A stretch of 64,000 nucleotides of DNA from Candidatus Bathyarchaeota archaeon (GCA_963811105.1 CAWEPZ010000011.1:1434332-1498331); one strand, 5' to 3'; positions 1 to 64,000 are shown, numbered from the stretch's first letter. Notes: generated from the sequence alone by a model not told the origin. A program made the numbers and translations.

Positions 1-456
1 AATCAAGGACACAACGTCCACATCGATTCTGTAAAAGAATTTGACCAATTCGTCAGCATCGGCACTAAAACCAAGGAAGTCGGCGTTGTCTACATCGGCG
101 GCGGCGTTCCTAAAGACCTCACCCAACTTATCGCCATATCCGTCTCCCCAATGACGTGCGACCAAGGAGTAAAAGGCAGAAAAGGCGGTTTACGCAAAAG
201 CCTACAAGAATACTACTACCCCCACAAATACGCCATACAAATCACCACAGACTCACCTCAATGGGGCGGCTTAAGCGGTTGCACTTTAGAAGAAGCCATC
301 AGCTGGGGCAAAATCAACAGCCAAACAGGAACAAGAGCAGTCTGCTACTGTGACGCAACCATTGCACTGCCACTTATCTGCCATGCATTAGCTGAGCGGG
401 TTCCAGAAAAACGCAAGGGGCCAGACATGAGCTGGCTATTCAAAGGCGTCCAATAA
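1..456 (+). CDS. Deoxyhypusine/homospermidine synthase family protein, C-terminal part (runs off left edge)
   Basis: Frame open from base 1: GVVYIGGGVPKD, YAIQITTDSPQWGGLSGCTLEEAISWGKI, CDATIALP are DHS-family motifs. Confidence 0.9.
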   Translation, partial: NQGHNVHIDSVKEFDQFVSIGTKTKEVGVVYIGGGVPKDLTQLIAISVSPMTCDQGVKGRKGGLRKSLQEYYYPHKYAIQITTDSPQWGGLSGCTLEEAISWGKINSQTGTRAVCYCDATIALPLICHALAERVPEKRKGPDMSWLFKGVQ

Positions 457-469
457 ACGGCCTAAACTT

Positions 470-1435
470 TTATTTTCTTTTCTTTTTGTTTAACCTATCT
501 ATAAGCGAAGCGGTCATTATTGGCATGATTACTGTGGCGTCGCCTTCTATCATTATGCGTTTGGCTTTTTCGCTGATTTTTCCCCATGAGACGGCTTCTC
601 TGGGGCGTGCACCGCTTAGGCTTCCATCCCACTCATCTGCCGTGCTGATGTAAACAACAAAGTCTAAGCCGTCCTTGAACTGATTCCACCAAATCACATG
701 GTGCTTGCTGATGCCTCCGCCAACGATGAGTGCGCCAGTTTGCTTAGCATCAAAAACTATGTTGTTTAGATCATCCTCGTCTTTAAGCAAGTTAATCCTG
801 AAGTCTTTGTGATCCTGGCTGAAGAACCAAAGCTGATAGCCTACAGAACCATCAGTTATGCCTGGTACAAAGACTGGAATGTTGTTTTTGGCTGCCCAAT
901 AAAGAATTGAGCTTTCGCCGCAACGGCGCAGACCAATTTCACGGCACAACTCGCTTGTGGAAAGTTCCCGTTTGCCTTCCTTGTATAGCTCTTCAAGCAG
1001 GCCTAAGATTTTCTGCTCTATAATTATTCCATAGCTATCATTTGGTACAAGCACGTTTCCCAGGCGATTGACACCTTCACGATGGAGTTTTGTGTCGCTC
1101 ATTATGAAGCTGCCTTTGTAGTAATCTTTCCAGCATCGTGCCACGTCATGATCCAATGTTCCACAAGTGGTAATTATTACATCAACAAGTTTGCGTTTTA
1201 CAAGTTCTTTGATAACGCCTCGGGTGCCAGTTGCCACAATATCCGCGGTGAAAGAGAGAAATTTAACACAGTTCCTTGAGTTAATCATGGCTTCCATAAT
1301 GCTGACGCCTGTAGCCAGTTTGCCTGCGGTGAAACCCCATGCCTTGTCCATTTGTTTAACAAGGTCATTTACGGACATATTTTCAGTAAATTGATAATCT
1401 TCCACTGGAACTTTATGTGATTCGTTATGAGACAT
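470..1435 (-). CDS. dys: Deoxyhypusine synthase
   Basis: GFTAGKL, TTCGTLDHD, RLGNVLVP, GGGISKHH, DGSLSGARPREAVSWGKI (catalytic Lys). Confidence 0.93.
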   Translation of the reverse strand: MSHNESHKVPVEDYQFTENMSVNDLVKQMDKAWGFTAGKLATGVSIMEAMINSRNCVKFLSFTADIVATGTRGVIKELVKRKLVDVIITTCGTLDHDVARCWKDYYKGSFIMSDTKLHREGVNRLGNVLVPNDSYGIIIEQKILGLLEELYKEGKRELSTSELCREIGLRRCGESSILYWAAKNNIPVFVPGITDGSVGYQLWFFSQDHKDFRINLLKDEDDLNNIVFDAKQTGALIVGGGISKHHVIWWNQFKDGLDFVVYISTADEWDGSLSGARPREAVSWGKISEKAKRIMIEGDATVIMPIMTASLIDRLNKKKRK

Positions 1436-1500
1436 ATGATAATCACTTGATGCACTTTGTTAAGAAACGTCAAGATAAATACATGTCGAAAAATACTGGG

Positions 1501-2391
1501 CTATTCAGACAAGTAAGAGATGATTCTCTGATAAATGTCCTTGTCCATAGAGTCTTCGTAGCCTGCATAAATGCTTGGATTATCATTAACTTCCACGACA
1601 ACGTAGTTGCCGTCTACTTCTTTGATGTCAACTCCATAGAGCCCTTTACCAACAACACTGCAAGCCTTCAAAGCCACTTCTCTTAGTCCAGCAGGTATCT
1701 CTTGCTTCTTCATGCTTACCGTTCTGCCCCAAATCACCGTTGGTTTGCCCCGAAGTTTTGCGCCGTGCTTCCATTTGCCTTTGGGAATCATGTATTTACA
1801 AACGTAAAGAACATCATCGTTTAAGACTCCTACTCTCCAGTCAAAAGCGGTTGGTGTAAATTTCTGAATGGCTAAAACATCTGATTTCTTAAAGAATCGT
1901 TTGGCAACATCTCTAAAGCTTGTTTCACAAGCAGCCTTCTCCACATAACGCGAGAAACTCGTATACGGTGCCTTTATAACAACAGGTTTTCCGAGCACAT
2001 CGAATACTTCGCTGATTTTTTTGTGATGCAACTCTTCTCTATCAAGGAACATTGTGGGTATGTGCGGCACATTATATTTCTCAAATAAGGCATATTGATG
2101 GATTTTGTTGCCACATATCGTTATAGATTCTGGGTCATCGATAACTTTCAAACCAAGTTCCCATGCAGTTTTAGAAACAACATAAGCCGCATTCAAAGGG
2201 TCAGTTGTTGCTCGAATAAAAACTGCATCATATTTTGGAACATCGGAAATATCTTCACGAAACAAGAAATTGAATTGGTTGCCTGCTTTTTCCGCCGCTT
2301 TCTTGAAGTTTTGAAGAGCGCCTTCCTCTCGAATATCAGTAAAATTATATTTTTCAACAAAGCAGGCGATCTTAGACACCGAAGGGTTCAC
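1501..2391 (-). CDS. RimK-family ATP-grasp ligase
   Basis: FIRATTDP, ICGNK, VVIKAP, DWRVGVL, GLYGVDIKE, VVEVNDNPS. Confidence 0.88.
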   Translation of the reverse strand: MNPSVSKIACFVEKYNFTDIREEGALQNFKKAAEKAGNQFNFLFREDISDVPKYDAVFIRATTDPLNAAYVVSKTAWELGLKVIDDPESITICGNKIHQYALFEKYNVPHIPTMFLDREELHHKKISEVFDVLGKPVVIKAPYTSFSRYVEKAACETSFRDVAKRFFKKSDVLAIQKFTPTAFDWRVGVLNDDVLYVCKYMIPKGKWKHGAKLRGKPTVIWGRTVSMKKQEIPAGLREVALKACSVVGKGLYGVDIKEVDGNYVVVEVNDNPSIYAGYEDSMDKDIYQRIISYLSE

Positions 2392-3073
2392 CCTGCTCAG
2401 AAATGAGCAAAACCTCTTTCGAAATTATTTTCAAGTCTTGTTCGGAAAGCTCCTCTTTGCTTAGGGGTTGCAGTCCACACAAATAAGCTTTCTCTTGCGT
2501 TTTTTGAAGGTGGAGTTTGCATACAGGGATTTTGAAGGTTTCATAAACTTTCTGCGCGATTTCTTGTGTCTGCGGATCTTCATCGACTGTTTTGCCTAAG
2601 AAAGATTTGATGGTGACGAGTTCACCTTTGAATGGCTGAGCGCATACAGCGAATTTGTAGTTCATGCCCAGGCTTTTCATAGCTCGGTATAGGGCGCTTT
2701 TGTTTTGGGCGATTTTGTAGCCGTCATAAATGAAAGGATTCACCGCAAAAACGATTACAGGCAAGCCAAGTTCCATAGTTATCTTTTTTACAGAGTCTGT
2801 AACGAGAGAGGGCAAAGTTGGAATTCCAGCTTTAGCCGCTCGGAGGAGAAGAATAGGGATTCTGCTTGAGTCAATGATATTTTCGCATGATGGAATAACT
2901 CGGTTGCCTAGAATCTCGGCATGCATCGACACATAATACCCTGATTTCATGTATCGGTATTCATTATTGATGTTGAGTGTGGATTCTTTGATTGTGGATT
3001 CTAAAAACGATGCGGGCTTCATTACTTGAAGATTAGGGGTTAGGTCGATGTTTGAGACGACCAACACGGTCAT
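2372..3073 (-). CDS. RLAN (RimK-like ATP-grasp N-terminal) domain protein
   Basis: NINNEYRYMKSGYYVSMHAEILGNRVIPS matches the RLAN signature; overlaps the downstream ATP-grasp gene. Confidence 0.8.
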   Translation of the reverse strand: MTVLVVSNIDLTPNLQVMKPASFLESTIKESTLNINNEYRYMKSGYYVSMHAEILGNRVIPSCENIIDSSRIPILLLRAAKAGIPTLPSLVTDSVKKITMELGLPVIVFAVNPFIYDGYKIAQNKSALYRAMKSLGMNYKFAVCAQPFKGELVTIKSFLGKTVDEDPQTQEIAQKVYETFKIPVCKLHLQKTQEKAYLCGLQPLSKEELSEQDLKIISKEVLLISEQGEPFGV

Positions 3074-3127
3074 GAGACACCAGGTAATTAAAAGGCGTTA
3101 TTCGTGTAGTTATATTTAAGATTAACT

Positions 3128-4366
3128 ATGTTTATATTCGCATCCAAATTAGCGCTAAACAAAAAGAGGCACAACTTTACGTATAAGACACTTGAAGTGC
3201 TTGGACCAGAACTTGAATACTCGCTTGTAAACCAAGAACTAAAGCCCCTGCCCATCTCTGACAAAATCATAAAAGGTTACTGCGGAAAAACCATTAATTT
3301 TGTAGAACAACCATCATTCACGTTTGGAAAAGAAATGCAACTGCATGTAATGGAAGTAAAAGCCTCCTCTCCCTTCAAATCACCTATTCAATTTGAAGAG
3401 ACTATGCAGAACGCAGTTTCAACCCTCAACCAAATCCTGAAAAAACAAGGTGCTTTGCTTCTTGGTACAGGAATGCATCCGCTGCTACAGTTGAAGGACA
3501 CTGCCGTCTGGCCACACTATCACAGAAAAATCTATCAGGAATATGGCAAAATTTTCAATCTAAACCAACATGGCTGGCTAAATATCCAAAGCTTCCACCT
3601 AAATCTCCCATTCCAAAAAGAAGCTGATGGTATCCAAATCCATAATTTGCTTGCTAACTTGTGCGCTTATCTTCCAGCAATTGCTGCTTCCTCACCCATA
3701 TACGAAGGCAAGAACGGAGTCGACATTGACAATCGCTTGCAATTCTACAAGGTAAACCAAAAAGAAATTCCATCTATAACTGCAGAAGTCATCCCAGAAT
3801 ATATTACTTCAATTGCCCAGTACAAAAGAGATGTTATTGAGCGGTACTCTAATGATTTAGCTAAAGCTGGAGCAGCTAAGACGCTGTTGAAGCGGGAGTG
3901 GGTTAATTCAAGAGGGGTAATTTTCCGATTTGATCGTTCAGCCCTTGAAGTTCGTGTGATGGATGAACAGGAATGTGTTAAATCAGATGTGGCACTGAGT
4001 TGTTTTATTCGTGCTGCACTTAGAGGATTAATGGAATTGAAGTCTGAGCTTTTGCCGCATGACCTGCTGGTTAAGGACTTTAACGCAATAGTTCACAGAG
4101 GGTTAAACGCTGAAGTTTCAAATCCAAATGGCAAAACAGCGAGGCAAGTATGCCAACACTATCTTCACATTGCAGAAAGGTACGCTGATGAAGATGAGAA
4201 AAACTATATTTGGATTATCAAGAAACGCCTGGACGATGGCAATCTATCTGACCTCATAAAGAACAGGGTCTCAAGGTGCGCCCAGAAAACCGATTTCCAC
4301 GAAGCAATCACAAACGTTTATTCAACGCTTATTAAGTGCCTTTCCGATAATGAACCCTATTTCTAA
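3128..4366 (+). CDS. Glutamate-cysteine ligase family 2 (GCS2/YbdK-like) carboxylate-amine ligase; start uncertain
   Basis: GPELEYS, KEMQLHVME, GTGMHP, QSFHLN, ASSPIYEG, NSRGVIFRFDRSALEVRVMDEQE. Confidence 0.88.
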   Translation: MFIFASKLALNKKRHNFTYKTLEVLGPELEYSLVNQELKPLPISDKIIKGYCGKTINFVEQPSFTFGKEMQLHVMEVKASSPFKSPIQFEETMQNAVSTLNQILKKQGALLLGTGMHPLLQLKDTAVWPHYHRKIYQEYGKIFNLNQHGWLNIQSFHLNLPFQKEADGIQIHNLLANLCAYLPAIAASSPIYEGKNGVDIDNRLQFYKVNQKEIPSITAEVIPEYITSIAQYKRDVIERYSNDLAKAGAAKTLLKREWVNSRGVIFRFDRSALEVRVMDEQECVKSDVALSCFIRAALRGLMELKSELLPHDLLVKDFNAIVHRGLNAEVSNPNGKTARQVCQHYLHIAERYADEDEKNYIWIIKKRLDDGNLSDLIKNRVSRCAQKTDFHEAITNVYSTLIKCLSDNEPYF

Positions 4367-4380
4367 AAAAGGTAACCCCA

Positions 4381-4926
4381 ATGGCACAAGACAACAAGGG
4401 AGTAACCTATTCATTTGATGTATGTGGTCAATGCAGACGCATCTGCTGTCAAGACGCAAAACCCCCATTAACCAAAAAACGAAAAAAAATCATCGAAGAA
4501 TACCTAAAAAAACAAAAAATAAACGTTGAACAACCATTTGCCAGAGAACAGTATTCCTATCCGGCAGTTGACGAACTTGTTTTCTGCAGGCTCTTTAACA
4601 AGTTAACAGGAAAATGCTCCGTTCACCCAGTCAAACCTGAAACATGCGTAGCTGGACCCATAACTTTTGACATAAATTTTAAAACAAAGAAAGTTGAGTG
4701 GTTTCTTAAAAGAGATTCAATTTGCGCTTTTGCAGGGATTTTATACAAAAATAAAAATGTTTTCGAGGAACATGTTGAAGCAGCTAAGAAAGAGTTAACT
4801 CAGCTTATATGTGAACTTGGGCTTGAAGAATTGCTTGCCGTCGTTAAAGTTGAGGAACCGCAAACTTTCAAAATCGGTGAAGATGACTTGCCCTTGGAAG
4901 TTTCTCGCAAGCTTGATTTAAGATAA
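4381..4926 (+). CDS. YkgJ-family (CxxCxxCC) cysteine cluster protein
   Basis: CGQCRRICC...FCRLF...CSVHPVKPETCVAGP. Confidence 0.82.
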   Translation: MAQDNKGVTYSFDVCGQCRRICCQDAKPPLTKKRKKIIEEYLKKQKINVEQPFAREQYSYPAVDELVFCRLFNKLTGKCSVHPVKPETCVAGPITFDINFKTKKVEWFLKRDSICAFAGILYKNKNVFEEHVEAAKKELTQLICELGLEELLAVVKVEEPQTFKIGEDDLPLEVSRKLDLR

Positions 4927-4927
4927 T

Positions 4928-5257
4928 TTATAGGAAGCCAGCTTCCCTTAATTTAAGTGCCGCAGCAATGTTGCCTTTGAACTTGATTTTTCCGGTAAAA
5001 AAGGCTTTTTCAGCGCTTAATTTTTTGTTTACCATATCCATGAAGTCTGTATCCGAGGCTTTCAAAGTTAATGAAGGTGATGGATGAGTTCCTTTCGTTA
5101 TTTGTAGTTTTTGGTCTTTGACGATGACTACCCACTCGCCTCCGCTTGGACCGTTTAATATTAGTTGAATTATAACATCAATGCCTGCGGTTTTCTCAGG
5201 TTTGAATCTTGCAGGTAGAGCTTCTTGAAAAAAGTTATTAGGCGTTGTGGCTTCCAT
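4928..5257 (-). CDS. SCP2 sterol-binding domain protein
   Basis: GGEWVVIVKD, AFFTGKIKFKGN. Confidence 0.85.
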   Translation of the reverse strand: MEATTPNNFFQEALPARFKPEKTAGIDVIIQLILNGPSGGEWVVIVKDQKLQITKGTHPSPSLTLKASDTDFMDMVNKKLSAEKAFFTGKIKFKGNIAAALKLREAGFL

Positions 5258-5315
5258 GATTTCAACCGTTTCTAGCTATTCTGCTTGACTTAAGTTATTT
5301 GAACTTATTGTTAGT

Positions 5316-6074
5316 TTAGCGGAAGAGGTCTCTTTCTTTTGCTCTTATTAGTTCAGTTGGCGGGATGTTATCGTTTGATTGGTAATTGTATCCGCGAATG
5401 ATGGCTGCTGGTATTCCCTCATTTGCTTGACCGATAACCAATTCTGCTGCTGAAGCTAACTCGTCGCCGATTGCGGTTTGCTTAACTTTAAGAACGTACC
5501 CGAAAAGGTCTTTTTCGCCTCGCCTGTCTCTAATAGGTTTAAGGCCTGCAACGCCAACAGCCACGTTAATTTCTCCCAGTCGAAAAGGTCTGCCATGCGT
5601 ATCAGAAACAATTACTGCAACATTGGTTCCGGTTAACCGCTTAATTTCTTGCCTGATGTTTTGTGCAGATGCATTGGGGTTTTTTGGTAATGGCACGACG
5701 TTTCTGTTGCCTGAAACATTAGATCTGTCAACGCCAGCATTAGCGCTGACGCTTCCACTTTTCGTTTCTGTTATAATGCTGTTTTGAGCAATCCGAACGA
5801 TGTCTGAGGATTCTCTTAGTATGACTTCAACGAGGGCTGGATCCTTGTTTGTTTTTTGTGCGATTTCTATGGCTTTTTCTGAAGGAATTATTTCGTCAAG
5901 ATTGATTATGTTTCCTTCTGCTTTTGAAACGACTACATGTGTTATGACAATGATGTCCTTATCTTGTAGAGGTGTCTTCTGCTTTTTGGCAGCGTTTACG
6001 ATAAGCTCTCCCAAGTTGTCTTTCGGCTTTATTAATGGTAAACCTTCAACTGCGATTATTTCTACCGGCTCCAT
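5316..6074 (-). CDS. cofE: Coenzyme F420-0:L-glutamate ligase
   Basis: GLPLIKPKD, VVSKAEG, ANAGVDRSN, DTHGRPFRLG, DLFGYVL, DELASAA. Confidence 0.95.
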   Translation of the reverse strand: MEPVEIIAVEGLPLIKPKDNLGELIVNAAKKQKTPLQDKDIIVITHVVVSKAEGNIINLDEIIPSEKAIEIAQKTNKDPALVEVILRESSDIVRIAQNSIITETKSGSVSANAGVDRSNVSGNRNVVPLPKNPNASAQNIRQEIKRLTGTNVAVIVSDTHGRPFRLGEINVAVGVAGLKPIRDRRGEKDLFGYVLKVKQTAIGDELASAAELVIGQANEGIPAAIIRGYNYQSNDNIPPTELIRAKERDLFR

Positions 6075-6242
6075 GTTTAGTTGTCCTCTTGAACACAGTG
6101 TTTTGTGCTACTTACGCACATTAACTATAAAACTTCTCTCCTGGGAAACCAAGAGGGCATACAAGTTATCTTCCTGTAAGTCGGGGTGCGACAGCTTTTT
6201 AAAGCATATAATTAATTACAATTCCTCAGGAGCGAACCAAGG

Positions 6243-6527
6243 ATGGATTACCCTAAACTAGTTGAATTGGTTCCTGATGAAAAATTGGGGCCATTATCTG
6301 ATCAACTGCTCAGTTTTATTTTAACCACTAAAAATGAAGGAAAAATGCCAACTAAACTTGCTAACACAATGCTTTCTAAGATGCAGCAGGGAGCAATAAA
6401 AAGCAAAACTGGAGTTGCAATCTTAATTGAAGCCGCAATTTTGCTTGAACCAGAAAAAACCATGACGGCAATAGGTGAAATGCAAATGCCACAGTTGGCA
6501 GAAGAAATAAAGAAAGGAGGCATGTAA
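6243..6527 (+). CDS. Hypothetical helical protein co-transcribed with mer
   Basis: 94-aa ORF ending 1 nt before mer; its end carries mer's GGAGG RBS. Confidence 0.7.
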   Translation: MDYPKLVELVPDEKLGPLSDQLLSFILTTKNEGKMPTKLANTMLSKMQQGAIKSKTGVAILIEAAILLEPEKTMTAIGEMQMPQLAEEIKKGGM

Positions 6528-6528
6528 A

Positions 6529-7524
6529 TTGGCACTAAAGTTTGGTATTGAATTTGTTCCAAAAGAACCTTACTGGAAACTTGCTGCCTACGCGATACAA
6601 GCTGAAAACTGCGGCTTCGATAATCTTTGGGTAACTGACCATTTCGGTAACCGCAACGTTTACGTTACTTTGGCGGCTGCAGCCCTATATACTAACAAAA
6701 TCACCTTCGGCACAGGCGTAACTAACCCATGGATGGTTAACCCGGTCATAACTGCACAAGCAATTGCAACACTAAATGAGTTGGCCCCTGGAAGAGTTGT
6801 CCTTGGAATGGGAGCAGGAGACAAAACCACTCTTGAGGCCGTCGGCATAGACATGGGCAAACCATTAGCCGCTGTAAGAGAAGCCATAGACATGTTCCGC
6901 AAACTAACAGCTGGCGAAAAAGTTGCTTTCCAAGGTGAAGTCTTCAAAGCAGCAGGCGCCAAACTGAACTTTAAACCAGCAAACAAAATCCCAGTTTACG
7001 TTGGGGCACAGGGTCCAAAGATGCTGGAGATGGCTGGAAAAATCGGCGACGGTGTCCTCATCAATGCGAGCCACCCAAGTGACATAGAATTCGCTGTTAA
7101 GATGGCAAGTGAAGGAATGAAGCAGGCAGGCAAATCACCAAGTGACGTTGATATAACGGCATATACTTCATTCTCAGTTAACGAGGACCCGAAAAAAGCA
7201 GTGAAAGCCGCAACACCAGTCGTAGCATTCATAGTTGCAGGCAGTCCACCGCCAGTGCTTGAAAAACACAAAATAGATGTAGCTAAAGCAGACGAACTTC
7301 GTGCAGCGTTGAAAGTCGGTGACTTCCCAAAAGCCTTAGCAGCAGTTACACCAGAAATGATTGATGCTTTCTCTATATGCGGCACACCAGATGTTTGCAT
7401 TGAGAAAATCGCGGGTCTGCAAAAAATCGGCATCAGCCAATTCGTAGTCGGCTCGCCAATCGGTACAAACGTTAAGAACTCAATTGACTTAATCGGCAGC
7501 AAAATCATCCCCCGCTTTAAATAA
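6529..7524 (+). CDS. mer: F420-dependent methylene-H4MPT reductase
   Basis: KFGIEFVP, WVTDH, GTGVTNP, GMGAGD, VGAQGPKML, DGVLINASHP, VVGSPIG. Confidence 0.95.
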   Translation: MALKFGIEFVPKEPYWKLAAYAIQAENCGFDNLWVTDHFGNRNVYVTLAAAALYTNKITFGTGVTNPWMVNPVITAQAIATLNELAPGRVVLGMGAGDKTTLEAVGIDMGKPLAAVREAIDMFRKLTAGEKVAFQGEVFKAAGAKLNFKPANKIPVYVGAQGPKMLEMAGKIGDGVLINASHPSDIEFAVKMASEGMKQAGKSPSDVDITAYTSFSVNEDPKKAVKAATPVVAFIVAGSPPPVLEKHKIDVAKADELRAALKVGDFPKALAAVTPEMIDAFSICGTPDVCIEKIAGLQKIGISQFVVGSPIGTNVKNSIDLIGSKIIPRFK

Positions 7525-7532
7525 GCATGTTA

Positions 7533-7548
7533 GCGCCCAAACGGGCGC
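7533..7548 (+). terminator. GC hairpin after mer
   Basis: GCGCCC-AAAC-GGGCGC with a T run shortly downstream. Confidence 0.4.
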
Positions 7549-7634
7549 ATCTAAATATTTTTAGGCAACCAGCTAAACAAACTAAGAAATAACAGCTGTA
7601 ATGCTTGTAATGGATGTTCTCGTGGTGCCTCTAA

Positions 7635-8273
7635 ATGGTTGTCTATGCGATTGTGCCAGTAAAGAGAATTGGTGTTTCTAAGAGACGGCTCTCTCAAAGC
7701 TTAAGCTTGCAGGAACGTAAATCTTTAACCGTCGCCATGCTTGAGGACGTTTTGCAGGCGCTGAAGGCATCAGTTGTTAGCAAAGTCTTAGTTGTAAGCA
7801 ATGACCTGAATGTTCGGCCGATTGCTGAACGGTATGGCGTTTCCTTCTTTTCTCCTCTTCGCAAAGGTTTGAATTCTGCCATTGAAGAAGCATTTGTTTG
7901 GTGTATGAGAAACAAAGCTGATTCAGTACTTGTCCTCCCAGCTGACATTCCCCTCGTAGCACCCAAAGACATTGATATAATGGTAAAATTGGGATCCGAT
8001 GGAAGACGAGTACTCTTGGTTCCTTCCAGAGATTGTGGTACAAACGCTTTTTTCCAATGCCCACTACATCTGGTCCGTGCTTGTTTTGGCCCTGACAGTT
8101 TCATCAAACACGCGAAGGAAGCGTGCGTTAATGGGGTTTGTGTTAAGTTTTATTATTCGCTGGGTGTAGGTTTGGATATTGATTCGGTTGAAGATCTGCA
8201 GGTTTTGCTTAAGGTTGAAAATAGCACGTTAAGTAAACAGGCTTTGCAGAAATTTAAGTTGACAAAAAATTGA
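7635..8273 (+). CDS. cofC: 2-phospho-L-lactate/PEP guanylyltransferase
   Basis: AIVPVK, SKRRLS, AMLEDV, GLNSA, PADIP, GTNA, FGPDSF..H, DIDSVEDL. Confidence 0.92.
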   Translation: MVVYAIVPVKRIGVSKRRLSQSLSLQERKSLTVAMLEDVLQALKASVVSKVLVVSNDLNVRPIAERYGVSFFSPLRKGLNSAIEEAFVWCMRNKADSVLVLPADIPLVAPKDIDIMVKLGSDGRRVLLVPSRDCGTNAFFQCPLHLVRACFGPDSFIKHAKEACVNGVCVKFYYSLGVGLDIDSVEDLQVLLKVENSTLSKQALQKFKLTKN

Positions 8274-8311
8274 AAAAATAGGTTTTTTGTTACCTATTCT
8301 TTTAGGGATGT

Positions 8312-8983
8312 TTAAGCGCGTGGAACGCCGATTAGGCGGATACCTGCACCTTTAATCTTATAGCGTATGTTTATGGCTATGAGCGCTGCAGTCATGGTTT
8401 CAACAATAACGGCGTTTTGTATCATGCCAGCGTCGAAAGCGTCAATGCCTACTTTTTTAATTAAGCTTATGACCATGTCGCGTGTTTCTCTATCTGCACC
8501 AACAACAAGAACATCTGTTTCTATTTTTTCGTCAAATTTTTCTAGTTGTTCAGGGCTGATGTTTTGGAATGCATCGACAACTTTGGTTTCTGCGCCGAAG
8601 AAGTTTTGGATTTCCATTGCGATCGATCCGTTTGGGTTGATTCGTGCTCTGCTTTTCTTTTCTGCATCAAGTGATGAGGCGATGTTTATGATTATTTTTC
8701 CTGCTGCGGCGGGTTTGATGTCTTCAAGAATGGGTTTCATGCCATCATAGGGTACCGCAAGCAAAACAATGTCAGCTTTGGCTGTTGCATCTCTATTAGT
8801 GTAACCTTCGACATTTTTTAAATTAAATTGTGTGTTCATGTTGTTTGCGGTTGTTTGTGCTTTCAGAGCATCTCTGGAACCGATCAAAGTCCGGACGCCT
8901 ACTTTTGCGAAACGTGCAGCTATTGCGCTTCCTTCTTTGCCTGTGCCGCCGATTATGGCGAGCGAGGGATTAGGGTTAGACAT
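8312..8983 (-). CDS. fno: F420H2:NADP+ oxidoreductase
   Basis: IIGGTGKEG, IGSRD, LAVPY, AFQNIS, GAGIRLIG; probable ATG at 8983. Confidence 0.92.
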   Translation of the reverse strand: MSNPNPSLAIIGGTGKEGSAIAARFAKVGVRTLIGSRDALKAQTTANNMNTQFNLKNVEGYTNRDATAKADIVLLAVPYDGMKPILEDIKPAAAGKIIINIASSLDAEKKSRARINPNGSIAMEIQNFFGAETKVVDAFQNISPEQLEKFDEKIETDVLVVGADRETRDMVISLIKKVGIDAFDAGMIQNAVIVETMTAALIAINIRYKIKGAGIRLIGVPRA

Positions 8984-9238
8984 TTTCTTTTTCCTCTTGA
9001 GCTTAGTCATGTTTGATTGTTTTTATTTTTTTCGGGTGTTTGGATGATTTAATATGCGATAAACGTTAGTGGTTTCTTGCTCTTTTCTCTCCTCAAACGT
9101 CTCTCTATATTTTGGCAGAACGGCCAAATGGGTGTGCGTAACGATAGTTGTTTATCAATTGATGCCGAGAAGGTAATTTTTTGAACTGTTTGTTTTGGGT
9201 TGCTTTTTTTAATTTAAGCTTGAATTGTTTGCAGGTTG

Positions 9239-9293
9239 AGTCCCTAAAAAGTCAATAGAAGTCAGTTTGAGTCAATAAAAGTCTAAATTAGTC
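9239..9293. repeat. AGTC repeated with 10-bp period
   Basis: AGTC at 9250, 9260, 9270, 9280, 9290, plus 9239. Confidence 0.65.
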
Positions 9294-9582
9294 AAAAAAA
9301 ATCGATGCCGTCAAACCAGCGCTTTAATCGTAAGGTTGTTGTCTCTATCTTTTGCTAATAGGAAATATGCTCCGATAGCAAAAAACGGTATTATCCGATT
9401 TAGAATTTGTTTACACTTTGGTTAAGTTTCATGGCCCCTATGAATTTGTTTAAAATATTAAGCAAATCCTCATTTTCTTAGCAAGCACTTAATTCACGAA
9501 GAACATTTTTCATAGAACTCGAATTGTAAGTTGTTTTCAAACGATCGCCTTTGCCATTAAGCGGCTTTGCGACAAAATTAAT

Positions 9583-9768
9583 TCATGACCCTTTGTTATT
9601 CGCTTTAGCCTTAGTGATAATGACGTAGACTCTTCTTCCAATATATTTTTTTGGCACATCTGCTTTAGCTGACGTACCTATTGGAGTGACGACTCTTTCT
9701 AAGAAACCTTCCACTTCGGTGTCACTTAGCAGTAAGCCATTTTTGTTAAGCTCGACACGTCTAGGCAT
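9583..9768 (-). CDS. DUF2080-family transposase-associated protein
   Basis: ERVVTPIGTSAKADVPKKYIGRRVYVII; divergent from the transposase, inside the TIRs. Confidence 0.88.
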   Translation of the reverse strand: MPRRVELNKNGLLLSDTEVEGFLERVVTPIGTSAKADVPKKYIGRRVYVIITKAKANNKGS

Positions 9769-9784
9769 TCAACCACCTACAATG

Positions 9785-9802
9785 AGCTATCTATAGATAG
9801 CT
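9785..9802. promoter_or_regulatory. Perfect 18-bp palindrome between the divergent IS genes
   Basis: AGCTATCTATAGATAGCT abutting TATAAATA. Confidence 0.55.
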
Positions 9803-9843
9803 ATAAATACTTTTTCATACATAAAATCAATCGTTAACTTGCC

Positions 9844-10953
9844 ATGTCAACAAAGCACAAACTAACCACAAAAAAACTCCAAGAAACAATCTCACAAATA
9901 AGAAAAGGCAATTTTCCCTACAAAACAAAAGAGCCAAAAAAGATAGACTTCACAAAGTACAACACAGCCCAAATAAACGAAATAGCTGACGTACTGGAAA
10001 CCATACGCGACATCGTAGACAAAGCATACGGAAGGCTTCAACATACAAGCATAGTCCAAAAAGGACCTGGAAGGCCATCTATCTCCATGAAAGACGTCGT
10101 TAAAGTGCAGCTGATGGAATCGTACTTCGGAGTTTCCGACAGAGTTTCACAAGGCTTTCTTAGGCTATTTAGAGAGAAATTAGGAATCGCCTCAGACTTC
10201 TCCTATAAAACCATAGAGCGAGGCTACGATCCAGAACGCAGCGAGGAACTACTTGAGGAAATATTGAAGATAACAAATGAACTAGGAAATTCTAATGAGA
10301 AAAAGTTCAGCATTGACGGCACAGGCGATCCATGCTCAATGAAAGTAAATTATGAGAGTAAACGTTCTCAACAACGCAGAGAGAAAGAATCTAAAACACG
10401 TAACGAAGCTAGCGACTTGTTTCCAGGCAAGAAGCGTGATTTTCAATATTCAGTGTACTCAATAGGCACAACCACCAAGATTATAGGCGGTTTTGCTACC
10501 ACCGATGATCATAGTTATGGTGAGTTGTCTTTTTTCAAAGAGGTTGTTGAAGAGACAATTGGGAATTGTCCAATGTTTGATACTTTATGTGGCGATGGTA
10601 TCTACGCAAGCAGGGTTGCTTGTGCTTTATTGGAGGCTTCCGCGATAACTCCTTTTTTTATGCCTAGGTCAAATGTTACTTTCAGAAGCAGGGGTGTGCC
10701 GTTGTGGATGAGTATGTTGATTTCTTTGACGGAGAATCCTCAGCAGTGGCTTGAAGCTTATCATGATCGTTCTATGTCGGAAACTGGCAATTCTATGCTA
10801 AAGCGAAGAGAGCCTGCTAAAATCAGAAAGAGGCTTAGTGATAGAAAGGGAACGCAAGAGGCTCTGAAATTTATGGTACACAATATTCGGCAAATATGCT
10901 ACCTAAGATACCTTGCTCCAAAGCTACTCAGACATAATATCATTGAAGACTAA
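9844..10953 (+). CDS. DDE transposase
   Basis: GPGRP, FSYKTIERGY, SIDGTG, CGDGIY, YHDRSMSETGNSMLKRR. Confidence 0.9.
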   Translation: MSTKHKLTTKKLQETISQIRKGNFPYKTKEPKKIDFTKYNTAQINEIADVLETIRDIVDKAYGRLQHTSIVQKGPGRPSISMKDVVKVQLMESYFGVSDRVSQGFLRLFREKLGIASDFSYKTIERGYDPERSEELLEEILKITNELGNSNEKKFSIDGTGDPCSMKVNYESKRSQQRREKESKTRNEASDLFPGKKRDFQYSVYSIGTTTKIIGGFATTDDHSYGELSFFKEVVEETIGNCPMFDTLCGDGIYASRVACALLEASAITPFFMPRSNVTFRSRGVPLWMSMLISLTENPQQWLEAYHDRSMSETGNSMLKRREPAKIRKRLSDRKGTQEALKFMVHNIRQICYLRYLAPKLLRHNIIED

Positions 10954-11063
10954 TTTTGTCGCAAAGCCCCATTACGAGAAAAATTAAAATACCATAATTC
11001 TGCCGAGCGAAAAAAGCGTAAAAGAAATAAAAAGAAGAACGTCAAAGGCTAAACCTTAACGGT

Positions 11064-11252
11064 TTAGCAGAGGTCGTGATCGCAATTGCAATTGTGATCT
11101 GATGAGTTACCATCTATGTATTTTTGGGGGTTTGCTTCGAAGGATTTTTTGCATCCTGGAGCGCAGAAATAGTAGTATTTGCCTTGGTAGATTGTTTTGT
11201 ACTTTGCAGTTTTCTCATCTACATCCATGTTGCATACTAAATCTTTAGCCAT
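11064..11252 (-). CDS. YHS/TRASH-domain metal-binding protein with Cys/His tail
   Basis: DLVCNMDV...YYFCAPGCK..F; tail HNCNCDHDLC; GGAGGTGA RBS. Confidence 0.88.
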   Translation of the reverse strand: MAKDLVCNMDVDEKTAKYKTIYQGKYYYFCAPGCKKSFEANPQKYIDGNSSDHNCNCDHDLC

Positions 11253-11286
11253 ACTTTTTTCACCTCCATTGCTTGATGTCTTGTGA

Positions 11287-13704
11287 TTAGATTTTTGGTT
11301 TAAATCTTCTGAGGAGTGAAGCGTTGGTAACTACGGTTACTGAGCTGCTTGCCATGGCCGCTGCCGCGTAGACTGGATTGAATAGCACATGTATAATGGG
11401 ATAGAAGGCGCCGGCTGCCAACGGAATGAGTACGATGTTGTAGAAGAAAGCCCAGAACAGGTTCTGCCGAATTTTCTTCATTGTAGCGCGGCTCAACTGG
11501 ATTGCTACAACTACATCTCGCAAATCGTTCTTTATTAGCACAATGTCACCTGTTTCAATAGCCACGTCTGTTCCGCTGCCCACAGCTATCCCAATGTTTG
11601 CCTGGGCCAATGCGGGTGCATCGTTTATGCCGTCTCCCACCATGGCGACAACTTTGCCCTCTGCCTGAAGCCTCTTTATTTCCGTGGCTTTTTCGCTTGG
11701 AAGCACCTCAGAAAGCACGCGGTCAACACCCACTTGTCTTGAGATGGCGTTGGCTGTTCTTTGATTATCGCCTGTAATCATGATGACCTCTAAGCCCATT
11801 TGCTGAAGAGTTCTCACAGCCTCAGCAGAATGTTCATTTAAGGTATCAGCCACAGCTATCAACCCTGCAAGTTGGTTGTCTACCGCAAGGAGCATCGCGG
11901 TTTTTCCTTCTTCCTCAAGCCCTTTCATCTTAGCGTCAAACGTACCAATGTCCAGGTTGTTTACTTCCATGAGTCTGCGGTTACCTAACAATATTTTAGC
12001 GCCTTTATGCTCTACTTCCACTCCATATCCCGGAAGGGCGTTGAAGACGTCGGGCTCATCAATCAGGAGGCGTTTCTCTTTTGCCTTCTTTACTATGGCT
12101 TCTCCAAGTGGGTGTTCTGAGTTTTTCTCTGCGATGCTGGCTAGCTGTAAAAGTTGGTCTTCTTTGAACGCTTCGGTTGGGAAAATATTCGTGACTTCCG
12201 GCTCGCCTTTGGTGAGTGTTCCTGTTTTATCGAAAACTATCGTTTGAAGCTTGTAAGCTGCTTCCAATGTTTCGCCGTTTTTAATTAAAATTCCGTTTTC
12301 TGCTCCCTTCCCAACCCCAACCATAATGGCTGTGGGAGTAGCAAGTCCAAGAGCGCAGGGACAAGCAACAATTAACACAGCGATGAAAACGGTAAGGGCA
12401 AAAATGAAGGTCGCGCCAGCTATGAAATACCATATTAACGCTGACAGAGTCGCAGTTATTATGATGGCTGGAACAAAGTACCCTGACGCGATATCTGCTA
12501 GTCTTTGAATAGGTGCTTTGGAACTTAAAGCATCTTCAACCATGCTTATGATCTGGGCAAGAACTGTGTCTTTGCCTACTTTGGAAGCTTTGAATTTCAG
12601 CACCCCAGTTTTATTCATGGTGGCACCCACCACTTGGTCGCCGCTTTTCTTCTCAACAGGTATGCTTTCGCCTGTGATAACTTTCTCATCTACTGCTGAG
12701 TACCCTTCTGTAATGATGCCGTCAACGGGAATTTTTTCTCCTGGTCTAACAACCACAATGTCTCCTACCTGGACATCTTCAATCGGTATTTCCTGTTCTT
12801 CGCCATTTCTAATTATTCTGGCAGTTTTTGCTTGAAGACCCATGATTTTTCTTATGGCTTCTGAGGTTCTGCCTTTTGCTATGGCATCTAAGAGTTTTCC
12901 AAGCAAAATGAAGCTCATGATCATTGTGGCTGTATCAAAGAAAACTCCGGCGCCAGGGAACAGTGTAGGTGCAAAAGTAACTGCAGTACTATAGAGCCAA
13001 GCGGTGGATGTTCCCATGGCGATCAAGGTATCCATGTTGGCGGTTTTGTTTCTCAAGCCCTTATATGCGCCAACGTAAAAGGTCCATCCGACAATGAATT
13101 GCACAGGAGTTGCCAAAATAAACATTAAAATGTTGTTTTGTTCCCTAGGCAAAACAGGGAACAACATCAAGAGGATGATGGGGAGTGTCAATGCAACGCT
13201 TGCTGCCAGAAGGATTTTCAGGCGTCGAATGTGTCGTTGGCGCTCTTTGCCTTCAGCATCCTGGCCGGTTTTTTCGGCTTCGATGATTTGGTAACCAACG
13301 TCGTGTATGGTTTTGCTGATTCCAGCGAGGCTTATTTGCTCAGGGTTATATTCAACGGTGACTTTTTCTGCAGCAAAGTTGACGCTTGCGTTGTAAACGC
13401 CTTCTTTGCTTTTTAATGCTTTTTCTATGCTTTGGGCGCAGTTAACGCAGCTCATGCCGCCTATTTGTAGTACGATTTTCTCATGGATAACTCGGTATCC
13501 TGATTCAGCGATGGTGTTTTCTATGGTTTTCTGGTCGATGAGGTCTGGGTTGTATTCTATGATTGCTTTTTCGGCGGCGAAGTTGACAGTGGCGCGTGTT
13601 ACGCCGTTTAGTTTAGAGAGTGCTTTCTCTATTGAGAGTGAGCAGTTTATACAGCTCATGCCGCCGATGTTGAGAGTAATTTTTTTGTTTTTTTCTTGGC
13701 TCAT
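11287..13704 (-). CDS. copA: Cu(I)-exporting P1B ATPase with two HMA domains
   Basis: Two GMSCxx[40 protein letters not shown]. Confidence 0.95.
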
Positions 13705-13770
13705 GTTGGTTGCCTTCACTTGAGTTTCATTTGTTTTTCTCTAAGTCGAATTCATTTTTAGAAAAGGCTG

Positions 13771-14751
13771 TCATTCTAATCGGTAAGTATTTCCAACGCT
13801 ACTACAAACAAAAGCATTTGGAAACGTTTGAGCTATTGAAATTAATGCTCGCCATCCAGTGCAATGTGAGGGTACGATTAATTCAGGGTTAATCTTTTTT
13901 AGCTCTTCTATGGTAGGTTCAATTCTCTTCTCAAATTCTTTTCCAGCTAAATGAAAGCCACCTAATATTGCGTAAACCTTTCCATTTCCGGTAATCTGTT
14001 GAGCGTATCGTATGGTGTTTATAATGCCCGCGTGGGCACACCCAGAAATGATAACTAAGCCTTTGTCTTTGATATTAACGATTAATGCACGGTCATCTAG
14101 GACTAATAGGTCGGGCTGCCAAGAATTATCATTATAAATTTTGTTTTGCATTAACCCCTTTTCAAAAGTCACTTTTCTTGGAATTTCTCCAGTAATGCAA
14201 GCCAAATTATTGGCAATTAAATACGGTTTTTTTGTGTTTACGATTTTTGCTGGAGATAGCTCTTTTAAATCCGGAAAAGGTGGATACTCCCTTATAGCTC
14301 CACTAAGACTGGCGGTTCCTCTATGTTTAACCATGTTTTCATGAGCCAATATTGGTAAGTCGATTTTGTTAACAGCTTTAACTATTGCTTGTAATCCGCC
14401 AAAATGATCATAGTGGCCATGGGAAAGGACAACATAAGAAACTTCACTCAAGTCAATACCCATTCTTTCAGCATTAATAATGACTCCGTTATAACTGATG
14501 CCGGTATCAAAAAGAATTGTGCACATTTCTTGATTCTGAAAAACCCTAATTAGCATGGAAAAACCGTGCTCTGCAAACGGCAACTCTTTATGTGTTTGAG
14601 CCCACTCCGGTCCCAAATGCTCTTTAGTCCAGTGCCGAAACGATTGCACTTCTTTTCTAACATTGCTTGAAAGAAAATCTACATTGTTGTCCATTAAGGA
14701 AACGATTTCAATCTTTGATGCTTCGTTCAAGTCTGCAGTTTCCGTTGTCAA
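13771..14751 (-). CDS. MBL-fold metallohydrolase (COG1237/MJ0301-like)
   Basis: AEHGFS, LFDTG, SHGHYDHFGG, GCAHAG, GGFHL, SHCTG. Confidence 0.88.
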   Translation of the reverse strand: MTTETADLNEASKIEIVSLMDNNVDFLSSNVRKEVQSFRHWTKEHLGPEWAQTHKELPFAEHGFSMLIRVFQNQEMCTILFDTGISYNGVIINAERMGIDLSEVSYVVLSHGHYDHFGGLQAIVKAVNKIDLPILAHENMVKHRGTASLSGAIREYPPFPDLKELSPAKIVNTKKPYLIANNLACITGEIPRKVTFEKGLMQNKIYNDNSWQPDLLVLDDRALIVNIKDKGLVIISGCAHAGIINTIRYAQQITGNGKVYAILGGFHLAGKEFEKRIEPTIEELKKINPELIVPSHCTGWRALISIAQTFPNAFVCSSVGNTYRLE

Positions 14752-14763
14752 ATTCCAACCAAA

Positions 14764-15333
14764 CTACAAAGTCCCTCGGTAATGATCTGTGGTTGGACAG
14801 CCAGCACATTTTTGGAGCTCGTATCGATTGCATGGGTCGCAATTAACATTGCAAGGTGGAGCCTTGTTTTCTTTGGTTGCGAGCTGTTCTCTTATCTGAA
14901 GAAACGGTGAAAAGTAAGTTTCGCTCACGGGGTAGAATTCTGATCGGCGTATGCCTCTGCTGCATCTGAGAGAGCATTTCTCCATGGAAATGCTTTCTAG
15001 CGTTTCTAGAGTTTCTGCCACTACGAGTGCAATGAGGTTGTAGCCGCCCACTGTTTTGAAAATCTGAACTATTCTGGGGCATTGCTCGAATCGATTAAGG
15101 AGCTCCTGCATCGCTTCTGCGCTCTCCATTTCAAGCATTACGATTGCTAGGTGAAGTTGGAGTGCGCTCGGATTTATGAGGGCTGATACTTTAATTGTTT
15201 CTTTTTTCAGCAGCCTCTCCAGCCTTTTCTTGGTTCCCATACTTGTGAACCCGATGGATTTAGATAGTTCTTGGCATGTCATCCGTCCGTCGGCTTGGAG
15301 TTGCGCTATTATTTTCTTATCAATTTCATCCAC
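14764..15333 (-). CDS. Lrp/AsnC transcriptional regulator with Cys-rich C-terminus
   Basis: MDEIDKKIIAQLQADGR HTH; tail CNVNCDPC...KCAGCP. Confidence 0.9.
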   Translation of the reverse strand: MDEIDKKIIAQLQADGRMTCQELSKSIGFTSMGTKKRLERLLKKETIKVSALINPSALQLHLAIVMLEMESAEAMQELLNRFEQCPRIVQIFKTVGGYNLIALVVAETLETLESISMEKCSLRCSRGIRRSEFYPVSETYFSPFLQIREQLATKENKAPPCNVNCDPCNRYELQKCAGCPTTDHYRGTL

Positions 15334-15345
15334 AATAAATTCACG

Positions 15346-15375
15346 AGTTTATTTTATAAACGATATGTATTAATA
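15346..15375. promoter_or_regulatory. Operator/TATA motif copy 1 (GTTTATTTTATAAAC-N5-GTATTAATA)
   Basis: Palindrome GTTTAT-TTT-ATAAAC; recurs at 15471, 27594 (inverted) and 32123 (variant). Confidence 0.7.
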
Positions 15376-15470
15376 AAGTTTGTCTGTTAAACTTTTTCTT
15401 AAAAAACTCAAGTCTCAAACAAATCAAGGAAGTTAGTTGAATAAAGAAACTCAAAATGTTAAAGGTAAAT

Positions 15471-15500
15471 AGTTTATTTTATAAACAGAACGTATTAATA
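15471..15500. promoter_or_regulatory. Operator/TATA motif copy 2, upstream of mrp operon
   Basis: 26/30 identical to copy 1. Confidence 0.7.
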
Positions 15501-15541
15501 CTATTTAGTTATTAAACTGTTTTCAGTCAAGTGGTGGAGGA

Positions 15542-16447
15542 ATGGCAAGCACTATTAAACAAAAAAAGACGAACGAATGCACTGAAGAATGTGATTCATG
15601 CAACACATTAGATAACTGTAATGATACCAAAAAACAGGAATACCAAAAACAGCAAAAATTAAAACAGCGACTAAAAAAAATTAAATATAAAATTGCGATA
15701 ATCAGCGGAAAAGGCGGAGTAGGCAAAAGTACAGTAACAGCAAATCTGGCAATGGCATTCGCAATGCGGGGCTATAAAGTTGGCGTTCTTGACGCAGACA
15801 TTCATGGTCCATGTATCCCAAAGATGCTGGGCCTAAAAGGACAAACACTCACAGGGACACCTGACGGAGGGTTCTTGCCAGTTACGGGCCGCCTAGGAGT
15901 GAAGGTGGCGTCAATGGACTTCTTACTTAAAAACGACGAGACACCAGTGATTTGGCGAGGTCCCTTAAAGATGAGGCTTATCCAACAGTTCCTATCAGAC
16001 GTGGTTTGGGGCGAATTAGATTATCTCTTTGTAGATCTCCCTCCTGGAACCGGAGATGAACCATTAACTGTAATGCAGTTAATACCGGATATGAACGGTG
16101 TAGTCATAGTGACGATGCCTTCGGAAGTTTCAGAAACGGTGGTCAAGAAATCAGTAACTTTTGCTAAACAAGTCGGCGTTCCAATAATCGGGATCATCGA
16201 AAACCTAAGCGGATACGTTTGCCCTGACTGTGGAAAAAAAATCGATATTTTCAGGTCCGGAGGCGGCAAAAGAATAGCGCAAGATTTGGTAGTGCCCTAT
16301 TTAGGAAACATACCAATAGACCCAAAGGTATGTAATGACTCGGACACTGGAATACCATTCATAGAAGAGAACCCCAATCTGCCAACAGCCATTGTTTTCA
16401 CTGAAATAGTCAAGAAAACTCTGCAGTTTCTCCAAAAAGATAGGTAA
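15542..16447 (+). CDS. Mrp/NBP35 (ApbC) Fe-S carrier ATPase
   Basis: N-terminal CxxxCxxCxxxxxC, SGKGGVGKST, DADIHGP, WRGP, DLPPGTGD, ENLSGYVCPDC. Confidence 0.95.
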   Translation: MASTIKQKKTNECTEECDSCNTLDNCNDTKKQEYQKQQKLKQRLKKIKYKIAIISGKGGVGKSTVTANLAMAFAMRGYKVGVLDADIHGPCIPKMLGLKGQTLTGTPDGGFLPVTGRLGVKVASMDFLLKNDETPVIWRGPLKMRLIQQFLSDVVWGELDYLFVDLPPGTGDEPLTVMQLIPDMNGVVIVTMPSEVSETVVKKSVTFAKQVGVPIIGIIENLSGYVCPDCGKKIDIFRSGGGKRIAQDLVVPYLGNIPIDPKVCNDSDTGIPFIEENPNLPTAIVFTEIVKKTLQFLQKDR

Positions 16448-16476
16448 TTACTAATTAACACAACGGAGAATAAAAA

Positions 16477-16857
16477 ATGAAAGTATGTTTAAGCTCAACT
16501 TCAAACAGTTTGGAAGCCCAATTAGACCCTCGATTCGCCAGATGCACTTATCTGATAACTATAGATACTGAAACTATGCAGTTTGAAGCCATTCCAAACT
16601 TGGCGGCAGGCACAAGAGAAGGCGCAGGAATCTTCGCAGCACAAACAATCGCAAACAAAGGTGCAAAAGTGCTGATAACTGGGAATGTTGGACCTAACGC
16701 TTTCAGGGCATTATCGGCGGCAGGTATAGAAATAATGACGGATGCTTCTGGAACTATCAGAGAAGTCGTTGAGAAGTTCAAGAAAGGCGAAATAAAGAAA
16801 ACTGGCGTTCCCACTGTTGGAGGCCATTTCGGCGCTGTAAGAGGTCAGAGCAAATGA
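16477..16857 (+). CDS. NifB/NifX-family (Orange protein/MTH1175-like) protein
   Basis: DPRFARC, GAGIFAAQ, ITGNVGPNA. Confidence 0.9.
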   Translation: MKVCLSSTSNSLEAQLDPRFARCTYLITIDTETMQFEAIPNLAAGTREGAGIFAAQTIANKGAKVLITGNVGPNAFRALSAAGIEIMTDASGTIREVVEKFKKGEIKKTGVPTVGGHFGAVRGQSK

Positions 16858-16926
16858 ACACTAACCGTGTGGTCTATCAGTTTGAGGATAATCAACGAAA
16901 ACTTGGTGAGCATCGGAGGTGAAAAA

Positions 16927-17325
16927 TTGACAAATAAAATAATAATTCCTACAGACAATCAAGAAGGCATAAACGCTCCATTGGCAGAACATTTTGGAAG
17001 AGCACCCTATTTCACAGTTGTTGAGCTTGACAATAAAGGCGAACTTACAAACGTGAATGCAGTCACAAACGTTAGCGAACATGTTGGAGGAACAGGATCA
17101 CCCCATGACCAACTTACTAAACTTCAACCTACAGCTATAGTAGTTCATGGTATGGGACCTCGCGGAATAATGGCGTTCCAAAGCGCAGGCATTGAAGTGC
17201 TAAAAGCAAACGCAAACACAGTCAAAGAAGTCGTTGAAGCATACAAGCAGGGTAAACTTGAAGAATTAACAGAAGGCTGCCCGAATGCTGCGCATCACGA
17301 TCATGAAGAACACCATCATCATTAA
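16927..17325 (+). CDS. NifB/NifX-family protein with His-rich tail
   Basis: EHFGRAPYF, GMGPRG, tail CPNAAHHDHEEHHHH; TTG start after GGAGGTG. Confidence 0.88.
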   Translation: MTNKIIIPTDNQEGINAPLAEHFGRAPYFTVVELDNKGELTNVNAVTNVSEHVGGTGSPHDQLTKLQPTAIVVHGMGPRGIMAFQSAGIEVLKANANTVKEVVEAYKQGKLEELTEGCPNAAHHDHEEHHHH

Positions 17326-17347
17326 CCTTGATTCTGCTGGAGTTAAA

Positions 17348-17758
17348 ATGACTGACAAAAAATCAGAAGCCAAACAAATCATCGAATTAAGATATTCTAG
17401 CAAAGCCATCGAGTTATACGAAAACAAGGTGAACGTTGGCGTAATCGACAACCCAGATGCAGACGCAGTTTTCCTTGATCCATGCGGTGATTTAATACGT
17501 CTCTATATAAAAATAAACAATGAAATCGTAGAAGACGCCAAATTTCTCTGTTATGGTCGTCAAGGTTCAACATCTGCATTGTCAGCGATGACCATTCTGA
17601 TTAAAGGCAAAACCCTCAATCATGCAAAGAAACTGACAGAAGATGACATATTGAAGGAGCTCGAAGGTTTACCAGAAGATTGCGCTGAACTGTCTATAAA
17701 AACTCTGAAGAAGGCTATTGATGGATATAGAAAATCAAAGAGCAGCTCAGAGACATAG
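17348..17758 (+). CDS. IscU/NifU-N-like Fe-S scaffold (second Cys replaced by Arg)
   Basis: DPCGDLIRLYIKI, AKFLCYGR, LEGLPEDCAEL. Confidence 0.8.
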   Translation: MTDKKSEAKQIIELRYSSKAIELYENKVNVGVIDNPDADAVFLDPCGDLIRLYIKINNEIVEDAKFLCYGRQGSTSALSAMTILIKGKTLNHAKKLTEDDILKELEGLPEDCAELSIKTLKKAIDGYRKSKSSSET

Positions 17759-17800
17759 TCCAATTTTTACTTTTCTTAAACTATTTAGGGTGAATATGAA

Positions 17801-18637
17801 TTGATTTTAGCGATTGCAAGTGGCAAAGGCGGTACGGGAAAAACATCCTTAGCCGTAAACATGGCGCTCTCCATCGGGCACTGTCAGCTCTTAGACTGCG
17901 ACGTGGAAGAACCAAACGCATATTTGTTTTTGCAGTCAAAACTGAATAATACAAAACCCGTTTACACTACGATTCCCCGAATAGAGCTGGGCTTGTGTGA
18001 TTACTGTGGCGAATGCGCCAAATTCTGTAAATACAACGCCTTATTCGCCCTTAAAGACCAAATTCTTGTTTTCCCCGAGCTCTGTCACAGTTGTGGTGGA
18101 TGCGCACTAGTTTGCTCCAAAAAGGCTATCACTGAAGAAAAACACAAGATTGGAACCCTAAACTTTAGCTCAACTGACGATTTGAACCTCGTGTACGGAG
18201 AACTCGAAGTTGGCAAGCCCATGGCTGTGCCAGTTATCAAGGCGGTTAAAAAACAAATTGATCACAATAGAAATGTAATTATTGATTCTCCGCCGGGAAC
18301 TTCTTGTCCGTTTGTTGAGACTGTAAGGGGTAGCGATTTTTGTATTCTCGTAACGGAGCCCACACCTTTTGGTTTGTATGACCTAAGGATCGCTGTTGAG
18401 GTGCTTAAGAAAATTGGGATTCTTTTCGGTGTCGTTGTTAACCGTGCAGGTACAGGCGACATGAAGCTCTATGAATACTGCAAGGACGAGGAAATCCCTG
18501 TCTTGTTGGAGATTCCTTACCAGAGAAAAATAGCGGAGCTTTACTCAAAAGGTATACCCTTCAGCATGGAAATGTCCGAGTGGAAAACAAAGTTTCAGAT
18601 GCTATTTAATGAAATAAGGAAGAGTGTTGGTAAATGA
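17801..18637 (+). CDS. MinD-superfamily ATPase with inserted 2x[4Fe-4S] domain (COG1149)
   Basis: ASGKGGTGKT, DCDVEEPN, CDYCGECAKFC, CHSCGGC, DSPPGTSCP, VTEPTPFG. Confidence 0.92.
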   Translation: MILAIASGKGGTGKTSLAVNMALSIGHCQLLDCDVEEPNAYLFLQSKLNNTKPVYTTIPRIELGLCDYCGECAKFCKYNALFALKDQILVFPELCHSCGGCALVCSKKAITEEKHKIGTLNFSSTDDLNLVYGELEVGKPMAVPVIKAVKKQIDHNRNVIIDSPPGTSCPFVETVRGSDFCILVTEPTPFGLYDLRIAVEVLKKIGILFGVVVNRAGTGDMKLYEYCKDEEIPVLLEIPYQRKIAELYSKGIPFSMEMSEWKTKFQMLFNEIRKSVGK

Positions 18638-19515
18638 AGCAGTTAACAGTTTTAAGTGGCAAGGGTGGCACAGGCAAAACAACCATAACTGCGGCCTTCG
18701 CTGTTTTAGCAAAAAACGCGGTCGTTGCTGATTGCGATGTGGATGCACCTGATCTTCATCTGCTTTTGCACCCAAAAGTAATTGAAATGCAGAAGTTCAA
18801 GGGTTCAGAAGTCGCTTCTATTGATAAGGCAAAGTGCACTAAGTGCGGTTTATGCCAAGAACAATGCATGTTCAGCGCCATAACCGAGCATATTAGTATC
18901 GACAGTATTGCATGTGAGGGATGTGGTGTCTGTACTATGGCTTGCCCAACAGGCGCTATTACTTTAGTTGAGCGTATCTCAGGAAACGCTTACATTTCAA
19001 GAACAAAATACGGTTTTATGTCTCATGCCCTGCTTTATCCAGGCGAATCTAACTCTGGAAAACTTGTCACGTTAGTTAGACAGAACGCTAAAAGAGTAGC
19101 TGCAAAAGAAAATAGTGACCTAGTCATAATTGATGGTTCGCCAGGAATTGGTTGCCCGGTTATAGCGTCCATTTCAGGAGTAGACGCTTGCTTGATAGTT
19201 ACCGAACCAACACTGTCCGGTATTCATGATCTTGAGAGAGTGTTGCAACTGCTAAAGTATTTCAATGTAACTCCTTTTGTTTGCGTAAACATGTATAATA
19301 TAAATGCTGATAACACCAACAAAATTCTGGCTTTTTGTAAAGAACAAGGAATTAACCTAGTTGGAACTATCCCATTCAGCCCGAAAGTCACCCAAGCTAT
19401 GGTTGCCGGAAAAACTATTGTTGAATATGCTCCTGTGAGTAGTGTAACAGAAGAAATCATGCTTATATGGAAAAAGTTATCTCTCGTTTTGGGCTTTGCG
19501 TGTATTAATGTGTAG
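18634..19515 (+). CDS. Second COG1149 MinD/ferredoxin ATPase
   Basis: SGKGGTGKTT, DCDVDA, CTKCGLC, CEGCGVC, NSGKLV, PGIGCPVIAS. Confidence 0.92.
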   Translation: MKQLTVLSGKGGTGKTTITAAFAVLAKNAVVADCDVDAPDLHLLLHPKVIEMQKFKGSEVASIDKAKCTKCGLCQEQCMFSAITEHISIDSIACEGCGVCTMACPTGAITLVERISGNAYISRTKYGFMSHALLYPGESNSGKLVTLVRQNAKRVAAKENSDLVIIDGSPGIGCPVIASISGVDACLIVTEPTLSGIHDLERVLQLLKYFNVTPFVCVNMYNINADNTNKILAFCKEQGINLVGTIPFSPKVTQAMVAGKTIVEYAPVSSVTEEIMLIWKKLSLVLGFACINV

Positions 19516-19530
19516 ACGTCGAAGCTCGGT

Positions 19531-20796
19531 GTGTCGGAAATGGTTGAAAATAGGCTGTCGTTTAGAAAGGGCGAAAAAGCAGCGAAGCTTTCCACAATTA
19601 TTCTTCTAGCTCTCTGTATTCTAAAAGGAATCGTGTCGCTTACAAGTGGCAGTGTTGCGCTATTGGCTGGCACAATCGATTCATTCTCGGATGTTTTTTC
19701 TTCTGTTGCTGTTTGGGCGGGGCTTAATATTGCTAAGAAGAAACCGACCGAGAGGTTTCCTTATGGATACTTTAAAGCAGAGACTTTTGCTTTGCTGGCT
19801 GTGGCTTTGATACTTATGACTTCCAGCGTTTTGATTATCTGGCAGTCTTTTCAGAAGTTGTTTGAGGTGTATGTTATCTCCTTTTCCAACCTTGCGCTTG
19901 GAACTGCAGCCTTGTCTGCTGTTGTTTATTATCTGCTTGCCAAATACAAGAGCAGAATAGGCCATCAGATAGGTTCCCAGGCTCTGATAAGTGAGGGTTT
20001 GCATTCTATGGTCGATGTCTACGCTTCTTTATTGGTTTTTGTCGGCGTTTCCCTAGGAGTGCTCGGTTTTCACTTCGGTGAGGCACTCATTGGATTCATT
20101 ATTGGCGTCTATGTTCTGATCAGGGGTTTTCTTTTCGGGAAAGACGCAGTGTTGGTCTTAATGGATGTTTCGCCGAACCCGCAAATGGTTAACAAGATGA
20201 AATTGGTAGCTGAAAGTGTTCCTGGTGTTAAAGGTAGCCATGATATAAGAGTAAGAAAATCTGGACCTGTGTTTTTCGGGGAAGTGCATATCGAACTTCA
20301 AGAAGGCCTTTCTATAGAAAGAGCCCATGTAATATCAGAGGATGTAGAGGCAAGAATCAAGGAAAATTTCAAAGACGTGGAATTAGTAACCGTTCATGTA
20401 GGGCTTGCGCATAAGAAAAAAATTCTAATTGCGTCTCCTTTAGTAGAAGATAAAGGATTGGAATCGTTAACTAGCTCCCATTTCGGCAGTGCTCCTTACT
20501 TTGGCTTCATAGAGGTTGAAGGAGGTCAAGTATTAAACTTCTATCTTAAGGAGAACAAGGGAGCAAGGTTACAGCACAAAAAAGGGATACAGGCCGCAGA
20601 TTTATTGGTTGAAGAAAAAGTAGATGTTTTACTCACAGTAGACATTGGTGAAGGCCCCTTCCACGTGCTAGGTAACAACTTAATACAGATTTATCACATC
20701 CAAACACCGCTAAAAGTCCACGAAGCAGTCAGTCTTTTCAATCAAAACTCATTAGAAAGAGTGGTAACACCGACCGAGGAGAATAAAACTGAATAA
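19531..20796 (+). CDS. Cation diffusion facilitator fused to C-terminal NifB/NifX domain
   Basis: SVALLA..IDSFSD, FPYGYFKAE, HSMVD; C-terminal SHFGSAPYF...IGEGPF. Confidence 0.9.
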   Translation: MSEMVENRLSFRKGEKAAKLSTIILLALCILKGIVSLTSGSVALLAGTIDSFSDVFSSVAVWAGLNIAKKKPTERFPYGYFKAETFALLAVALILMTSSVLIIWQSFQKLFEVYVISFSNLALGTAALSAVVYYLLAKYKSRIGHQIGSQALISEGLHSMVDVYASLLVFVGVSLGVLGFHFGEALIGFIIGVYVLIRGFLFGKDAVLVLMDVSPNPQMVNKMKLVAESVPGVKGSHDIRVRKSGPVFFGEVHIELQEGLSIERAHVISEDVEARIKENFKDVELVTVHVGLAHKKKILIASPLVEDKGLESLTSSHFGSAPYFGFIEVEGGQVLNFYLKENKGARLQHKKGIQAADLLVEEKVDVLLTVDIGEGPFHVLGNNLIQIYHIQTPLKVHEAVSLFNQNSLERVVTPTEENKTE

Positions 20797-21059
20797 GCGT
20801 TCATTATTTGTTTTATTCTAATGGAGTTCAATCCTTGTGCTTACATTTAAGATGTTATCTCTAAATGTTTAGAAGCCCATTTTTGAGTTATTTTCCCCGA
20901 ATCATAGTTTACCAGACACCACTTGAGCTTCCTTTTATCTCTGACTTTGACCATGCTATTAATTGAAACCGAGAGGAAATAGTTTTCAGAAAAGACACAA
21001 ATAAATGCCGAGAACAAACCTTAAACGGAATAATGTAGAATAAATAATTGGTGAAAATT

Positions 21060-21476
21060 ATGCCCAAAATTAAGGCTAAAGCAATATGGATTGAAAACGT
21101 TCGTTCAAAGGTTGACAATCAAAGAAACCACAGTGTTGAATGTGACCTCTCAAATGCTGCAGGCGGAACTGATTGTGGTCCAACTGCGCTTGAACTTAGT
21201 TTGATGGCGTTAGCCGATTGTGGCGTTACAATTTTCGCGGATGTATGCAAAAAAAGCAATATCAAACTCAAAATGGTTGAAGTAACGGCTGAAGCTGACA
21301 AATCGCCGGATTCACCGATGATAAGTGGCGTAACTTTGAAAGTCAACGCTTCCTCTGATGCAAGGAAAGAACTACTGGAGGCTGCTTGGAGAAGAACCGA
21401 AGCAAACTGCCCTGTGCTGTCTATCTTTAAAGAACCAACGCCAGTCAAGGTTGAATTTGAATCAAAAACAGAGTAA
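21060..21476 (+). CDS. OsmC-family protein
   Basis: GGTDCGPTALEL..ALADC...NCPV. Confidence 0.88.
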   Translation: MPKIKAKAIWIENVRSKVDNQRNHSVECDLSNAAGGTDCGPTALELSLMALADCGVTIFADVCKKSNIKLKMVEVTAEADKSPDSPMISGVTLKVNASSDARKELLEAAWRRTEANCPVLSIFKEPTPVKVEFESKTE

Positions 21477-21493
21477 GCGTTCAGAGCTTAAAA

Positions 21494-22030
21494 ATGAAAA
21501 CTGCATTGATAATCTATTGGTCTAAAACCGGTAATACAGAGAAAGTTGCCACCGCAATCAAAGAAGGATTAGAAGAAGCGGAAATCAAAGTAACCATTAA
21601 AAAGCCTGAGGAAGCAGAAGCGCTCGATTATTTTGACTATGATTTAGTCTGCGTAGGTTGTCCATCGTACTCTTGGCATCCTCCTGAACCGGTGACAAAC
21701 TTTCTGAAGAAAAAATTTGCTGAATGTCGCCAAAATGGTAAAATCAAGCCTTCAGCTCCGAAGGTCCCCGGTAAAAACGCAATAGTTTTTGTAACTTACT
21801 CTGGACCACATACAGGAATTGACGAGGCAACTCCAGTTGGCAAAGATATACGGCAATACTTTGAGCACATAGGCTTCAACATTATCGATGAATGGTACGT
21901 TCTTAGCGAATTTCACGGCTCACTTGAGCACAGCACACTAGGCAGACTAGGCGATGTTAGGGGAAAACCTACAGTCGAACAGTTGCAAGTCATTAAAGAT
22001 GACTCAAGGCGCACAGGTAAGCTGCTCTAA
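21494..22030 (+). CDS. Flavodoxin-domain protein
   Basis: YWSKTGNTEKVA, YDLVCVGCPSY, TYSGPHTG. Confidence 0.85.
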   Translation: MKTALIIYWSKTGNTEKVATAIKEGLEEAEIKVTIKKPEEAEALDYFDYDLVCVGCPSYSWHPPEPVTNFLKKKFAECRQNGKIKPSAPKVPGKNAIVFVTYSGPHTGIDEATPVGKDIRQYFEHIGFNIIDEWYVLSEFHGSLEHSTLGRLGDVRGKPTVEQLQVIKDDSRRTGKLL

Positions 22031-22047
22031 TTCAGTTGGTGGTCATT

Positions 22048-22396
22048 TTGGTTAACGCTCAGAATAGTTGCTATGCAGAAGCGGCTCAGAAAATTCTGAG
22101 GCCAGTTCCTTATGCTGAAGGCTTCCATTTCTTCATGCCAGATGGCCATTATACCGGTGAAACATCAATTGTTCCTTTGCTCATTCTTAAGAGACATGGG
22201 AAGCATTGATACACAATCGATCAAATTCCACTTTGACCGCGGTGACTTCCAGAAGTGGCTAAGAACTACAGTCGGCGATGAGGAACTCGCTCGAGTAATT
22301 GACAAATTAGACAAGAAAATTCCAGAAGAAAGCCTCCGAGAAAAGTTGGCGGACATAGTGCAAAAAAGAATTTCAGAATTGCAATCAACGCATTAG
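22048..22396 (+). pseudogene. DUF5752-like protein, frameshifted near 22165-22172
   Basis: Frame A KILRPVPYAEGFHFF..GHYTGET continues in the +1 frame as LCSFLRD..SIKFHFDRGDFQKWLRTTVGDEELA. Confidence 0.7.
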
Positions 22397-22463
22397 CCAT
22401 TGCCAGTAGAGTAAAACATCGTAATCAAGATTTGTGGAAGCCTGGCGTTTCTAAGTGAGGGCT

Positions 22464-22689
22464 ATACATAAGTCCTTCATTGAACCAAATAAATGTTTAC
22501 GATGTATTGAGTGTCAGGCAACAAAGGCATGTTCCGTCAAAGCTATTGTTCGCATTGATAGCAACGACCCAAATTTTGTGGAGCCAATTCTGTCGCGGAT
22601 ACGGTGACTGCATAACAAAATGTTTAGCAAAAGTTATAACTCAAAGAAAATTAACGATCTCAGCTAAGGAAAAAAGCATTTTCCATTAA
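22464..22689 (+). pseudogene. 2x[4Fe-4S] ferredoxin pseudogene
   Basis: Start reads ATA; CLRCIECQATKAC, then frameshift near 22585 to CRGYGDCITKC. Confidence 0.75.
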
Positions 22690-22813
22690 TGCCAAGCTTG
22701 CAGGTGAAAGCTTTCAACCAGCCGCTAATTCCTTTGTTTATAATAGCGAGGAACTAAAGAGCCAAATCAATAAAAACGTTGAAAAAGTTTATCTTTACTG
22801 AAAGCAATGCTTT

Positions 22814-23590
22814 TTGACTGCCATGGACATGCTTGAAGTTAAAGACTTATCAGTCAAGGTTGAAGGCAAACTCATACTGAAAGACATGAGCTTCAGCCTT
22901 AAGGAAGGCGTGAGCCACATTCTATTTGGACCTAACGGTTCGGGAAAAACCACACTCATCAGCACTCTTATGGGACTACCAGGTTACGAAGTAGTCTCTG
23001 GCAAGATAATATTTCGCGGGATCGACATCACAAGCATAGGTATCGATGAGCGCGCTAAACTGGGTATAATAGTGAGCTTCCAGAACCCTCCCGAAATCAC
23101 GGGTGTGAAGCTTGGCGACCTGCTTAAGTTGTGCTTGGGCAAGAGGGAAACCGAAGAGTTCAGCATAGAAGAAACGAAGCAGATTGAAGCTTTCAGGTTA
23201 ACCAGTTTCTTGAACAGGGATACTAATGTAGGTTTTAGTGGTGGCGAGCGGAAGCGTTCCGAAATTCTACAGTTAATTTTTCTGAAACCAAAGCTGTTGC
23301 TTTTGGATGAGCCTGATTCGGGAGTGGATGTGGAGAGTTTGCGGATGATCGCAATTGAGGTTCAGCGCTATATTGAGATATCAGGCAGTTCAGCGTTGAT
23401 AATTACTCATAAGGGTGACATATTGGAGTACGTAAAAGCCAGATACGGTTGCATACTGCTCGAGGGCCAATTCCATTGCTTCACTAACCCAATGAGCATT
23501 TACAATGATATCAAACGGGTAGGTTACGAAGAGTGTGTAGCATGCAGAAGAAGAAAGCCAGAGGGATGGAAAAGTGAGCAAAGAAAGTGA
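22814..23590 (+). CDS. sufC: SufC/SmsC-type Fe-S assembly ATPase
   Basis: GPNGSGKTT, FQNPPEITGV, NVGFSGGERKRSE, LDEPDSGVD, C-terminal CVAC. Confidence 0.92.
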   Translation: MTAMDMLEVKDLSVKVEGKLILKDMSFSLKEGVSHILFGPNGSGKTTLISTLMGLPGYEVVSGKIIFRGIDITSIGIDERAKLGIIVSFQNPPEITGVKLGDLLKLCLGKRETEEFSIEETKQIEAFRLTSFLNRDTNVGFSGGERKRSEILQLIFLKPKLLLLDEPDSGVDVESLRMIAIEVQRYIEISGSSALIITHKGDILEYVKARYGCILLEGQFHCFTNPMSIYNDIKRVGYEECVACRRRKPEGWKSEQRK

Positions 23591-24698
23591 CCTGACCAAA
23601 ATTCCACATAAAATACTTGAAGAAGCCCATGAAGCAGGTCTCGAAACCCTAGGGAAGAACCGTTCAGCCACCTTTTTCCATTTAAACCAAGAAACCGTAG
23701 CTGCTAAAGTTAACGAGCTCTACGAGGGCAAATTAGAGTTAATGGACGTGAAGATGGCTCTGAAGAAGTATCAATGGCTAGAGGACTACCGTTGGAACCT
23801 TGTGAGCAAAGACAAGGACGAATTCACCAAGAAGGTGGCGGAAGATTACAGTGGGGGCTACTTCATGCGCATACTTCCTGGGGCTGAAATATCGTTTCCT
23901 CTACAATCTTGCCTGATGATTACCGAGAAGAACTTAGAGCAAAGAGTGCATAACATCATAATCGCCGAGGAGGGATCAAAAGCCCACATAATCACCAGTT
24001 GCGTACAACATTCCTCAGTTCCTAAAGCAGCGCATTTGGGCATTTCGGAGATTTATGTAAAGAAGAACGCAATGCTAAACTTTACAATGATTCATCAATG
24101 GAGCGAGGACACGCTGGTTCGACCTAGAAGCGCAGCTCAAGTTGATGATGGGGCAACTTTTGTTTCGAATTACGTTTGCATGCGCCCTGTCCGTGATGTG
24201 CAGATGTATCCAGTGGCTTATTGCAATGGAGAAGACTCCCGTGTGAGCTTCAACAGCATACTTTACGGACAAAAGAGCAGCCAATTGGACATCGGATCGA
24301 AAGCGGTTTTGAGCGGAAAAGGTAGCAAAGCAGAAATGGTAAGTCGCGCCATAGCTCGTGATGGATCCAGAATGATAATTCGCGGAATGATTGATGGCGA
24401 CAACTCAAAATGTAAAGGTCATTTAGAATGCCGAGGGTTACTCATGGATGATAAATCGCTTATGCAGTCCATTCCAGAGCTTATTGCAAGGAAAAAAGGT
24501 GTAGAAATAACACATGAGGCTGCCGTGGGGAAGATTAGCGAGAAAGAAATTACGTACCTAATGACACGCAGACTATCGCGAGATCAAGCAGTTTCCCTCA
24601 TTATACGCGGCTTCATGGATGTGAGCATTCTTGGTTTGCCGGAGGCTTTGAACGCCGAGATCAAAAGTATCGTTAACGCATCTACAGGGACTGAATAA
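23574..24698 (+). CDS. sufB: SufB/D (SmsB-type) Fe-S assembly protein
   Basis: PLQSC, HNIIIAEE, GHLECRGL, PEL, THEAAVGKI, YLMTR, IIRGF. Confidence 0.9.
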   Translation: MSKESDLTKIPHKILEEAHEAGLETLGKNRSATFFHLNQETVAAKVNELYEGKLELMDVKMALKKYQWLEDYRWNLVSKDKDEFTKKVAEDYSGGYFMRILPGAEISFPLQSCLMITEKNLEQRVHNIIIAEEGSKAHIITSCVQHSSVPKAAHLGISEIYVKKNAMLNFTMIHQWSEDTLVRPRSAAQVDDGATFVSNYVCMRPVRDVQMYPVAYCNGEDSRVSFNSILYGQKSSQLDIGSKAVLSGKGSKAEMVSRAIARDGSRMIIRGMIDGDNSKCKGHLECRGLLMDDKSLMQSIPELIARKKGVEITHEAAVGKISEKEITYLMTRRLSRDQAVSLIIRGFMDVSILGLPEALNAEIKSIVNASTGTE

Positions 24699-24858
24699 CT
24701 AGTTTGCATAGTTGCGAAAAATCCTCCTTATCCAAGATGTGCTTTCAAGAAGCATTCAGATACTTTTTTCAAACCATTTCGGATTGAGAAGCTGGTGAAA
24801 TCTTCTGCCATTTGAGAAATTTATTTTCGGTTTCGCACATTTAGGTTCGTAAAAAATT

Positions 24859-27357
24859 CTAAGATCGTCTCAACTTTATATGACGTTTCCAGATTAAGTA
24901 GCCAGCCGTGATAGTCACGATGATCCCGGTCGTAGCTATAGAGGCAATTACAACCGCTAAGATAGATATTGATGTGCTGTTTTGCGATTGAATCGAAGCC
25001 TCGTAACTGGTACCATTTGAGAAGCAGTAGACGTTCCAGTCGTTGCATCCGATGTAAAGTCTTCCGTTAGCTATAGTGGGTGATGACCAGCTGCTGGAGG
25101 TTGTGGTGTAGGTTGCAAGTTTTACTCCCTTGTTTGTAGCGTCTAGAACAAATATGTCACGTTGGCTTGTCACAACATAGATTTTGCCGTCAGCATAAGA
25201 AGGCGCAATGTACAGTTCGTCTCCTGTGAAAAAGCTCCAAATTGAGGCGCCGGTCATGGCGTTGATGCATTTGATGTCAAATTTGTCAATTATGAAAAGT
25301 TGGCCGTTAACGTAGATTGGTGAGAGAACCACGAATTCGGTAGCGGCTGGATCTGTTACTGTCCATACAATCGCGCCTGTGGTGTCGTTTATTCCGTAGT
25401 AGGTCCTTATGTTAGCGGTTGCGAAGACCATGCCTTGTGCAACTGAGGGCGACCCAAGCATTTCATCGCCTCCTGTAAACTGATATTCATAAGGAAGCTG
25501 TTGTTTCCAGATAACATCCCCTGTATTGGCGCTAAGTTTGTAGAGAACTCCTGTTGTTGGTTCTTGCGAGGTGAAGTAAACCGCGTTGTAGGCGGCTGCT
25601 GGAGAAGATTCGATTGGCCCATTGGTTTTTGTCTCCCAGACGATGTTGCCGCTGTTGGAATCAAGTGCATACATGTATCCGTCTAAAGATCCAATGTAGA
25701 CTTTACCTCCGGAAACCGAGGGCGAAGATTTAAGCACGACCGAACCAAAAGTGAACTCCTGATTACCATTAACAAAAGTTTTCCAGATGAGGCTACCTGT
25801 ATAAGCGTCAAGACAATAAACGTAGCCGTCATCGCCTCCGGTGTAAACTTTGCCATCCGCGACAGCAGGTGAAGATTCAACGGAGCCTTGAGTTGTAAAC
25901 TTCCAAATCAGGTTGCCACTCCATGCTCCAACAGCATAGATATTTTTGTCCTGCGAACCGAAGTAAACTATTCCATCTACCACGCTGGGGGAAGAAATGA
26001 TGGCGCCGTTAGTTGAAAACTTCCAGGTTAAACTGAGGTTAGAAGGTCCCTGTTGAGCAGTAGATGAATGAGTTGGGTCGGCTCTCCACATAGGCCAGTT
26101 GCTGACTGTAACTGCGTTGGTTCCTATTGCCCAAACTTCATTTATTCTACTGTATTCGTTTCCTGAGACAGAATCAACTGATGTTGTTACGTTGCCTGGT
26201 ATGAGGTATAAGTTGCCGTATGCTACAGCTACTGATTCTCTTGGGGCTAAGGCTTCTATTGGCAGCTTCCAAATTGGCTGTCCTGTGTAGGCGTTTATGC
26301 ATGCAAACTCGGAAATGCCAATTTGCCCACCATACATGGCAACTTCACCTGTTGTGACGTAGATTTTGCTGTCGGCCACTGTGGGCATTCCTGGCCAGAG
26401 TAGTGTGTTGTCCGGTCCTTTGTATCTCCATACTAAATCGCCATTTACAATGTTGATGGCGTATAGGTATCCGTCTTTGTTCATTTCATAAACATTTCCA
26501 TAAGCTACTGCTGGGCTAGAGGTGAAGTATCCATTTGTCTGAGGTGAGTATGTCCATAGTATTTGCCCGTTTGTGGTGTTGAAGCAGTACATTGTGTTGT
26601 CATCTGTTCCTCCTCGGAGAAATTTGCCGTCAGAATAGGCGCCATTGAAAATCATAGGTCCCTTCGTGAGCGCATTCCAAACGATTTTGCCTGTTCTGGC
26701 GTCGAGCGCTATTTGCTGATTTTCAAAGGATCCTGGGAAAACTAATCCGCCGCCATAGGTTGTTCCTAAGCCTGTTGTTCCGCCGCCTGGAACATAGGCT
26801 TGCCATGCCTTAGTTGGGGGTTTGGAGGTGTCAGAGAAATCCCAAGCTTGGGTGTAAGAGTTTACTTTGATGTAGAACATTTTTTGTTCTGGACTGTAGA
26901 CATTAGCGTTAAAGATACCTGTGTCAGCATTAAAGTCAGAGCTGGTCCAAAGTATGGTTCCTGTTTTTGGGTCAAGGCAGGTGCCTTCCACCAGCATGTG
27001 TGAATCGTCAATCTTGTATGCTATTGGCCAGTTCTTAGGCATTGGGATAGCTATTTTCCAAGCGATGTTACCTGTTTGGTCAAGGGCAACAACTGAGGTG
27101 TTGGTACAGACAAAAACGAATCCGTCAAACGCTGAAATGTAACTTTGCACTCCAGTTACATTTGCTTTCCAAAGTATCGCTGGTGTGTCAGGGGCTGGTC
27201 CCTGTGAGAACCGTGTAAAAGAGGAATCGCCTTGAAACTGTGGCCACTCATACTGACTTAAAATGGCATTACTGGAATTTGTGTTAGCGGTCGGTTCTGC
27301 ACTTGCATTTGATTGGAAGGTTGAAATCGAAACAAAAATTGATAAAACAAGCAGCAA
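24859..27357 (-). CDS. Secreted PQQ-like beta-propeller repeat protein with C-terminal membrane anchor
   Basis: Signal peptide; WPQFQGD and WPMWRAD starts; repeated SSPxVxxGxVY..D..YxLDA.TG..W blades. Confidence 0.88.
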   Translation of the reverse strand: MLLVLSIFVSISTFQSNASAEPTANTNSSNAILSQYEWPQFQGDSSFTRFSQGPAPDTPAILWKANVTGVQSYISAFDGFVFVCTNTSVVALDQTGNIAWKIAIPMPKNWPIAYKIDDSHMLVEGTCLDPKTGTILWTSSDFNADTGIFNANVYSPEQKMFYIKVNSYTQAWDFSDTSKPPTKAWQAYVPGGGTTGLGTTYGGGLVFPGSFENQQIALDARTGKIVWNALTKGPMIFNGAYSDGKFLRGGTDDNTMYCFNTTNGQILWTYSPQTNGYFTSSPAVAYGNVYEMNKDGYLYAINIVNGDLVWRYKGPDNTLLWPGMPTVADSKIYVTTGEVAMYGGQIGISEFACINAYTGQPIWKLPIEALAPRESVAVAYGNLYLIPGNVTTSVDSVSGNEYSRINEVWAIGTNAVTVSNWPMWRADPTHSSTAQQGPSNLSLTWKFSTNGAIISSPSVVDGIVYFGSQDKNIYAVGAWSGNLIWKFTTQGSVESSPAVADGKVYTGGDDGYVYCLDAYTGSLIWKTFVNGNQEFTFGSVVLKSSPSVSGGKVYIGSLDGYMYALDSNSGNIVWETKTNGPIESSPAAAYNAVYFTSQEPTTGVLYKLSANTGDVIWKQQLPYEYQFTGGDEMLGSPSVAQGMVFATANIRTYYGINDTTGAIVWTVTDPAATEFVVLSPIYVNGQLFIIDKFDIKCINAMTGASIWSFFTGDELYIAPSYADGKIYVVTSQRDIFVLDATNKGVKLATYTTTSSSWSSPTIANGRLYIGCNDWNVYCFSNGTSYEASIQSQNSTSISILAVVIASIATTGIIVTITAGYLIWKRHIKLRRS

Positions 27358-27593
27358 AGTAAGAATAGCTATTTTTGGTAATTGTCTTTGTCTGCTGATA
27401 TTTATGAAATTGTGTCTGAAATTTTTGTTGATTTATTTGTGTCTCCTTGCCTCAAGTGATTTTCATTTCACTATTAATTTCAGGAAATTTATTGTGCTCC
27501 AAATTTTACTTACCTGTGAGCAGTATCTATTCACTATTTTCTAGGTAAAGCATGTCTGCTTATGTTCCCAAAAGTAGTTGCATAATTAAATCA

Positions 27594-27622
27594 TATTAAT
27601 ACTTTATGTTTATAAAATAAAC
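27594..27622. promoter_or_regulatory. Operator/TATA motif copy 3 (inverted)
   Basis: TATTAATAC-TTTAT-GTTTATAAAATAAAC is the reverse complement of the consensus. Confidence 0.65.
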
Positions 27623-27794
27623 CAAAAATAATTCTATTTAGTGTCTTCTAAATTTACACAATCAAACACAACAAATGTGTTTATATTTTTCAGCTATCTT
27701 GTTTTGGGACCGAGATGAGGCAGGAGCCTGATTTTTATCTGGTCGTCGCCAAACAAAGCCTGCGGATATCGGGAAATCATAAAGGCAATCCCTT

Positions 27795-28700
27795 TTAATT
27801 TGGTATGGGTTCGTCTGGGTCTATTCGAACTTTTATCTCTATTACCTCATCAAATTCCTTTTTTATGCGTTCTTCTATTTCGTAAGCTATTTTGCCCGAA
27901 TCCCTAACCGTTAAGTCAGCATCAACCACAACATGCAGATCCCCAATTAGATAAGGCCCTATTTTCCTCATTCGTAGACTATGCACCTGCTTAACTAGCT
28001 CGGCACTTCTAGCAATGTTCTCTATGTCTCTTAGGATTTCTGGGCATTGGCAAGCATCCATCAGTACCAAAGAGGCTTCTTTCATTATTGTATACACCAT
28101 CGTGAAAACGAATAATGAGATTATTATTCCAGCTATGGCGTCAGATTGAATGATGTTGAAGTATCTGGCCAGAGCGATACCTGTGAAGGCTGTTATGGAC
28201 GTGAGTACGTCTTTGACTGAGTTGGAGGCATCTGTTTTCAGAGCTAGAGAGGCATATTTCTTGGCGGCACGCCTTTTGTAGATTAGAAGCACTGATGACA
28301 CTGCAGTTGCCAACAATGCAACCACGAGGGCTATTTCGGCATTTGCAATTGCTGTGGGCTTCATGAATTCCTGATAAGATTCGTATAGCACTACTACGCC
28401 TAAGGTTGCCATAAAAAGTGCGGCGATTATGCTGCTGAATGTTTCAACTCGGTAGTATCCAAAGTGGAATTTACCATCGGGCGCTCTTCTTGATATGCGT
28501 AGGCCAATCCAGACGATGAGTGATACTCCGGCGTCAGCAAAGGATTGGATACCGTCAGCAATCAATGCTACGCTTAAGGTGAATATTCCCATGGAGACTT
28601 CGGCTATGCCTACCATCAGTTGTATGGCGAAAGATTTTCTTGCGACTTTTCCGCCTTGTACAAGCGTGTTTGATTTCAGTCGGCGAGCTTCAGTTTCCAT
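27795..28700 (-). CDS. Cation diffusion facilitator transporter
   Basis: SVALIADG, FHFGYYRVE, RMRKIGP. Confidence 0.9.
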   Translation of the reverse strand: METEARRLKSNTLVQGGKVARKSFAIQLMVGIAEVSMGIFTLSVALIADGIQSFADAGVSLIVWIGLRISRRAPDGKFHFGYYRVETFSSIIAALFMATLGVVVLYESYQEFMKPTAIANAEIALVVALLATAVSSVLLIYKRRAAKKYASLALKTDASNSVKDVLTSITAFTGIALARYFNIIQSDAIAGIIISLFVFTMVYTIMKEASLVLMDACQCPEILRDIENIARSAELVKQVHSLRMRKIGPYLIGDLHVVVDADLTVRDSGKIAYEIEERIKKEFDEVIEIKVRIDPDEPIPN

Positions 28701-28719
28701 AGATTAAAAGTTGGAAATG

Positions 28720-28965
28720 TTAAACTAAAACCTTCTTAATGCGCTTTGGCCTTTCTAATGTAGTAGTTATTTTGGCGTATTTGCTCTTGCAGGAAACCTC
28801 ATTTTTCAGTTGGGGTTGATTAAAGAATATGGCTTCAAAGTGTAGTTCTATAGATTCGCTTCTTGATCTTTTCTGTCTTGTGGCATCTTGATCTGTTTTC
28901 TCTAACACGCTATTAGAAACGGCAATGGTTACGGAGGTTTTTTCAATCAAAGGGGGCCAAAACAC
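28720..28965 (-). CDS. Probable ribbon-helix-helix DNA-binding protein
   Basis: KTSVTIAVSNSVLEKTDQDATRQKRSRSESIE follows the RHH pattern. Confidence 0.5.
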   Translation of the reverse strand: MFWPPLIEKTSVTIAVSNSVLEKTDQDATRQKRSRSESIELHFEAIFFNQPQLKNEVSCKSKYAKITTTLERPKRIKKVLV

Positions 28966-29005
28966 CTTTAGCTGCTCGCCGAATTTCTTGAAAGCAATCT
29001 GTGAC

Positions 29006-31093
29006 TCAATGGGTTTTTGGTTGATAGACGCACCAGGGGTCTTCTGTTAAATAATCGTTTCTGACCTCTGTTGGTTCATGAAGGTCACCGCAGTAATCGA
29101 TGAAATCACTTGAAAGTCCATAAGCGCGCGCTCTGCAACCGCCACATATAGTACGGTATTCGCATTCGCCGCATTTACCCTTCAAAGAGTTCGGGTCTCG
29201 TAAAGTTTTGAATATTGGTGAGTTAAACCAAATTTCTTTAAAGCTTTTTTCTCGAATGTTCCCCAGTTTGATTGGAAGGTACGGGCAGGGGGTTACATCC
29301 CCGTTAGGGTAAATACGGCAGTAGTATAAGCCTGCCATGCAGCCACGAACCCACTGCCTCATGTCTAAGCCCATGCCTTTGGCGATGCGCATAAATTGTG
29401 GCGCACAGGAGGGTCTCACGTTCAACTTGTGCTTGGCGACTTTAGCGAATGTGTTGGTGATCATATCTTCGTATTTTTGAGGTGAGATGTCTGTTAGTTT
29501 GATTCCGCGCCCTGTTGGAACAAGGAAGAACAGGTGAAAATTTTCTACGCCTATGCCTTCAGCCAATGACATTATTTCGTCAATTTGATTGTAGTTTTGC
29601 TGAGTTAAGGTTGTATTTACCTGGACGAGCACATTGCTATTTCTCAGGGCTTTGCATGCGTTCACTGCTTTTTCCCATGCGCCAACTACGCCCCTGAACT
29701 CGTCGTGCTGTGCTGGAATTTGGGAGTCTAGACTGATCGAAACCGTTGCTATTCCCGCCGCTTTTAATTTGGCAGCTACGGTGTCGTCGATGAGGCTGCC
29801 GTTGCTTCCGAGCCCCATTTTTAAACCTTTAGATGCGCCATACTCAATGATCTCAAAGATGTCTGGGCGCAGCAGAGGTTCACCACCGCTGAGTATAAGC
29901 AATGGCTTGCTAACTTGGCATATTTGATCCATTAGTTTTTTTGCTTCTTCAGTGGTCAGTTCATTATCTAGCTTCTTTTCTGTTGCGTTAATGTAACAAT
30001 GGCTACATTTCATGTTGCATTCGCGAGTAACGTTCCAAGACATTACTAGCGGAACAAACCTTTCTGATGTGGTGGCTTCTGGTGAATAAGCCAGTCTAAG
30101 GTAGAATTCGCAGTTGCCCTTGGAGGCCATTAGTCTAGGCTGCCACAAAGTAAACGGGAAGGGCAGAACCGTGTCGAGCATTGCTTTGGCGTGAGCAAAA
30201 CAGAAATGCCTACAAAACAGCGCCGAAACCTTGTCGTTCACACCGTATTTTTCAGCTGCGTACCTGTGGCTTCCAAAGATTGGGCAGTTCAGAAACTCCA
30301 TATGCCCATCGAGCTTTTCTATGTTCATAGTGTAGTTGATAAAGTGATCGCTTAGCATGATTGATTGCAGTTTTTCTCTTCGCATGCCGACCCTCAATGT
30401 CACGTCGAGGGCAATGTTAACTGTATCTCGACCGAACTTCTCCTGCACTCGAGCCATTGCATTCTCAAGTGATTGTATACCAACAGTCTTTGCAAGTGCT
30501 GCTGTTACGAGTAAGCCTTTGATTGTTTCGTATTCTTGTATGAGTCGCATCCGTATAACTTGTTCTGCCCATTCACTGAACAATTCTTCGAATGCTTGGG
30601 TTGCTTGGGGGTTAAGGTTGTTTAGGAGGGTTTCGACTTTCTTGTTTTCCTGCTTTAACTTGGTAAATAGAGCGATTTTTGCTTCTGTTCCCAACCGTGG
30701 ACTTTTAGGAATATCTTTGAAAGCTAGTTGGAGTGAGGCTATTTCTTTGGTTAATTCTTTAGCGTCAGATTCGAAATCGCCATAAATCTCGTTTAAATGT
30801 GCCGATATGTCAGGCATCTCGGCGTTAAGTTCGTCGAGAATTACGCGGGTTTCCGACTCCATCTTCGTTACCATTGCCATGTGGTACAAGAGTGAGCCAG
30901 CCATGCCTGGGTCAGCATGTTTGCCGCCCGTTGTTCCTGTGAAGATTTGATTAGACAGTCGCTTTGCGTAATCAAAATCTTGTTTTTCTATGGCGTCTTG
31001 GGCTTGCTTTAGCTTTTGGTATCTGGAAAGTAGGAGTTGCGCCCATTTATGGCATTGTCTAACGTCAAAGTTAGTTAACGCGTCCACGTCCAT
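29006..31093 (-). CDS. Radical SAM/SPASM protein (AhbC/AhbD/NirJ-like) with ~345-aa N-terminal extension
   Basis: WNVTRECNMKCSHCY, SGGEPL, GCMAG..CRI.PNG.VTPC, GKCGECEY..CGGCRARA, EDPWC. Confidence 0.9.
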   Translation of the reverse strand: MDVDALTNFDVRQCHKWAQLLLSRYQKLKQAQDAIEKQDFDYAKRLSNQIFTGTTGGKHADPGMAGSLLYHMAMVTKMESETRVILDELNAEMPDISAHLNEIYGDFESDAKELTKEIASLQLAFKDIPKSPRLGTEAKIALFTKLKQENKKVETLLNNLNPQATQAFEELFSEWAEQVIRMRLIQEYETIKGLLVTAALAKTVGIQSLENAMARVQEKFGRDTVNIALDVTLRVGMRREKLQSIMLSDHFINYTMNIEKLDGHMEFLNCPIFGSHRYAAEKYGVNDKVSALFCRHFCFAHAKAMLDTVLPFPFTLWQPRLMASKGNCEFYLRLAYSPEATTSERFVPLVMSWNVTRECNMKCSHCYINATEKKLDNELTTEEAKKLMDQICQVSKPLLILSGGEPLLRPDIFEIIEYGASKGLKMGLGSNGSLIDDTVAAKLKAAGIATVSISLDSQIPAQHDEFRGVVGAWEKAVNACKALRNSNVLVQVNTTLTQQNYNQIDEIMSLAEGIGVENFHLFFLVPTGRGIKLTDISPQKYEDMITNTFAKVAKHKLNVRPSCAPQFMRIAKGMGLDMRQWVRGCMAGLYYCRIYPNGDVTPCPYLPIKLGNIREKSFKEIWFNSPIFKTLRDPNSLKGKCGECEYRTICGGCRARAYGLSSDFIDYCGDLHEPTEVRNDYLTEDPWCVYQPKTH

Positions 31094-31223
31094 GAAGCTT
31101 AGTGATACCCACTTGATGGTAAAAAAGGTTAATGGAACTTGAACTGTCTATCAATAGCCCATATCTATTGTAAAAGTCGATTCGACAAGCTAATTAAACT
31201 CCTGTGGGAACATAGCCAACTTG

Positions 31224-31379
31224 AAAGTGGTGTAACTATGAAGGTGAACGCGTCTTCTAAAGTAAGGAAGGAACTATTAGAGGCAGCTTGGAGAAGAGCT
31301 GAAGCGAACTGTCCAGTATTGTATATTTTCCAAAGACCCAATTTCTGTAAAAGTTTATTTTGAAGGAAGATCAGAATAA
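31224..31379 (+). pseudogene. OsmC C-terminal fragment (paralog of 21060-21476)
   Basis: SGVTMKVNASSKVRKELLEAAWRRAEANCPVL, then frameshift; N-terminal half absent. Confidence 0.8.
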
Positions 31380-31422
31380 AGCTGTCCGATTTTGCTTTTT
31401 CAAGGAAAAAGGAGGTGATTGA

Positions 31423-31707
31423 GTGTTATTTGAGGCAACACATAAACATCAAGCGTCTCAGTGTCCTCTGATCACATCTGAGGGCAAGGGTATGCTCAAA
31501 AGACTGTTTTCAGATGAGAACGTTGAGAATGCAGGAGTTAAAATAGTCGCTGGTTACATGAGCTGTCCGAAAGACACCGCAGATGATCACAAAGGTTTCT
31601 TCACGATAGAGGCGGCCGATCCGATAACTGTTTCAAAATTCTTTGGTCAAATGGCTGTTGAAGTAAGACCAGTCAAGCCATTGAGCGAAGTTGCAAAAAC
31701 TCTATAG
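31423..31707 (+). CDS. Small HxHxxxxCP...CP...H protein, copy A
   Basis: GGAGGTGA RBS; 63/94 identical to 40861-41145. Confidence 0.85.
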   Translation: MLFEATHKHQASQCPLITSEGKGMLKRLFSDENVENAGVKIVAGYMSCPKDTADDHKGFFTIEAADPITVSKFFGQMAVEVRPVKPLSEVAKTL

Positions 31708-32122
31708 CAAGAAACCGCAATTGCCTTTCTTTTTAGCAATCAATCATATTCGCAAACACCTCTCGCTTATCAGGTAATTTCAGATTCCCCTTTTTGAGTG
31801 TAAAATTACAAAATGTGATGCATTTGTTTACATGAAACTTCCTGGTTCATCATTTCTTAAGTTGTTTCAATCCTCTTGTAACTCTAAGCGAATTCTACTC
31901 TTTACGAAATAGAACAAGTGGCTTGCCTGCTTCTTTTCTTGAAATTCTCTTGATTTCGGTTAAATCAGAATTACTTAAGCGCTCACAAGGGTCAGAAAGT
32001 TGAAATTCTTCCAGAATAAAATTTATTTCACCATCAGAGTATCAACCTTATTTACCCTTAACCGTTTCATGAATGGCCTGCATCTCGAATATAACACGTG
32101 ACAGTATTAAATAAGCAAAAAT

Positions 32123-32153
32123 CACTAATACATTTCGTCTATAAAAATAGACT
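32123..32153. promoter_or_regulatory. Variant operator motif copy 4
   Basis: CACTAATAC-ATTTC-GTCTAT-AAAA-ATAGAC-T; still palindromic. Confidence 0.5.
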
Positions 32154-32286
32154 AATATATCGCAGAGGTAAATTTTATAGTTTACTGCAGTTATTTGCTT
32201 CACCATTTTCACCGGAAAAAAACCGTAATAAAATGATTCAAAATGTTACACACAGATAAAAAAATAAGCATCAATTACTTTTATAG

Positions 32287-32652
32287 TCACCATTTTGTCA
32301 GGTAAACCTTGTCTCTTTCCTTGAATCCACGGATTAGTTCACAGTGACGGAGAATAGCAAATTCCTGCTCTAATTCCTCTGCTTTAATATTTAGAATTTT
32401 AAGTAATTCTTCTTTTGTGATTTTGCCGTGTTCCTCTATGGTGTGGTAGATTTTTTGCTGTAACTCAGTTAAGCCTGAACTGCCTGATTGTCCTAATTGT
32501 TTTCGAACAGATAAGGCTGATGACACAGCCATTGGATCACAAGCCTTGGGCGGATTAGTTTCATACATGCAACAGTCCTCACATAGGTATTTACCATTAA
32601 GACTGTAACCTTCTTCTTTCTTGAGGTCTAAACCACAACGGTCACATCGCAT
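32287..32652 (-). CDS. Zn-finger (CxxC...CxxC) plus winged-helix hypothetical protein
   Basis: CDRCG..LCEDC..PKACDP; LTELQQKIYHTI..GKIT.EEL. Confidence 0.8.
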   Translation of the reverse strand: MRCDRCGLDLKKEEGYSLNGKYLCEDCCMYETNPPKACDPMAVSSALSVRKQLGQSGSSGLTELQQKIYHTIEEHGKITKEELLKILNIKAEELEQEFAILRHCELIRGFKERDKVYLTKW

Positions 32653-32766
32653 ATTAAAGCCAATCTAGTGCTGCCAGTCCTTGTTTATTTCCTTTGCTAA
32701 AGAATTTTTCAACCAGCGCACATTAATACTCGATTGATTTTCGCATAACCGATTGAGGCGTTAGCA

Positions 32767-33363
32767 TTGAAAAATCATAGTGATAATCATACCGATCGTG
32801 CCAAGTTCTTAATGTCTGAAGAAAGAAAACAATGGCATAATCCAGAAAACATCTTAAAACTTGCAGGTGCCACAAAAGGGATGATTATGGCCGATTTAGG
32901 CTCAGGACCTGGCTTCTTTACTATTCCGATGGCTCAGATAGTTGGAGAAAATGGTCTCGTATATGCTATTGATAGTAATCAGAATATGCTAGATAGCTTG
33001 AAGAAGAACATTGCCAAGTCGGGAGTGAATTCAAAAGTGATTAAAATTATTAATAGCGATGTGTGCCATACAGGAATTCCTAAAGAATATCTCGACCTTG
33101 TCCTTTTTGCCAACGTTCTTCATGAAGTAGATGACAGGAAAGCTTTCTTTCAAGAGATTAGACGCATATCTAAACTCACAGCAAATATCGTTGATGTGGA
33201 CTGGAAAAAGATTCAAACGGAGCATGGACCGCCACTAGAAAGTCGCCTATCCGAATATGAGGCTAACCAGATTCTTTCAGAAAGTGGATTTACAGTTGTA
33301 AAACAAACTGATGCAGGACCATATCATTATGAGTTAATTTGCAAGCCAACAGTTCAATCGTAA
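32767..33363 (+). CDS. Class I SAM-dependent methyltransferase
   Basis: ADLGSGPGFFT, VYAID, ANVLHE, DWKK..GPP. Confidence 0.88.
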   Translation: MKNHSDNHTDRAKFLMSEERKQWHNPENILKLAGATKGMIMADLGSGPGFFTIPMAQIVGENGLVYAIDSNQNMLDSLKKNIAKSGVNSKVIKIINSDVCHTGIPKEYLDLVLFANVLHEVDDRKAFFQEIRRISKLTANIVDVDWKKIQTEHGPPLESRLSEYEANQILSESGFTVVKQTDAGPYHYELICKPTVQS

Positions 33364-33399
33364 GATCTATAGCTGTTCTAAATTTGTGACTTTTGTTTT

Positions 33400-33783
33400 T
33401 TACGCTTGTTGTAAGTGTTTTTGAAGGTCTAATTCGAAGCTATCTACGAGTGCAGTTAGGCTTTCAGTGATTTCCTTTACACGCTCAAGTGCGTGCTTTT
33501 TTATTGTTGTTGGGTCAAGCATAGCGTAAGTGTGGTAATATCCGCCGCCTTTGAGGGATTTTGACTGCCTATTTACTAAATTTATGCTAACAAGCTTAGA
33601 AAGACAGCGGTGTACTGAGCTTCGATCCTTCTGCACTATTTTTGCGATTTGATCAAGTGTAGCGTTTTCATTTTTTGCCAGCTCAGCGAGGACTTCAAGG
33701 TCTGAGGGTTTTAGGTTGTATAAGCATGTAAGTAAGTCGGCGCAGGAGGCGCCCTTTCTTGTTAGTAGGTTAATGCTGTCCAT
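33400..33783 (-). CDS. Archaeal TrmB-like HTH transcriptional regulator
   Basis: CxDLLTCLYNL, KDRSSVHRCLSKL, GGYYHTY. Confidence 0.85.
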   Translation of the reverse strand: MDSINLLTRKGASCADLLTCLYNLKPSDLEVLAELAKNENATLDQIAKIVQKDRSSVHRCLSKLVSINLVNRQSKSLKGGGYYHTYAMLDPTTIKKHALERVKEITESLTALVDSFELDLQKHLQQA

Positions 33784-33824
33784 AAGAAGTGATTATCTAA
33801 TCTCCCATATAAACGATATTGTTA

Positions 33825-33839
33825 GGTATTGACAATACC
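33825..33839. promoter_or_regulatory. Palindrome in divergent promoter region
   Basis: GGTATTG-A-CAATACC. Confidence 0.45.
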
Positions 33840-33891
33840 GTAAGATATATTTGGAAGAGAACAGCAATCTTACAGCATAGGAAGTATAGCA

Positions 33892-33999
33892 ATGCAGAAA
33901 AAAATTGAATGTCCACACGGTATTCCTGAAGAGCTATGTGACCACTCTCCAACCTGCAAGGTCTGGGTAGCAAGGTTAAACGCTCAAAAACAAGCTTAA
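33892..33999 (+). CDS. 35-aa Cys/His microprotein
   Basis: MQKKIECPHGIPEELCDHSPTCKVWVARLNAQKQA; below the ORF-track cutoff. Confidence 0.55.
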   Translation: MQKKIECPHGIPEELCDHSPTCKVWVARLNAQKQA

Positions 34000-34033
34000 A
34001 ATCCGATCGCGAAGAAAATGAGGTATTTAATGC

Positions 34034-34177
34034 ATGTATCAGGAAAATGAATTAGAACAAATAAGACTTAGAAAAATTCAAGCAATGCTAGACGCCGCCA
34101 AAAAAGGTCAAACACCAGTTGCAAAACCGTCAATAATTCTGACTGATATGTCAATTACTTGGAAGAGGCTGGCATGA
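34034..34177 (+). pseudogene. Thioredoxin N-terminal remnant
   Basis: ENELEQIRLRKIQAML...KPSIILTD resembles the archaeal thioredoxin N-terminal extension; no WCxxC follows. Confidence 0.55.
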
Positions 34178-34653
34178 CAGAACCAAAAAACGGTCGCCCA
34201 ATTTTCTTCCCAGAAAAACTAGTTCTCCTTGGTAACCTAGCGCTTTTCCTATGGATTGTTATTGATTCAGTGGCTTTTCTGCTATATAATTTTACAACAG
34301 GTATCGTGTTCTTTATCCTAACACTTATCTTGATTTATGGTGTACTTCACCTTCTGGGATGCCTACGTCCATGCTACAATTGCATAAAATGCACTCATGG
34401 CATGGGTCGCTTGGCAGCCTTGTACTTTGGCAGACGCATCTTCAAAGACTACAAATACAACTACAAACTGCCCACAGCAATATTTTTCACAATATACATC
34501 GGAGGATTCCCCGCAGCATTCGCACTTTACTCAGCCATCGTAGATTTCACGGCCATCAAAGCAGCAGTGTTTGTGGCTCTCTTAGTGTTTACGATTTATA
34601 GTGCTTTAACATGGCGACCAAGAAAACCAAAAAACCCAAAAGAGGTAGTATAG
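34174..34653 (+). CDS. Four-TM membrane protein with CxxxCxxCxxC loop
   Basis: Hydrophobic helices flanking CLRPCYNCIKC. Confidence 0.75.
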   Translation: MTEPKNGRPIFFPEKLVLLGNLALFLWIVIDSVAFLLYNFTTGIVFFILTLILIYGVLHLLGCLRPCYNCIKCTHGMGRLAALYFGRRIFKDYKYNYKLPTAIFFTIYIGGFPAAFALYSAIVDFTAIKAAVFVALLVFTIYSALTWRPRKPKNPKEVV

Positions 34654-34670
34654 CCTCGGGAGCGTTTAAC

Positions 34671-34775
34671 GTGATTAAGCTTTTGTTGCTTGTTAGCTTA
34701 CTAGGAATTTCGGCGTTTGCTGTAGTCAGTCGGGTTATAAATCGCAATAAGGCGTTGTGGAAACCTTCCAAGTGA
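34671..34775 (+). CDS. 34-aa single-TM peptide
   Basis: MIKLLLLVSLLGISAFAVVSRVINRNKALWKPSK; homologous C-terminus at 22381-22458. Confidence 0.5.
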   Translation: MIKLLLLVSLLGISAFAVVSRVINRNKALWKPSK

Positions 34776-34780
34776 GGGCT

Positions 34781-34845
34781 ATGCATAAGCCTTCATTGAA
34801 CCAAACAGCTGTTTACAATGTGTTGAGTGTCAGGCAGCAAAGGCA
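34781..34845 (+). pseudogene. Truncated ferredoxin remnant (paralog of 22464)
   Basis: ATG, frameshift, AFIEPNSCLQCVECQAAKA, then similarity ends. Confidence 0.7.
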
Positions 34846-34987
34846 CGGGCAGTTTATACAGACTATAAGTTCATACGTGTACAAATCTGGTAAATTGATT
34901 CACTTATCTTTTTTCCTTGTTCTTGATTGATTAGGCAATGCACAATCAGGTGACCTGAACCTGTTCAGGTATGCAACGGACCGCACA

Positions 34988-35689
34988 TTACCTTCTTTGC
35001 AATCGTGGGAAGAACATGGGCGTTTTCTGTTTGTATTGGCGATATTCTTCACCGAATTTTTCCTCAACCTCTTTTTCCTCTATTCTTGCCAAGCGATAAT
35101 ACAGCACGATTAACAATGGCCACATGAGAAGCGTTAGAACCGTCGTGTACTGAATGTTCATGCCTAGCGTTAACAAGAGAAATCCAAGGTATTGCGGATG
35201 GAGGACATAACGGTAGATTCCATCGTTTACAAGCTTGCCTTTGGAGAGGTGTATTTTTCTCCACCCAACCACAATCAGGAGCAAGCCTGCCAGAATCAAA
35301 ACGTTGGAGATGGGCAAGATAAACCAGTGAAAAATCACCATAAATGTACCTGCACCTACTATACCTGCGAGCAGAAACTCAAGCATATAGACTTTGTTGT
35401 AGCCTAAGCCCCAGCTGAAAATATACATAGTTAAGGGAAAACCGTACATTTCAGCGTACAAGGCAACTATGAAAGCTAACGTGGCGCTTGCTGGTAGCCT
35501 AGCCATTCTGCGCCTAAACTGGATGAAAACAATAAAGATAGCGAAAAAGATGATGTTAATGGCTAAAAAAAGCCAATCGCCAAACCCATAGACGGCGACA
35601 GTTAGCCAGAATAAAATGAGCGACAGGATAACTGCCAAAATTATGAGACCAAAAACGTTTGCGTATTTCTTGATTGTTTGCAAAATCAT
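34988..35689 (-). CDS. Isoprenylcysteine carboxyl methyltransferase (Ste14/PEMT) family membrane protein
   Basis: ALYAEMYGFPLT, GIYRYVLHPQYLG, EEK..EEKFGEEY..Y...P.F.P. Confidence 0.88.
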   Translation of the reverse strand: MILQTIKKYANVFGLIILAVILSLILFWLTVAVYGFGDWLFLAINIIFFAIFIVFIQFRRRMARLPASATLAFIVALYAEMYGFPLTMYIFSWGLGYNKVYMLEFLLAGIVGAGTFMVIFHWFILPISNVLILAGLLLIVVGWRKIHLSKGKLVNDGIYRYVLHPQYLGFLLLTLGMNIQYTTVLTLLMWPLLIVLYYRLARIEEKEVEEKFGEEYRQYKQKTPMFFPRLQRR

Positions 35690-35690
35690 C

Positions 35691-37013
35691 TTACCCTTCG
35701 TTATCTAATTTGGGAGCCATCTGCCGGATTAGCTTGTTTTTTCCTCTTCTTACTTTTGCGAGATATACTACCCCGACCACTAAAGCAATTGCGATTGCTG
35801 CCATTGTTATCGCATAGAATTCAACAGTAACCTGTGAAGCTTCCGAAGATCCAGCGTCCCAAGGTTTCATTAAAGGATAATTATCCACATTGTTCGAGTC
35901 CATAACATACGGTATGTCGCAGACGCCGTCGCTTCCGGTTTGGTTTTGCCAAGCCCCACTTTTAACGTCGACTCCTTTGTAATTACTCCAGTAGTTACCG
36001 CCGCTTGGGTAGCAGTTATCCCATGAATTGATGTTTTCTCCATAAAGCAATGATTGTCTTGGGTTAGCCATCAAGTTGTTGTGGTAGAACTTGTTATCTG
36101 AGGAATAGGATAAGAAGATCCCATATCCGCCATTGTCCTTCAGAGTGTTGCCTTCTATAGTGCAGTCAGAAGAGTTCACTAAGGCTATTCCGCCCCAAAT
36201 GTTCTCGCTGATATTATTGCCAATTACTGTGCAGCTAGAGCTTTCTATTAGCCATACGCTGTCCTCCCCTAGGGAGCTTGTTGTGTTAGTCACTGTTGAA
36301 TTTGTAGTGTAAGCAAGTAGGACGTTCTGCCAATTCTCTCTCAAACTGGAGCCTGAAACGGTAATATCGGTGCAGTTTATGGCCGCTATGTAACCTGCAT
36401 TCTTTGGGGTCTGTTTGCCTGATTGGTTAACCCAGTAAATTATTGGTTTACCATCTACCGTGTTTGACGTCCCAATGTCTTGGATGTAGCCTTCAAGGTT
36501 GCTACTGTAGACTCCAAAATTAAATTTGTTCGCCGCTAGATTGTTGTTTTGTAATTGACTTTTGTCTGATTGAAGCATGTAGATGCCGATGTTGTTGTTT
36601 ACCACTAAATTGTCAGAGATGGATGAGCCCACGGAGTAGTTTAGATATATACCACTGTCGGTAAAGTTATTTCCGCTGTTTTGAATAGTAAACTCACGTA
36701 CAACAGTATCATTTGCGTTTATCCAGACAACTGTGCCTTTATCGCCGCCATCAATTATGGTTAACGTTTTATCTTCGCCCTCCAAAGATATCGGCTTATC
36801 AATTACTATATTTTCATTGTAGATTCCTTTCTTTACAAAAATTGTGTCTCCCATAGAGGCTTTAGCTATTGCTCCACTTATTGAGGGGTAATCTTGAGGG
36901 ACAACAATGGTTTTTTCAGTGGCTCTTACTGGTTGAAAAGAAACATCGATCAAACTTAGGAATGTCAAAAGGAAGAGGATCATGACAAATGTTGCTTTGT
37001 AATAATTTGTCAT
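35691..37013 (-). CDS. NosD/CASH beta-helix surface protein
   Basis: IVVPQDYPSI..AI, GIYNENIVI, NNNIGI repeats, GGNYWS, D.YPL, C-terminal TM. Confidence 0.88.
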   Translation of the reverse strand: MTNYYKATFVMILFLLTFLSLIDVSFQPVRATEKTIVVPQDYPSISGAIAKASMGDTIFVKKGIYNENIVIDKPISLEGEDKTLTIIDGGDKGTVVWINANDTVVREFTIQNSGNNFTDSGIYLNYSVGSSISDNLVVNNNIGIYMLQSDKSQLQNNNLAANKFNFGVYSSNLEGYIQDIGTSNTVDGKPIIYWVNQSGKQTPKNAGYIAAINCTDITVSGSSLRENWQNVLLAYTTNSTVTNTTSSLGEDSVWLIESSSCTVIGNNISENIWGGIALVNSSDCTIEGNTLKDNGGYGIFLSYSSDNKFYHNNLMANPRQSLLYGENINSWDNCYPSGGNYWSNYKGVDVKSGAWQNQTGSDGVCDIPYVMDSNNVDNYPLMKPWDAGSSEASQVTVEFYAITMAAIAIALVVGVVYLAKVRRGKNKLIRQMAPKLDNEG

Positions 37014-37185
37014 TGTTATATAATATCCTTGAATTCTTAAAAATGTATTTTTCTTAATTTCTAATAGCGATTTTAAAGTTAAAAGGGACTTTGTTCTTAA
37101 ATGCATAACTGAATGTAGCTCGAAACACGATTAGATTAAAAAAACCATTTGAGTTTAAGCAGTTGCACTCTTGCCATTTTGCTCC

Positions 37186-39636
37186 TCAAATGATTGGCTT
37201 TACGTTTGCCTGATGAATCAACCTTATCTTTATTTGATCATTTAGTACAATTCCAAAAACAAAGAACCAACCTAACACTATGACTACGTAAAGTAGTGGT
37301 ATTGGTGCCAATCCTGGTATCCCGATAACTGATAACAGTGAAGAGATGATTATATCAACAATAACTGCAATCAAGAGGGGCTTACTTGGTTTTGATTTCC
37401 AGAAATTGTCTCTTTCTCGTACCACAAAAATTGTGAATAACCCACCGAATAGCAGCATATCAAAGACAAACGTGTTTAACTGAGAAATATTTGAAAGATT
37501 CAAGTATGTTAACCCCAAGTAGAGTAGTCCAAAGGATTCGGCAACGATAAAGAGGCCTAAGATAATCGATGCCTTAAGAAGCGAAGCGATATTCCACGTT
37601 TCAGGCTTCTCTGAAGGCATAGTGTTATCGGTAGCAAGTGAAATAGTTACAAAATCAACTAAAAATAGTAATAATACAACTTGAAAGGCGTTGATAACGA
37701 ATAGCCCAGTAAAAAGGAATGCTAATACGACAAACACTACTATTTGGAAAGTCTTTACAATTTTGTTAAATATCCAAGTTAGAATTCTTTGATAAATCAT
37801 TCTTCCAGATACCACAAGACTTAGAATGTTTGTTAATCCTGGTTCAGTTAGAACTACGCTTGCGGCACCCTTTGCCACATCGGTTGCATTACTTACGGCG
37901 ATTCCGACTTCCGCTTGCTTTAGGGCTGGGGCATCATTTATGCCATCTCCCGTCATCCCAACTACGTGTCCTTCAGACTGTAGGGCTTTTACTATTTGGT
38001 ATTTGCCTTCAGGGTAAATTTCAGCGAAGCCATCGCTTTTTTCAACTATCTCTGCCGCAACTATCGCATCTTTGTTTGCCGTCTCTTTGATTTCAGGAGC
38101 CCGTGCTATTCTGTTGCCCAAATGTACTTCTTCAGCTACCTGCTTTGCAATCGGCAATGAGTCTCCCGTAAGCATTTTAACAGATATTCCAAACGCTTTG
38201 AGTTTAGCTATGATCCTTGCAGAATCAAGTCTAGGCTGATCATAGAGTGCCACTAAACCGGCTAGTTGCATTTTTGCCTCTTGTTGACTTACGGCTACTG
38301 CGATAATTCGGTATCCTTTGCTCGCGAAGGCTTCCATTTTTAAATCTAAATCTGCAAGATCTTTCCCTGTGATTCCAGACATCGGCGCTATTACTGCCAC
38401 CGCGCCTTTGGTGACGCGTAGTTCTTGTCCATTTTTCTCTAAAGCTGCTTCGGTTCTTCGGGTCGTTGGATCAAATGGAGTAAATTTTTTTTGGGTATAA
38501 TCATTTAAGGGCAGGTTTTTTTCTCGGGCTGCCGTCAGAAAGGCAATGTCTATGGAGTCTTGGTTTGCTTTTTGAGATGCCAAAGCACCAAATAACACAA
38601 CGTCATCTTTTGTGAAGTTATTGATTTCTATGACATCAGCTATTTTTAGCATATTCAATGTGAGTGTTCCTGTTTTGTCCACGCACAGAACATCCATGAG
38701 AGCAGCGTCTTCGGATGCGCTTAGGCGTGTAACTAAGACTCCTTTCTTTACGAGTTCTTGTGACCCAAGCGCCATTGTAATGGTGAACATTGTAGGCAGG
38801 GCCACTGGTATTGCTGACACCAATAAAATTAAAGCCAAAGATAGCATCACCAACAGGTTTAAGCCACGTATCCATGACACTGCAAAGGCAATAGCAAGCA
38901 AAACAACCACTAAAATTAGAAGCCACTTCATTAATCCAGAGATTACTTTTTCCATATGCAATTTTGGTTTGGCTAGCTGAACCAATTGTGTTGTTTTCCC
39001 AAAATATGTATGAGTGCCCGTAGAAGTCACAACACCCGTAGCTTCACCTTTTCGGATCATTGAACCAGAAAAGACTAGATCACTTTTTCTCTTTTCAAGA
39101 GGCATAGACTCTCCAGTAATTGCTGACTGATCTACAGTGATCTCGGCGTCCATGATTTTAAGGTCCGAGGGTACAAGATCACCTGACCTTATTCGGATAA
39201 TGTCGCCTGGAACCAACTCTACTGCACTAATTGTTGACCATAATCCAGCTCTTAGTACCCTTGCTTGCAGTTGCAGCTTCTGTTTGAGGGCTTTTACTGC
39301 CCTTGTTGCTTGCTGTTCCTGAAAAAAACCCATAAGTGCATTCACAAGCAGTAACGCCGCTATAATGTATAAGTCTAAAAAGTTACCTAAAACAAATGAT
39401 ATCACAATTGCTATTTCAAGCATCCAAGCTGTTAAACCCCAAAAGCGTTTTAAAAAAGCAATCACTGGATTCTGCTGCTTTTCCTTTACTGCGTTAGGAC
39501 CATATCGTTCGATTCTTTGTTTTACTTCTGTCTGGGTTAAACCTGTTGCTGGATTGATCTCTAATCGACTCAAAGTTTCTTCTACAGTTAGAACGCTGAA
39601 ATCATCGGAGGCTTGATTTTTATTTTCATATAGCAA
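37186..39636 (-). CDS. P3A plasma-membrane H+-ATPase
   Basis: [38 protein letters not shown]. Confidence 0.9.
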   Translation of the reverse strand: MLYENKNQASDDFSVLTVEETLSRLEINPATGLTQTEVKQRIERYGPNAVKEKQQNPVIAFLKRFWGLTAWMLEIAIVISFVLGNFLDLYIIAALLLVNALMGFFQEQQATRAVKALKQKLQLQARVLRAGLWSTISAVELVPGDIIRIRSGDLVPSDLKIMDAEITVDQSAITGESMPLEKRKSDLVFSGSMIRKGEATGVVTSTGTHTYFGKTTQLVQLAKPKLHMEKVISGLMKWLLILVVVLLAIAFAVSWIRGLNLLVMLSLALILLVSAIPVALPTMFTITMALGSQELVKKGVLVTRLSASEDAALMDVLCVDKTGTLTLNMLKIADVIEINNFTKDDVVLFGALASQKANQDSIDIAFLTAAREKNLPLNDYTQKKFTPFDPTTRRTEAALEKNGQELRVTKGAVAVIAPMSGITGKDLADLDLKMEAFASKGYRIIAVAVSQQEAKMQLAGLVALYDQPRLDSARIIAKLKAFGISVKMLTGDSLPIAKQVAEEVHLGNRIARAPEIKETANKDAIVAAEIVEKSDGFAEIYPEGKYQIVKALQSEGHVVGMTGDGINDAPALKQAEVGIAVSNATDVAKGAASVVLTEPGLTNILSLVVSGRMIYQRILTWIFNKIVKTFQIVVFVVLAFLFTGLFVINAFQVVLLLFLVDFVTISLATDNTMPSEKPETWNIASLLKASIILGLFIVAESFGLLYLGLTYLNLSNISQLNTFVFDMLLFGGLFTIFVVRERDNFWKSKPSKPLLIAVIVDIIISSLLSVIGIPGLAPIPLLYVVIVLGWFFVFGIVLNDQIKIRLIHQANVKPII

Positions 39637-39796
39637 TTAATCACCTGCCCTTGCTAAATAACCTAAAATTTATCCACTTTTAGCATATGTTTGTAAGACA
39701 AGAACGGATTAGAACCGTATTAAAATTACTCCGCTAGATACCAAACTGAATAAATTTCAAGCATGTTACTGATAAAGAAGTGATAGCTTTAAAACG

Positions 39797-40014
39797 GTGT
39801 GGTGTTGTGAATTGTTGTTTTCTTTTGTGGCCTTAGATCCTGTTGGCAATGTCAGTTTAGCTCTTCAAATTGTGATTTTGTTTCTATTGATATTGGGTCT
39901 GCCGTTTTTTAGGGGCCCGAGCAGTGAGAAGAATTTTATGTTGCACGGCTACTCGACTGTGATTGCACTTATCTTGCATACTACTCTAATATTTTTAGTC
40001 ATGGTTCCAACCTT
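39797..40014 (+). pseudogene. Truncated membrane protein (two TM helices)
   Basis: SLALQIVILFLL..HGYSTVIALILH..VMVPTF then runs into unrelated opposite-strand coding sequence. Confidence 0.5.
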
Positions 40015-40165
40015 TGATTCCTGTTCCAGTGCCTACGTCTAAGACTTTTTGTCCAGGCAAAAGACCGAAAAGTTGACACGAGTTGCTCTAAGAAAACTGA
40101 TAGTGCCTCAGTCTGGAAACGTTCGTCCCACGAGTGCGGTTTGAGTGAAAATCTTGGCGGGCTTT
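40015..40165 (-). pseudogene. Class I methyltransferase N-terminal remnant
   Basis: HSWDERF..LEQLVSTF, frameshift, GLLPGQKVLDVGTGTGI, then truncated. Confidence 0.65.
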
Positions 40166-40250
40166 CTCTGAATCACCTAAGACAGGCACTTTTTTGTTCA
40201 GTGACTGTTTGGTCATCACAGTGAGTTTTCGGGAGTTTAGGCACAGAGTC

Positions 40251-40560
40251 GCTAATTGCTCCGCCGACTACACCGCCCGCAGAGTGCAATCCTGCCCAAC
40301 CAGACACATTGCCCCACATTGACAGCGCTGGACCAGCCATAAAAAAAGTGCCTATAATGAATCCGGCGACGGCTGCTGAAAGAGTTGAAATGACGATTGC
40401 TATGGTTGTCGCGTTGAATGATTTTTTGAAGAAGTTGTTGAATCCAATGATTGTTGCTGTTAAGTCGAATATGAAGGCTGCGGCTGTGAAGCCTAAAAAT
40501 GTTAGAAGCGTTAGGTATTATTCTGGTTGCAGTATGGTGGCGTGGAGGACCAGCAAAATT
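40251..40560 (-). pseudogene. Membrane protein remnant (ECF S-component-like)
   Basis: Frame not in the ORF track: FLGFTAAAFIFD..STLSAAVAGFIIGTFFM..WAGLHSAGGVVGGAI, preceded by an in-frame TAA. Confidence 0.5.
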
Positions 40561-40860
40561 GGGCTGCGCAAAGATGGAGAACATGGATGACCCCGATCTT
40601 CGTCATTTGGGTAATATCTATTATTAACGGAGCAATCTTACATATTTTAGGAATGCTTTTAAATTTTCTATAAAGTGAACATTAATTTAATTTGTTCATG
40701 TCCCGCCTATTGGTATTCTTGAAGGTTTCTAAGGAGAAAGCATTAAAATTTAATATTAGCAAAAAAATTGGGTTATCTTGCCAATCTATAGTCTCATTTT
40801 ATGCCCTTATAAGTACACTAAAAAAAAGTGAAACTGTTGACAAACTAGAAAAGTCGTTAA

Positions 40861-41145
40861 CTACAAGGTTTTTGCAACCTCGCTTAGCGGTTTAACCGGC
40901 CGTATTTCAACAGTCATCTGACCGAAGAATTTCTTGATTGCTTCTGGATTCTGCGCGTCTATTGTAAAGAAGCCTTTGTGGTCTGCTGACGTGTCTGCTG
41001 GGCAGCTCATATAAGCTGCGACTAAACGGATTTCAGATTTTTGGATATTACCAGGGGAAAAAAGTTGCTTAAGCATTGCTTTACCTTCTGAGCTAACCAG
41101 AGGGCATTGAGTGGCAGGATGAGTGTGGGTTGCTTCATATAACAA
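40861..41145 (-). CDS. Small HxHxxxxCP...CP...H protein, copy B
   Basis: GGAGGTGA RBS then TTG; paralog of 31423-31707. Confidence 0.85.
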   Translation of the reverse strand: MLYEATHTHPATQCPLVSSEGKAMLKQLFSPGNIQKSEIRLVAAYMSCPADTSADHKGFFTIDAQNPEAIKKFFGQMTVEIRPVKPLSEVAKTL

Positions 41146-41310
41146 GTAAGTCACCTCCATTCTTTCGAAAATTGAAAATGAGTTTCGTTTTTGGTTTGGT
41201 ACTAATACCTTGTTGGCGGATGGGGATTTAAAATTTTCTCCGAAAGTTGGGTTGAACTTTCTATTTCAAAAGAAATGTAAATTAATGTTTAATTAAATTT
41301 ACTTATATGC

Positions 41311-42099
41311 GTGAATGGAATGAAGGTTGCGGTTTCTGGTAAAGGCGGAGTAGGCAAAACCCTCATTGCTGGTGGCTTAGCGCGTGGTTTTGCCCAGCGA
41401 GGGTTAAAAACTATGGCGATCGATGCAGATTCTTCGCCAAATCTTGGCTTGACGCTGGGTTTGTCGGTTGAGGAAACGCGAAAAATTATGCCTATTTCGG
41501 AAAATAAGACTCTTGTTGAATCTAAAACAAGCACTGGTTACTCAGGCGTTTACAATCTAAATTTTACAGTCGATGATATTGTGAAGCAATATTCTGTCGC
41601 CACCCCGTTAGGTGTGAACTTGATAGTTATGGGCACGGTGCAGTCGATGGGTGCAGGATGCATGTGCGCGCCTAACGCTGTCATCCGCGCTTTGCTAAGG
41701 CATTTAGTTGTTGAACGTAGCGAAGCGGTAGTTTTAGATTTAGAAGCGGGCGTCGAGCACATAGGCAGAGGTACAGCCAGACAAGTTGACGCATTGCTAA
41801 TAGTTGCCGATTCCAATCTGAAATCTTTAGAAATTGCAAAACACATTCATGATATGGCCAAAGATGCTGGAATGAAGCAGCTCTATCTTGTGGGGAACAG
41901 GGTTATGAATGAAGCTCAGAAAGAAGCCATTCAAATTTTTGCGGAAAGAAACGGTTTATCTCTGCTTACTTTTGTGCCTTTTGACCAAAAAGTAATAGAA
42001 GCCGATATGCTTGGTGAAACGCCGCTTAAAAACAAGGAAATCGAGGCGGTTAAAACCATAGATAATATATGCGAGCTTTTGCTTAAGAAAATCAAATAA
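41311..42099 (+). CDS. cooC: CODH/ACS nickel-insertion ATPase
   Basis: SGKGGVGKT, DADSSPNL, GCMCAP, DLEAGVEHIGRG. Confidence 0.92.
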   Translation: MNGMKVAVSGKGGVGKTLIAGGLARGFAQRGLKTMAIDADSSPNLGLTLGLSVEETRKIMPISENKTLVESKTSTGYSGVYNLNFTVDDIVKQYSVATPLGVNLIVMGTVQSMGAGCMCAPNAVIRALLRHLVVERSEAVVLDLEAGVEHIGRGTARQVDALLIVADSNLKSLEIAKHIHDMAKDAGMKQLYLVGNRVMNEAQKEAIQIFAERNGLSLLTFVPFDQKVIEADMLGETPLKNKEIEAVKTIDNICELLLKKIK

Positions 42100-42105
42100 T
42101 ACGCT

Positions 42106-42885
42106 TTGAGGTTTATGAAAATGAAAACTTTAGTAACAGTTGGTCGTGGCGGAACAGGAAAATCCAGTTTCACCGCTCTAATGGCTAAATGTTTTATTGA
42201 AGCTGGGCAATCTCCCTTGTTGCTGGTTGACGCTGACCCTGATCAGAACCTTGCTGAAATGCTTGGAATAGACCTAAAAGAGGCTGGAAAATCAACTATA
42301 GCCGATCTCCTCGTGAGTACATTCATTGAGCAAGGAGGTACCATTGTTGGCATTCCCCCAACTGAACGCATCGAAAGTAGGATTTGGGAAAACGGTTTGT
42401 ATGAGAGCAAGAATTTTGACTTTCTTGCAGTTGGCACTAAGTGGGTTGAAGGCTGCTATTGCATGCCAAACTCAGCTTTGAAAGGTGCGTTAGAGTCTTT
42501 AACTAAAAACTACAAGTACATAATTGTCGATTCTCCAGCTGGACTTGAAAACCTAAACAGGCGAATTACATCAAATGTTAATGACATATTCGATATTCTT
42601 GACCATTCAAAGAAATCAATGGACCATGTGAAACGAGCCTACAAAATAGCTAAAGAAGTTGACATGAAATTTGAAAACTTCTACTTAATCGGTGGCTATC
42701 GTTTTCCGCTTGAACTCGGCAAACAGGCTGAGGCTGATTTAAAATTCAAGTATTTGGGAAAAATCTCTGAAGACGAACAATTAGATGAGTATGTTCTCAA
42801 TGGGAAGTCGTTGCTTGATTTGCCGTCAGATAATAAGGCATATCTTTCGGTTAAGGTCATCTTGAAATCTTTAGGTTATTTATGA
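42106..42885 (+). CDS. cooC: Second CooC/AcsF-family ATPase
   Basis: GRGGTGKS, DADPDQNL, EGCYC, DSPAGLENLNR. Confidence 0.88.
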   Translation: MRFMKMKTLVTVGRGGTGKSSFTALMAKCFIEAGQSPLLLVDADPDQNLAEMLGIDLKEAGKSTIADLLVSTFIEQGGTIVGIPPTERIESRIWENGLYESKNFDFLAVGTKWVEGCYCMPNSALKGALESLTKNYKYIIVDSPAGLENLNRRITSNVNDIFDILDHSKKSMDHVKRAYKIAKEVDMKFENFYLIGGYRFPLELGKQAEADLKFKYLGKISEDEQLDEYVLNGKSLLDLPSDNKAYLSVKVILKSLGYL

Positions 42886-43040
42886 GCCTAATTCTTTACA
42901 CATTCGCGCGCTTCTTTTACATAATTTTTCTGAAACCTTCCGTTTCTATGATTTCTCCGTGACTTTTGCTTGAGAATCTGGAAAGGTTTAAAAAGATTGT
43001 CATGCAGCATAGAAGTAAACCTTTACAGAGGTTACCTAAT

Positions 43041-45389
43041 TTGACAACTAAAAACGTTAATGTAAAAATTGACGAAATGAAGACTAACTCAGGATTTATT
43101 AAAAATCTTGAATTATCCATTGGCAAAGTAATTAACGATAATTATACTGAGCCAATGGGGCCAACTCCAATGCCCTCCATGACCGCTCTCAGAGATTGGG
43201 ACATGAAACTTCTCGCTAAGTATAAGCCCTTCTACATGCCCGACTGTGATCTTTGCTGTCTTTGCACTTTTGGAAAATGCGATTTGACAGCTGGAAAACG
43301 CGGTGCATGCGGCATAGACATCGCAACCCAATCATCTCGTATTGTGATGTTGGCTTGTGCAATTGGAGCAGCCTGCCACACAGCACACTCACGCCATCTT
43401 CTTCACTCTTTAATTGAAAAGTATGGTCGAAGGTTCCCATTAAACGTCGGCGGATTAAATATAAAAGTTGAAGCACCAGTCAGCCGCCTAGTTACAGGTA
43501 TAAAGCCTGAAACACTCGGCGACTTAGATGATATTTTAACGTATACCGAAGAGCAAATCACCCAAATCCTTGCAGTAGGGCACACAGGCCAAGAAAGCAA
43601 CAACTTAGATTTTGAATCCAAAGCAATGCACGTTGGTATGATTGATCACGTAGGAATGGAAGTCGGCGACATCGCACAAATCTCAACCTTAGGCTTTCCA
43701 AAAGCTGATCCGGAAGCACCACTCGTAAAACTCGGCATCGCAAGCGTCGACCGAACCAAACCTGTCATTATGTGCATTGGCCACAACGTTATGCCATCAG
43801 TAGGAATAATCGATTACGCAAAAGACAACAAGGTCGACGACAAAATTGAGATTGTGGGCTTATGCTGTACTGCTCTTGATACCACACGATACTACAACCG
43901 TGCAAAAATAGTCGGTCCAATAAGTTGGGAGTTGAGGTTCATACGCGCGGGCTTAGCAGACGTAGTTGTACTTGACGAGCAATGTATCCGAACCGATATC
44001 AATGAAGAAGCCGCCAAAACTAACACACCCGTCATTGCAGCATCAGAAAAGAACTGTGTGGGCTTCAAAAACCGCACCAACGACCCGGCAGACGAAATTG
44101 TTGCTGACCTCGTTAGCGGTAAAGTCAAAGGCGTGCTAATTCTTGACGCAGAAAAAGTCGGTGAAGTTGCAGTCCGCGTAGCACAAAAAGTCGCTCCGCT
44201 CCGCAAGAGAAAGAACGTTCTCCCAAGCTTAGAGGAACTTACACAAATCGCGAAGACCTGCACACAATGTAAGAGTTGTCAACGTAACTGCCCACAAGAC
44301 TACGCAATTCCAGCGGCCATGAAAGCAGCAGCAAAAGGCGATATAACCCTTCTAACCGACCTCTATGAGACCTGTATTGGATGCGGAAAATGTGAAGAAG
44401 CTTGCCCACAAAAAATCATGATTCACAGCCTCATCATTAAAGCGGGCGAAAAATCCATGGAATGCGAAGATAACTTGTGCCGTGTTGGCAGAGGTGCAGT
44501 GTCAGACGTCGAAATACGCAACGTCGGCAGCCCAATCGTCCTCGGAGAAATCCCAGGTATCGTCGCAGTCGTTGGCTGCAGTAACTATCCGAAGGGCGGC
44601 AAAGACGTCTACGACATATGCAGAGAATTCGCCCTCAGACGATACATCGTTGTCCTGTCAGGATGCTCAGCTATGTCAGCTGGCAGCTACAGAAACGAAG
44701 AAGGCAAGACCCTCTATGAAGAATTCCCAGGCGGATTCGAAGCGGGAGGAGTCTTAAACGTCGGTTCATGTGTAGCAAACAGCCATATAGCTGGCGCAGC
44801 AATCAAAGTAGCAAACATCTTTGCAAAACGCCCATTAAGAGGCAACTATGAAGAAATCGCAGATTACATCCATAACCGGCTAGGTGCAGTGGGCTTAGCT
44901 TGGGGTGCATACTCACAGAAAGCTGCATCAATCGCAGCAGGATTCTGGCGCTTAGGCATACCAGTCCTCGTTGGACCACACGGTGTAAAGTATCGTCGTA
45001 TGCTCCTTGGCAGAGAAGATCACCCAGAAGACTTTAAAGTCTACGATGCGCGTACAGGCGACAAAGTAAGAGTCGGACCAGCACCAGAACACCTCTTCAA
45101 CTCGGTAGAAACTAAAGAAGAATGTATGGTTGCAATCGCAAAGCTATGCATTAGACCAAACGACACATGGAAAGGACGCAGCATAAAACTAAGCCACTAT
45201 GTTGACTTAAGCAAACGATACTTAGGCGTTATGCCAACTGACCTGCATCTATTCGTGAGAACAATGGCTGATGTACCAATGACAATGAAAGATGAATTCA
45301 CAAAGATACTTGAAGCACACGACTGGAAAGAAACAGTAATTCCGGACCCCACACTGCTTCCAAGAATGGTCCGAAAAATGAAGGAGTAA
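43041..45389 (+). CDS. cdhA: CODH/ACS complex alpha subunit
   Basis: CDLCCLCTFGKC, GHN, GLCCT, DEQC, two ferredoxin motifs, GSCVANSH; TTG at 43041 after GAGG. Confidence 0.96.
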   Translation: MTTKNVNVKIDEMKTNSGFIKNLELSIGKVINDNYTEPMGPTPMPSMTALRDWDMKLLAKYKPFYMPDCDLCCLCTFGKCDLTAGKRGACGIDIATQSSRIVMLACAIGAACHTAHSRHLLHSLIEKYGRRFPLNVGGLNIKVEAPVSRLVTGIKPETLGDLDDILTYTEEQITQILAVGHTGQESNNLDFESKAMHVGMIDHVGMEVGDIAQISTLGFPKADPEAPLVKLGIASVDRTKPVIMCIGHNVMPSVGIIDYAKDNKVDDKIEIVGLCCTALDTTRYYNRAKIVGPISWELRFIRAGLADVVVLDEQCIRTDINEEAAKTNTPVIAASEKNCVGFKNRTNDPADEIVADLVSGKVKGVLILDAEKVGEVAVRVAQKVAPLRKRKNVLPSLEELTQIAKTCTQCKSCQRNCPQDYAIPAAMKAAAKGDITLLTDLYETCIGCGKCEEACPQKIMIHSLIIKAGEKSMECEDNLCRVGRGAVSDVEIRNVGSPIVLGEIPGIVAVVGCSNYPKGGKDVYDICREFALRRYIVVLSGCSAMSAGSYRNEEGKTLYEEFPGGFEAGGVLNVGSCVANSHIAGAAIKVANIFAKRPLRGNYEEIADYIHNRLGAVGLAWGAYSQKAASIAAGFWRLGIPVLVGPHGVKYRRMLLGREDHPEDFKVYDARTGDKVRVGPAPEHLFNSVETKEECMVAIAKLCIRPNDTWKGRSIKLSHYVDLSKRYLGVMPTDLHLFVRTMADVPMTMKDEFTKILEAHDWKETVIPDPTLLPRMVRKMKE

Positions 45390-45405
45390 TCGGAGGAGAT
45401 AAACT

Positions 45406-45948
45406 ATGTCCTGTGAACCATGGCAATGTGCAGAAATAGCATCAACTAAAAAAGCAAACCCAATACAAAAACCCGAGATAGCAGTAGCAATGATCAAAAA
45501 AGCCCAACGTCCCCTTCTTATTGTGGGAAGTAACGCCACTGAAAGGTACATGGAAGGTAAGCAATTAATTGAATACCTAATTGATTTCGCTAACGCCTCT
45601 AAAGTACCAGTAGTGGCAACGGCCCATATGGTGGGAGAATTCCTAAAACGTGGATACCAACCAGCTGCATTTATGAACGCAATGGAGATTGGCAACCTAG
45701 TAGTTGATCCAACCTGGCAAGGCTTAGATGGTAAAGGACACCCAGACCTAGTTATGTTCGTCGGGTTACCTTACTATGTTGAATCATTAGTCCTCTGCGG
45801 ACTCAAACATTTTGCACCAGACCTAAAAACCATGACCCTTGACAACCTGTTTCACGTCCACGCAAGTTGGTCTTTCCCAAATGCAACCTTGGAAGATTGG
45901 GCTGCAAATCTTAAAGTAATGACCTCAAAATTTAATGGAGGAAATTAA
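45406..45948 (+). CDS. cdhB: CODH/ACS epsilon subunit
   Basis: EPWQ.AE, AQRPLLIVG, WQGLDGKG, LKHFA, HASWSFPN. Confidence 0.95.
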   Translation: MSCEPWQCAEIASTKKANPIQKPEIAVAMIKKAQRPLLIVGSNATERYMEGKQLIEYLIDFANASKVPVVATAHMVGEFLKRGYQPAAFMNAMEIGNLVVDPTWQGLDGKGHPDLVMFVGLPYYVESLVLCGLKHFAPDLKTMTLDNLFHVHASWSFPNATLEDWAANLKVMTSKFNGGN

Positions 45949-45953
45949 AAAAA

Positions 45954-47366
45954 ATGTCAATGTTTAAAGATATACCTGTCGAAGTTGGCGTAATATTCGA
46001 AGGCGAACGTATCCGAAGAAACGACATGCAAGTCGAACTTGGCGGACCAACAGTAAAACAGAAATTCGAATTAGCAAAAGTAAAACCCATGAACGAGATC
46101 GAAGATGGAAAAATCTCCATTATCGGTCCAGACTTAAAAGACATGAAAGAAGGCGGCGCATATCCATTTGGCATTCTTGTTGAAGCTGCTGGCGCAAAAC
46201 TAGACCAAGGTCTAGAAGGCGTTATCGAAAGGCGTATTCACGGCTACCTCAACTACATCGAAGGCTTCATGCACCTAAACCAACGCTATGACATCTGGAT
46301 ACGCATCGGCAAAAAATCTTTCGCAAAAGGCTTAAACAGCTTTGAACCAATCGGAAAAGTACTCCTCAGACTATTCAAGAGCGAACTGCCAATTATCGAG
46401 AAAGTACAAATTACCTTCATAACCGATCCAGCAAAACTAGAAGAAATGACTCCTGAAGCAATGCAAGCGTATGAATCACGCGACGCAAAAGCCAGAGGTC
46501 TCAAAGACTCAGAAGTGGATACATTCTACGGATGTGCACTCTGCCAATCATTCGCACCTAGCCACGTGTGCATAATAACACCACAAAGATACAGCAACTG
46601 CGGCGCAATTAGCTGGTTTGACGGCAAAGCCTCAGCAAGCATTGATCCTAAAGGTCCAGTCTTCGCAATTCCAAGAGGCGAAATAATAAACGAAGAGAAG
46701 GGCGAATTCAGCGGCGTCAACGAAGCAGCAAAGAAACGCACTATGGGCGAAGTTAGCCAAGTTTGGCTCTACACAGCATTTGATCATCCACATACTTCAT
46801 GCGGATGCTTCGAAGCAGTAACCTTCTACATCCCAGAAGTCGACGGATTTGGTGTGGTTAACAGAAGCTTCAAAGGTGCATCCGTAAACGGCTTGCCTTT
46901 CAGCACCATTGCAGACTCAGCGGCAGGCGGAAGACAAATCGATGGTTTCCATGGAATGTCTATTGAATATATGAGAAGCAAGAAATTCTTCGCTGCGGAC
47001 GGCGGATGGAACCGTGTCGTCTGGGTACCAAAAGAAGTAAAAGAAAAAGTGAAAGAATTCATACCAAAAGATGTCGTTGACAAAGTAGCAACTGAGGATG
47101 ACGCAAAGAACGTAGAAGAACTCAAAGCTTTCCTAAAGGCTAAGAATCACCCAGTAGTCGCGAAATGGGAAGCAGAAGAAGCACCAGCAGCAGAAACAGC
47201 AGCCGTACAATTTACCGAAGAAGCAGCGGGTACAATGATGCCAGTTGCAACAGCCTCGTCGCTTCCAATAATGGCCGGCGGATTCAAAATCATCCTCAAA
47301 GACGCAAAAATCTACGCTAACAAAGTAATCATAACAACTGTAAAGAACGAGAAAGAGAAGCGGTGA
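45954..47366 (+). CDS. cdhC: Acetyl-CoA synthase (beta subunit)
   Basis: EGERIR, FYGCALCQSFAPSH, HTSCGCFE. Confidence 0.96.
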   Translation: MSMFKDIPVEVGVIFEGERIRRNDMQVELGGPTVKQKFELAKVKPMNEIEDGKISIIGPDLKDMKEGGAYPFGILVEAAGAKLDQGLEGVIERRIHGYLNYIEGFMHLNQRYDIWIRIGKKSFAKGLNSFEPIGKVLLRLFKSELPIIEKVQITFITDPAKLEEMTPEAMQAYESRDAKARGLKDSEVDTFYGCALCQSFAPSHVCIITPQRYSNCGAISWFDGKASASIDPKGPVFAIPRGEIINEEKGEFSGVNEAAKKRTMGEVSQVWLYTAFDHPHTSCGCFEAVTFYIPEVDGFGVVNRSFKGASVNGLPFSTIADSAAGGRQIDGFHGMSIEYMRSKKFFAADGGWNRVVWVPKEVKEKVKEFIPKDVVDKVATEDDAKNVEELKAFLKAKNHPVVAKWEAEEAPAAETAAVQFTEEAAGTMMPVATASSLPIMAGGFKIILKDAKIYANKVIITTVKNEKEKR

Positions 47367-48613
47367 CCCGGTTGCCTCAAGACGATGGCAAGAAAAAAGG
47401 CGACGAAGGTCTAAAACTCAGTAGTGACCTATTGGAAGCCCTTGCAAGATTCCAGCAAATCGAGCTGGAAGACTTCCAAATGGATGTCAAAGACCTAGAA
47501 ATAATCTTTGAGCCAGGCATGGCTGGGCAAATCATGCCCAAACTAAAGCTTCCAGCAGCAATTGCAGGTGGAAAACCAACCGCTATGCTGCAGACAGCTT
47601 TTGTTCCTCCGGTTGAAACCTACCCAAACAAGATTGCTGAAGTAAGACTTGGCGGAACCAGAAAAGAAGGCGGAACACGCGGAAAATCACTCGTAATAGG
47701 CGGAGAAGTTTCTCCTGCATTCTACAATTTTGAACGACCAACTACCCATAAACCAGTTATCACCCTTGACGTTTTCGACATGGAAGTTCCATTGAGCAAA
47801 GCAGTAAAAATGCACGTTAAAGAAGTCGTAGGTGACCCAGCTGCGTGGGCAAAACTTGCAGTAGAAAAATTCGACGCAGACATGGTGACGGTTCACTTAA
47901 TCAGCATTGACCCACTTCTCAAAGACGCTACTCCAAAAGATGCAGTCAAAACTGTGGAAAAAGTTTTGCAAGCAGTTGATGTTCCCCTGGTTATCGGCGG
48001 ATGCGGTGACCCAGTGAAGGATGCAAATGTTTTCGAAGCCATATGTGAAGCTTTCCCCAACGAACGCTTCCTAATTAGCTCAATTACACGAGATATGGAT
48101 GTTGAGCGCTGTGCAAAGTATGTTAAAAAGAATGGGCATGTTGCGTTATCATTTACTCCGATGGACTTGAACTTGGCACGGGAACTTAACAGGCGACTAT
48201 ACGATTTCCTCGACAGAGAAGACATAGTTATGGACTTAACTACTGCAGCGTTAGGCTACGGTTTAGATTATGCATTCACCAACATGGAACGAGCTAGAAT
48301 CGGCGGCTTAATGGGCGATGTTGAATTGGCTCATCCAATGTCCTCAGGAACAACTAACGCTTGGGCAGCCCGTGAAGCTTGGCTAAAAATGTCAGCTGAA
48401 TGGGAACCACGTGAACTCAGAGGTCCACTCTGGGAAGTAACAACAGCCTTAACACTATTGCTTGCTGGCGTTGACTTATTCATGATGATGCATCCTGCAG
48501 CAGTAAAAACACTCAAAGACGTGACAAACTTCCTAACAAGCGGCAAAAAAGCAGACGCTTCAAAATATGCTAACTGGGTTAGCCTAAAAGCCAAAGGAGT
48601 GCAAATGCCATGA
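47363..48613 (+). CDS. cdhD: Corrinoid Fe-S protein small (delta) subunit
   Basis: GGTRGK..IGGE, HLISIDP, TAALGYGLDY, NAWAAREAW, MMMHP. Confidence 0.95.
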   Translation: MTRLPQDDGKKKGDEGLKLSSDLLEALARFQQIELEDFQMDVKDLEIIFEPGMAGQIMPKLKLPAAIAGGKPTAMLQTAFVPPVETYPNKIAEVRLGGTRKEGGTRGKSLVIGGEVSPAFYNFERPTTHKPVITLDVFDMEVPLSKAVKMHVKEVVGDPAAWAKLAVEKFDADMVTVHLISIDPLLKDATPKDAVKTVEKVLQAVDVPLVIGGCGDPVKDANVFEAICEAFPNERFLISSITRDMDVERCAKYVKKNGHVALSFTPMDLNLARELNRRLYDFLDREDIVMDLTTAALGYGLDYAFTNMERARIGGLMGDVELAHPMSSGTTNAWAAREAWLKMSAEWEPRELRGPLWEVTTALTLLLAGVDLFMMMHPAAVKTLKDVTNFLTSGKKADASKYANWVSLKAKGVQMP

Positions 48614-50034
48614 GCGAAAAAAAGAAAGCTGGATTAAAAGAATTAAGTCCCATTGACATTTACAAGCTTCTTCCAAAAATCAACTGCAAAGAATGCGGTC
48701 AAGACAACTGTATGGCGTTTGCCACAAAAATCGTCAACCGGGAAGTAAACATCGACACATGTCCACCACTGCTAAAGAAAGAAAACGAAAAAGCCTACAA
48801 ACAGCTAAGAGAAATTCTAAAGCCAGCGGTTAAAGAAGTCACAGTTGGCGTTGGAGACAACGCAAGAAAACTCGGCGGCAAACTAGTAATGTACCGCCAT
48901 GAATTCACCTATACAAACCCAACAGCCATCGCTATCGATGTAACTGACGAAATGTCTCCACAGGAAACTGAAAACCGCATAAAACGCACAGAAAACTATA
49001 GCTTCGAATACATTGGCTACACACTAAAACTGGACATGATTGCCGTCCGTTCAACATCTGGCGACGCAGAAAAATTCAAAGCAACTGTGAAAAAAGTAGC
49101 TGAAACAACCAAACTGCCCATGATTCTATGCACATTAAACTCAAGTGTTCTTGAAGCTGGGCTAATGGCTGCGCCAAAAGCACGACCACTGATATATGCA
49201 GCTACTAAAGAAAACTGGAAAGACATGGCAGAACTCGCCCTAATGTATAGTTGTCCACTAGTAGTTTCAGCCCCAAACGATCTAACAACGCTTGTTTCAC
49301 TTGCCAAAACCTTGATCGCTTACGGCGTAACTGATTTAGTCTTAGACCCAGGCACTTTTATCAACGAAGGATTACCCGATACCATTAACAACTTTACAAT
49401 GCTGCGAAGAGCTGCTACCAAGGGCGGCGAAGAACTGGCTGGATTCCCATTGATGGGTGTTCCGATGGTTGCTTGGATGGAAGGCGGCGAAACATTTGAA
49501 GACGTACTGAAATGGCGCGAAGCATACGTAGCCTCAATGCTTGTTGTGCGATATGCCGACGTGCTTGTTATGCATGGAAACGATGGCTGGTCACTGCTAC
49601 CGATAACCGTACTAAGACAAAATATTTACACTGACCCACGCAAGCCAGTTGCAGTTGCTCCGGGCCTCAAAGTGTTTGGCACTCCAGACGAAAATTCGCC
49701 AGTGTTCTTCACATCAAACTTTGCCTTAACTTACTACACCGTTGCCTCAGACCTTGAAAGCAGCAAACTCAATGCGTACCTAATAGTAGTAGAAACTGAA
49801 GGATCAGCCATAGACAGCGGAGTCGCAGGACGCAAACTAACTGCTGAACGTGTAGCAGATGCAATCAAAGCTTCAGGTGTAGAAAGCAAGGTGAAGCACA
49901 GAAAAATCATCATCCCCGGCAAAGCTTCAAGGATCAGCGGCGAAATCGAAGAACTCAGCGGCTGGAAAGTTCAAGTAGGGCCACGCGACAGCAGTGAGAT
50001 ACCCAAGTATCTTATTGAAAAATGGCAACCCTAA
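48610..50034 (+). CDS. cdhE: Corrinoid Fe-S protein large (gamma) subunit
   Basis: LPKINCKECG..CMAFA..CP, YRHE, IYTDP.KP, NFALTY, VGPRDS. Confidence 0.96.
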   Translation: MSEKKKAGLKELSPIDIYKLLPKINCKECGQDNCMAFATKIVNREVNIDTCPPLLKKENEKAYKQLREILKPAVKEVTVGVGDNARKLGGKLVMYRHEFTYTNPTAIAIDVTDEMSPQETENRIKRTENYSFEYIGYTLKLDMIAVRSTSGDAEKFKATVKKVAETTKLPMILCTLNSSVLEAGLMAAPKARPLIYAATKENWKDMAELALMYSCPLVVSAPNDLTTLVSLAKTLIAYGVTDLVLDPGTFINEGLPDTINNFTMLRRAATKGGEELAGFPLMGVPMVAWMEGGETFEDVLKWREAYVASMLVVRYADVLVMHGNDGWSLLPITVLRQNIYTDPRKPVAVAPGLKVFGTPDENSPVFFTSNFALTYYTVASDLESSKLNAYLIVVETEGSAIDSGVAGRKLTAERVADAIKASGVESKVKHRKIIIPGKASRISGEIEELSGWKVQVGPRDSSEIPKYLIEKWQP

Positions 50035-50037
50035 ACA

Positions 50038-50060
50038 TTCTTTCCCTTCTTTTATTTTCT
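50038..50060 (+). terminator. Pyrimidine/T-rich terminator after cdh operon
   Basis: TTCTTTCCCTTCTTTTATTTTCT directly after the stop. Confidence 0.5.
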
Positions 50061-50128
50061 AAATCTATTAGAATTCTTGAGAAAAAAAGCCTTCACTAAG
50101 TTTTTATTTCACTTCGAGAATTGGGTTA

Positions 50129-50539
50129 GTGGTGATTTTTTTGGATCATACAATTGTTCATTTCGAAATTCCAGCTAATGACATTGAGAAGCTCAAGCAA
50201 TTTTATATCGATTTGTTCGGCTGGAAAATAGAAAAATACCCAGGACCAACAACCTACTATCTTATAGGAACAGTCCCTGTGGATGAAAAAACAATGATGC
50301 CGCTTCGACCCGGTGTTAATGGTGGATTGTTCAATAAGAAAGATGCTTCAATGCCTGACATGGCTAAACCCACAAACTACATTTCGGTAGAATCCGTGGA
50401 GGAATACAGCAAAAAGATTGAGGCGCTTGGCGGCAAAATTGTTGTGCCAAAAATGGAGATTCCTGGTTTAGGCTGGTGGGCGCTTGCGTTGGATCCTGAA
50501 GGCAACCACTTCGGCATACTGGAATACATGCAGAAATAG
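50129..50539 (+). CDS. VOC/glyoxalase-family protein
   Basis: VHFEIPA, FY..LFGW, GVNGGL, GGKIV.PK, DPEGN. Confidence 0.88.
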   Translation: MVIFLDHTIVHFEIPANDIEKLKQFYIDLFGWKIEKYPGPTTYYLIGTVPVDEKTMMPLRPGVNGGLFNKKDASMPDMAKPTNYISVESVEEYSKKIEALGGKIVVPKMEIPGLGWWALALDPEGNHFGILEYMQK

Positions 50540-50683
50540 CATCTTTTTTTAATCTCTTTCTTCTTTTTGTATTATTCATCTTATTGTTAAAATTCCATGG
50601 TTTTTAGCTAAATATGTACTAAAAGCTGATAAACCCCCTCTATTACTACAAGAATATTAGGCGAGAAGGGACCAAAAATAGGC

Positions 50684-52159
50684 TGCGGTATCTTTGGTGC
50701 AATAAACTATGAGAATCAACCAGTTTTTCCGTATGTTTACTGGGGGTTACGCGCCCAAAACCACCGAGGACACCAGTCGCACGGTTTTCTAACTTATAGT
50801 GATAAAGAATTTTTTACGTACAAAAATTTAGATTTGGTTCCTAAAGTAAAAAATGATGCCATAAAAGAATGGTTTGGCCGTCTTCCGGGATCAATAGGGA
50901 TCGGCAACGTAAGGTATACAACTTCAGGCAAATGCGACGACGTCTCCATAATACAGGGTACCCAACCAGTTGTCGCCACTGTGAATGGCTCAAAACTTGC
51001 TCTTTCATTTAACGGTAACATTGTTAATACTTTGCCGCTGAAAAGAGAAATGTCTGAGAATTTCCCAGACTTTACATATAGCTGCGATTCTGACATTGTA
51101 TGCAACAAAATGCTCTTAGCCCTAAAACAAGGCAAAGACTTGCCGTCTGCAGCCAAACAAGTTATGGAAAGTTTAGACGGCGCATTCTCTATAACGGGCA
51201 TAACAGGAGAGGGCGAATTTTTCGCCTTCAAAGATCCGCATGGAATAAAACCCTTATGTGCTGGGCATGACCCCGCAGGAAAAACTTTTGCTTTTTCCTC
51301 TGAAACCGTAAGCTTAGATATGAACAGTTTTGTTAGAGATTTTGAACTGAAACCAGGCGAACTAGTAACCGTTTCAAAAGACGGCTTCAAGCGTATCCAA
51401 CTTATACAAAACCCTCACCCAGCTTTCTGCTGTTTCGAATATGCTTATTTCGCCAGGCCCGATTCACGATTTAACGGTAAATACGTTTATGAAATTCGGG
51501 AAGATTTCGGCAGAAATATAGTAAAAGAAAATCCCGAAGTAGTAAAGGAAAGCGATATTATTCTTTCAGTTCCTGAAACGGGCGATGACTCGGCGATGGG
51601 CGTACATGAAGCCTCTGGTTTAAGATGGGAACGGGCGTCAAGGCGGCACCGTTATGTTACAGAGAGAGCTTTCATTCTTCTAAATGTCGAGCGTTTTTCG
51701 ACTATCGATAAGAAAATTAACATTTTAGGCTCCAAAGTAGATGGAAAACGAGTCATAATAACTGAAGACAGTATAGTTCGAGGAGACACAACCAAAGTAA
51801 TAATTGATAAATTGCGGAAAGCAGGTGCCAAAAAAGTTTATGTCTTCGTTACTTTTCCACGAATCATTGGTCCATGCTTTTACGGGATTGATATGTCAAC
51901 ATATGGGCAACTTGTCGGCTCAAGAAACAGTGCCGAAGAAATCGCTAAAATCATAGGCGCAGACGGTGTCTGCTACCAATCCATTGAGGCACTGGTAGGT
52001 GCTACAGGCCAGACAAAAGACCAATTATGTTTGGCCTGCATCTCAGGCGATTATCCGACTCCATGTGCACAAAAAATGGCTGACGCAATGAGAAAAAGAT
52101 TCCTCGACGGCTATGAGGAAAAATCAAGAATTTATGAGTCAGATGAAGTGCAACCATAG
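50684..52159 (+). CDS. purF: Amidophosphoribosyltransferase (coordinates from catalytic Cys; true start codon unclear)
   Basis: In-frame CGIFG at 50684, QNHRG, RYTTSG, NGNIVN, CCFEYAYFARPDS, EDSIVRGDT, CFYGIDM, CLAC. Confidence 0.93.
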   Translation, partial: CGIFGAINYENQPVFPYVYWGLRAQNHRGHQSHGFLTYSDKEFFTYKNLDLVPKVKNDAIKEWFGRLPGSIGIGNVRYTTSGKCDDVSIIQGTQPVVATVNGSKLALSFNGNIVNTLPLKREMSENFPDFTYSCDSDIVCNKMLLALKQGKDLPSAAKQVMESLDGAFSITGITGEGEFFAFKDPHGIKPLCAGHDPAGKTFAFSSETVSLDMNSFVRDFELKPGELVTVSKDGFKRIQLIQNPHPAFCCFEYAYFARPDSRFNGKYVYEIREDFGRNIVKENPEVVKESDIILSVPETGDDSAMGVHEASGLRWERASRRHRYVTERAFILLNVERFSTIDKKINILGSKVDGKRVIITEDSIVRGDTTKVIIDKLRKAGAKKVYVFVTFPRIIGPCFYGIDMSTYGQLVGSRNSAEEIAKIIGADGVCYQSIEALVGATGQTKDQLCLACISGDYPTPCAQKMADAMRKRFLDGYEEKSRIYESDEVQP

Positions 52160-52220
52160 TGGCGGCGGCAAAGCAAATTAAGTGATCCCTATATTTTCTT
52201 AGCTTAACGGTGAATCTCCA

Positions 52221-53636
52221 ATGCAAAGAATAGGTGTCCTAGTTATTTCTTATGGTGCAAGAGAAGTTGCCATGGTTGACGCTCTTTTGCAAAGCAAAGA
52301 ATATCAAGTGGCTCTCTATATTGCGGACAAACAACTCAATCCGTTCAATGTGGAAAAAGCTACCAAACATGTTGTTATACCAAACCTTGATGTTGAAGAA
52401 ATCTGCAAATTCGCTGAGGAGAACAAAGACAAAATAAGTTTTGGTCTGGTTGGCTCTGAAAAGCCCATAATTGAAGGCGTCCGCGATCAAATCGAAAAAC
52501 TCACGGGCATACCTGTTATTTGTCCAAAGCAACAATTCGCTATAGAAGTCAGCAAAGTAGAGCAGCGACTACTTTTTGATGAGATTGCACCAGAAGCAAA
52601 TCCCCGCTTCAAAGTTTTTAATCCAGCCGACTACAAAGGCTCAGCAGACGTTAGACGCGAAGTTTACAGTTGGTTAGACGAACTAGAAAACCAAGCTGTA
52701 GTAAAACCTGATAAGCCAGCCTTGGGCAAAGGCGTTGGCGTTTGGGGCGACCACTTCGCGAACCGAGAGCAACTTTTCGATCACTTCCTATCCAACTTCC
52801 AATATGGCTCAGTCATAATAGAGGAAAAGATAGATGGTGAAGAATCAAGTTTCATGGCTTTCTGCGACGGCAAACACTTCATACCTCTGCCAGACACACG
52901 GGATTACAAGCGAGCCTTCGATGACGACAAAGGTCCAAATACCGGCGGCATGGGCTCATACAAAGACGCTGGTGACAAACTGCCTTTTCTAACCACAGCT
53001 GACCGCGAAGCAGAACTTATTTTAGGTAATAAAATTTTCAAGGGGTGGCAATCCAAAATCAAAGATGACACAGCGCTTCGAGGCGTCCCGCTATACCTTG
53101 CGTTCATGCATACAGGACAAGGCATTAAAGTTCTTGAAAATAACAGTCGTCCAGGCGACCCAGAAATAATTAACCTGCTTGCACTCATAAAGGACGATTT
53201 TGTTGATTTATGCTTCAAAATGATTGAAGGAAACCTAACAAGCATTCAGCTTGAACAGTCTGCATCCGTTTTAACCTATAAAGTTCCACCAGATTACGGC
53301 GGATACGCCGATCTGTTCCCGAGTCAAGCGGACAAAGCAGCGATAGATTCGCCAGTTGACCTCTCAAAAGCCCATGCATTAACTAAGAAATACGGAAATA
53401 GAATCAGAATTTACCCTGGTTCAATGGAAACCCGATCCGGTATAAACTACGCCTTAAGATCACGTGCCGTGGGAGTTTTAGGCATTGGCAAAAGTATTGA
53501 AGAAGCACGGCAAATGAGCCTTGAAGGCGTTGAAGCAATCTCGGGCGGAGGATTGTGGAACCGAAATGATGTTGCGTCAAAACAACATATTGCGAAAAGC
53601 ATCAGTCACATGGACAATTTGAGGCGCAAAGCGTGA
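52221..53636 (+). CDS. purD: Phosphoribosylamine-glycine ligase (divergent archaeal type)
   Basis: GARE, VVKPD..GKGV, IEEKIDGEESS, DYKRAFDDDKGPNTGGMG, ENNSRPGDPE. Confidence 0.92.
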   Translation: MQRIGVLVISYGAREVAMVDALLQSKEYQVALYIADKQLNPFNVEKATKHVVIPNLDVEEICKFAEENKDKISFGLVGSEKPIIEGVRDQIEKLTGIPVICPKQQFAIEVSKVEQRLLFDEIAPEANPRFKVFNPADYKGSADVRREVYSWLDELENQAVVKPDKPALGKGVGVWGDHFANREQLFDHFLSNFQYGSVIIEEKIDGEESSFMAFCDGKHFIPLPDTRDYKRAFDDDKGPNTGGMGSYKDAGDKLPFLTTADREAELILGNKIFKGWQSKIKDDTALRGVPLYLAFMHTGQGIKVLENNSRPGDPEIINLLALIKDDFVDLCFKMIEGNLTSIQLEQSASVLTYKVPPDYGGYADLFPSQADKAAIDSPVDLSKAHALTKKYGNRIRIYPGSMETRSGINYALRSRAVGVLGIGKSIEEARQMSLEGVEAISGGGLWNRNDVASKQHIAKSISHMDNLRRKA

Positions 53637-54715
53637 AGCGCATCTTCATTTCCGACTGTGAAGGACCAATCTCAAAGAATGATAACGCCTACGAGTTAGC
53701 AGCAAATTTTATTCCAAACGGCGATAAACTTTTTGCTAACATAAGCAAGTACGACGATGTTTTGGCGGATGTAGTGCGCAAACCCGGTTATTCAGCAGGC
53801 AGTACCTTAAAGCTGATTTTGCCTTTCTTTAAAGCGTATGATATAATCGATAAGCAAATGGAAGAGTTTTCGGAAAAAAACATTGTTTTAATCGCTAACA
53901 GCAAAAACACTCTAAGCTACGTACAAGCACGAACAGAAGCTTTCATCGTCAGTACCAGCTACGAGTACTACATCAAAGCATTATGCAAGGCTCTCAGTTT
54001 TCCATACCAAGACACTTATTGCACAAAAGTAAGGCTCGACAAATACTCAATCACAAAACAAGAGAAAAAACGACTTAAAGAAATAGGAGAGGAAATCAGT
54101 CAGATTCGCTTAATCGATATACCTCCCGCTGGAAGAAAAATGGAGCAATTTTCCCGTAGCGCCGTGGCATTAATTGGGCGTTTAGACGACATTTTCTGGA
54201 GCGAAATCCCCAAAATGACCGTTGGGAAAATGCTCTCTGATGTGGTGACGGTTGGCGGGGAACAAAAAGCCGAGGCAATACGCGATGTCACAAAGCGTTT
54301 CCAAGCTGAATTGGCAGATGTAATGTATGTGGGCGACAGTATAACCGATGTGGAAGCCTTCAAATTAGTCCGCGAAAACGGGGGCTTAACAGTATCTTTC
54401 AACGGCAATAGTTATGCAGTTAAAAATGCGGATGTGGCAGTTCTATCCGAAAGCAACTTTACAACAGCTATTTTCGCTGATTTGTTTTGCAGGTTTGGAA
54501 AAGAAAAAACAATCAGCGCCCTTGGCTCGTGGAATATTGAAGGCCTCAAGAAAAGCGGCGTTGACAAAGATTTACTTGGTCAACTTAGAATTTTGTATCC
54601 TAACCAATTGCCTAAAGTTCAAATAGTAACAGCCCAAAATATGGAAATGCTAGTAAAAGAAAGCAGTGAATTTAGAAAAAAAGTTAGAGGAGTAGCCGTT
54701 GGGGGTCTCGGGTAA
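53633..54715 (+). CDS. HAD-like phosphohydrolase (COG4030, often labelled EhaR)
   Basis: FISDCEGPISKNDNA, STSY, K, YVGDSITD, SFNGN. Confidence 0.82.
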   Translation: MKRIFISDCEGPISKNDNAYELAANFIPNGDKLFANISKYDDVLADVVRKPGYSAGSTLKLILPFFKAYDIIDKQMEEFSEKNIVLIANSKNTLSYVQARTEAFIVSTSYEYYIKALCKALSFPYQDTYCTKVRLDKYSITKQEKKRLKEIGEEISQIRLIDIPPAGRKMEQFSRSAVALIGRLDDIFWSEIPKMTVGKMLSDVVTVGGEQKAEAIRDVTKRFQAELADVMYVGDSITDVEAFKLVRENGGLTVSFNGNSYAVKNADVAVLSESNFTTAIFADLFCRFGKEKTISALGSWNIEGLKKSGVDKDLLGQLRILYPNQLPKVQIVTAQNMEMLVKESSEFRKKVRGVAVGGLG

Positions 54716-55624
54716 ATGAGCAAAGCGCCAATAGAGGATACGTATGCTGAAGCTTTCGCGGGGATTTTTTGCAGAGTGATCGTAACTGCAGATGATGAAG
54801 AAACATTACGCAGGGCAGCTGAAGATTCAACAGCAACCCCGTCGGTTGTAATCGGCAGAACGGAAGGCGGAGTCGAAAAATACCTCACTCCAAAAGAAAC
54901 TCCAGACAAACGCCAAGGCGCATTGCTTCAGTTCTGGGGAGAAATAAACCTCAACAAAACCTTCGAGCAATCCCTCAAGAAATTTGAAACTGAACTTTCC
55001 TACCGCATCCGCCAAGACATCCTAGTAAAGCCCTTCACCGCTGTTTATGACGCCTTGCCAAATGCGGCGGGTAAGATGGATATGATGGAGACTGTTGGGC
55101 ATTGCGGCGACGGCTACGAATGGGTTGAAAAAAGGGGTGACAGAGAAGTTGTTGTTGTTCCTTTAATGGTTCCTGACTTTGTCATTGAGCGCTACTTAGG
55201 TTATGATCGGGGCGTTATGGGCGGCAACTTCTGGGTAATGTGTAAAACCAAGCAGGACCTAATGCAAGCGGGAGAAAAAGCCTTGAAAGCAATCCACAAC
55301 GTAAAAGGTGTGGTTACGCCCTTTGATGTTTGCTCGGCAGGCTCCAAGACAGAAACCCATTTCCCAAAAATTGGTCCAACAACCAACCACCTGTACTGTC
55401 CCTCTCTAAAGGAGCGATTAGGCAAAGAGTCACTTGTTCCACAAGGGGTAGGTTACATAGCCGAAATAGTCTACGATGGCGTTTCTTTAGAAGCCATTAA
55501 AGAAGCAACAAAGGTTGGAATCGAATCAGTAATTGGTATTGACGGAGTCGTGAAGGTGTCAGCCGGCAATTACGGCGGCAAATTAGGCGAATATAAAATA
55601 TTCTTGCGAGAGTTGTTTGTATGA
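54716..55624 (+). CDS. Formylmethanofuran:H4MPT formyltransferase-like protein (divergent Ftr paralog)
   Basis: IEDTYAEAF, ETPD.R.G, GDGYE, GGNF, SAGSK, TN..YCPSL, EIV.DG, SAGNYGGKLG. Confidence 0.88.
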   Translation: MSKAPIEDTYAEAFAGIFCRVIVTADDEETLRRAAEDSTATPSVVIGRTEGGVEKYLTPKETPDKRQGALLQFWGEINLNKTFEQSLKKFETELSYRIRQDILVKPFTAVYDALPNAAGKMDMMETVGHCGDGYEWVEKRGDREVVVVPLMVPDFVIERYLGYDRGVMGGNFWVMCKTKQDLMQAGEKALKAIHNVKGVVTPFDVCSAGSKTETHFPKIGPTTNHLYCPSLKERLGKESLVPQGVGYIAEIVYDGVSLEAIKEATKVGIESVIGIDGVVKVSAGNYGGKLGEYKIFLRELFV

Positions 55625-56535
55625 CTAAATTTGATGTTGTAGGTTTTGGAGCACTTAACGTCGATATGCTCTTCAAAGTAAACAAGCTTGCTGGAGCAGA
55701 AGAGGAAAGTTTTGTTGATGATTGCACTGAGGCTTGCGGTGGCTCAGCCGCAAATACCATGGTTGGGTTGGCAAGACTAGGCTGCAAAACCGGCTTTATA
55801 GGTAAAGTAGCCAACGACCGAGAAGGCAAACTACAAGTCGACTGCTTAAAAACCGAAGGCGTAGATACCGACGGCATAATTGAGGCAACAAAGGGCAAGA
55901 GCGGTTCAGTAATGGGCTTCGTAGACCGGAAAGGTGCAAGAGCACTTTACATCAATTTAGGCGTGAACGATACAATCGAGCCACGGGAATTGAAATGGGA
56001 TTATGTTTCTCAGACCAAATTTCTACATCTATCCTCCTTTGTGGGAGAAAAGCCACTTCGTGCACAAAAAAAGTTGTTAGGTTCCCTCCCAAACGATGTA
56101 AAAATCAGCTTTGACCCTGGCTCAGTATATGCACAGAGGGGTTTTGCAGCTATAGAACCAATAATTAGAAATTCTCATGTTTTGATGCCTAATGCTTTTG
56201 AACTTGAACTTTTAACCGGAGAAGTTGATTACCGCAACGGCGCCGATTTCATGATTGAAGTTGGCGTTAAAATTGTTGCAGTTAAGCTTGGTGACAAAGG
56301 TGCTTACGTGACTAATGGTGACGAAAGGCTAATGGTAGAGCCCTTCAAAGTTAAAGCGGTCGATACAACTGGCGCTGGAGACGCTTTTTGCGCTGGTTTC
56401 CTTTACGGCTTGATACATAAAAAAAGCCTCTATGAGTGCGGTCAGTTGGGGAACTTTGTGGCTTCCAGAAGCGTTATGGCAATGGGTGCACGTGCTGGTT
56501 TGCCCTATGCGAAGGATTTAGCACTTCTTTACTAG
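55621..56535 (+). CDS. PfkB/ribokinase-family kinase
   Basis: GALNVD, GGSAANT, SFDPG, VKLG.KG, DTTGAGDAF. Confidence 0.92.
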   Translation: MTKFDVVGFGALNVDMLFKVNKLAGAEEESFVDDCTEACGGSAANTMVGLARLGCKTGFIGKVANDREGKLQVDCLKTEGVDTDGIIEATKGKSGSVMGFVDRKGARALYINLGVNDTIEPRELKWDYVSQTKFLHLSSFVGEKPLRAQKKLLGSLPNDVKISFDPGSVYAQRGFAAIEPIIRNSHVLMPNAFELELLTGEVDYRNGADFMIEVGVKIVAVKLGDKGAYVTNGDERLMVEPFKVKAVDTTGAGDAFCAGFLYGLIHKKSLYECGQLGNFVASRSVMAMGARAGLPYAKDLALLY

Positions 56536-57336
56536 TTTGTCTATTATGCTTTGGAAGATTAGTTTTCCGTCACCGTATTGCAGCATTTGTTGTTTGTCTG
56601 TCCAGTTGGGTTGTTGCCACCAGTACATTGCCCTTTCAGGGTGAGGCATTAAACCGAAAATGTTTCCTTCTTTATTGCATATGCCTGCGATGTCATAGGT
56701 TGAGCCGTTTGGGTTCTCTGGATATTTGCCGTCTGCAATGTTGCCGTTTTTATCGCAGTATCGTAAAACAACCATATCCTCATCAATTAGTTTCGCAAGC
56801 ATTTCCTGCTCTTTCTCTTTGGGAAACAGTAATCTTCCTTCTCCGTGAGCGATAGGCATGCTGAGTATTTTGCCTGCTGGGATTTTGTTCGTGAAACTGC
56901 ATTTTCCTTTGTTTTCATTTTTGAGGTAGACCCATTTGCATTTGAATCCTGCTGGTTCATTGTTTGTTAATGCGGCTTCTGGATAGGTGCTTATGCCTTG
57001 GAAACCTGGCAGCAACCCGTACTCAACCATTATTTGGAAGCCATTGCATATGCCCAGAATTGGTCTGCCTTCGTCAACAAAAGTTTCAATTTCTTTGCCT
57101 AACTTGGCGCTAACCCACCGCGCAAAAATTACGCCTGAACGTACGTAATCGCCAAACGAGAAACCGCCTGGAAAAACCAGTACCTGATAATCCAACAGAT
57201 TTTTCCGTTTCACTAACTCATTGATATGCAGAACTTCCGCTTGCACATCTAACTCCAGAAAAGCCCGCTGGGTTTCTGCGTCGCAGTTGATTCCGCCGGC
57301 ACGCATTACGCAAACTTTGATTTCTCCATGATTCAT
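56518..57336 (-). CDS. purQ: FGAM synthase glutaminase subunit
   Basis: G.NCD.E, PGGFSFGD, GICNGFQ, AHGEG, NPNGS, MPHPER. Confidence 0.96.
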   Translation of the reverse strand: MNHGEIKVCVMRAGGINCDAETQRAFLELDVQAEVLHINELVKRKNLLDYQVLVFPGGFSFGDYVRSGVIFARWVSAKLGKEIETFVDEGRPILGICNGFQIMVEYGLLPGFQGISTYPEAALTNNEPAGFKCKWVYLKNENKGKCSFTNKIPAGKILSMPIAHGEGRLLFPKEKEQEMLAKLIDEDMVVLRYCDKNGNIADGKYPENPNGSTYDIAGICNKEGNIFGLMPHPERAMYWWQQPNWTDKQQMLQYGDGKLIFQSIIDKLVKKC

Positions 57337-59717
57337 TAAGGTTCACCGCTTAACGTTTTTTTCCAGCAGCGTCGCAACTCGGCAAGTGAGGCATCAACAA
57401 CAACCTTCTTGTTTAATCCATGAATAAGCAATTTCTCATCTTTGGTAACTTTACCAATTAATGCGCAGTCTTTTCCTTTCATTAGAGTCTCAAATTGTTT
57501 TTTGTCTTTTTCTGAGACCTCTATTAAGAAGCGACTGTTTGATTCGGAAAACAATACAAAGTCACTTCGCTTGACGGATTTGCCGGGCACTTTGCACAAG
57601 TCAAGTTCTAAGCCAAAATTGCCTGCAAATGCTATCTCTGCTGCTGCCACTGCTAATCCACCCTCAGAAAGGTCATGGCATGATTTCACTAAACCAAAGT
57701 CGATAGCTTTAGTTACAGCTTTGAATGTGCGTCTGGCTTTGGCACCTTTGACTCTAGGTACGTTTGCGCCAAGGTAGCCTTTGAGCTTGTAGTATTCTGA
57801 ACCGCCAAGTTCATTGAATGTTTCTCCAATAATGTAGAGCAGGTTGCCGGGCTCTTTCAAATCCATAGACACAGTTAACTGAATATTGGGCACTACTCCT
57901 ACTGCAGTAATTAGAAGGGTAGGCGTTACTGGACCCAGCGGGGACTCGTTATAGAGGCTGTCTTTTCCCGAAATGAATGGGGTCCTAAAAGCAGTCGCAA
58001 AGTCAAAGCACGCCTCACAAGCTCTTACTAGCGAGCCTAAACGCTCCGGTTTCTCAGGATTACCCCATGTGAAATTATCCAGCAGAGCGATTCTTCTTCC
58101 CCCGACCGCAACGTTGTTTCTTATTGCTTCATCAATGGCTGAAGCTGCCATCCAGTAAGCATCAATTTTGCCATAATTGGGATTCATTCCACACGAAATT
58201 GACAAGCCCTTCCAAGAATCATCGAGAGGTTTCAGCACTGCTGCATCGTTTGGTCCAGCGTACTCACCTTGTAACGGCTTAAGAGTTGTGTTGCCTTTTA
58301 CCTCGTGGTCGTAGGTGCGTATGACGCTTTCTTTGCTGGCGATGTTGGGTGCGGAAAGAAGCTGCTTTAACGTTTCTGTTAAATTCTGTGATTCTGCAAA
58401 ATCTGGCTCCGCTAAACTTTGGGTCTCAATGGTTGCTGTTTTCATGCTTCCGCAAGGACTAAACAGAAAAGCCATATCCACCTCGGCAACTTTTTCGCCG
58501 TTGAAACTAAGCTCCAAACGCCTCTGACTTGTTAGTTTGCCTATCGCTGAGGCTCGAACATCTTCTTTTTCAAAAACCGCCATGACCCGCTCCAAATTTT
58601 CCGGCGGCACTGTTATCAGCATTCTTTCTTGGGATTCGGAAATGTAAATTTCCCATGGAGCCAAACCTTGATACTTCAATGGTACCTTGCCAAGCTCAAT
58701 TGTGACTCCACAATCAAATTTCTCGGCTGTTTCTCCAACTGCTGAAGATAAGCCTCCCCCTCCAAGATCCGTTGTAGCCGACGCTAATTGCAAATCTCGG
58801 ATTTCAATGATTGCCCGTTTAACTTTTTCTTCTTCAATGGGGTCGGCTATTTGGACGGCTGGACGAGAAATTTCTTCTGATTTCTCTGTGAGCTCCGCTG
58901 ACGCGAAGGTTACTCCGTGGATGCCATCGCGTCCTGTTTTTCCGCCTGCGATAACGATTATGTGTTCTGGTTTGGCGTTTTTGGTGAATTTGATTAATGG
59001 AAGTAGTCCTATGCATCCGCAGTATACAGTGACGTTGCCTGTGTAGCTCTCGTCAAAGTATATGGCTCCGTTAACAGTTGGGATCCCCATGTTGTTACCA
59101 TATGCGCTGATGCCTGCAGTCACACCCATGTACACGTATTTTGGGTGTTTAACGCCAGCAGGAAGTTTACTATAATCATAATCCAATGGACCGAAGCCTA
59201 AGACGTCAGTGCACGCAATTGGATCAGCCCAAACGCCCAAAATGTCTCGAATTACGCCCCCAACGCCTGTAGCTGCTCCGCCGAAAGGTTCAACTGCTGA
59301 TGGGTGATTGTGAGTTTCCACTTTGGCTGCAATTCCATAACCTTTATCAAATTTTACGATGCCAGCGTTGTCTTCAAAAACGCTGAAGCACCAAGGAGCC
59401 TTAATTTGTTTAGTTGCCTTTGCGATGTAAGTTTTGAAGAGGCTGTCAATTTCTTTGCCATCAAGAAGAATTTTTCCTTTGAAGGTTTTGTGGCAGCAGT
59501 GTTCCGACCACGTTTGGCTTATAGTTTGCAGTTCTACATCTGTCGGATTTCTGCCTTCAATGGAAAAGTAGGATTGGATGCTTTTCATTTCTTCTAAGCT
59601 TAAACCTAAAGCTAGTTCGTTACTGATTTCGACGAGTTGTTTGTCAGTAGCTTTGGCTAGTTTAGCTTCGTGTAGTGAATATTCTGCTTTGCGGTGGACA
59701 TAGAGGTTAGCGTTCAT
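57336..59717 (-). CDS. purL: FGAM synthase large subunit
   Basis: WSEHC.HK, KVETHNHPS..EPFGGAATG, TGRDG, SESQERM, YDHEV, HDLSEGG. Confidence 0.96.
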   Translation of the reverse strand: MNANLYVHRKAEYSLHEAKLAKATDKQLVEISNELALGLSLEEMKSIQSYFSIEGRNPTDVELQTISQTWSEHCCHKTFKGKILLDGKEIDSLFKTYIAKATKQIKAPWCFSVFEDNAGIVKFDKGYGIAAKVETHNHPSAVEPFGGAATGVGGVIRDILGVWADPIACTDVLGFGPLDYDYSKLPAGVKHPKYVYMGVTAGISAYGNNMGIPTVNGAIYFDESYTGNVTVYCGCIGLLPLIKFTKNAKPEHIIVIAGGKTGRDGIHGVTFASAELTEKSEEISRPAVQIADPIEEEKVKRAIIEIRDLQLASATTDLGGGGLSSAVGETAEKFDCGVTIELGKVPLKYQGLAPWEIYISESQERMLITVPPENLERVMAVFEKEDVRASAIGKLTSQRRLELSFNGEKVAEVDMAFLFSPCGSMKTATIETQSLAEPDFAESQNLTETLKQLLSAPNIASKESVIRTYDHEVKGNTTLKPLQGEYAGPNDAAVLKPLDDSWKGLSISCGMNPNYGKIDAYWMAASAIDEAIRNNVAVGGRRIALLDNFTWGNPEKPERLGSLVRACEACFDFATAFRTPFISGKDSLYNESPLGPVTPTLLITAVGVVPNIQLTVSMDLKEPGNLLYIIGETFNELGGSEYYKLKGYLGANVPRVKGAKARRTFKAVTKAIDFGLVKSCHDLSEGGLAVAAAEIAFAGNFGLELDLCKVPGKSVKRSDFVLFSESNSRFLIEVSEKDKKQFETLMKGKDCALIGKVTKDEKLLIHGLNKKVVVDASLAELRRCWKKTLSGEP

Positions 59718-59965
59718 TTGTGCTCCTCAACAGTTATAGTGTAATTATCTTTGGTTGGGTTTGCCAAAAGGCGCTTGCTCATTTCTTCCGCCTTAGCCAC
59801 CGCTTCTTTAGCGGTCGAAGCTTGAAGAGTAACAGTGTAAACTTTGCTTACGTCCACTGCTTCTACTTTGTAACCAAGTTCTACTAGCAAACGGGCAGTG
59901 GTTTCTCCCTCAGGATTGCTATGGCCAGGTTTTAGGCTAACTTCTATTTTGGCAAAGTATTTCAT
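59714..59965 (-). CDS. purS: FGAM synthase small subunit
   Basis: LKPG..NPEG, LLANP. Confidence 0.93.
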   Translation of the reverse strand: MKYFAKIEVSLKPGHSNPEGETTARLLVELGYKVEAVDVSKVYTVTLQASTAKEAVAKAEEMSKRLLANPTKDNYTITVEEHK

Positions 59966-60023
59966 AAAACCCTTAAATTATGCCTCAGCTTTTAAACGCT
60001 TTCGTCAGAAAAAAAGCAAAATT

Positions 60024-61103
60024 TTACGTCAAAATCATCCTTTTGTTTTGATGCAGTATTTCTACAGTTTGTTTGTCTGTCACTTTGCCAATTATTTCAG
60101 GTGTTGAGCCGTTCTGCTCCAGTGTGTTCATGGCTTTTTCAATTTCTGTTTTGTCAACAATTATTCCAAAACCCCAACCCATGTTGAAGGTTTTGAACAT
60201 TTCTTCATCAGTGATGATATAGCCTAATTCGGTTGCTGTCCTTTGGATCAGTCCAAATATCGGTTGCGGTTCGAAGTTGTTAAATTCAAAGCCTATGCCT
60301 GGAGAATAATTAGCAAGATTTTTGAATTTCAAGTAAGCGTCGCCTGTTATGTGTACCGCTGCCTTCACTTTTACTTCACTTGCTAATTTTTTTAAAGGCT
60401 TAACATAAATTTTCGTGGGCTCAAGCGCTTCAAGAACGATTTTCCTGCTTAAGCCTTCTGGAACATCGTTTGGCTCATATCTTCCGCCCCATTGTTTAAA
60501 GAGAATTTTTCTTGCAAGCGTTATGCCATTGCTATGCAACCCGCTACTTGCTAAACCTATTATTGGATCGCCAGGTTTGATATTTTCTCCAGTTATGATT
60601 TCTTGTCGTTCAACTTTGCCTACTGAGGAGACGACCATGTCAAACCCAACGTTTTCAGTTAAGCCTTGAATTATTTCTGCAACGTCACCAGTTTCTCCGC
60701 CTGTAACTGGGCACTCAGATTCAACAGCGCCTTGAATGATTCCTTTTAACCACGCCTTCAAAAGCTCAGGATTGCTTTCTTGCGCGTGAATATTGTCTGC
60801 TATTGCTAGTGGTTTGGCTCCTGAGCGGATGACATCGTTTACAGCCATGGCTACGGCGTCTACCCCTATGGTGTCATATTTCTGCGCTAACTGCGCAATG
60901 AGCACTTTGGTACCTACGCCTTCTATGACAATGTCCAGAAAGGTGTTTTGGGCAATAGGGAAAATGTTACCGTAAGGCAGATGCATTATACCACCATAGA
61001 GGCTATGCTTGTAGGTTTCTTGCAGATTTTTTAGTGCTTTTTTGGATTCGACTCGTTGTTGACGGTTTACGCCTGCATCTGTGTAGGTGTAATTCTTTGG
61101 CAA
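60024..61103 (-). CDS. purM: AIR synthetase
   Basis: TY.DAGV, EGVGTK, AMAVND, GGET, SSGLHSNG, EPTKIY, HITG, TFNMG; TTG at 61103. Confidence 0.95.
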   Translation of the reverse strand: MPKNYTYTDAGVNRQQRVESKKALKNLQETYKHSLYGGIMHLPYGNIFPIAQNTFLDIVIEGVGTKVLIAQLAQKYDTIGVDAVAMAVNDVIRSGAKPLAIADNIHAQESNPELLKAWLKGIIQGAVESECPVTGGETGDVAEIIQGLTENVGFDMVVSSVGKVERQEIITGENIKPGDPIIGLASSGLHSNGITLARKILFKQWGGRYEPNDVPEGLSRKIVLEALEPTKIYVKPLKKLASEVKVKAAVHITGDAYLKFKNLANYSPGIGFEFNNFEPQPIFGLIQRTATELGYIITDEEMFKTFNMGWGFGIIVDKTEIEKAMNTLEQNGSTPEIIGKVTDKQTVEILHQNKRMILT

Positions 61104-61281
61104 GCTGATTTCTCCTTGGTATTCTTTCTGGTTAGTTAGAGATAACGATTTTGCTTGCTTACCCAATAAAAGAATTCGCCATCCCTTTATTCTCATAGAA
61201 ACCATCAGCAAAGAATTATTTCATCAGATTATCATGGGTAAGAATCAATATATTTGCCGAAGCATAAATCAAAATGTACTT

Positions 61282-61311
61282 GCGGTCGTAGTCTAGCTTG
61301 GACTAGCACCA
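61282..61311 (+). pseudogene. tRNA-Gly-like remnant: 5' acceptor and D-arm strand joined to GCACCA
   Basis: GCGGTCG-TA-GTCT-AGCTTGGACT-AG matches the archaeal tRNA-Gly 5' end; AATATATTT ~30 nt upstream; no anticodon or T arm. Confidence 0.65.
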
Positions 61312-61554
61312 GGCTGGCGATATCGCCATTCAAAAAGTCGTCAAGTTTTGGAAAAAACTTTCTTTTTTCTTTTTTAGTTTTATTTTTAGTCTTCAGTAAC
61401 CTGGAGGCTTCAATATTTTTCAAGTTTCATGGGAACAAATTCATGCCTTACCTAGAGTTCCTAAGTTTGGATATAGATGTCCTGCAGCAAATTAAGGAGA
61501 GTTTTTCTGATGATTTTATTGCCGACGTCACGATTAAGGGAGGGTTATTATAGA

Positions 61555-61821
61555 ATGCCTGAATGGGCGCCTCTTTGGAATGTGCACGAGAAAGAGCTTG
61601 ACGTCAGAAAATCTGATAGCTGCAGTATTCGCCCAGAGGAATCTTTGCCGATAAATGCTTGTGAGTTTGCAGGTTCACTTCTCGAGTACACTCTGGGCGC
61701 TCGCAGCTGTTCCGGTGCCGATGGAACCTTCTGTCCAAAATCCAGTTTTGGAAATCCTTCTGTTTACTGTTCATGTCCTACCCGGCTTGAGAAACTGAAA
61801 ACCAGAAAAGATGTGACTTAA
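61555..61821 (+). CDS. Cys-rich hypothetical protein
   Basis: GGAGG RBS then MPEWAPLW; six Cys. Confidence 0.5.
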   Translation: MPEWAPLWNVHEKELDVRKSDSCSIRPEESLPINACEFAGSLLEYTLGARSCSGADGTFCPKSSFGNPSVYCSCPTRLEKLKTRKDVT

Positions 61822-61952
61822 CGAGGAGAGCTGTTCTGCAGAAAAAACTTGATGATACAAGTCAAAAAGTTTTAGATTCAAAGTCTAGAGTAAAATTTGA
61901 CTCTAGGTGTGGTGACATCCAATTTGATCGTGACACTTTTCGCAAATGGGTT

Positions 61953-62795
61953 TTGCCCCTCCTTAGGCGAATTGATGCTGGTGATTACCCTACTCAGGCA
62001 GGTCATATCCTTGGTTTGAAAAAGCAGCATACGTGGTATTACATCAAAAAGCTGGAGAAATGCCAATTCATCCATCGGGAAAAACGCAGCAACGTCTTGT
62101 TCTATTTGCTCACTGAGGAAAGTCAAAAACTTCTCAGGTCATGTGAGGGCACTGTGTTTCCCGCCGAACTTTACCGCTTTGACAAGTGCCAAGTTTCTTA
62201 TGAGATCCTTTCGGAGGGCCGATATCCAAAGGGTTCGTTTAGGCCAGTGGAAATGGTAAATTGGACCGCTCTGCTGGGCACAGAGTTAGGCGTAAAGGTG
62301 AAGCATACACCTAGGAGCTGGATTGTTCATGTAGAGGTTATCCAGGGCAGAAACGCGATTGAAGTTACAAATTTAGCAATGAACTTAGCAAATCGTGTGT
62401 GCAATGCTCTCTGCAGCAAATACGGTTGCGTTCTAAGTGAAGGGAAGGTGATAGCTGGAGAGATCGCGCATGAGGACCCTATTGCCTCTTTGTTTGGTCA
62501 ATACTTCACTGTGCGTGCGAACAACCGCAAGATTGACCATAGCTGGGGTCCAGGCGAACTTGAGCACACTCAGCGAGATGCTGTGGTTAGTTATCTGCAG
62601 ATGCCCGAGGGAGTCAAGAAAATTGAGGTTGAAGTTTTAGCTGTCCGAGGTGAAGTTGCGAGGCTGCGGGTAGAGATTGCAGGTCTTCGGAGTGATCTTG
62701 GTTTATTGACTTCAACTTTGAAGGAGGTCTTTGGGTTAGATGGTAACGGATCCGCGAAGACACCCATGACAGGAGCTAAGGAATATGTCACATAA
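61953..62795 (+). CDS. Winged-helix DNA-binding protein with C-terminal coiled coil; may start upstream at CTG 61836
   Basis: YPTQAGHILGLKKQHTWYYIKKLEK HTH; frame stays open upstream. Confidence 0.75.
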   Translation: MPLLRRIDAGDYPTQAGHILGLKKQHTWYYIKKLEKCQFIHREKRSNVLFYLLTEESQKLLRSCEGTVFPAELYRFDKCQVSYEILSEGRYPKGSFRPVEMVNWTALLGTELGVKVKHTPRSWIVHVEVIQGRNAIEVTNLAMNLANRVCNALCSKYGCVLSEGKVIAGEIAHEDPIASLFGQYFTVRANNRKIDHSWGPGELEHTQRDAVVSYLQMPEGVKKIEVEVLAVRGEVARLRVEIAGLRSDLGLLTSTLKEVFGLDGNGSAKTPMTGAKEYVT

Positions 62796-62940
62796 AAGAC
62801 AGTATCTAGGTCGCGTTAATTATCATGAGCGGGGCACTGGAGAACAAGTCGCCAATATTTTGGGTAAGCTTGTGGTTTCTGAGGGCACCCAAGACGTCGC
62901 TAAAGGTTCAGTAGATGGAGGAAATAGCTATGTGTCTTAG
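62785..62940 (+). CDS. 51-aa hypothetical protein
   Basis: AGGAG RBS; overlaps the previous stop. Confidence 0.35.
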   Translation: MSHKRQYLGRVNYHERGTGEQVANILGKLVVSEGTQDVAKGSVDGGNSYVS

Positions 62941-63105
62941 GATGGTTCCAGAAAATCCCGAACTTAAAATCGCAATAAAGGCAGTAAAAACCTGTTCAAA
63001 AGCCTTTTCAGCATACAGTCCTTAGGCATGGGAAAAGTCCATGCTTTTCACAAGTCGCTTTTCTGCAATTAGTTAGTCCTGATTACCCACTGCTAATTTT
63101 GCCCT

Positions 63106-63681
63106 GTGTTGATGGAGCAAAAAACATGGAGTGTGCAATTTGTTATGGAACCCAGTGAAAAACCTGTACAAAACTCAGAAAACGATGGAAAAAAACAACC
63201 AAAAAAGCGCAGCCAAGCCGATAAAGTCGGCAAGTTGAAGTATTTACTTCAGAAGGACCAGAAGCTCGATAAGGACATAGCTGAGATTCGGGTGATGCTT
63301 AGTACTCTACTTGAGGGCATGGAGTCATCCCTTCATTATGACCAGCCCAGAATTGAGAAACTTGCTTGCGAAGACGAACTTGACAAAGAAATTCTCCAGA
63401 CATTGTATGAAGCGGGCTCTCCTGGCCTATTGCCTAAAGATGTGGCGATTAAACTTGCAAGATACAAAATTACTCGGCATCATGTCCGCCGCAGGCTTTT
63501 GCGTATGAATAGGCGTTTGCAAAAAAAGATTAAGAGATCGGTTGTTGAGCAGCGAGGCTGGCATTGGGCTATGACAAGATTTGCCTTGGAGGCTTACGGC
63601 GCTAGTGAAGATGATGCATGCAATAGTTCAGTCTGCGGTCTTTCGGGTGGAGAGTTGGAAGGTCAAGAGGAGAGGGCTTGA
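63106..63681 (+). CDS. Hypothetical protein with probable winged-helix domain
   Basis: DELDKEILQTLYEAG..GLLPKDVA..ITRHHVRRRL..RGWHWAMT. Confidence 0.7.
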   Translation: MLMEQKTWSVQFVMEPSEKPVQNSENDGKKQPKKRSQADKVGKLKYLLQKDQKLDKDIAEIRVMLSTLLEGMESSLHYDQPRIEKLACEDELDKEILQTLYEAGSPGLLPKDVAIKLARYKITRHHVRRRLLRMNRRLQKKIKRSVVEQRGWHWAMTRFALEAYGASEDDACNSSVCGLSGGELEGQEERA

Positions 63682-63950
63682 ATATGGCTAAATTCTATTC
63701 TTGCAGCATTACCTTGTATGCTGCCGATGTTTTGCCTGAGACATTTAAGGTAAAGACTAAAGTTAAGAAAGGCAAAATCTTCTTTTTAAACCAAGTAGCC
63801 GAAACAATCAGGTCATTTATCAGTGAAGTTGGTCCTAATCCTGATAGGACTTGGATGTTTGAATATACAGGCGATCTAAAAACGGAATTCATGGAAGGCT
63901 TGAATAAGTCGTACCAGAAAAATCCTGCCGTTCCAATGGGAGGTATTTAG
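63678..63950 (+). CDS. Hypothetical protein
   Basis: Overlaps the previous stop; GAGGAG upstream. Confidence 0.55.
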   Translation: MNMAKFYSCSITLYAADVLPETFKVKTKVKKGKIFFLNQVAETIRSFISEVGPNPDRTWMFEYTGDLKTEFMEGLNKSYQKNPAVPMGGI

Positions 63951-64000
63951 TTGGCTTTGACTGAGCGTGAAAAGCAAATTTTGCGCTTGAAAAAAGGTAA
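63951..64000 (+). CDS. LuxR/sigma-4-like HTH protein (partial)
   Basis: GGAGGT RBS, MALTEREKQILRLK. Confidence 0.55.
   Translation, partial: MALTEREKQILRLKKG

Follow-up and report, generated by a model that had tools for sequence, protein, structure and literature searches.

A HAD hydrolase-Ftr2-PfkB kinase module behind purD as a candidate for the GAR formylation step in archaea without PurN and PurT

The window analysed here is a stretch of 64,000 nucleotides from a Bathyarchaeia genome (Candidatus Bathyarchaeota archaeon, GCA_963811105.1, contig C11:1434332-1498331). It includes a purine cluster in which behind purF and purD come three genes that are coupled in translation; these five lie on the plus strand and face a purQ-purL-purS-purM group on the minus strand. 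The trio behind purD encodes a HAD-type hydrolase of the EhaR family, a divergent paralog of the formyltransferase Ftr (Ftr2) and a PfkB kinase. In window coordinates the cluster reads:

50834..52159, plus strand: purF (amidophosphoribosyltransferase), opening the plus-strand pur operon; TIGR01134 287.9 bits, below the cut-off of 350; GATase_7/6 domains
52221..53636, plus strand: purD (GAR synthetase), divergent, 471 aa; GARS_N, GARS_A and GARS_C domains; TIGR00877 231.4 bits against a cut-off of 288
53633..54715, plus strand: HAD-superfamily hydrolase of the EhaR family, 360 aa; weak HAD Pfam matches, JGI name EhaR, homolog of 1Y8A
54716..55624, plus strand: Ftr2, divergent Ftr paralog and proposed H4MPT-dependent GAR formyltransferase, 302 aa; PF01913 and PF02741
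55621..56535, plus strand: PfkB-family (ribokinase-like) kinase, EhaT-like, 304 aa; PF00294 180.4 bits
56518..57336, minus strand: purQ; NF002252 308 bits, over cut-off
57336..59717, minus strand: purL; TIGR01736 691.5 bits, over cut-off
59714..59965, minus strand: purS; TIGR00302 65.7 bits, over cut-off
60024..61211, minus strand: purM; TIGR00878 264.8 bits, over cut-off

The junctions are those that the initial annotation had claimed: the purD stop and the HAD start share a GTGA overlap at 53633, the TAA of the HAD gene abuts the ATG of Ftr2 (54713-54718), and Ftr2 and the kinase gene overlap by ATGA at 55621. The same gene content was recovered as well, i.e. a cluster with the purine steps 1, 2, 4 and 5 but without a step-3 enzyme, and profile matches revealed no GAR transformylase among the window genes of the cluster. 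The claim that mer and cdh also lie in the window holds for cdh (cdhABCDE together with two cooC-like genes, 41311-50034), whereas mer is represented only by a luciferase-like, Mer-like gene (6529-7524), for which Mer is a candidate identity.

The genome as a whole, which is 96.65% complete, gave zero profile matches for PurN (TIGR00639) and contains no PurT homolog, the top score for PurT (TIGR01142) being 46.3 bits against a cut-off of 502. This match belongs to a reading frame of 1139 aa, presumably carbamoyl-phosphate synthase. Two PurP genes are available for the later formylation step, and PurH was not found. The conversion of GAR to FGAR is the sole gap in its purine pathway. The second PurP is not a substitute for PurT, because two PurP genes also occur in genomes that have PurT. 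Archaea without PurN and PurT, mentioned in the initial annotation, are indeed reported in excerpts of Brown 2011 (PMC3261824) and Chadwick 2022 (PMC9012536); the former also argues, in the part consulted, that formyl-methanopterin is not expected as a formyl donor.

Ftr2 possesses both lobes of the Ftr fold in full length (PF01913, 147.1 bits, residues 3-150; PF02741, 180.9 bits, residues 153-300) and along its entire length shares 35-40% identity with Ftr proteins of solved structure (E 1e-48 to 1e-53). It scores above the cut-off of the subfamily NF002554 (334.8 vs 297 bits) but falls short of the equivalog TIGR03119 for canonical Ftr (238.5 vs 292.6 bits). The divergence from the canonical GFATSVIxC motif is real on comparison with the other Ftr of the same genome: Ftr2 reads ...EDSTATPSVVIGRTEGG... 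where the latter has ...TIGFATSVIE.... The clade-specific loops comprise positions 39-47, 99, 128-130 and 213-221. E250, invariant in 31/31 Ftr2 sequences, lines up with the E-I-V Glu of the PDB Ftr chains; mapped by this motif, it corresponds to Glu252 of FhcD, described as the catalytic, oxyanion-stabilising Glu in the excerpt available from PMC6926001. Profile scores of the Ftr family are bimodal, with values of at least 381 bits or at most 294 bits, and the Ftr2 threshold was chosen after this distribution had been seen. In quick trees, which left out the characterised Ftr chains, the other, canonical-type Ftr encoded elsewhere in the genome falls into the Ftr1/FhcD clade (SH-aLRT 100) and Ftr2 into a separate clade (SH-aLRT 90), the split between Ftr2 and the Ftr1-outgroup receiving 100. 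Thus, the paralog is neither the sole Ftr nor grouped with the canonical type. The canonical Ftr gene is, however, split across two frames, and if this break is real, Ftr2 might need to run the canonical reaction as well.

The family of the HAD gene bears the JGI name 'energy-converting hydrogenase A subunit R', and the protein is homologous to PDB 1Y8A (A. fulgidus AF1437, E 1.4e-32). Its HAD motifs I-IV are invariant in 19 homologs (D8-x-E10-G-P, S107-T-S-Y, K212, G234-D-S-I-T-D239); most HAD phosphatases carry a second Asp in motif I at the position of E10. The kinase reaches no equivalog cut-off among the NCBIfam profiles, the closest being ribokinase (TIGR02152, 168.4 bits vs 299.65), and ribose-1-phosphate kinase scores 153 bits (cut-off 330).

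The phyletic distribution of Ftr2 complements that of PurN and PurT in two phyla, although the genomes counted are related and the numbers overstate their independence. Ftr2 occurs in 86 of 231 Bathyarchaeia genomes; 84 of these lack any PurT-like or PurN-like match, a weak one being present in G505 and G611. The 145 Ftr2-less genomes contain PurN-like or PurT proteins in 96 cases (PurT 13, PurN-like 83) and neither in 49; where all three are missing, purD was also missing in 6/6 genomes tested. In one family (f7), genera with Ftr2, PurT and PurN stand side by side. The order purD-EhaR-Ftr2 was found in 69/80 Bathyarchaeia loci, 8 of the remaining 11 being cut by a contig end. In G246, purF-purD is followed by PurT, in G069 and G555 by a PurN-like gene; across different Bathyarchaeia the slot after purD is filled by the triad, by PurT or by a PurN-like gene. 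EhaR accompanies Ftr2 in 38/38 Bathyarchaeia of a first sample, and it is found without Ftr2 in G037 and G069.

In the second phylum (n=201), 83 genomes encode Ftr2, of which 77 have neither PurN nor PurT, 6 have PurN and none has PurT; two of these 6 carry an intact EhaR-PfkB-Ftr2 operon. Among the 118 Ftr2-less genomes, 106 have PurN and/or PurT and 12 have neither. For 11 genomes with purD in which Ftr2, PurN and PurT are all below the thresholds used, incompleteness is a possible cause. EhaR was detected in 77/83 Ftr2-bearing vs 18/118 Ftr2-less genomes, so that 18 of 95 EhaR-bearing genomes have no Ftr2, and 8 PurN-bearing genomes have EhaR but no Ftr2. Some genomes have the Ftr2-type as their only Ftr match. 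In G379 and G395 the triad has the order R-T-S, with a 4 nt gap and then an overlap, and EhaR and PfkB are adjacent in 6/14 loci with Ftr2 elsewhere. Neighbours of Ftr2 outside Bathyarchaeia are mostly non-purine genes: among 20 loci, purM is adjacent in 1, GMP synthase lies alongside in 2 and purF at 4 kb in 1. A Bathyarchaeia-type EhaR-Ftr2 piece was transferred into the second phylum, after which Ftr2 alone was kept intact.

The two Methanonatronarchaeia genomes (G315, G337) have a lone Ftr-family gene of the Ftr2-type, and neither PurN nor PurT was found in them at the thresholds used. FwdA and MfnB (methanofuran synthesis), both present in the window genome, gave no match there either. 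In G315, mch-purM adjoin Ftr2. The Mer/Mtd/Mch/Ftr enzymes are expressed in Methanonatronarchaeia and described as an unexplained branch in the part of PMC5852551 considered here.

Every computational test that had been proposed for the idea that the triad fills step 3 favours it, and on this comparative basis the EhaR-Ftr2-PfkB module probably provides the formylation of GAR to FGAR in archaea without PurN/PurT. We found no paper linking the Ftr2 module to this reaction. Ftr2 would be the catalyst, with its Ftr fold and oxyanion-stabilising Glu retained, and its remodelled pocket may accept the glycinamide amine of GAR instead of the aminomethylfuran amine of methanofuran. Of the two donors suggested initially, formyl-H4MPT and formyl-methanofuran, the presence of Ftr2 without FwdA or MfnB in Methanonatronarchaeia favours the former, presumably as N5-formyl-H4MPT. 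The Ftr reaction is reversible; the transfer would resemble it in reverse, with another primary amine as acceptor, and could be drawn forward by the ATP-dependent PurL step. Mtd, Mch and Ftr2 together would then form the H4MPT counterpart of FolD and PurN, with the HAD protein and the kinase as companions of Ftr2 in the module. Whether Ftr2 formylates GAR directly is a tentative matter, for which we see a little less than an even chance.

A variant of the module reading, possible but rather doubtful in our view, assigns a step to each protein: EhaR would dephosphorylate GAR to glycinamide riboside, Ftr2 would formylate the riboside from formyl-H4MPT, and PfkB would rephosphorylate the product to FGAR, the ATP outlay allowing a low-potential formyl donor to be used irreversibly. 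The overlapping or abutting triad genes in Bathyarchaeia (order R-S-T), the R-T-S arrangement in two second-phylum genomes, the EhaR-PfkB pairs apart from Ftr2, the close tracking of Ftr2 by EhaR in both phyla, the full set of HAD catalytic motifs and the triad at the end of the published eha operon (Kaster 2011, excerpt) are all consistent with such a joint function. However, direct transfer to GAR needs neither phosphatase nor kinase, and PurL already pulls; a GAR phosphatase would be wasteful in the PurN-bearing genomes with EhaR but no Ftr2 (8 in the second phylum, G037 and G069); and with PfkB below every equivalog cut-off, the substrates of both partners are putative. It is improbable, on the other hand, that the triad serves some other purine or ribose-phosphate task and complements PurN/PurT indirectly, for example by supplying formate or a formyl donor to a ligase, by formylating glycine or phosphoribosylamine before a divergent PurD, or by providing ribose phosphates for PRPP. 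HAD enzymes frequently act on sugar phosphates, ribokinase and ribose-1-phosphate kinases are the top family matches of the PfkB protein, PFK and an aldolase-like gene lie near Ftr2 in two second-phylum loci (L117, L120), and the window PurD is divergent, with 231 vs 288 bits and 26% identity to PurD of the PurT-bearing G246. But PurD is canonical (over cut-off) in 9/13 genomes tested, 7 of them EhaR-bearing members of the second phylum, AICAR formylation is handled by PurP, two copies of which also occur in genomes with PurT, and a ribose-phosphate role predicts no exclusion of PurN/PurT.

We consider it slightly less likely still that Ftr2 is an ordinary formylmethanofuran:H4MPT formyltransferase isoenzyme, perhaps anabolic or differently regulated, with some other protein acting as GAR formyltransferase. 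Its NF002554 score, its identity to solved Ftr structures and its catalytic Glu fit this explanation, as do the split Ftr1 of the window genome and the several second-phylum genomes in which the Ftr2-type is the only Ftr match. Yet, since FwdA and MfnB are unmatched, no formylmethanofuran source or MfnB was found in the Methanonatronarchaeia that have Ftr2, and an isoenzyme accounts neither for the complementarity seen in two phyla with PurN and with PurT, an enzyme independent of folate, nor for the same-slot replacement after purD or the clade-specific loops. Very unlikely is the literal meaning of the names, i.e. that an energy-converting hydrogenase has EhaR, EhaS and EhaT as genuine accessory subunits. 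The statement that such a triad ends the eha operon of Methanobacteriales is backed by the JGI name and by the accessible part of Kaster 2011, where ehaR/S/T are co-transcribed with ehaA-R in Methanothermobacter. However, PF00346 and PF00374, the families of hydrogenase large subunits, have zero matches within the window, as claimed beforehand; in this genome their matches are confined to C9:195.5-196.5 kb and C11:258.9-264.2 kb, thus on another contig or at a distance of over 1.1 Mb. The three proteins are all members of soluble enzyme families, and the position of EhaR and Ftr2 right behind purD in the pur operon at 69/80 Bathyarchaeia loci supports a purine module rather than hydrogenase subunits.

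If the module reading is correct, the triad supplies a purine step whose enzyme is not known in many archaea. Ftr2 would take the same pathway position as PurN, the folate-dependent, and PurT, the formate- and ATP-dependent GAR formyltransferase, occupies the same slot after purD, and is nearly exclusive with both. It differs in having no sequence relationship to them, in its proposed donor (N5-formyl-H4MPT instead of 10-formyl-H4F or formyl phosphate) and in its HAD and PfkB companions, neither of which is required by PurN or PurT. With Ftr/FhcD (PDB 1FTR, 1M5H, 1M5S, 6S6Y) Ftr2 has in common the two-lobe fold families PF01913 and PF02741, homology over the full length (E 1e-30 to 1e-53), the E-I-V Glu and, as proposed, the chemistry in which a formyl group is shuttled reversibly between N5 of H4MPT and a primary amine. 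In contrast to these enzymes, it forms a separate clade below the TIGR03119 cut-off, has clade-specific residues at the G-F-A-T-S-V-I-x-C loop, 99, 128-130 and 213-221, can occur without FwdA or MfnB, and resides in a pur operon with a distribution complementary to PurN/PurT. The HAD protein of the window has a clear homolog in A. fulgidus AF1437. The EhaR/EhaS/EhaT proteins of the Methanobacteriales eha operon belong to the same three families and are neighbours there too, the putative orthology of Ftr2 and EhaS resting on names and on the Ftr2 clade in the excerpt of Chadwick 2022 (PMC9012536), whereas the triad of the window stands in a purine operon with no hydrogenase nearby.

The missing GAR formylation of this genome is probably supplied by the gene triad behind purD, with Ftr2 as the proposed catalyst and N5-formyl-H4MPT as the proposed formyl donor. 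The window corresponds to C11:1434332-1498331 of the assembly, and the source names of near-identical proteins place the organism in Bathyarchaeia. The triad closes a row of five plus-strand genes that converges on four further purine genes. Directly upstream of the purine operon and on the same strand lie the cooC-like and cdh genes, making the genes for acetyl-CoA synthase and for purine synthesis neighbours.

41311-50034, plus strand: two cooC-like genes and cdhABCDE, i.e. cdhA, cdhB, cdhC and two CdhD-family genes
50834-52159, plus strand: purF, first in the row of five
52221-53636, plus strand: purD, 471 aa, divergent
53633-54715, plus strand: HAD-superfamily protein (EhaR type), 360 aa
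54716-55624, plus strand: Ftr2, 302 aa, with both Ftr lobes
55621-56535, plus strand: PfkB kinase, 304 aa
56518-61211, minus strand: purQ, purL, purS and purM

The junctions within the row read as the initial annotation had them, namely GTGA, TAA directly followed by ATG, and ATGA. The divergent PurD scores 231 bits against TIGR00877 (cut-off 288) and shares 26% identity with PurD of a PurT-bearing relative (G246) and 55% with that of another class member (G069). The operon was compared among 80 Bathyarchaeia-like loci of species-representative genomes, which were collected with a five-row alignment as query and encode Ftr2 proteins 72-97% identical to the window copy. The order purD-EhaR-Ftr2 is found in 69 of them and the full nine-gene arrangement in 45; among the 11 loci lacking this order, 8 are cut by a contig end and 3 are true exceptions (L009, L080, L084). 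On one Bathyarchaeia contig (L025:1-20840), purF-purD-EhaR-Ftr2 is followed by PfkB-EhaR-purD-purF in inverted order, through either inverted duplication or misassembly.

The initial annotation had seen no enzyme for the third purine step in the cluster, and the profile search it proposed agrees for the whole 3.49-Mb assembly (15 contigs, 96.65% complete): the PurN model gave zero matches, and the best PurT score was 46 bits, far below the cut-off of 502, from a 1139-aa frame taken to be carbamoyl-phosphate synthase. The later formylation step is covered by two tandem PurP-like genes outside the window (contig C11:253325-254964), and a search of the genome for PurH found none. Hence, GAR formylation is the sole purine step without a candidate enzyme. 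The second PurP as a stand-in for PurT was rejected, because the PurT-bearing Bathyarchaeia G246 and G002 likewise carry the tandem pair.

Ftr2 shares 35-40% identity with Ftr proteins of solved structure and scores above the broad NF002554 cut-off, but below the fhcD/Ftr equivalog cut-off. The initial annotation would have regarded its idea as refuted by a paralog that is the only Ftr and groups with canonical methanogenic Ftr; Ftr2 formed a separate clade in both of our quick trees. The first, built from 50%-identity cluster representatives and both Ftr sequences of the window's genome (56 rows), placed it in an 11-row clade apart from a 39-row Ftr1/FhcD clade, and the second separated 43 Ftr2 from 8 Ftr1 rows with an SH-aLRT of 100. 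Methanobacteriales EhaS is taken as an ortholog of the Ftr2 clade from gene names and parts of Chadwick 2022 (PMC9012536). When 31 Ftr2 were compared with 36 Ftr1 sequences, the Ftr2-specific residues were concentrated in four loops: T39-A-x-P42-S-x-V45-x-G47 instead of T-G-F-A/G-S-x-I-x-C in loop 1, R99 instead of G in loop 2, G128-x-C130 instead of R-x-F in loop 3, and E213 with I219-G-P221 instead of G with L-x-A in loop 4. Moreover, E250, the Glu of the E-I-V motif, is invariant across Ftr2 (n=31) and, as mapped by motif, would correspond to FhcD Glu252, which passages of PMC6926001 describe as a protonated, oxyanion-stabilising residue. A complex prediction for Ftr2 with EhaR had a score of 0.00 and is counted neither way.

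The canonical Ftr that was to be sought elsewhere in the genome is indeed present outside the window, but not as one open frame.

L003:744-1761, about 781.1-782.0 kb on contig C11 of the same genome, minus strand: canonical Ftr1

It has the G-F-A-T-S-V-I loop and groups within the Ftr1/FhcD clade; in the assembly it is split over two frames into a 101-aa N-terminal piece, which bears the loop, and a 267-aa C-terminal piece. The split is either genuine or due to a frameshift in sequencing; were it genuine, Ftr2 would be the sole intact Ftr of the genome.

In an even sample of the window's phylum (301 genomes, 44 in the window's class and 257 outside), EhaR occurs in 40 genomes, all within the class, and in 0 of the 257 others. 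Ftr2-type genes, called at ≥54% identity versus ≤42% for Ftr1, are present in 38 of the 44 class members, and PurN exceeds its cut-off in none of the 44. Exactly three members, G002, G117 and G246, encode a PurT-like protein (239-302 bits), and these contain neither Ftr2 nor EhaR. Among the remaining three Ftr2-less members, G021 is also without purD, and a divergent Formyl_trans_N gene is present in G037 and G069. In a larger sample of 231 class genomes, Ftr2 was found at E ≤ 1e-90 in at least 86, a lower bound that misses fragments such as the one in G109, PurT-like genes at E ≤ 1e-45 in 14, and PurN-like genes at E ≤ 1e-15 in 84 (32 above the PurN cut-off). Ftr2 overlaps with a PurT- or PurN-like gene in just two genomes, so that 84 of the 86 Ftr2 genomes are without either enzyme; the 145 Ftr2-less genomes comprise 13 with PurT, 83 with a PurN-like gene and 49 with neither. 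One overlap (G505) is a PurT-like match of 175 bits that may be PurK, and the other (G611) is a 100-bit PurN-like gene adjoining a FolD-like gene; its contig measures 11 kb, in a bin of 370 contigs. By family, the distribution of the three is close to exclusive.

Ftr2: f1-f6, f9, f11, f49, f58, f59, f62
PurT: f10, f52
PurN-like: f8, f50, f54, f56, f60, f61, f63-f69
Mixed, by genus: f7 (Ftr2 in 2, PurT in 8 and PurN in 1 genomes)
None of the three: including f53, f55, f57

Genomes of f53, f55 and f57 lacked purD in five of five cases checked, and the members of these families probably do not make purines.

Gene order in relatives points to the same exchange. In G246, purQ-purL-purF-purF-purD-PurT follow each other on one strand, the last encoding a 467-aa protein with ATP-grasp and PurT_C domains, and in G069 and G555 purF-purD are directly followed by a Formyl_trans_N gene of about 278 aa. 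Hence, the slot of the triad is held in relatives by a known type of GAR formyltransferase. A divergent PurN-like protein of about 270-300 aa (60-106 bits versus the PurN cut-off of 150) is widespread in Ftr2-less Bathyarchaeia and stands directly after purD in two genomes. Examples are L102:798-1634, L144:7007-7531 and many genomes of f56, f54, f65 and f8. The protein probably represents a variant GAR formyltransferase that automated annotation would miss.

The second phylum (201 genomes), to which the genome of locus L084 belongs, is presumably Halobacteriota (GTDB), since Methanonatronarchaeia, Methanocellales and Syntropharchaeia are among its members. EhaR-like genes were detected in 95 genomes, PurT (E ≤ 1e-50) in 18, PurN (E ≤ 1e-25) in 98 and Ftr2-type genes in 83, the Ftr2 profile scores being bimodal (≥381.6 versus ≤294.1 bits). 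With Ftr2 present, 77 of the 83 genomes have neither PurN nor PurT and 6 have one or both, which is PurN in all 6 and PurT in 0; with Ftr2 absent, 106 of the 118 have PurN and/or PurT and only 12 have neither. These 12 include 11 with purD and 9 with EhaR, and the absence of all three enzymes may be due to missing contigs. The proposed profiling has thus shown an anti-correlation of Ftr2 with purN/purT in two phyla and its co-localisation with pur genes in Bathyarchaeia (69/80 loci), although the counts overstate independence, because the surveyed genomes are related to one another, and some thresholds were set once the score distributions were known. The surveys cover these two phyla, with Methanobacteriales (eha-operon triad), Methanopyrus and the PurT-bearing Methanococcales outside their coverage. 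Neighbourhoods of 20 Ftr2 loci in the second phylum are varied: mch-purM is adjacent in one, GMP synthase subunit B in two (after Ftr2 in L103 and L121), purF lies at 4 kb in one, an Asd-like-EhaR-PfkB-Ftr2 operon occurs in two, and the rest have glycolytic or unrelated neighbours.

Two genomes of this phylum are assigned to Methanonatronarchaeia: the Ftr2 of G315 (L104) is identical to a Methanonatronarchaeum sp. protein, and that of G337 (L112) is matched to Ca. Methanohalarchaeum. Each has a single Ftr-family match, of the Ftr2 type, and EhaR; neither has PurN (E ≤ 1e-25) or PurT (E ≤ 1e-50), nor a match to FwdA or MfnB, although the window's genome and control methanogens gave matches to both families. 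According to parts of PMC5852551, the expressed proteome of M. thermophilum includes Mer, Mtd, Mch and Ftr, which could not be connected to its metabolism for lack of Mtr and Fwd. Formyl transfer by Ftr2 from N5-formyl-H4MPT to GAR would explain this orphan branch in Methanonatronarchaeia, and the case argues that methanofuran is not the obligatory partner of Ftr2.

Furthermore, four Ftr2 sequences of the second phylum, 73-76% identical to the window copy, nest within the Bathyarchaeia group; their own node has an SH-aLRT of 99 and that of the group around them 92. Ftr2 of L084 and L113 shows 76% identity. In G301, G342 and G434, of which only G434 belongs to the four, a remnant of an EhaR C-terminus of the Bathyarchaeia type (40-54 residues, 56-73% identical, with one in-frame stop in one genome) lies directly upstream of Ftr2, which scores 449-454 bits on the Ftr2 profile, like the nested sequences. 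Elsewhere, all three genomes encode a distant EhaR-like protein of their own (28-34% identity). Such loci are L084:9867-10897, G434:C1:2417724-2418782 and G342:C1:991-2064. This looks like a cross-phylum transfer in which Ftr2 alone was kept intact and the incoming EhaR decayed.

Ftr reversibly shifts a formyl group between N5 of H4MPT and a primary amine, and FGAR, which PurL consumes with ATP, is an N-formyl primary amine. Ftr2 would bind GAR, or GAR riboside, in the place of methanofuran. The HAD protein belongs to the family named "energy-converting hydrogenase A subunit R" by JGI and has AF1437 of A. fulgidus as a homolog (E 1.4e-32; solved as PDB 1Y8A, with no function assigned). Its catalytic motifs D8-x-E10-G-P, S107-T-S-Y, K212 and G234-D-S-I-T-D239 are invariant in 19 homologs down to 31% identity, which makes it probably an active phosphotransferase. 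The PfkB kinase is ribokinase-like and below every equivalog cut-off. With these two activities, EhaR, Ftr2 and PfkB could form an ATP-driven shunt at the nucleoside level, in which GAR is dephosphorylated, formylated from N5-formyl-H4MPT and rephosphorylated to FGAR. We consider this shunt rather unlikely. The association of HAD protein and kinase with Ftr2 is clear, but either can be present in its absence. EhaR and PfkB stay adjacent in 6 of 14 second-phylum loci that have Ftr2 elsewhere. If true, the shunt would give purine synthesis a novel arrangement of steps and GAR formylation a third class of enzyme, unrelated to the other two, and three "hydrogenase subunits" would be misnamed purine enzymes. 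An Asd-like semialdehyde dehydrogenase gene immediately precedes EhaR-PfkB in G379/G395 and in two genomes of Methanonatronarchaeia (loci L123:5097-8408, L132:4135-7874, L115:6510-10451); it may be a clue to the role of the pair, or chance.

A missing GAR formyltransferase has been listed since at least 2011 for Archaeoglobi, Methanobacteriales, Methanopyrus and ANME-1 in portions of PMC3261824 and PMC9012536, which bears out the statement in the initial annotation that several H4MPT-using archaea have no recognisable PurN or PurT. The relevant portion of Brown 2011 (PMC3261824) explicitly doubted methanopterin as formyl donor. The gene triad, the Ftr2 clade and the missing enzyme have each been noticed before, as seen in sections of PMC9012536, PMC3261824 and Kaster 2011. 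In these sections and in our full-text search, with most subscription journals and supplements outside its coverage, no statement was found that connects GAR formylation with an Ftr paralog. The four species in which Brown found the enzyme missing presumably belong to Methanobacteriales. The GAR formyltransferase section of Brown 2011 (PMC3261824) has "four Methanomicrobiales", and a passage of Chadwick 2022 (PMC9012536) cites the result as Methanobacteriales.

Ftr2 is one candidate gene for an old gap, with a broad comparative case and a simple assay possible. If its proposed role is true, a third, non-homologous enzyme class for GAR formylation would be added, the H4MPT C1 pool would feed purines directly, contrary to the stated expectation on formyl-methanopterin, and there would be an explanation for EhaS and EhaT, which are odd genes. 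Moreover, an Ftr2 gene is at present assigned to the Wood-Ljungdahl pathway or to methanogenesis, and "Ftr" calls would have to be read differently when the metabolism of Bathyarchaeia, ANME-1, Altiarchaeota and others is reconstructed. Mtd and Mch together with Ftr2 would then mirror FolD and PurN.
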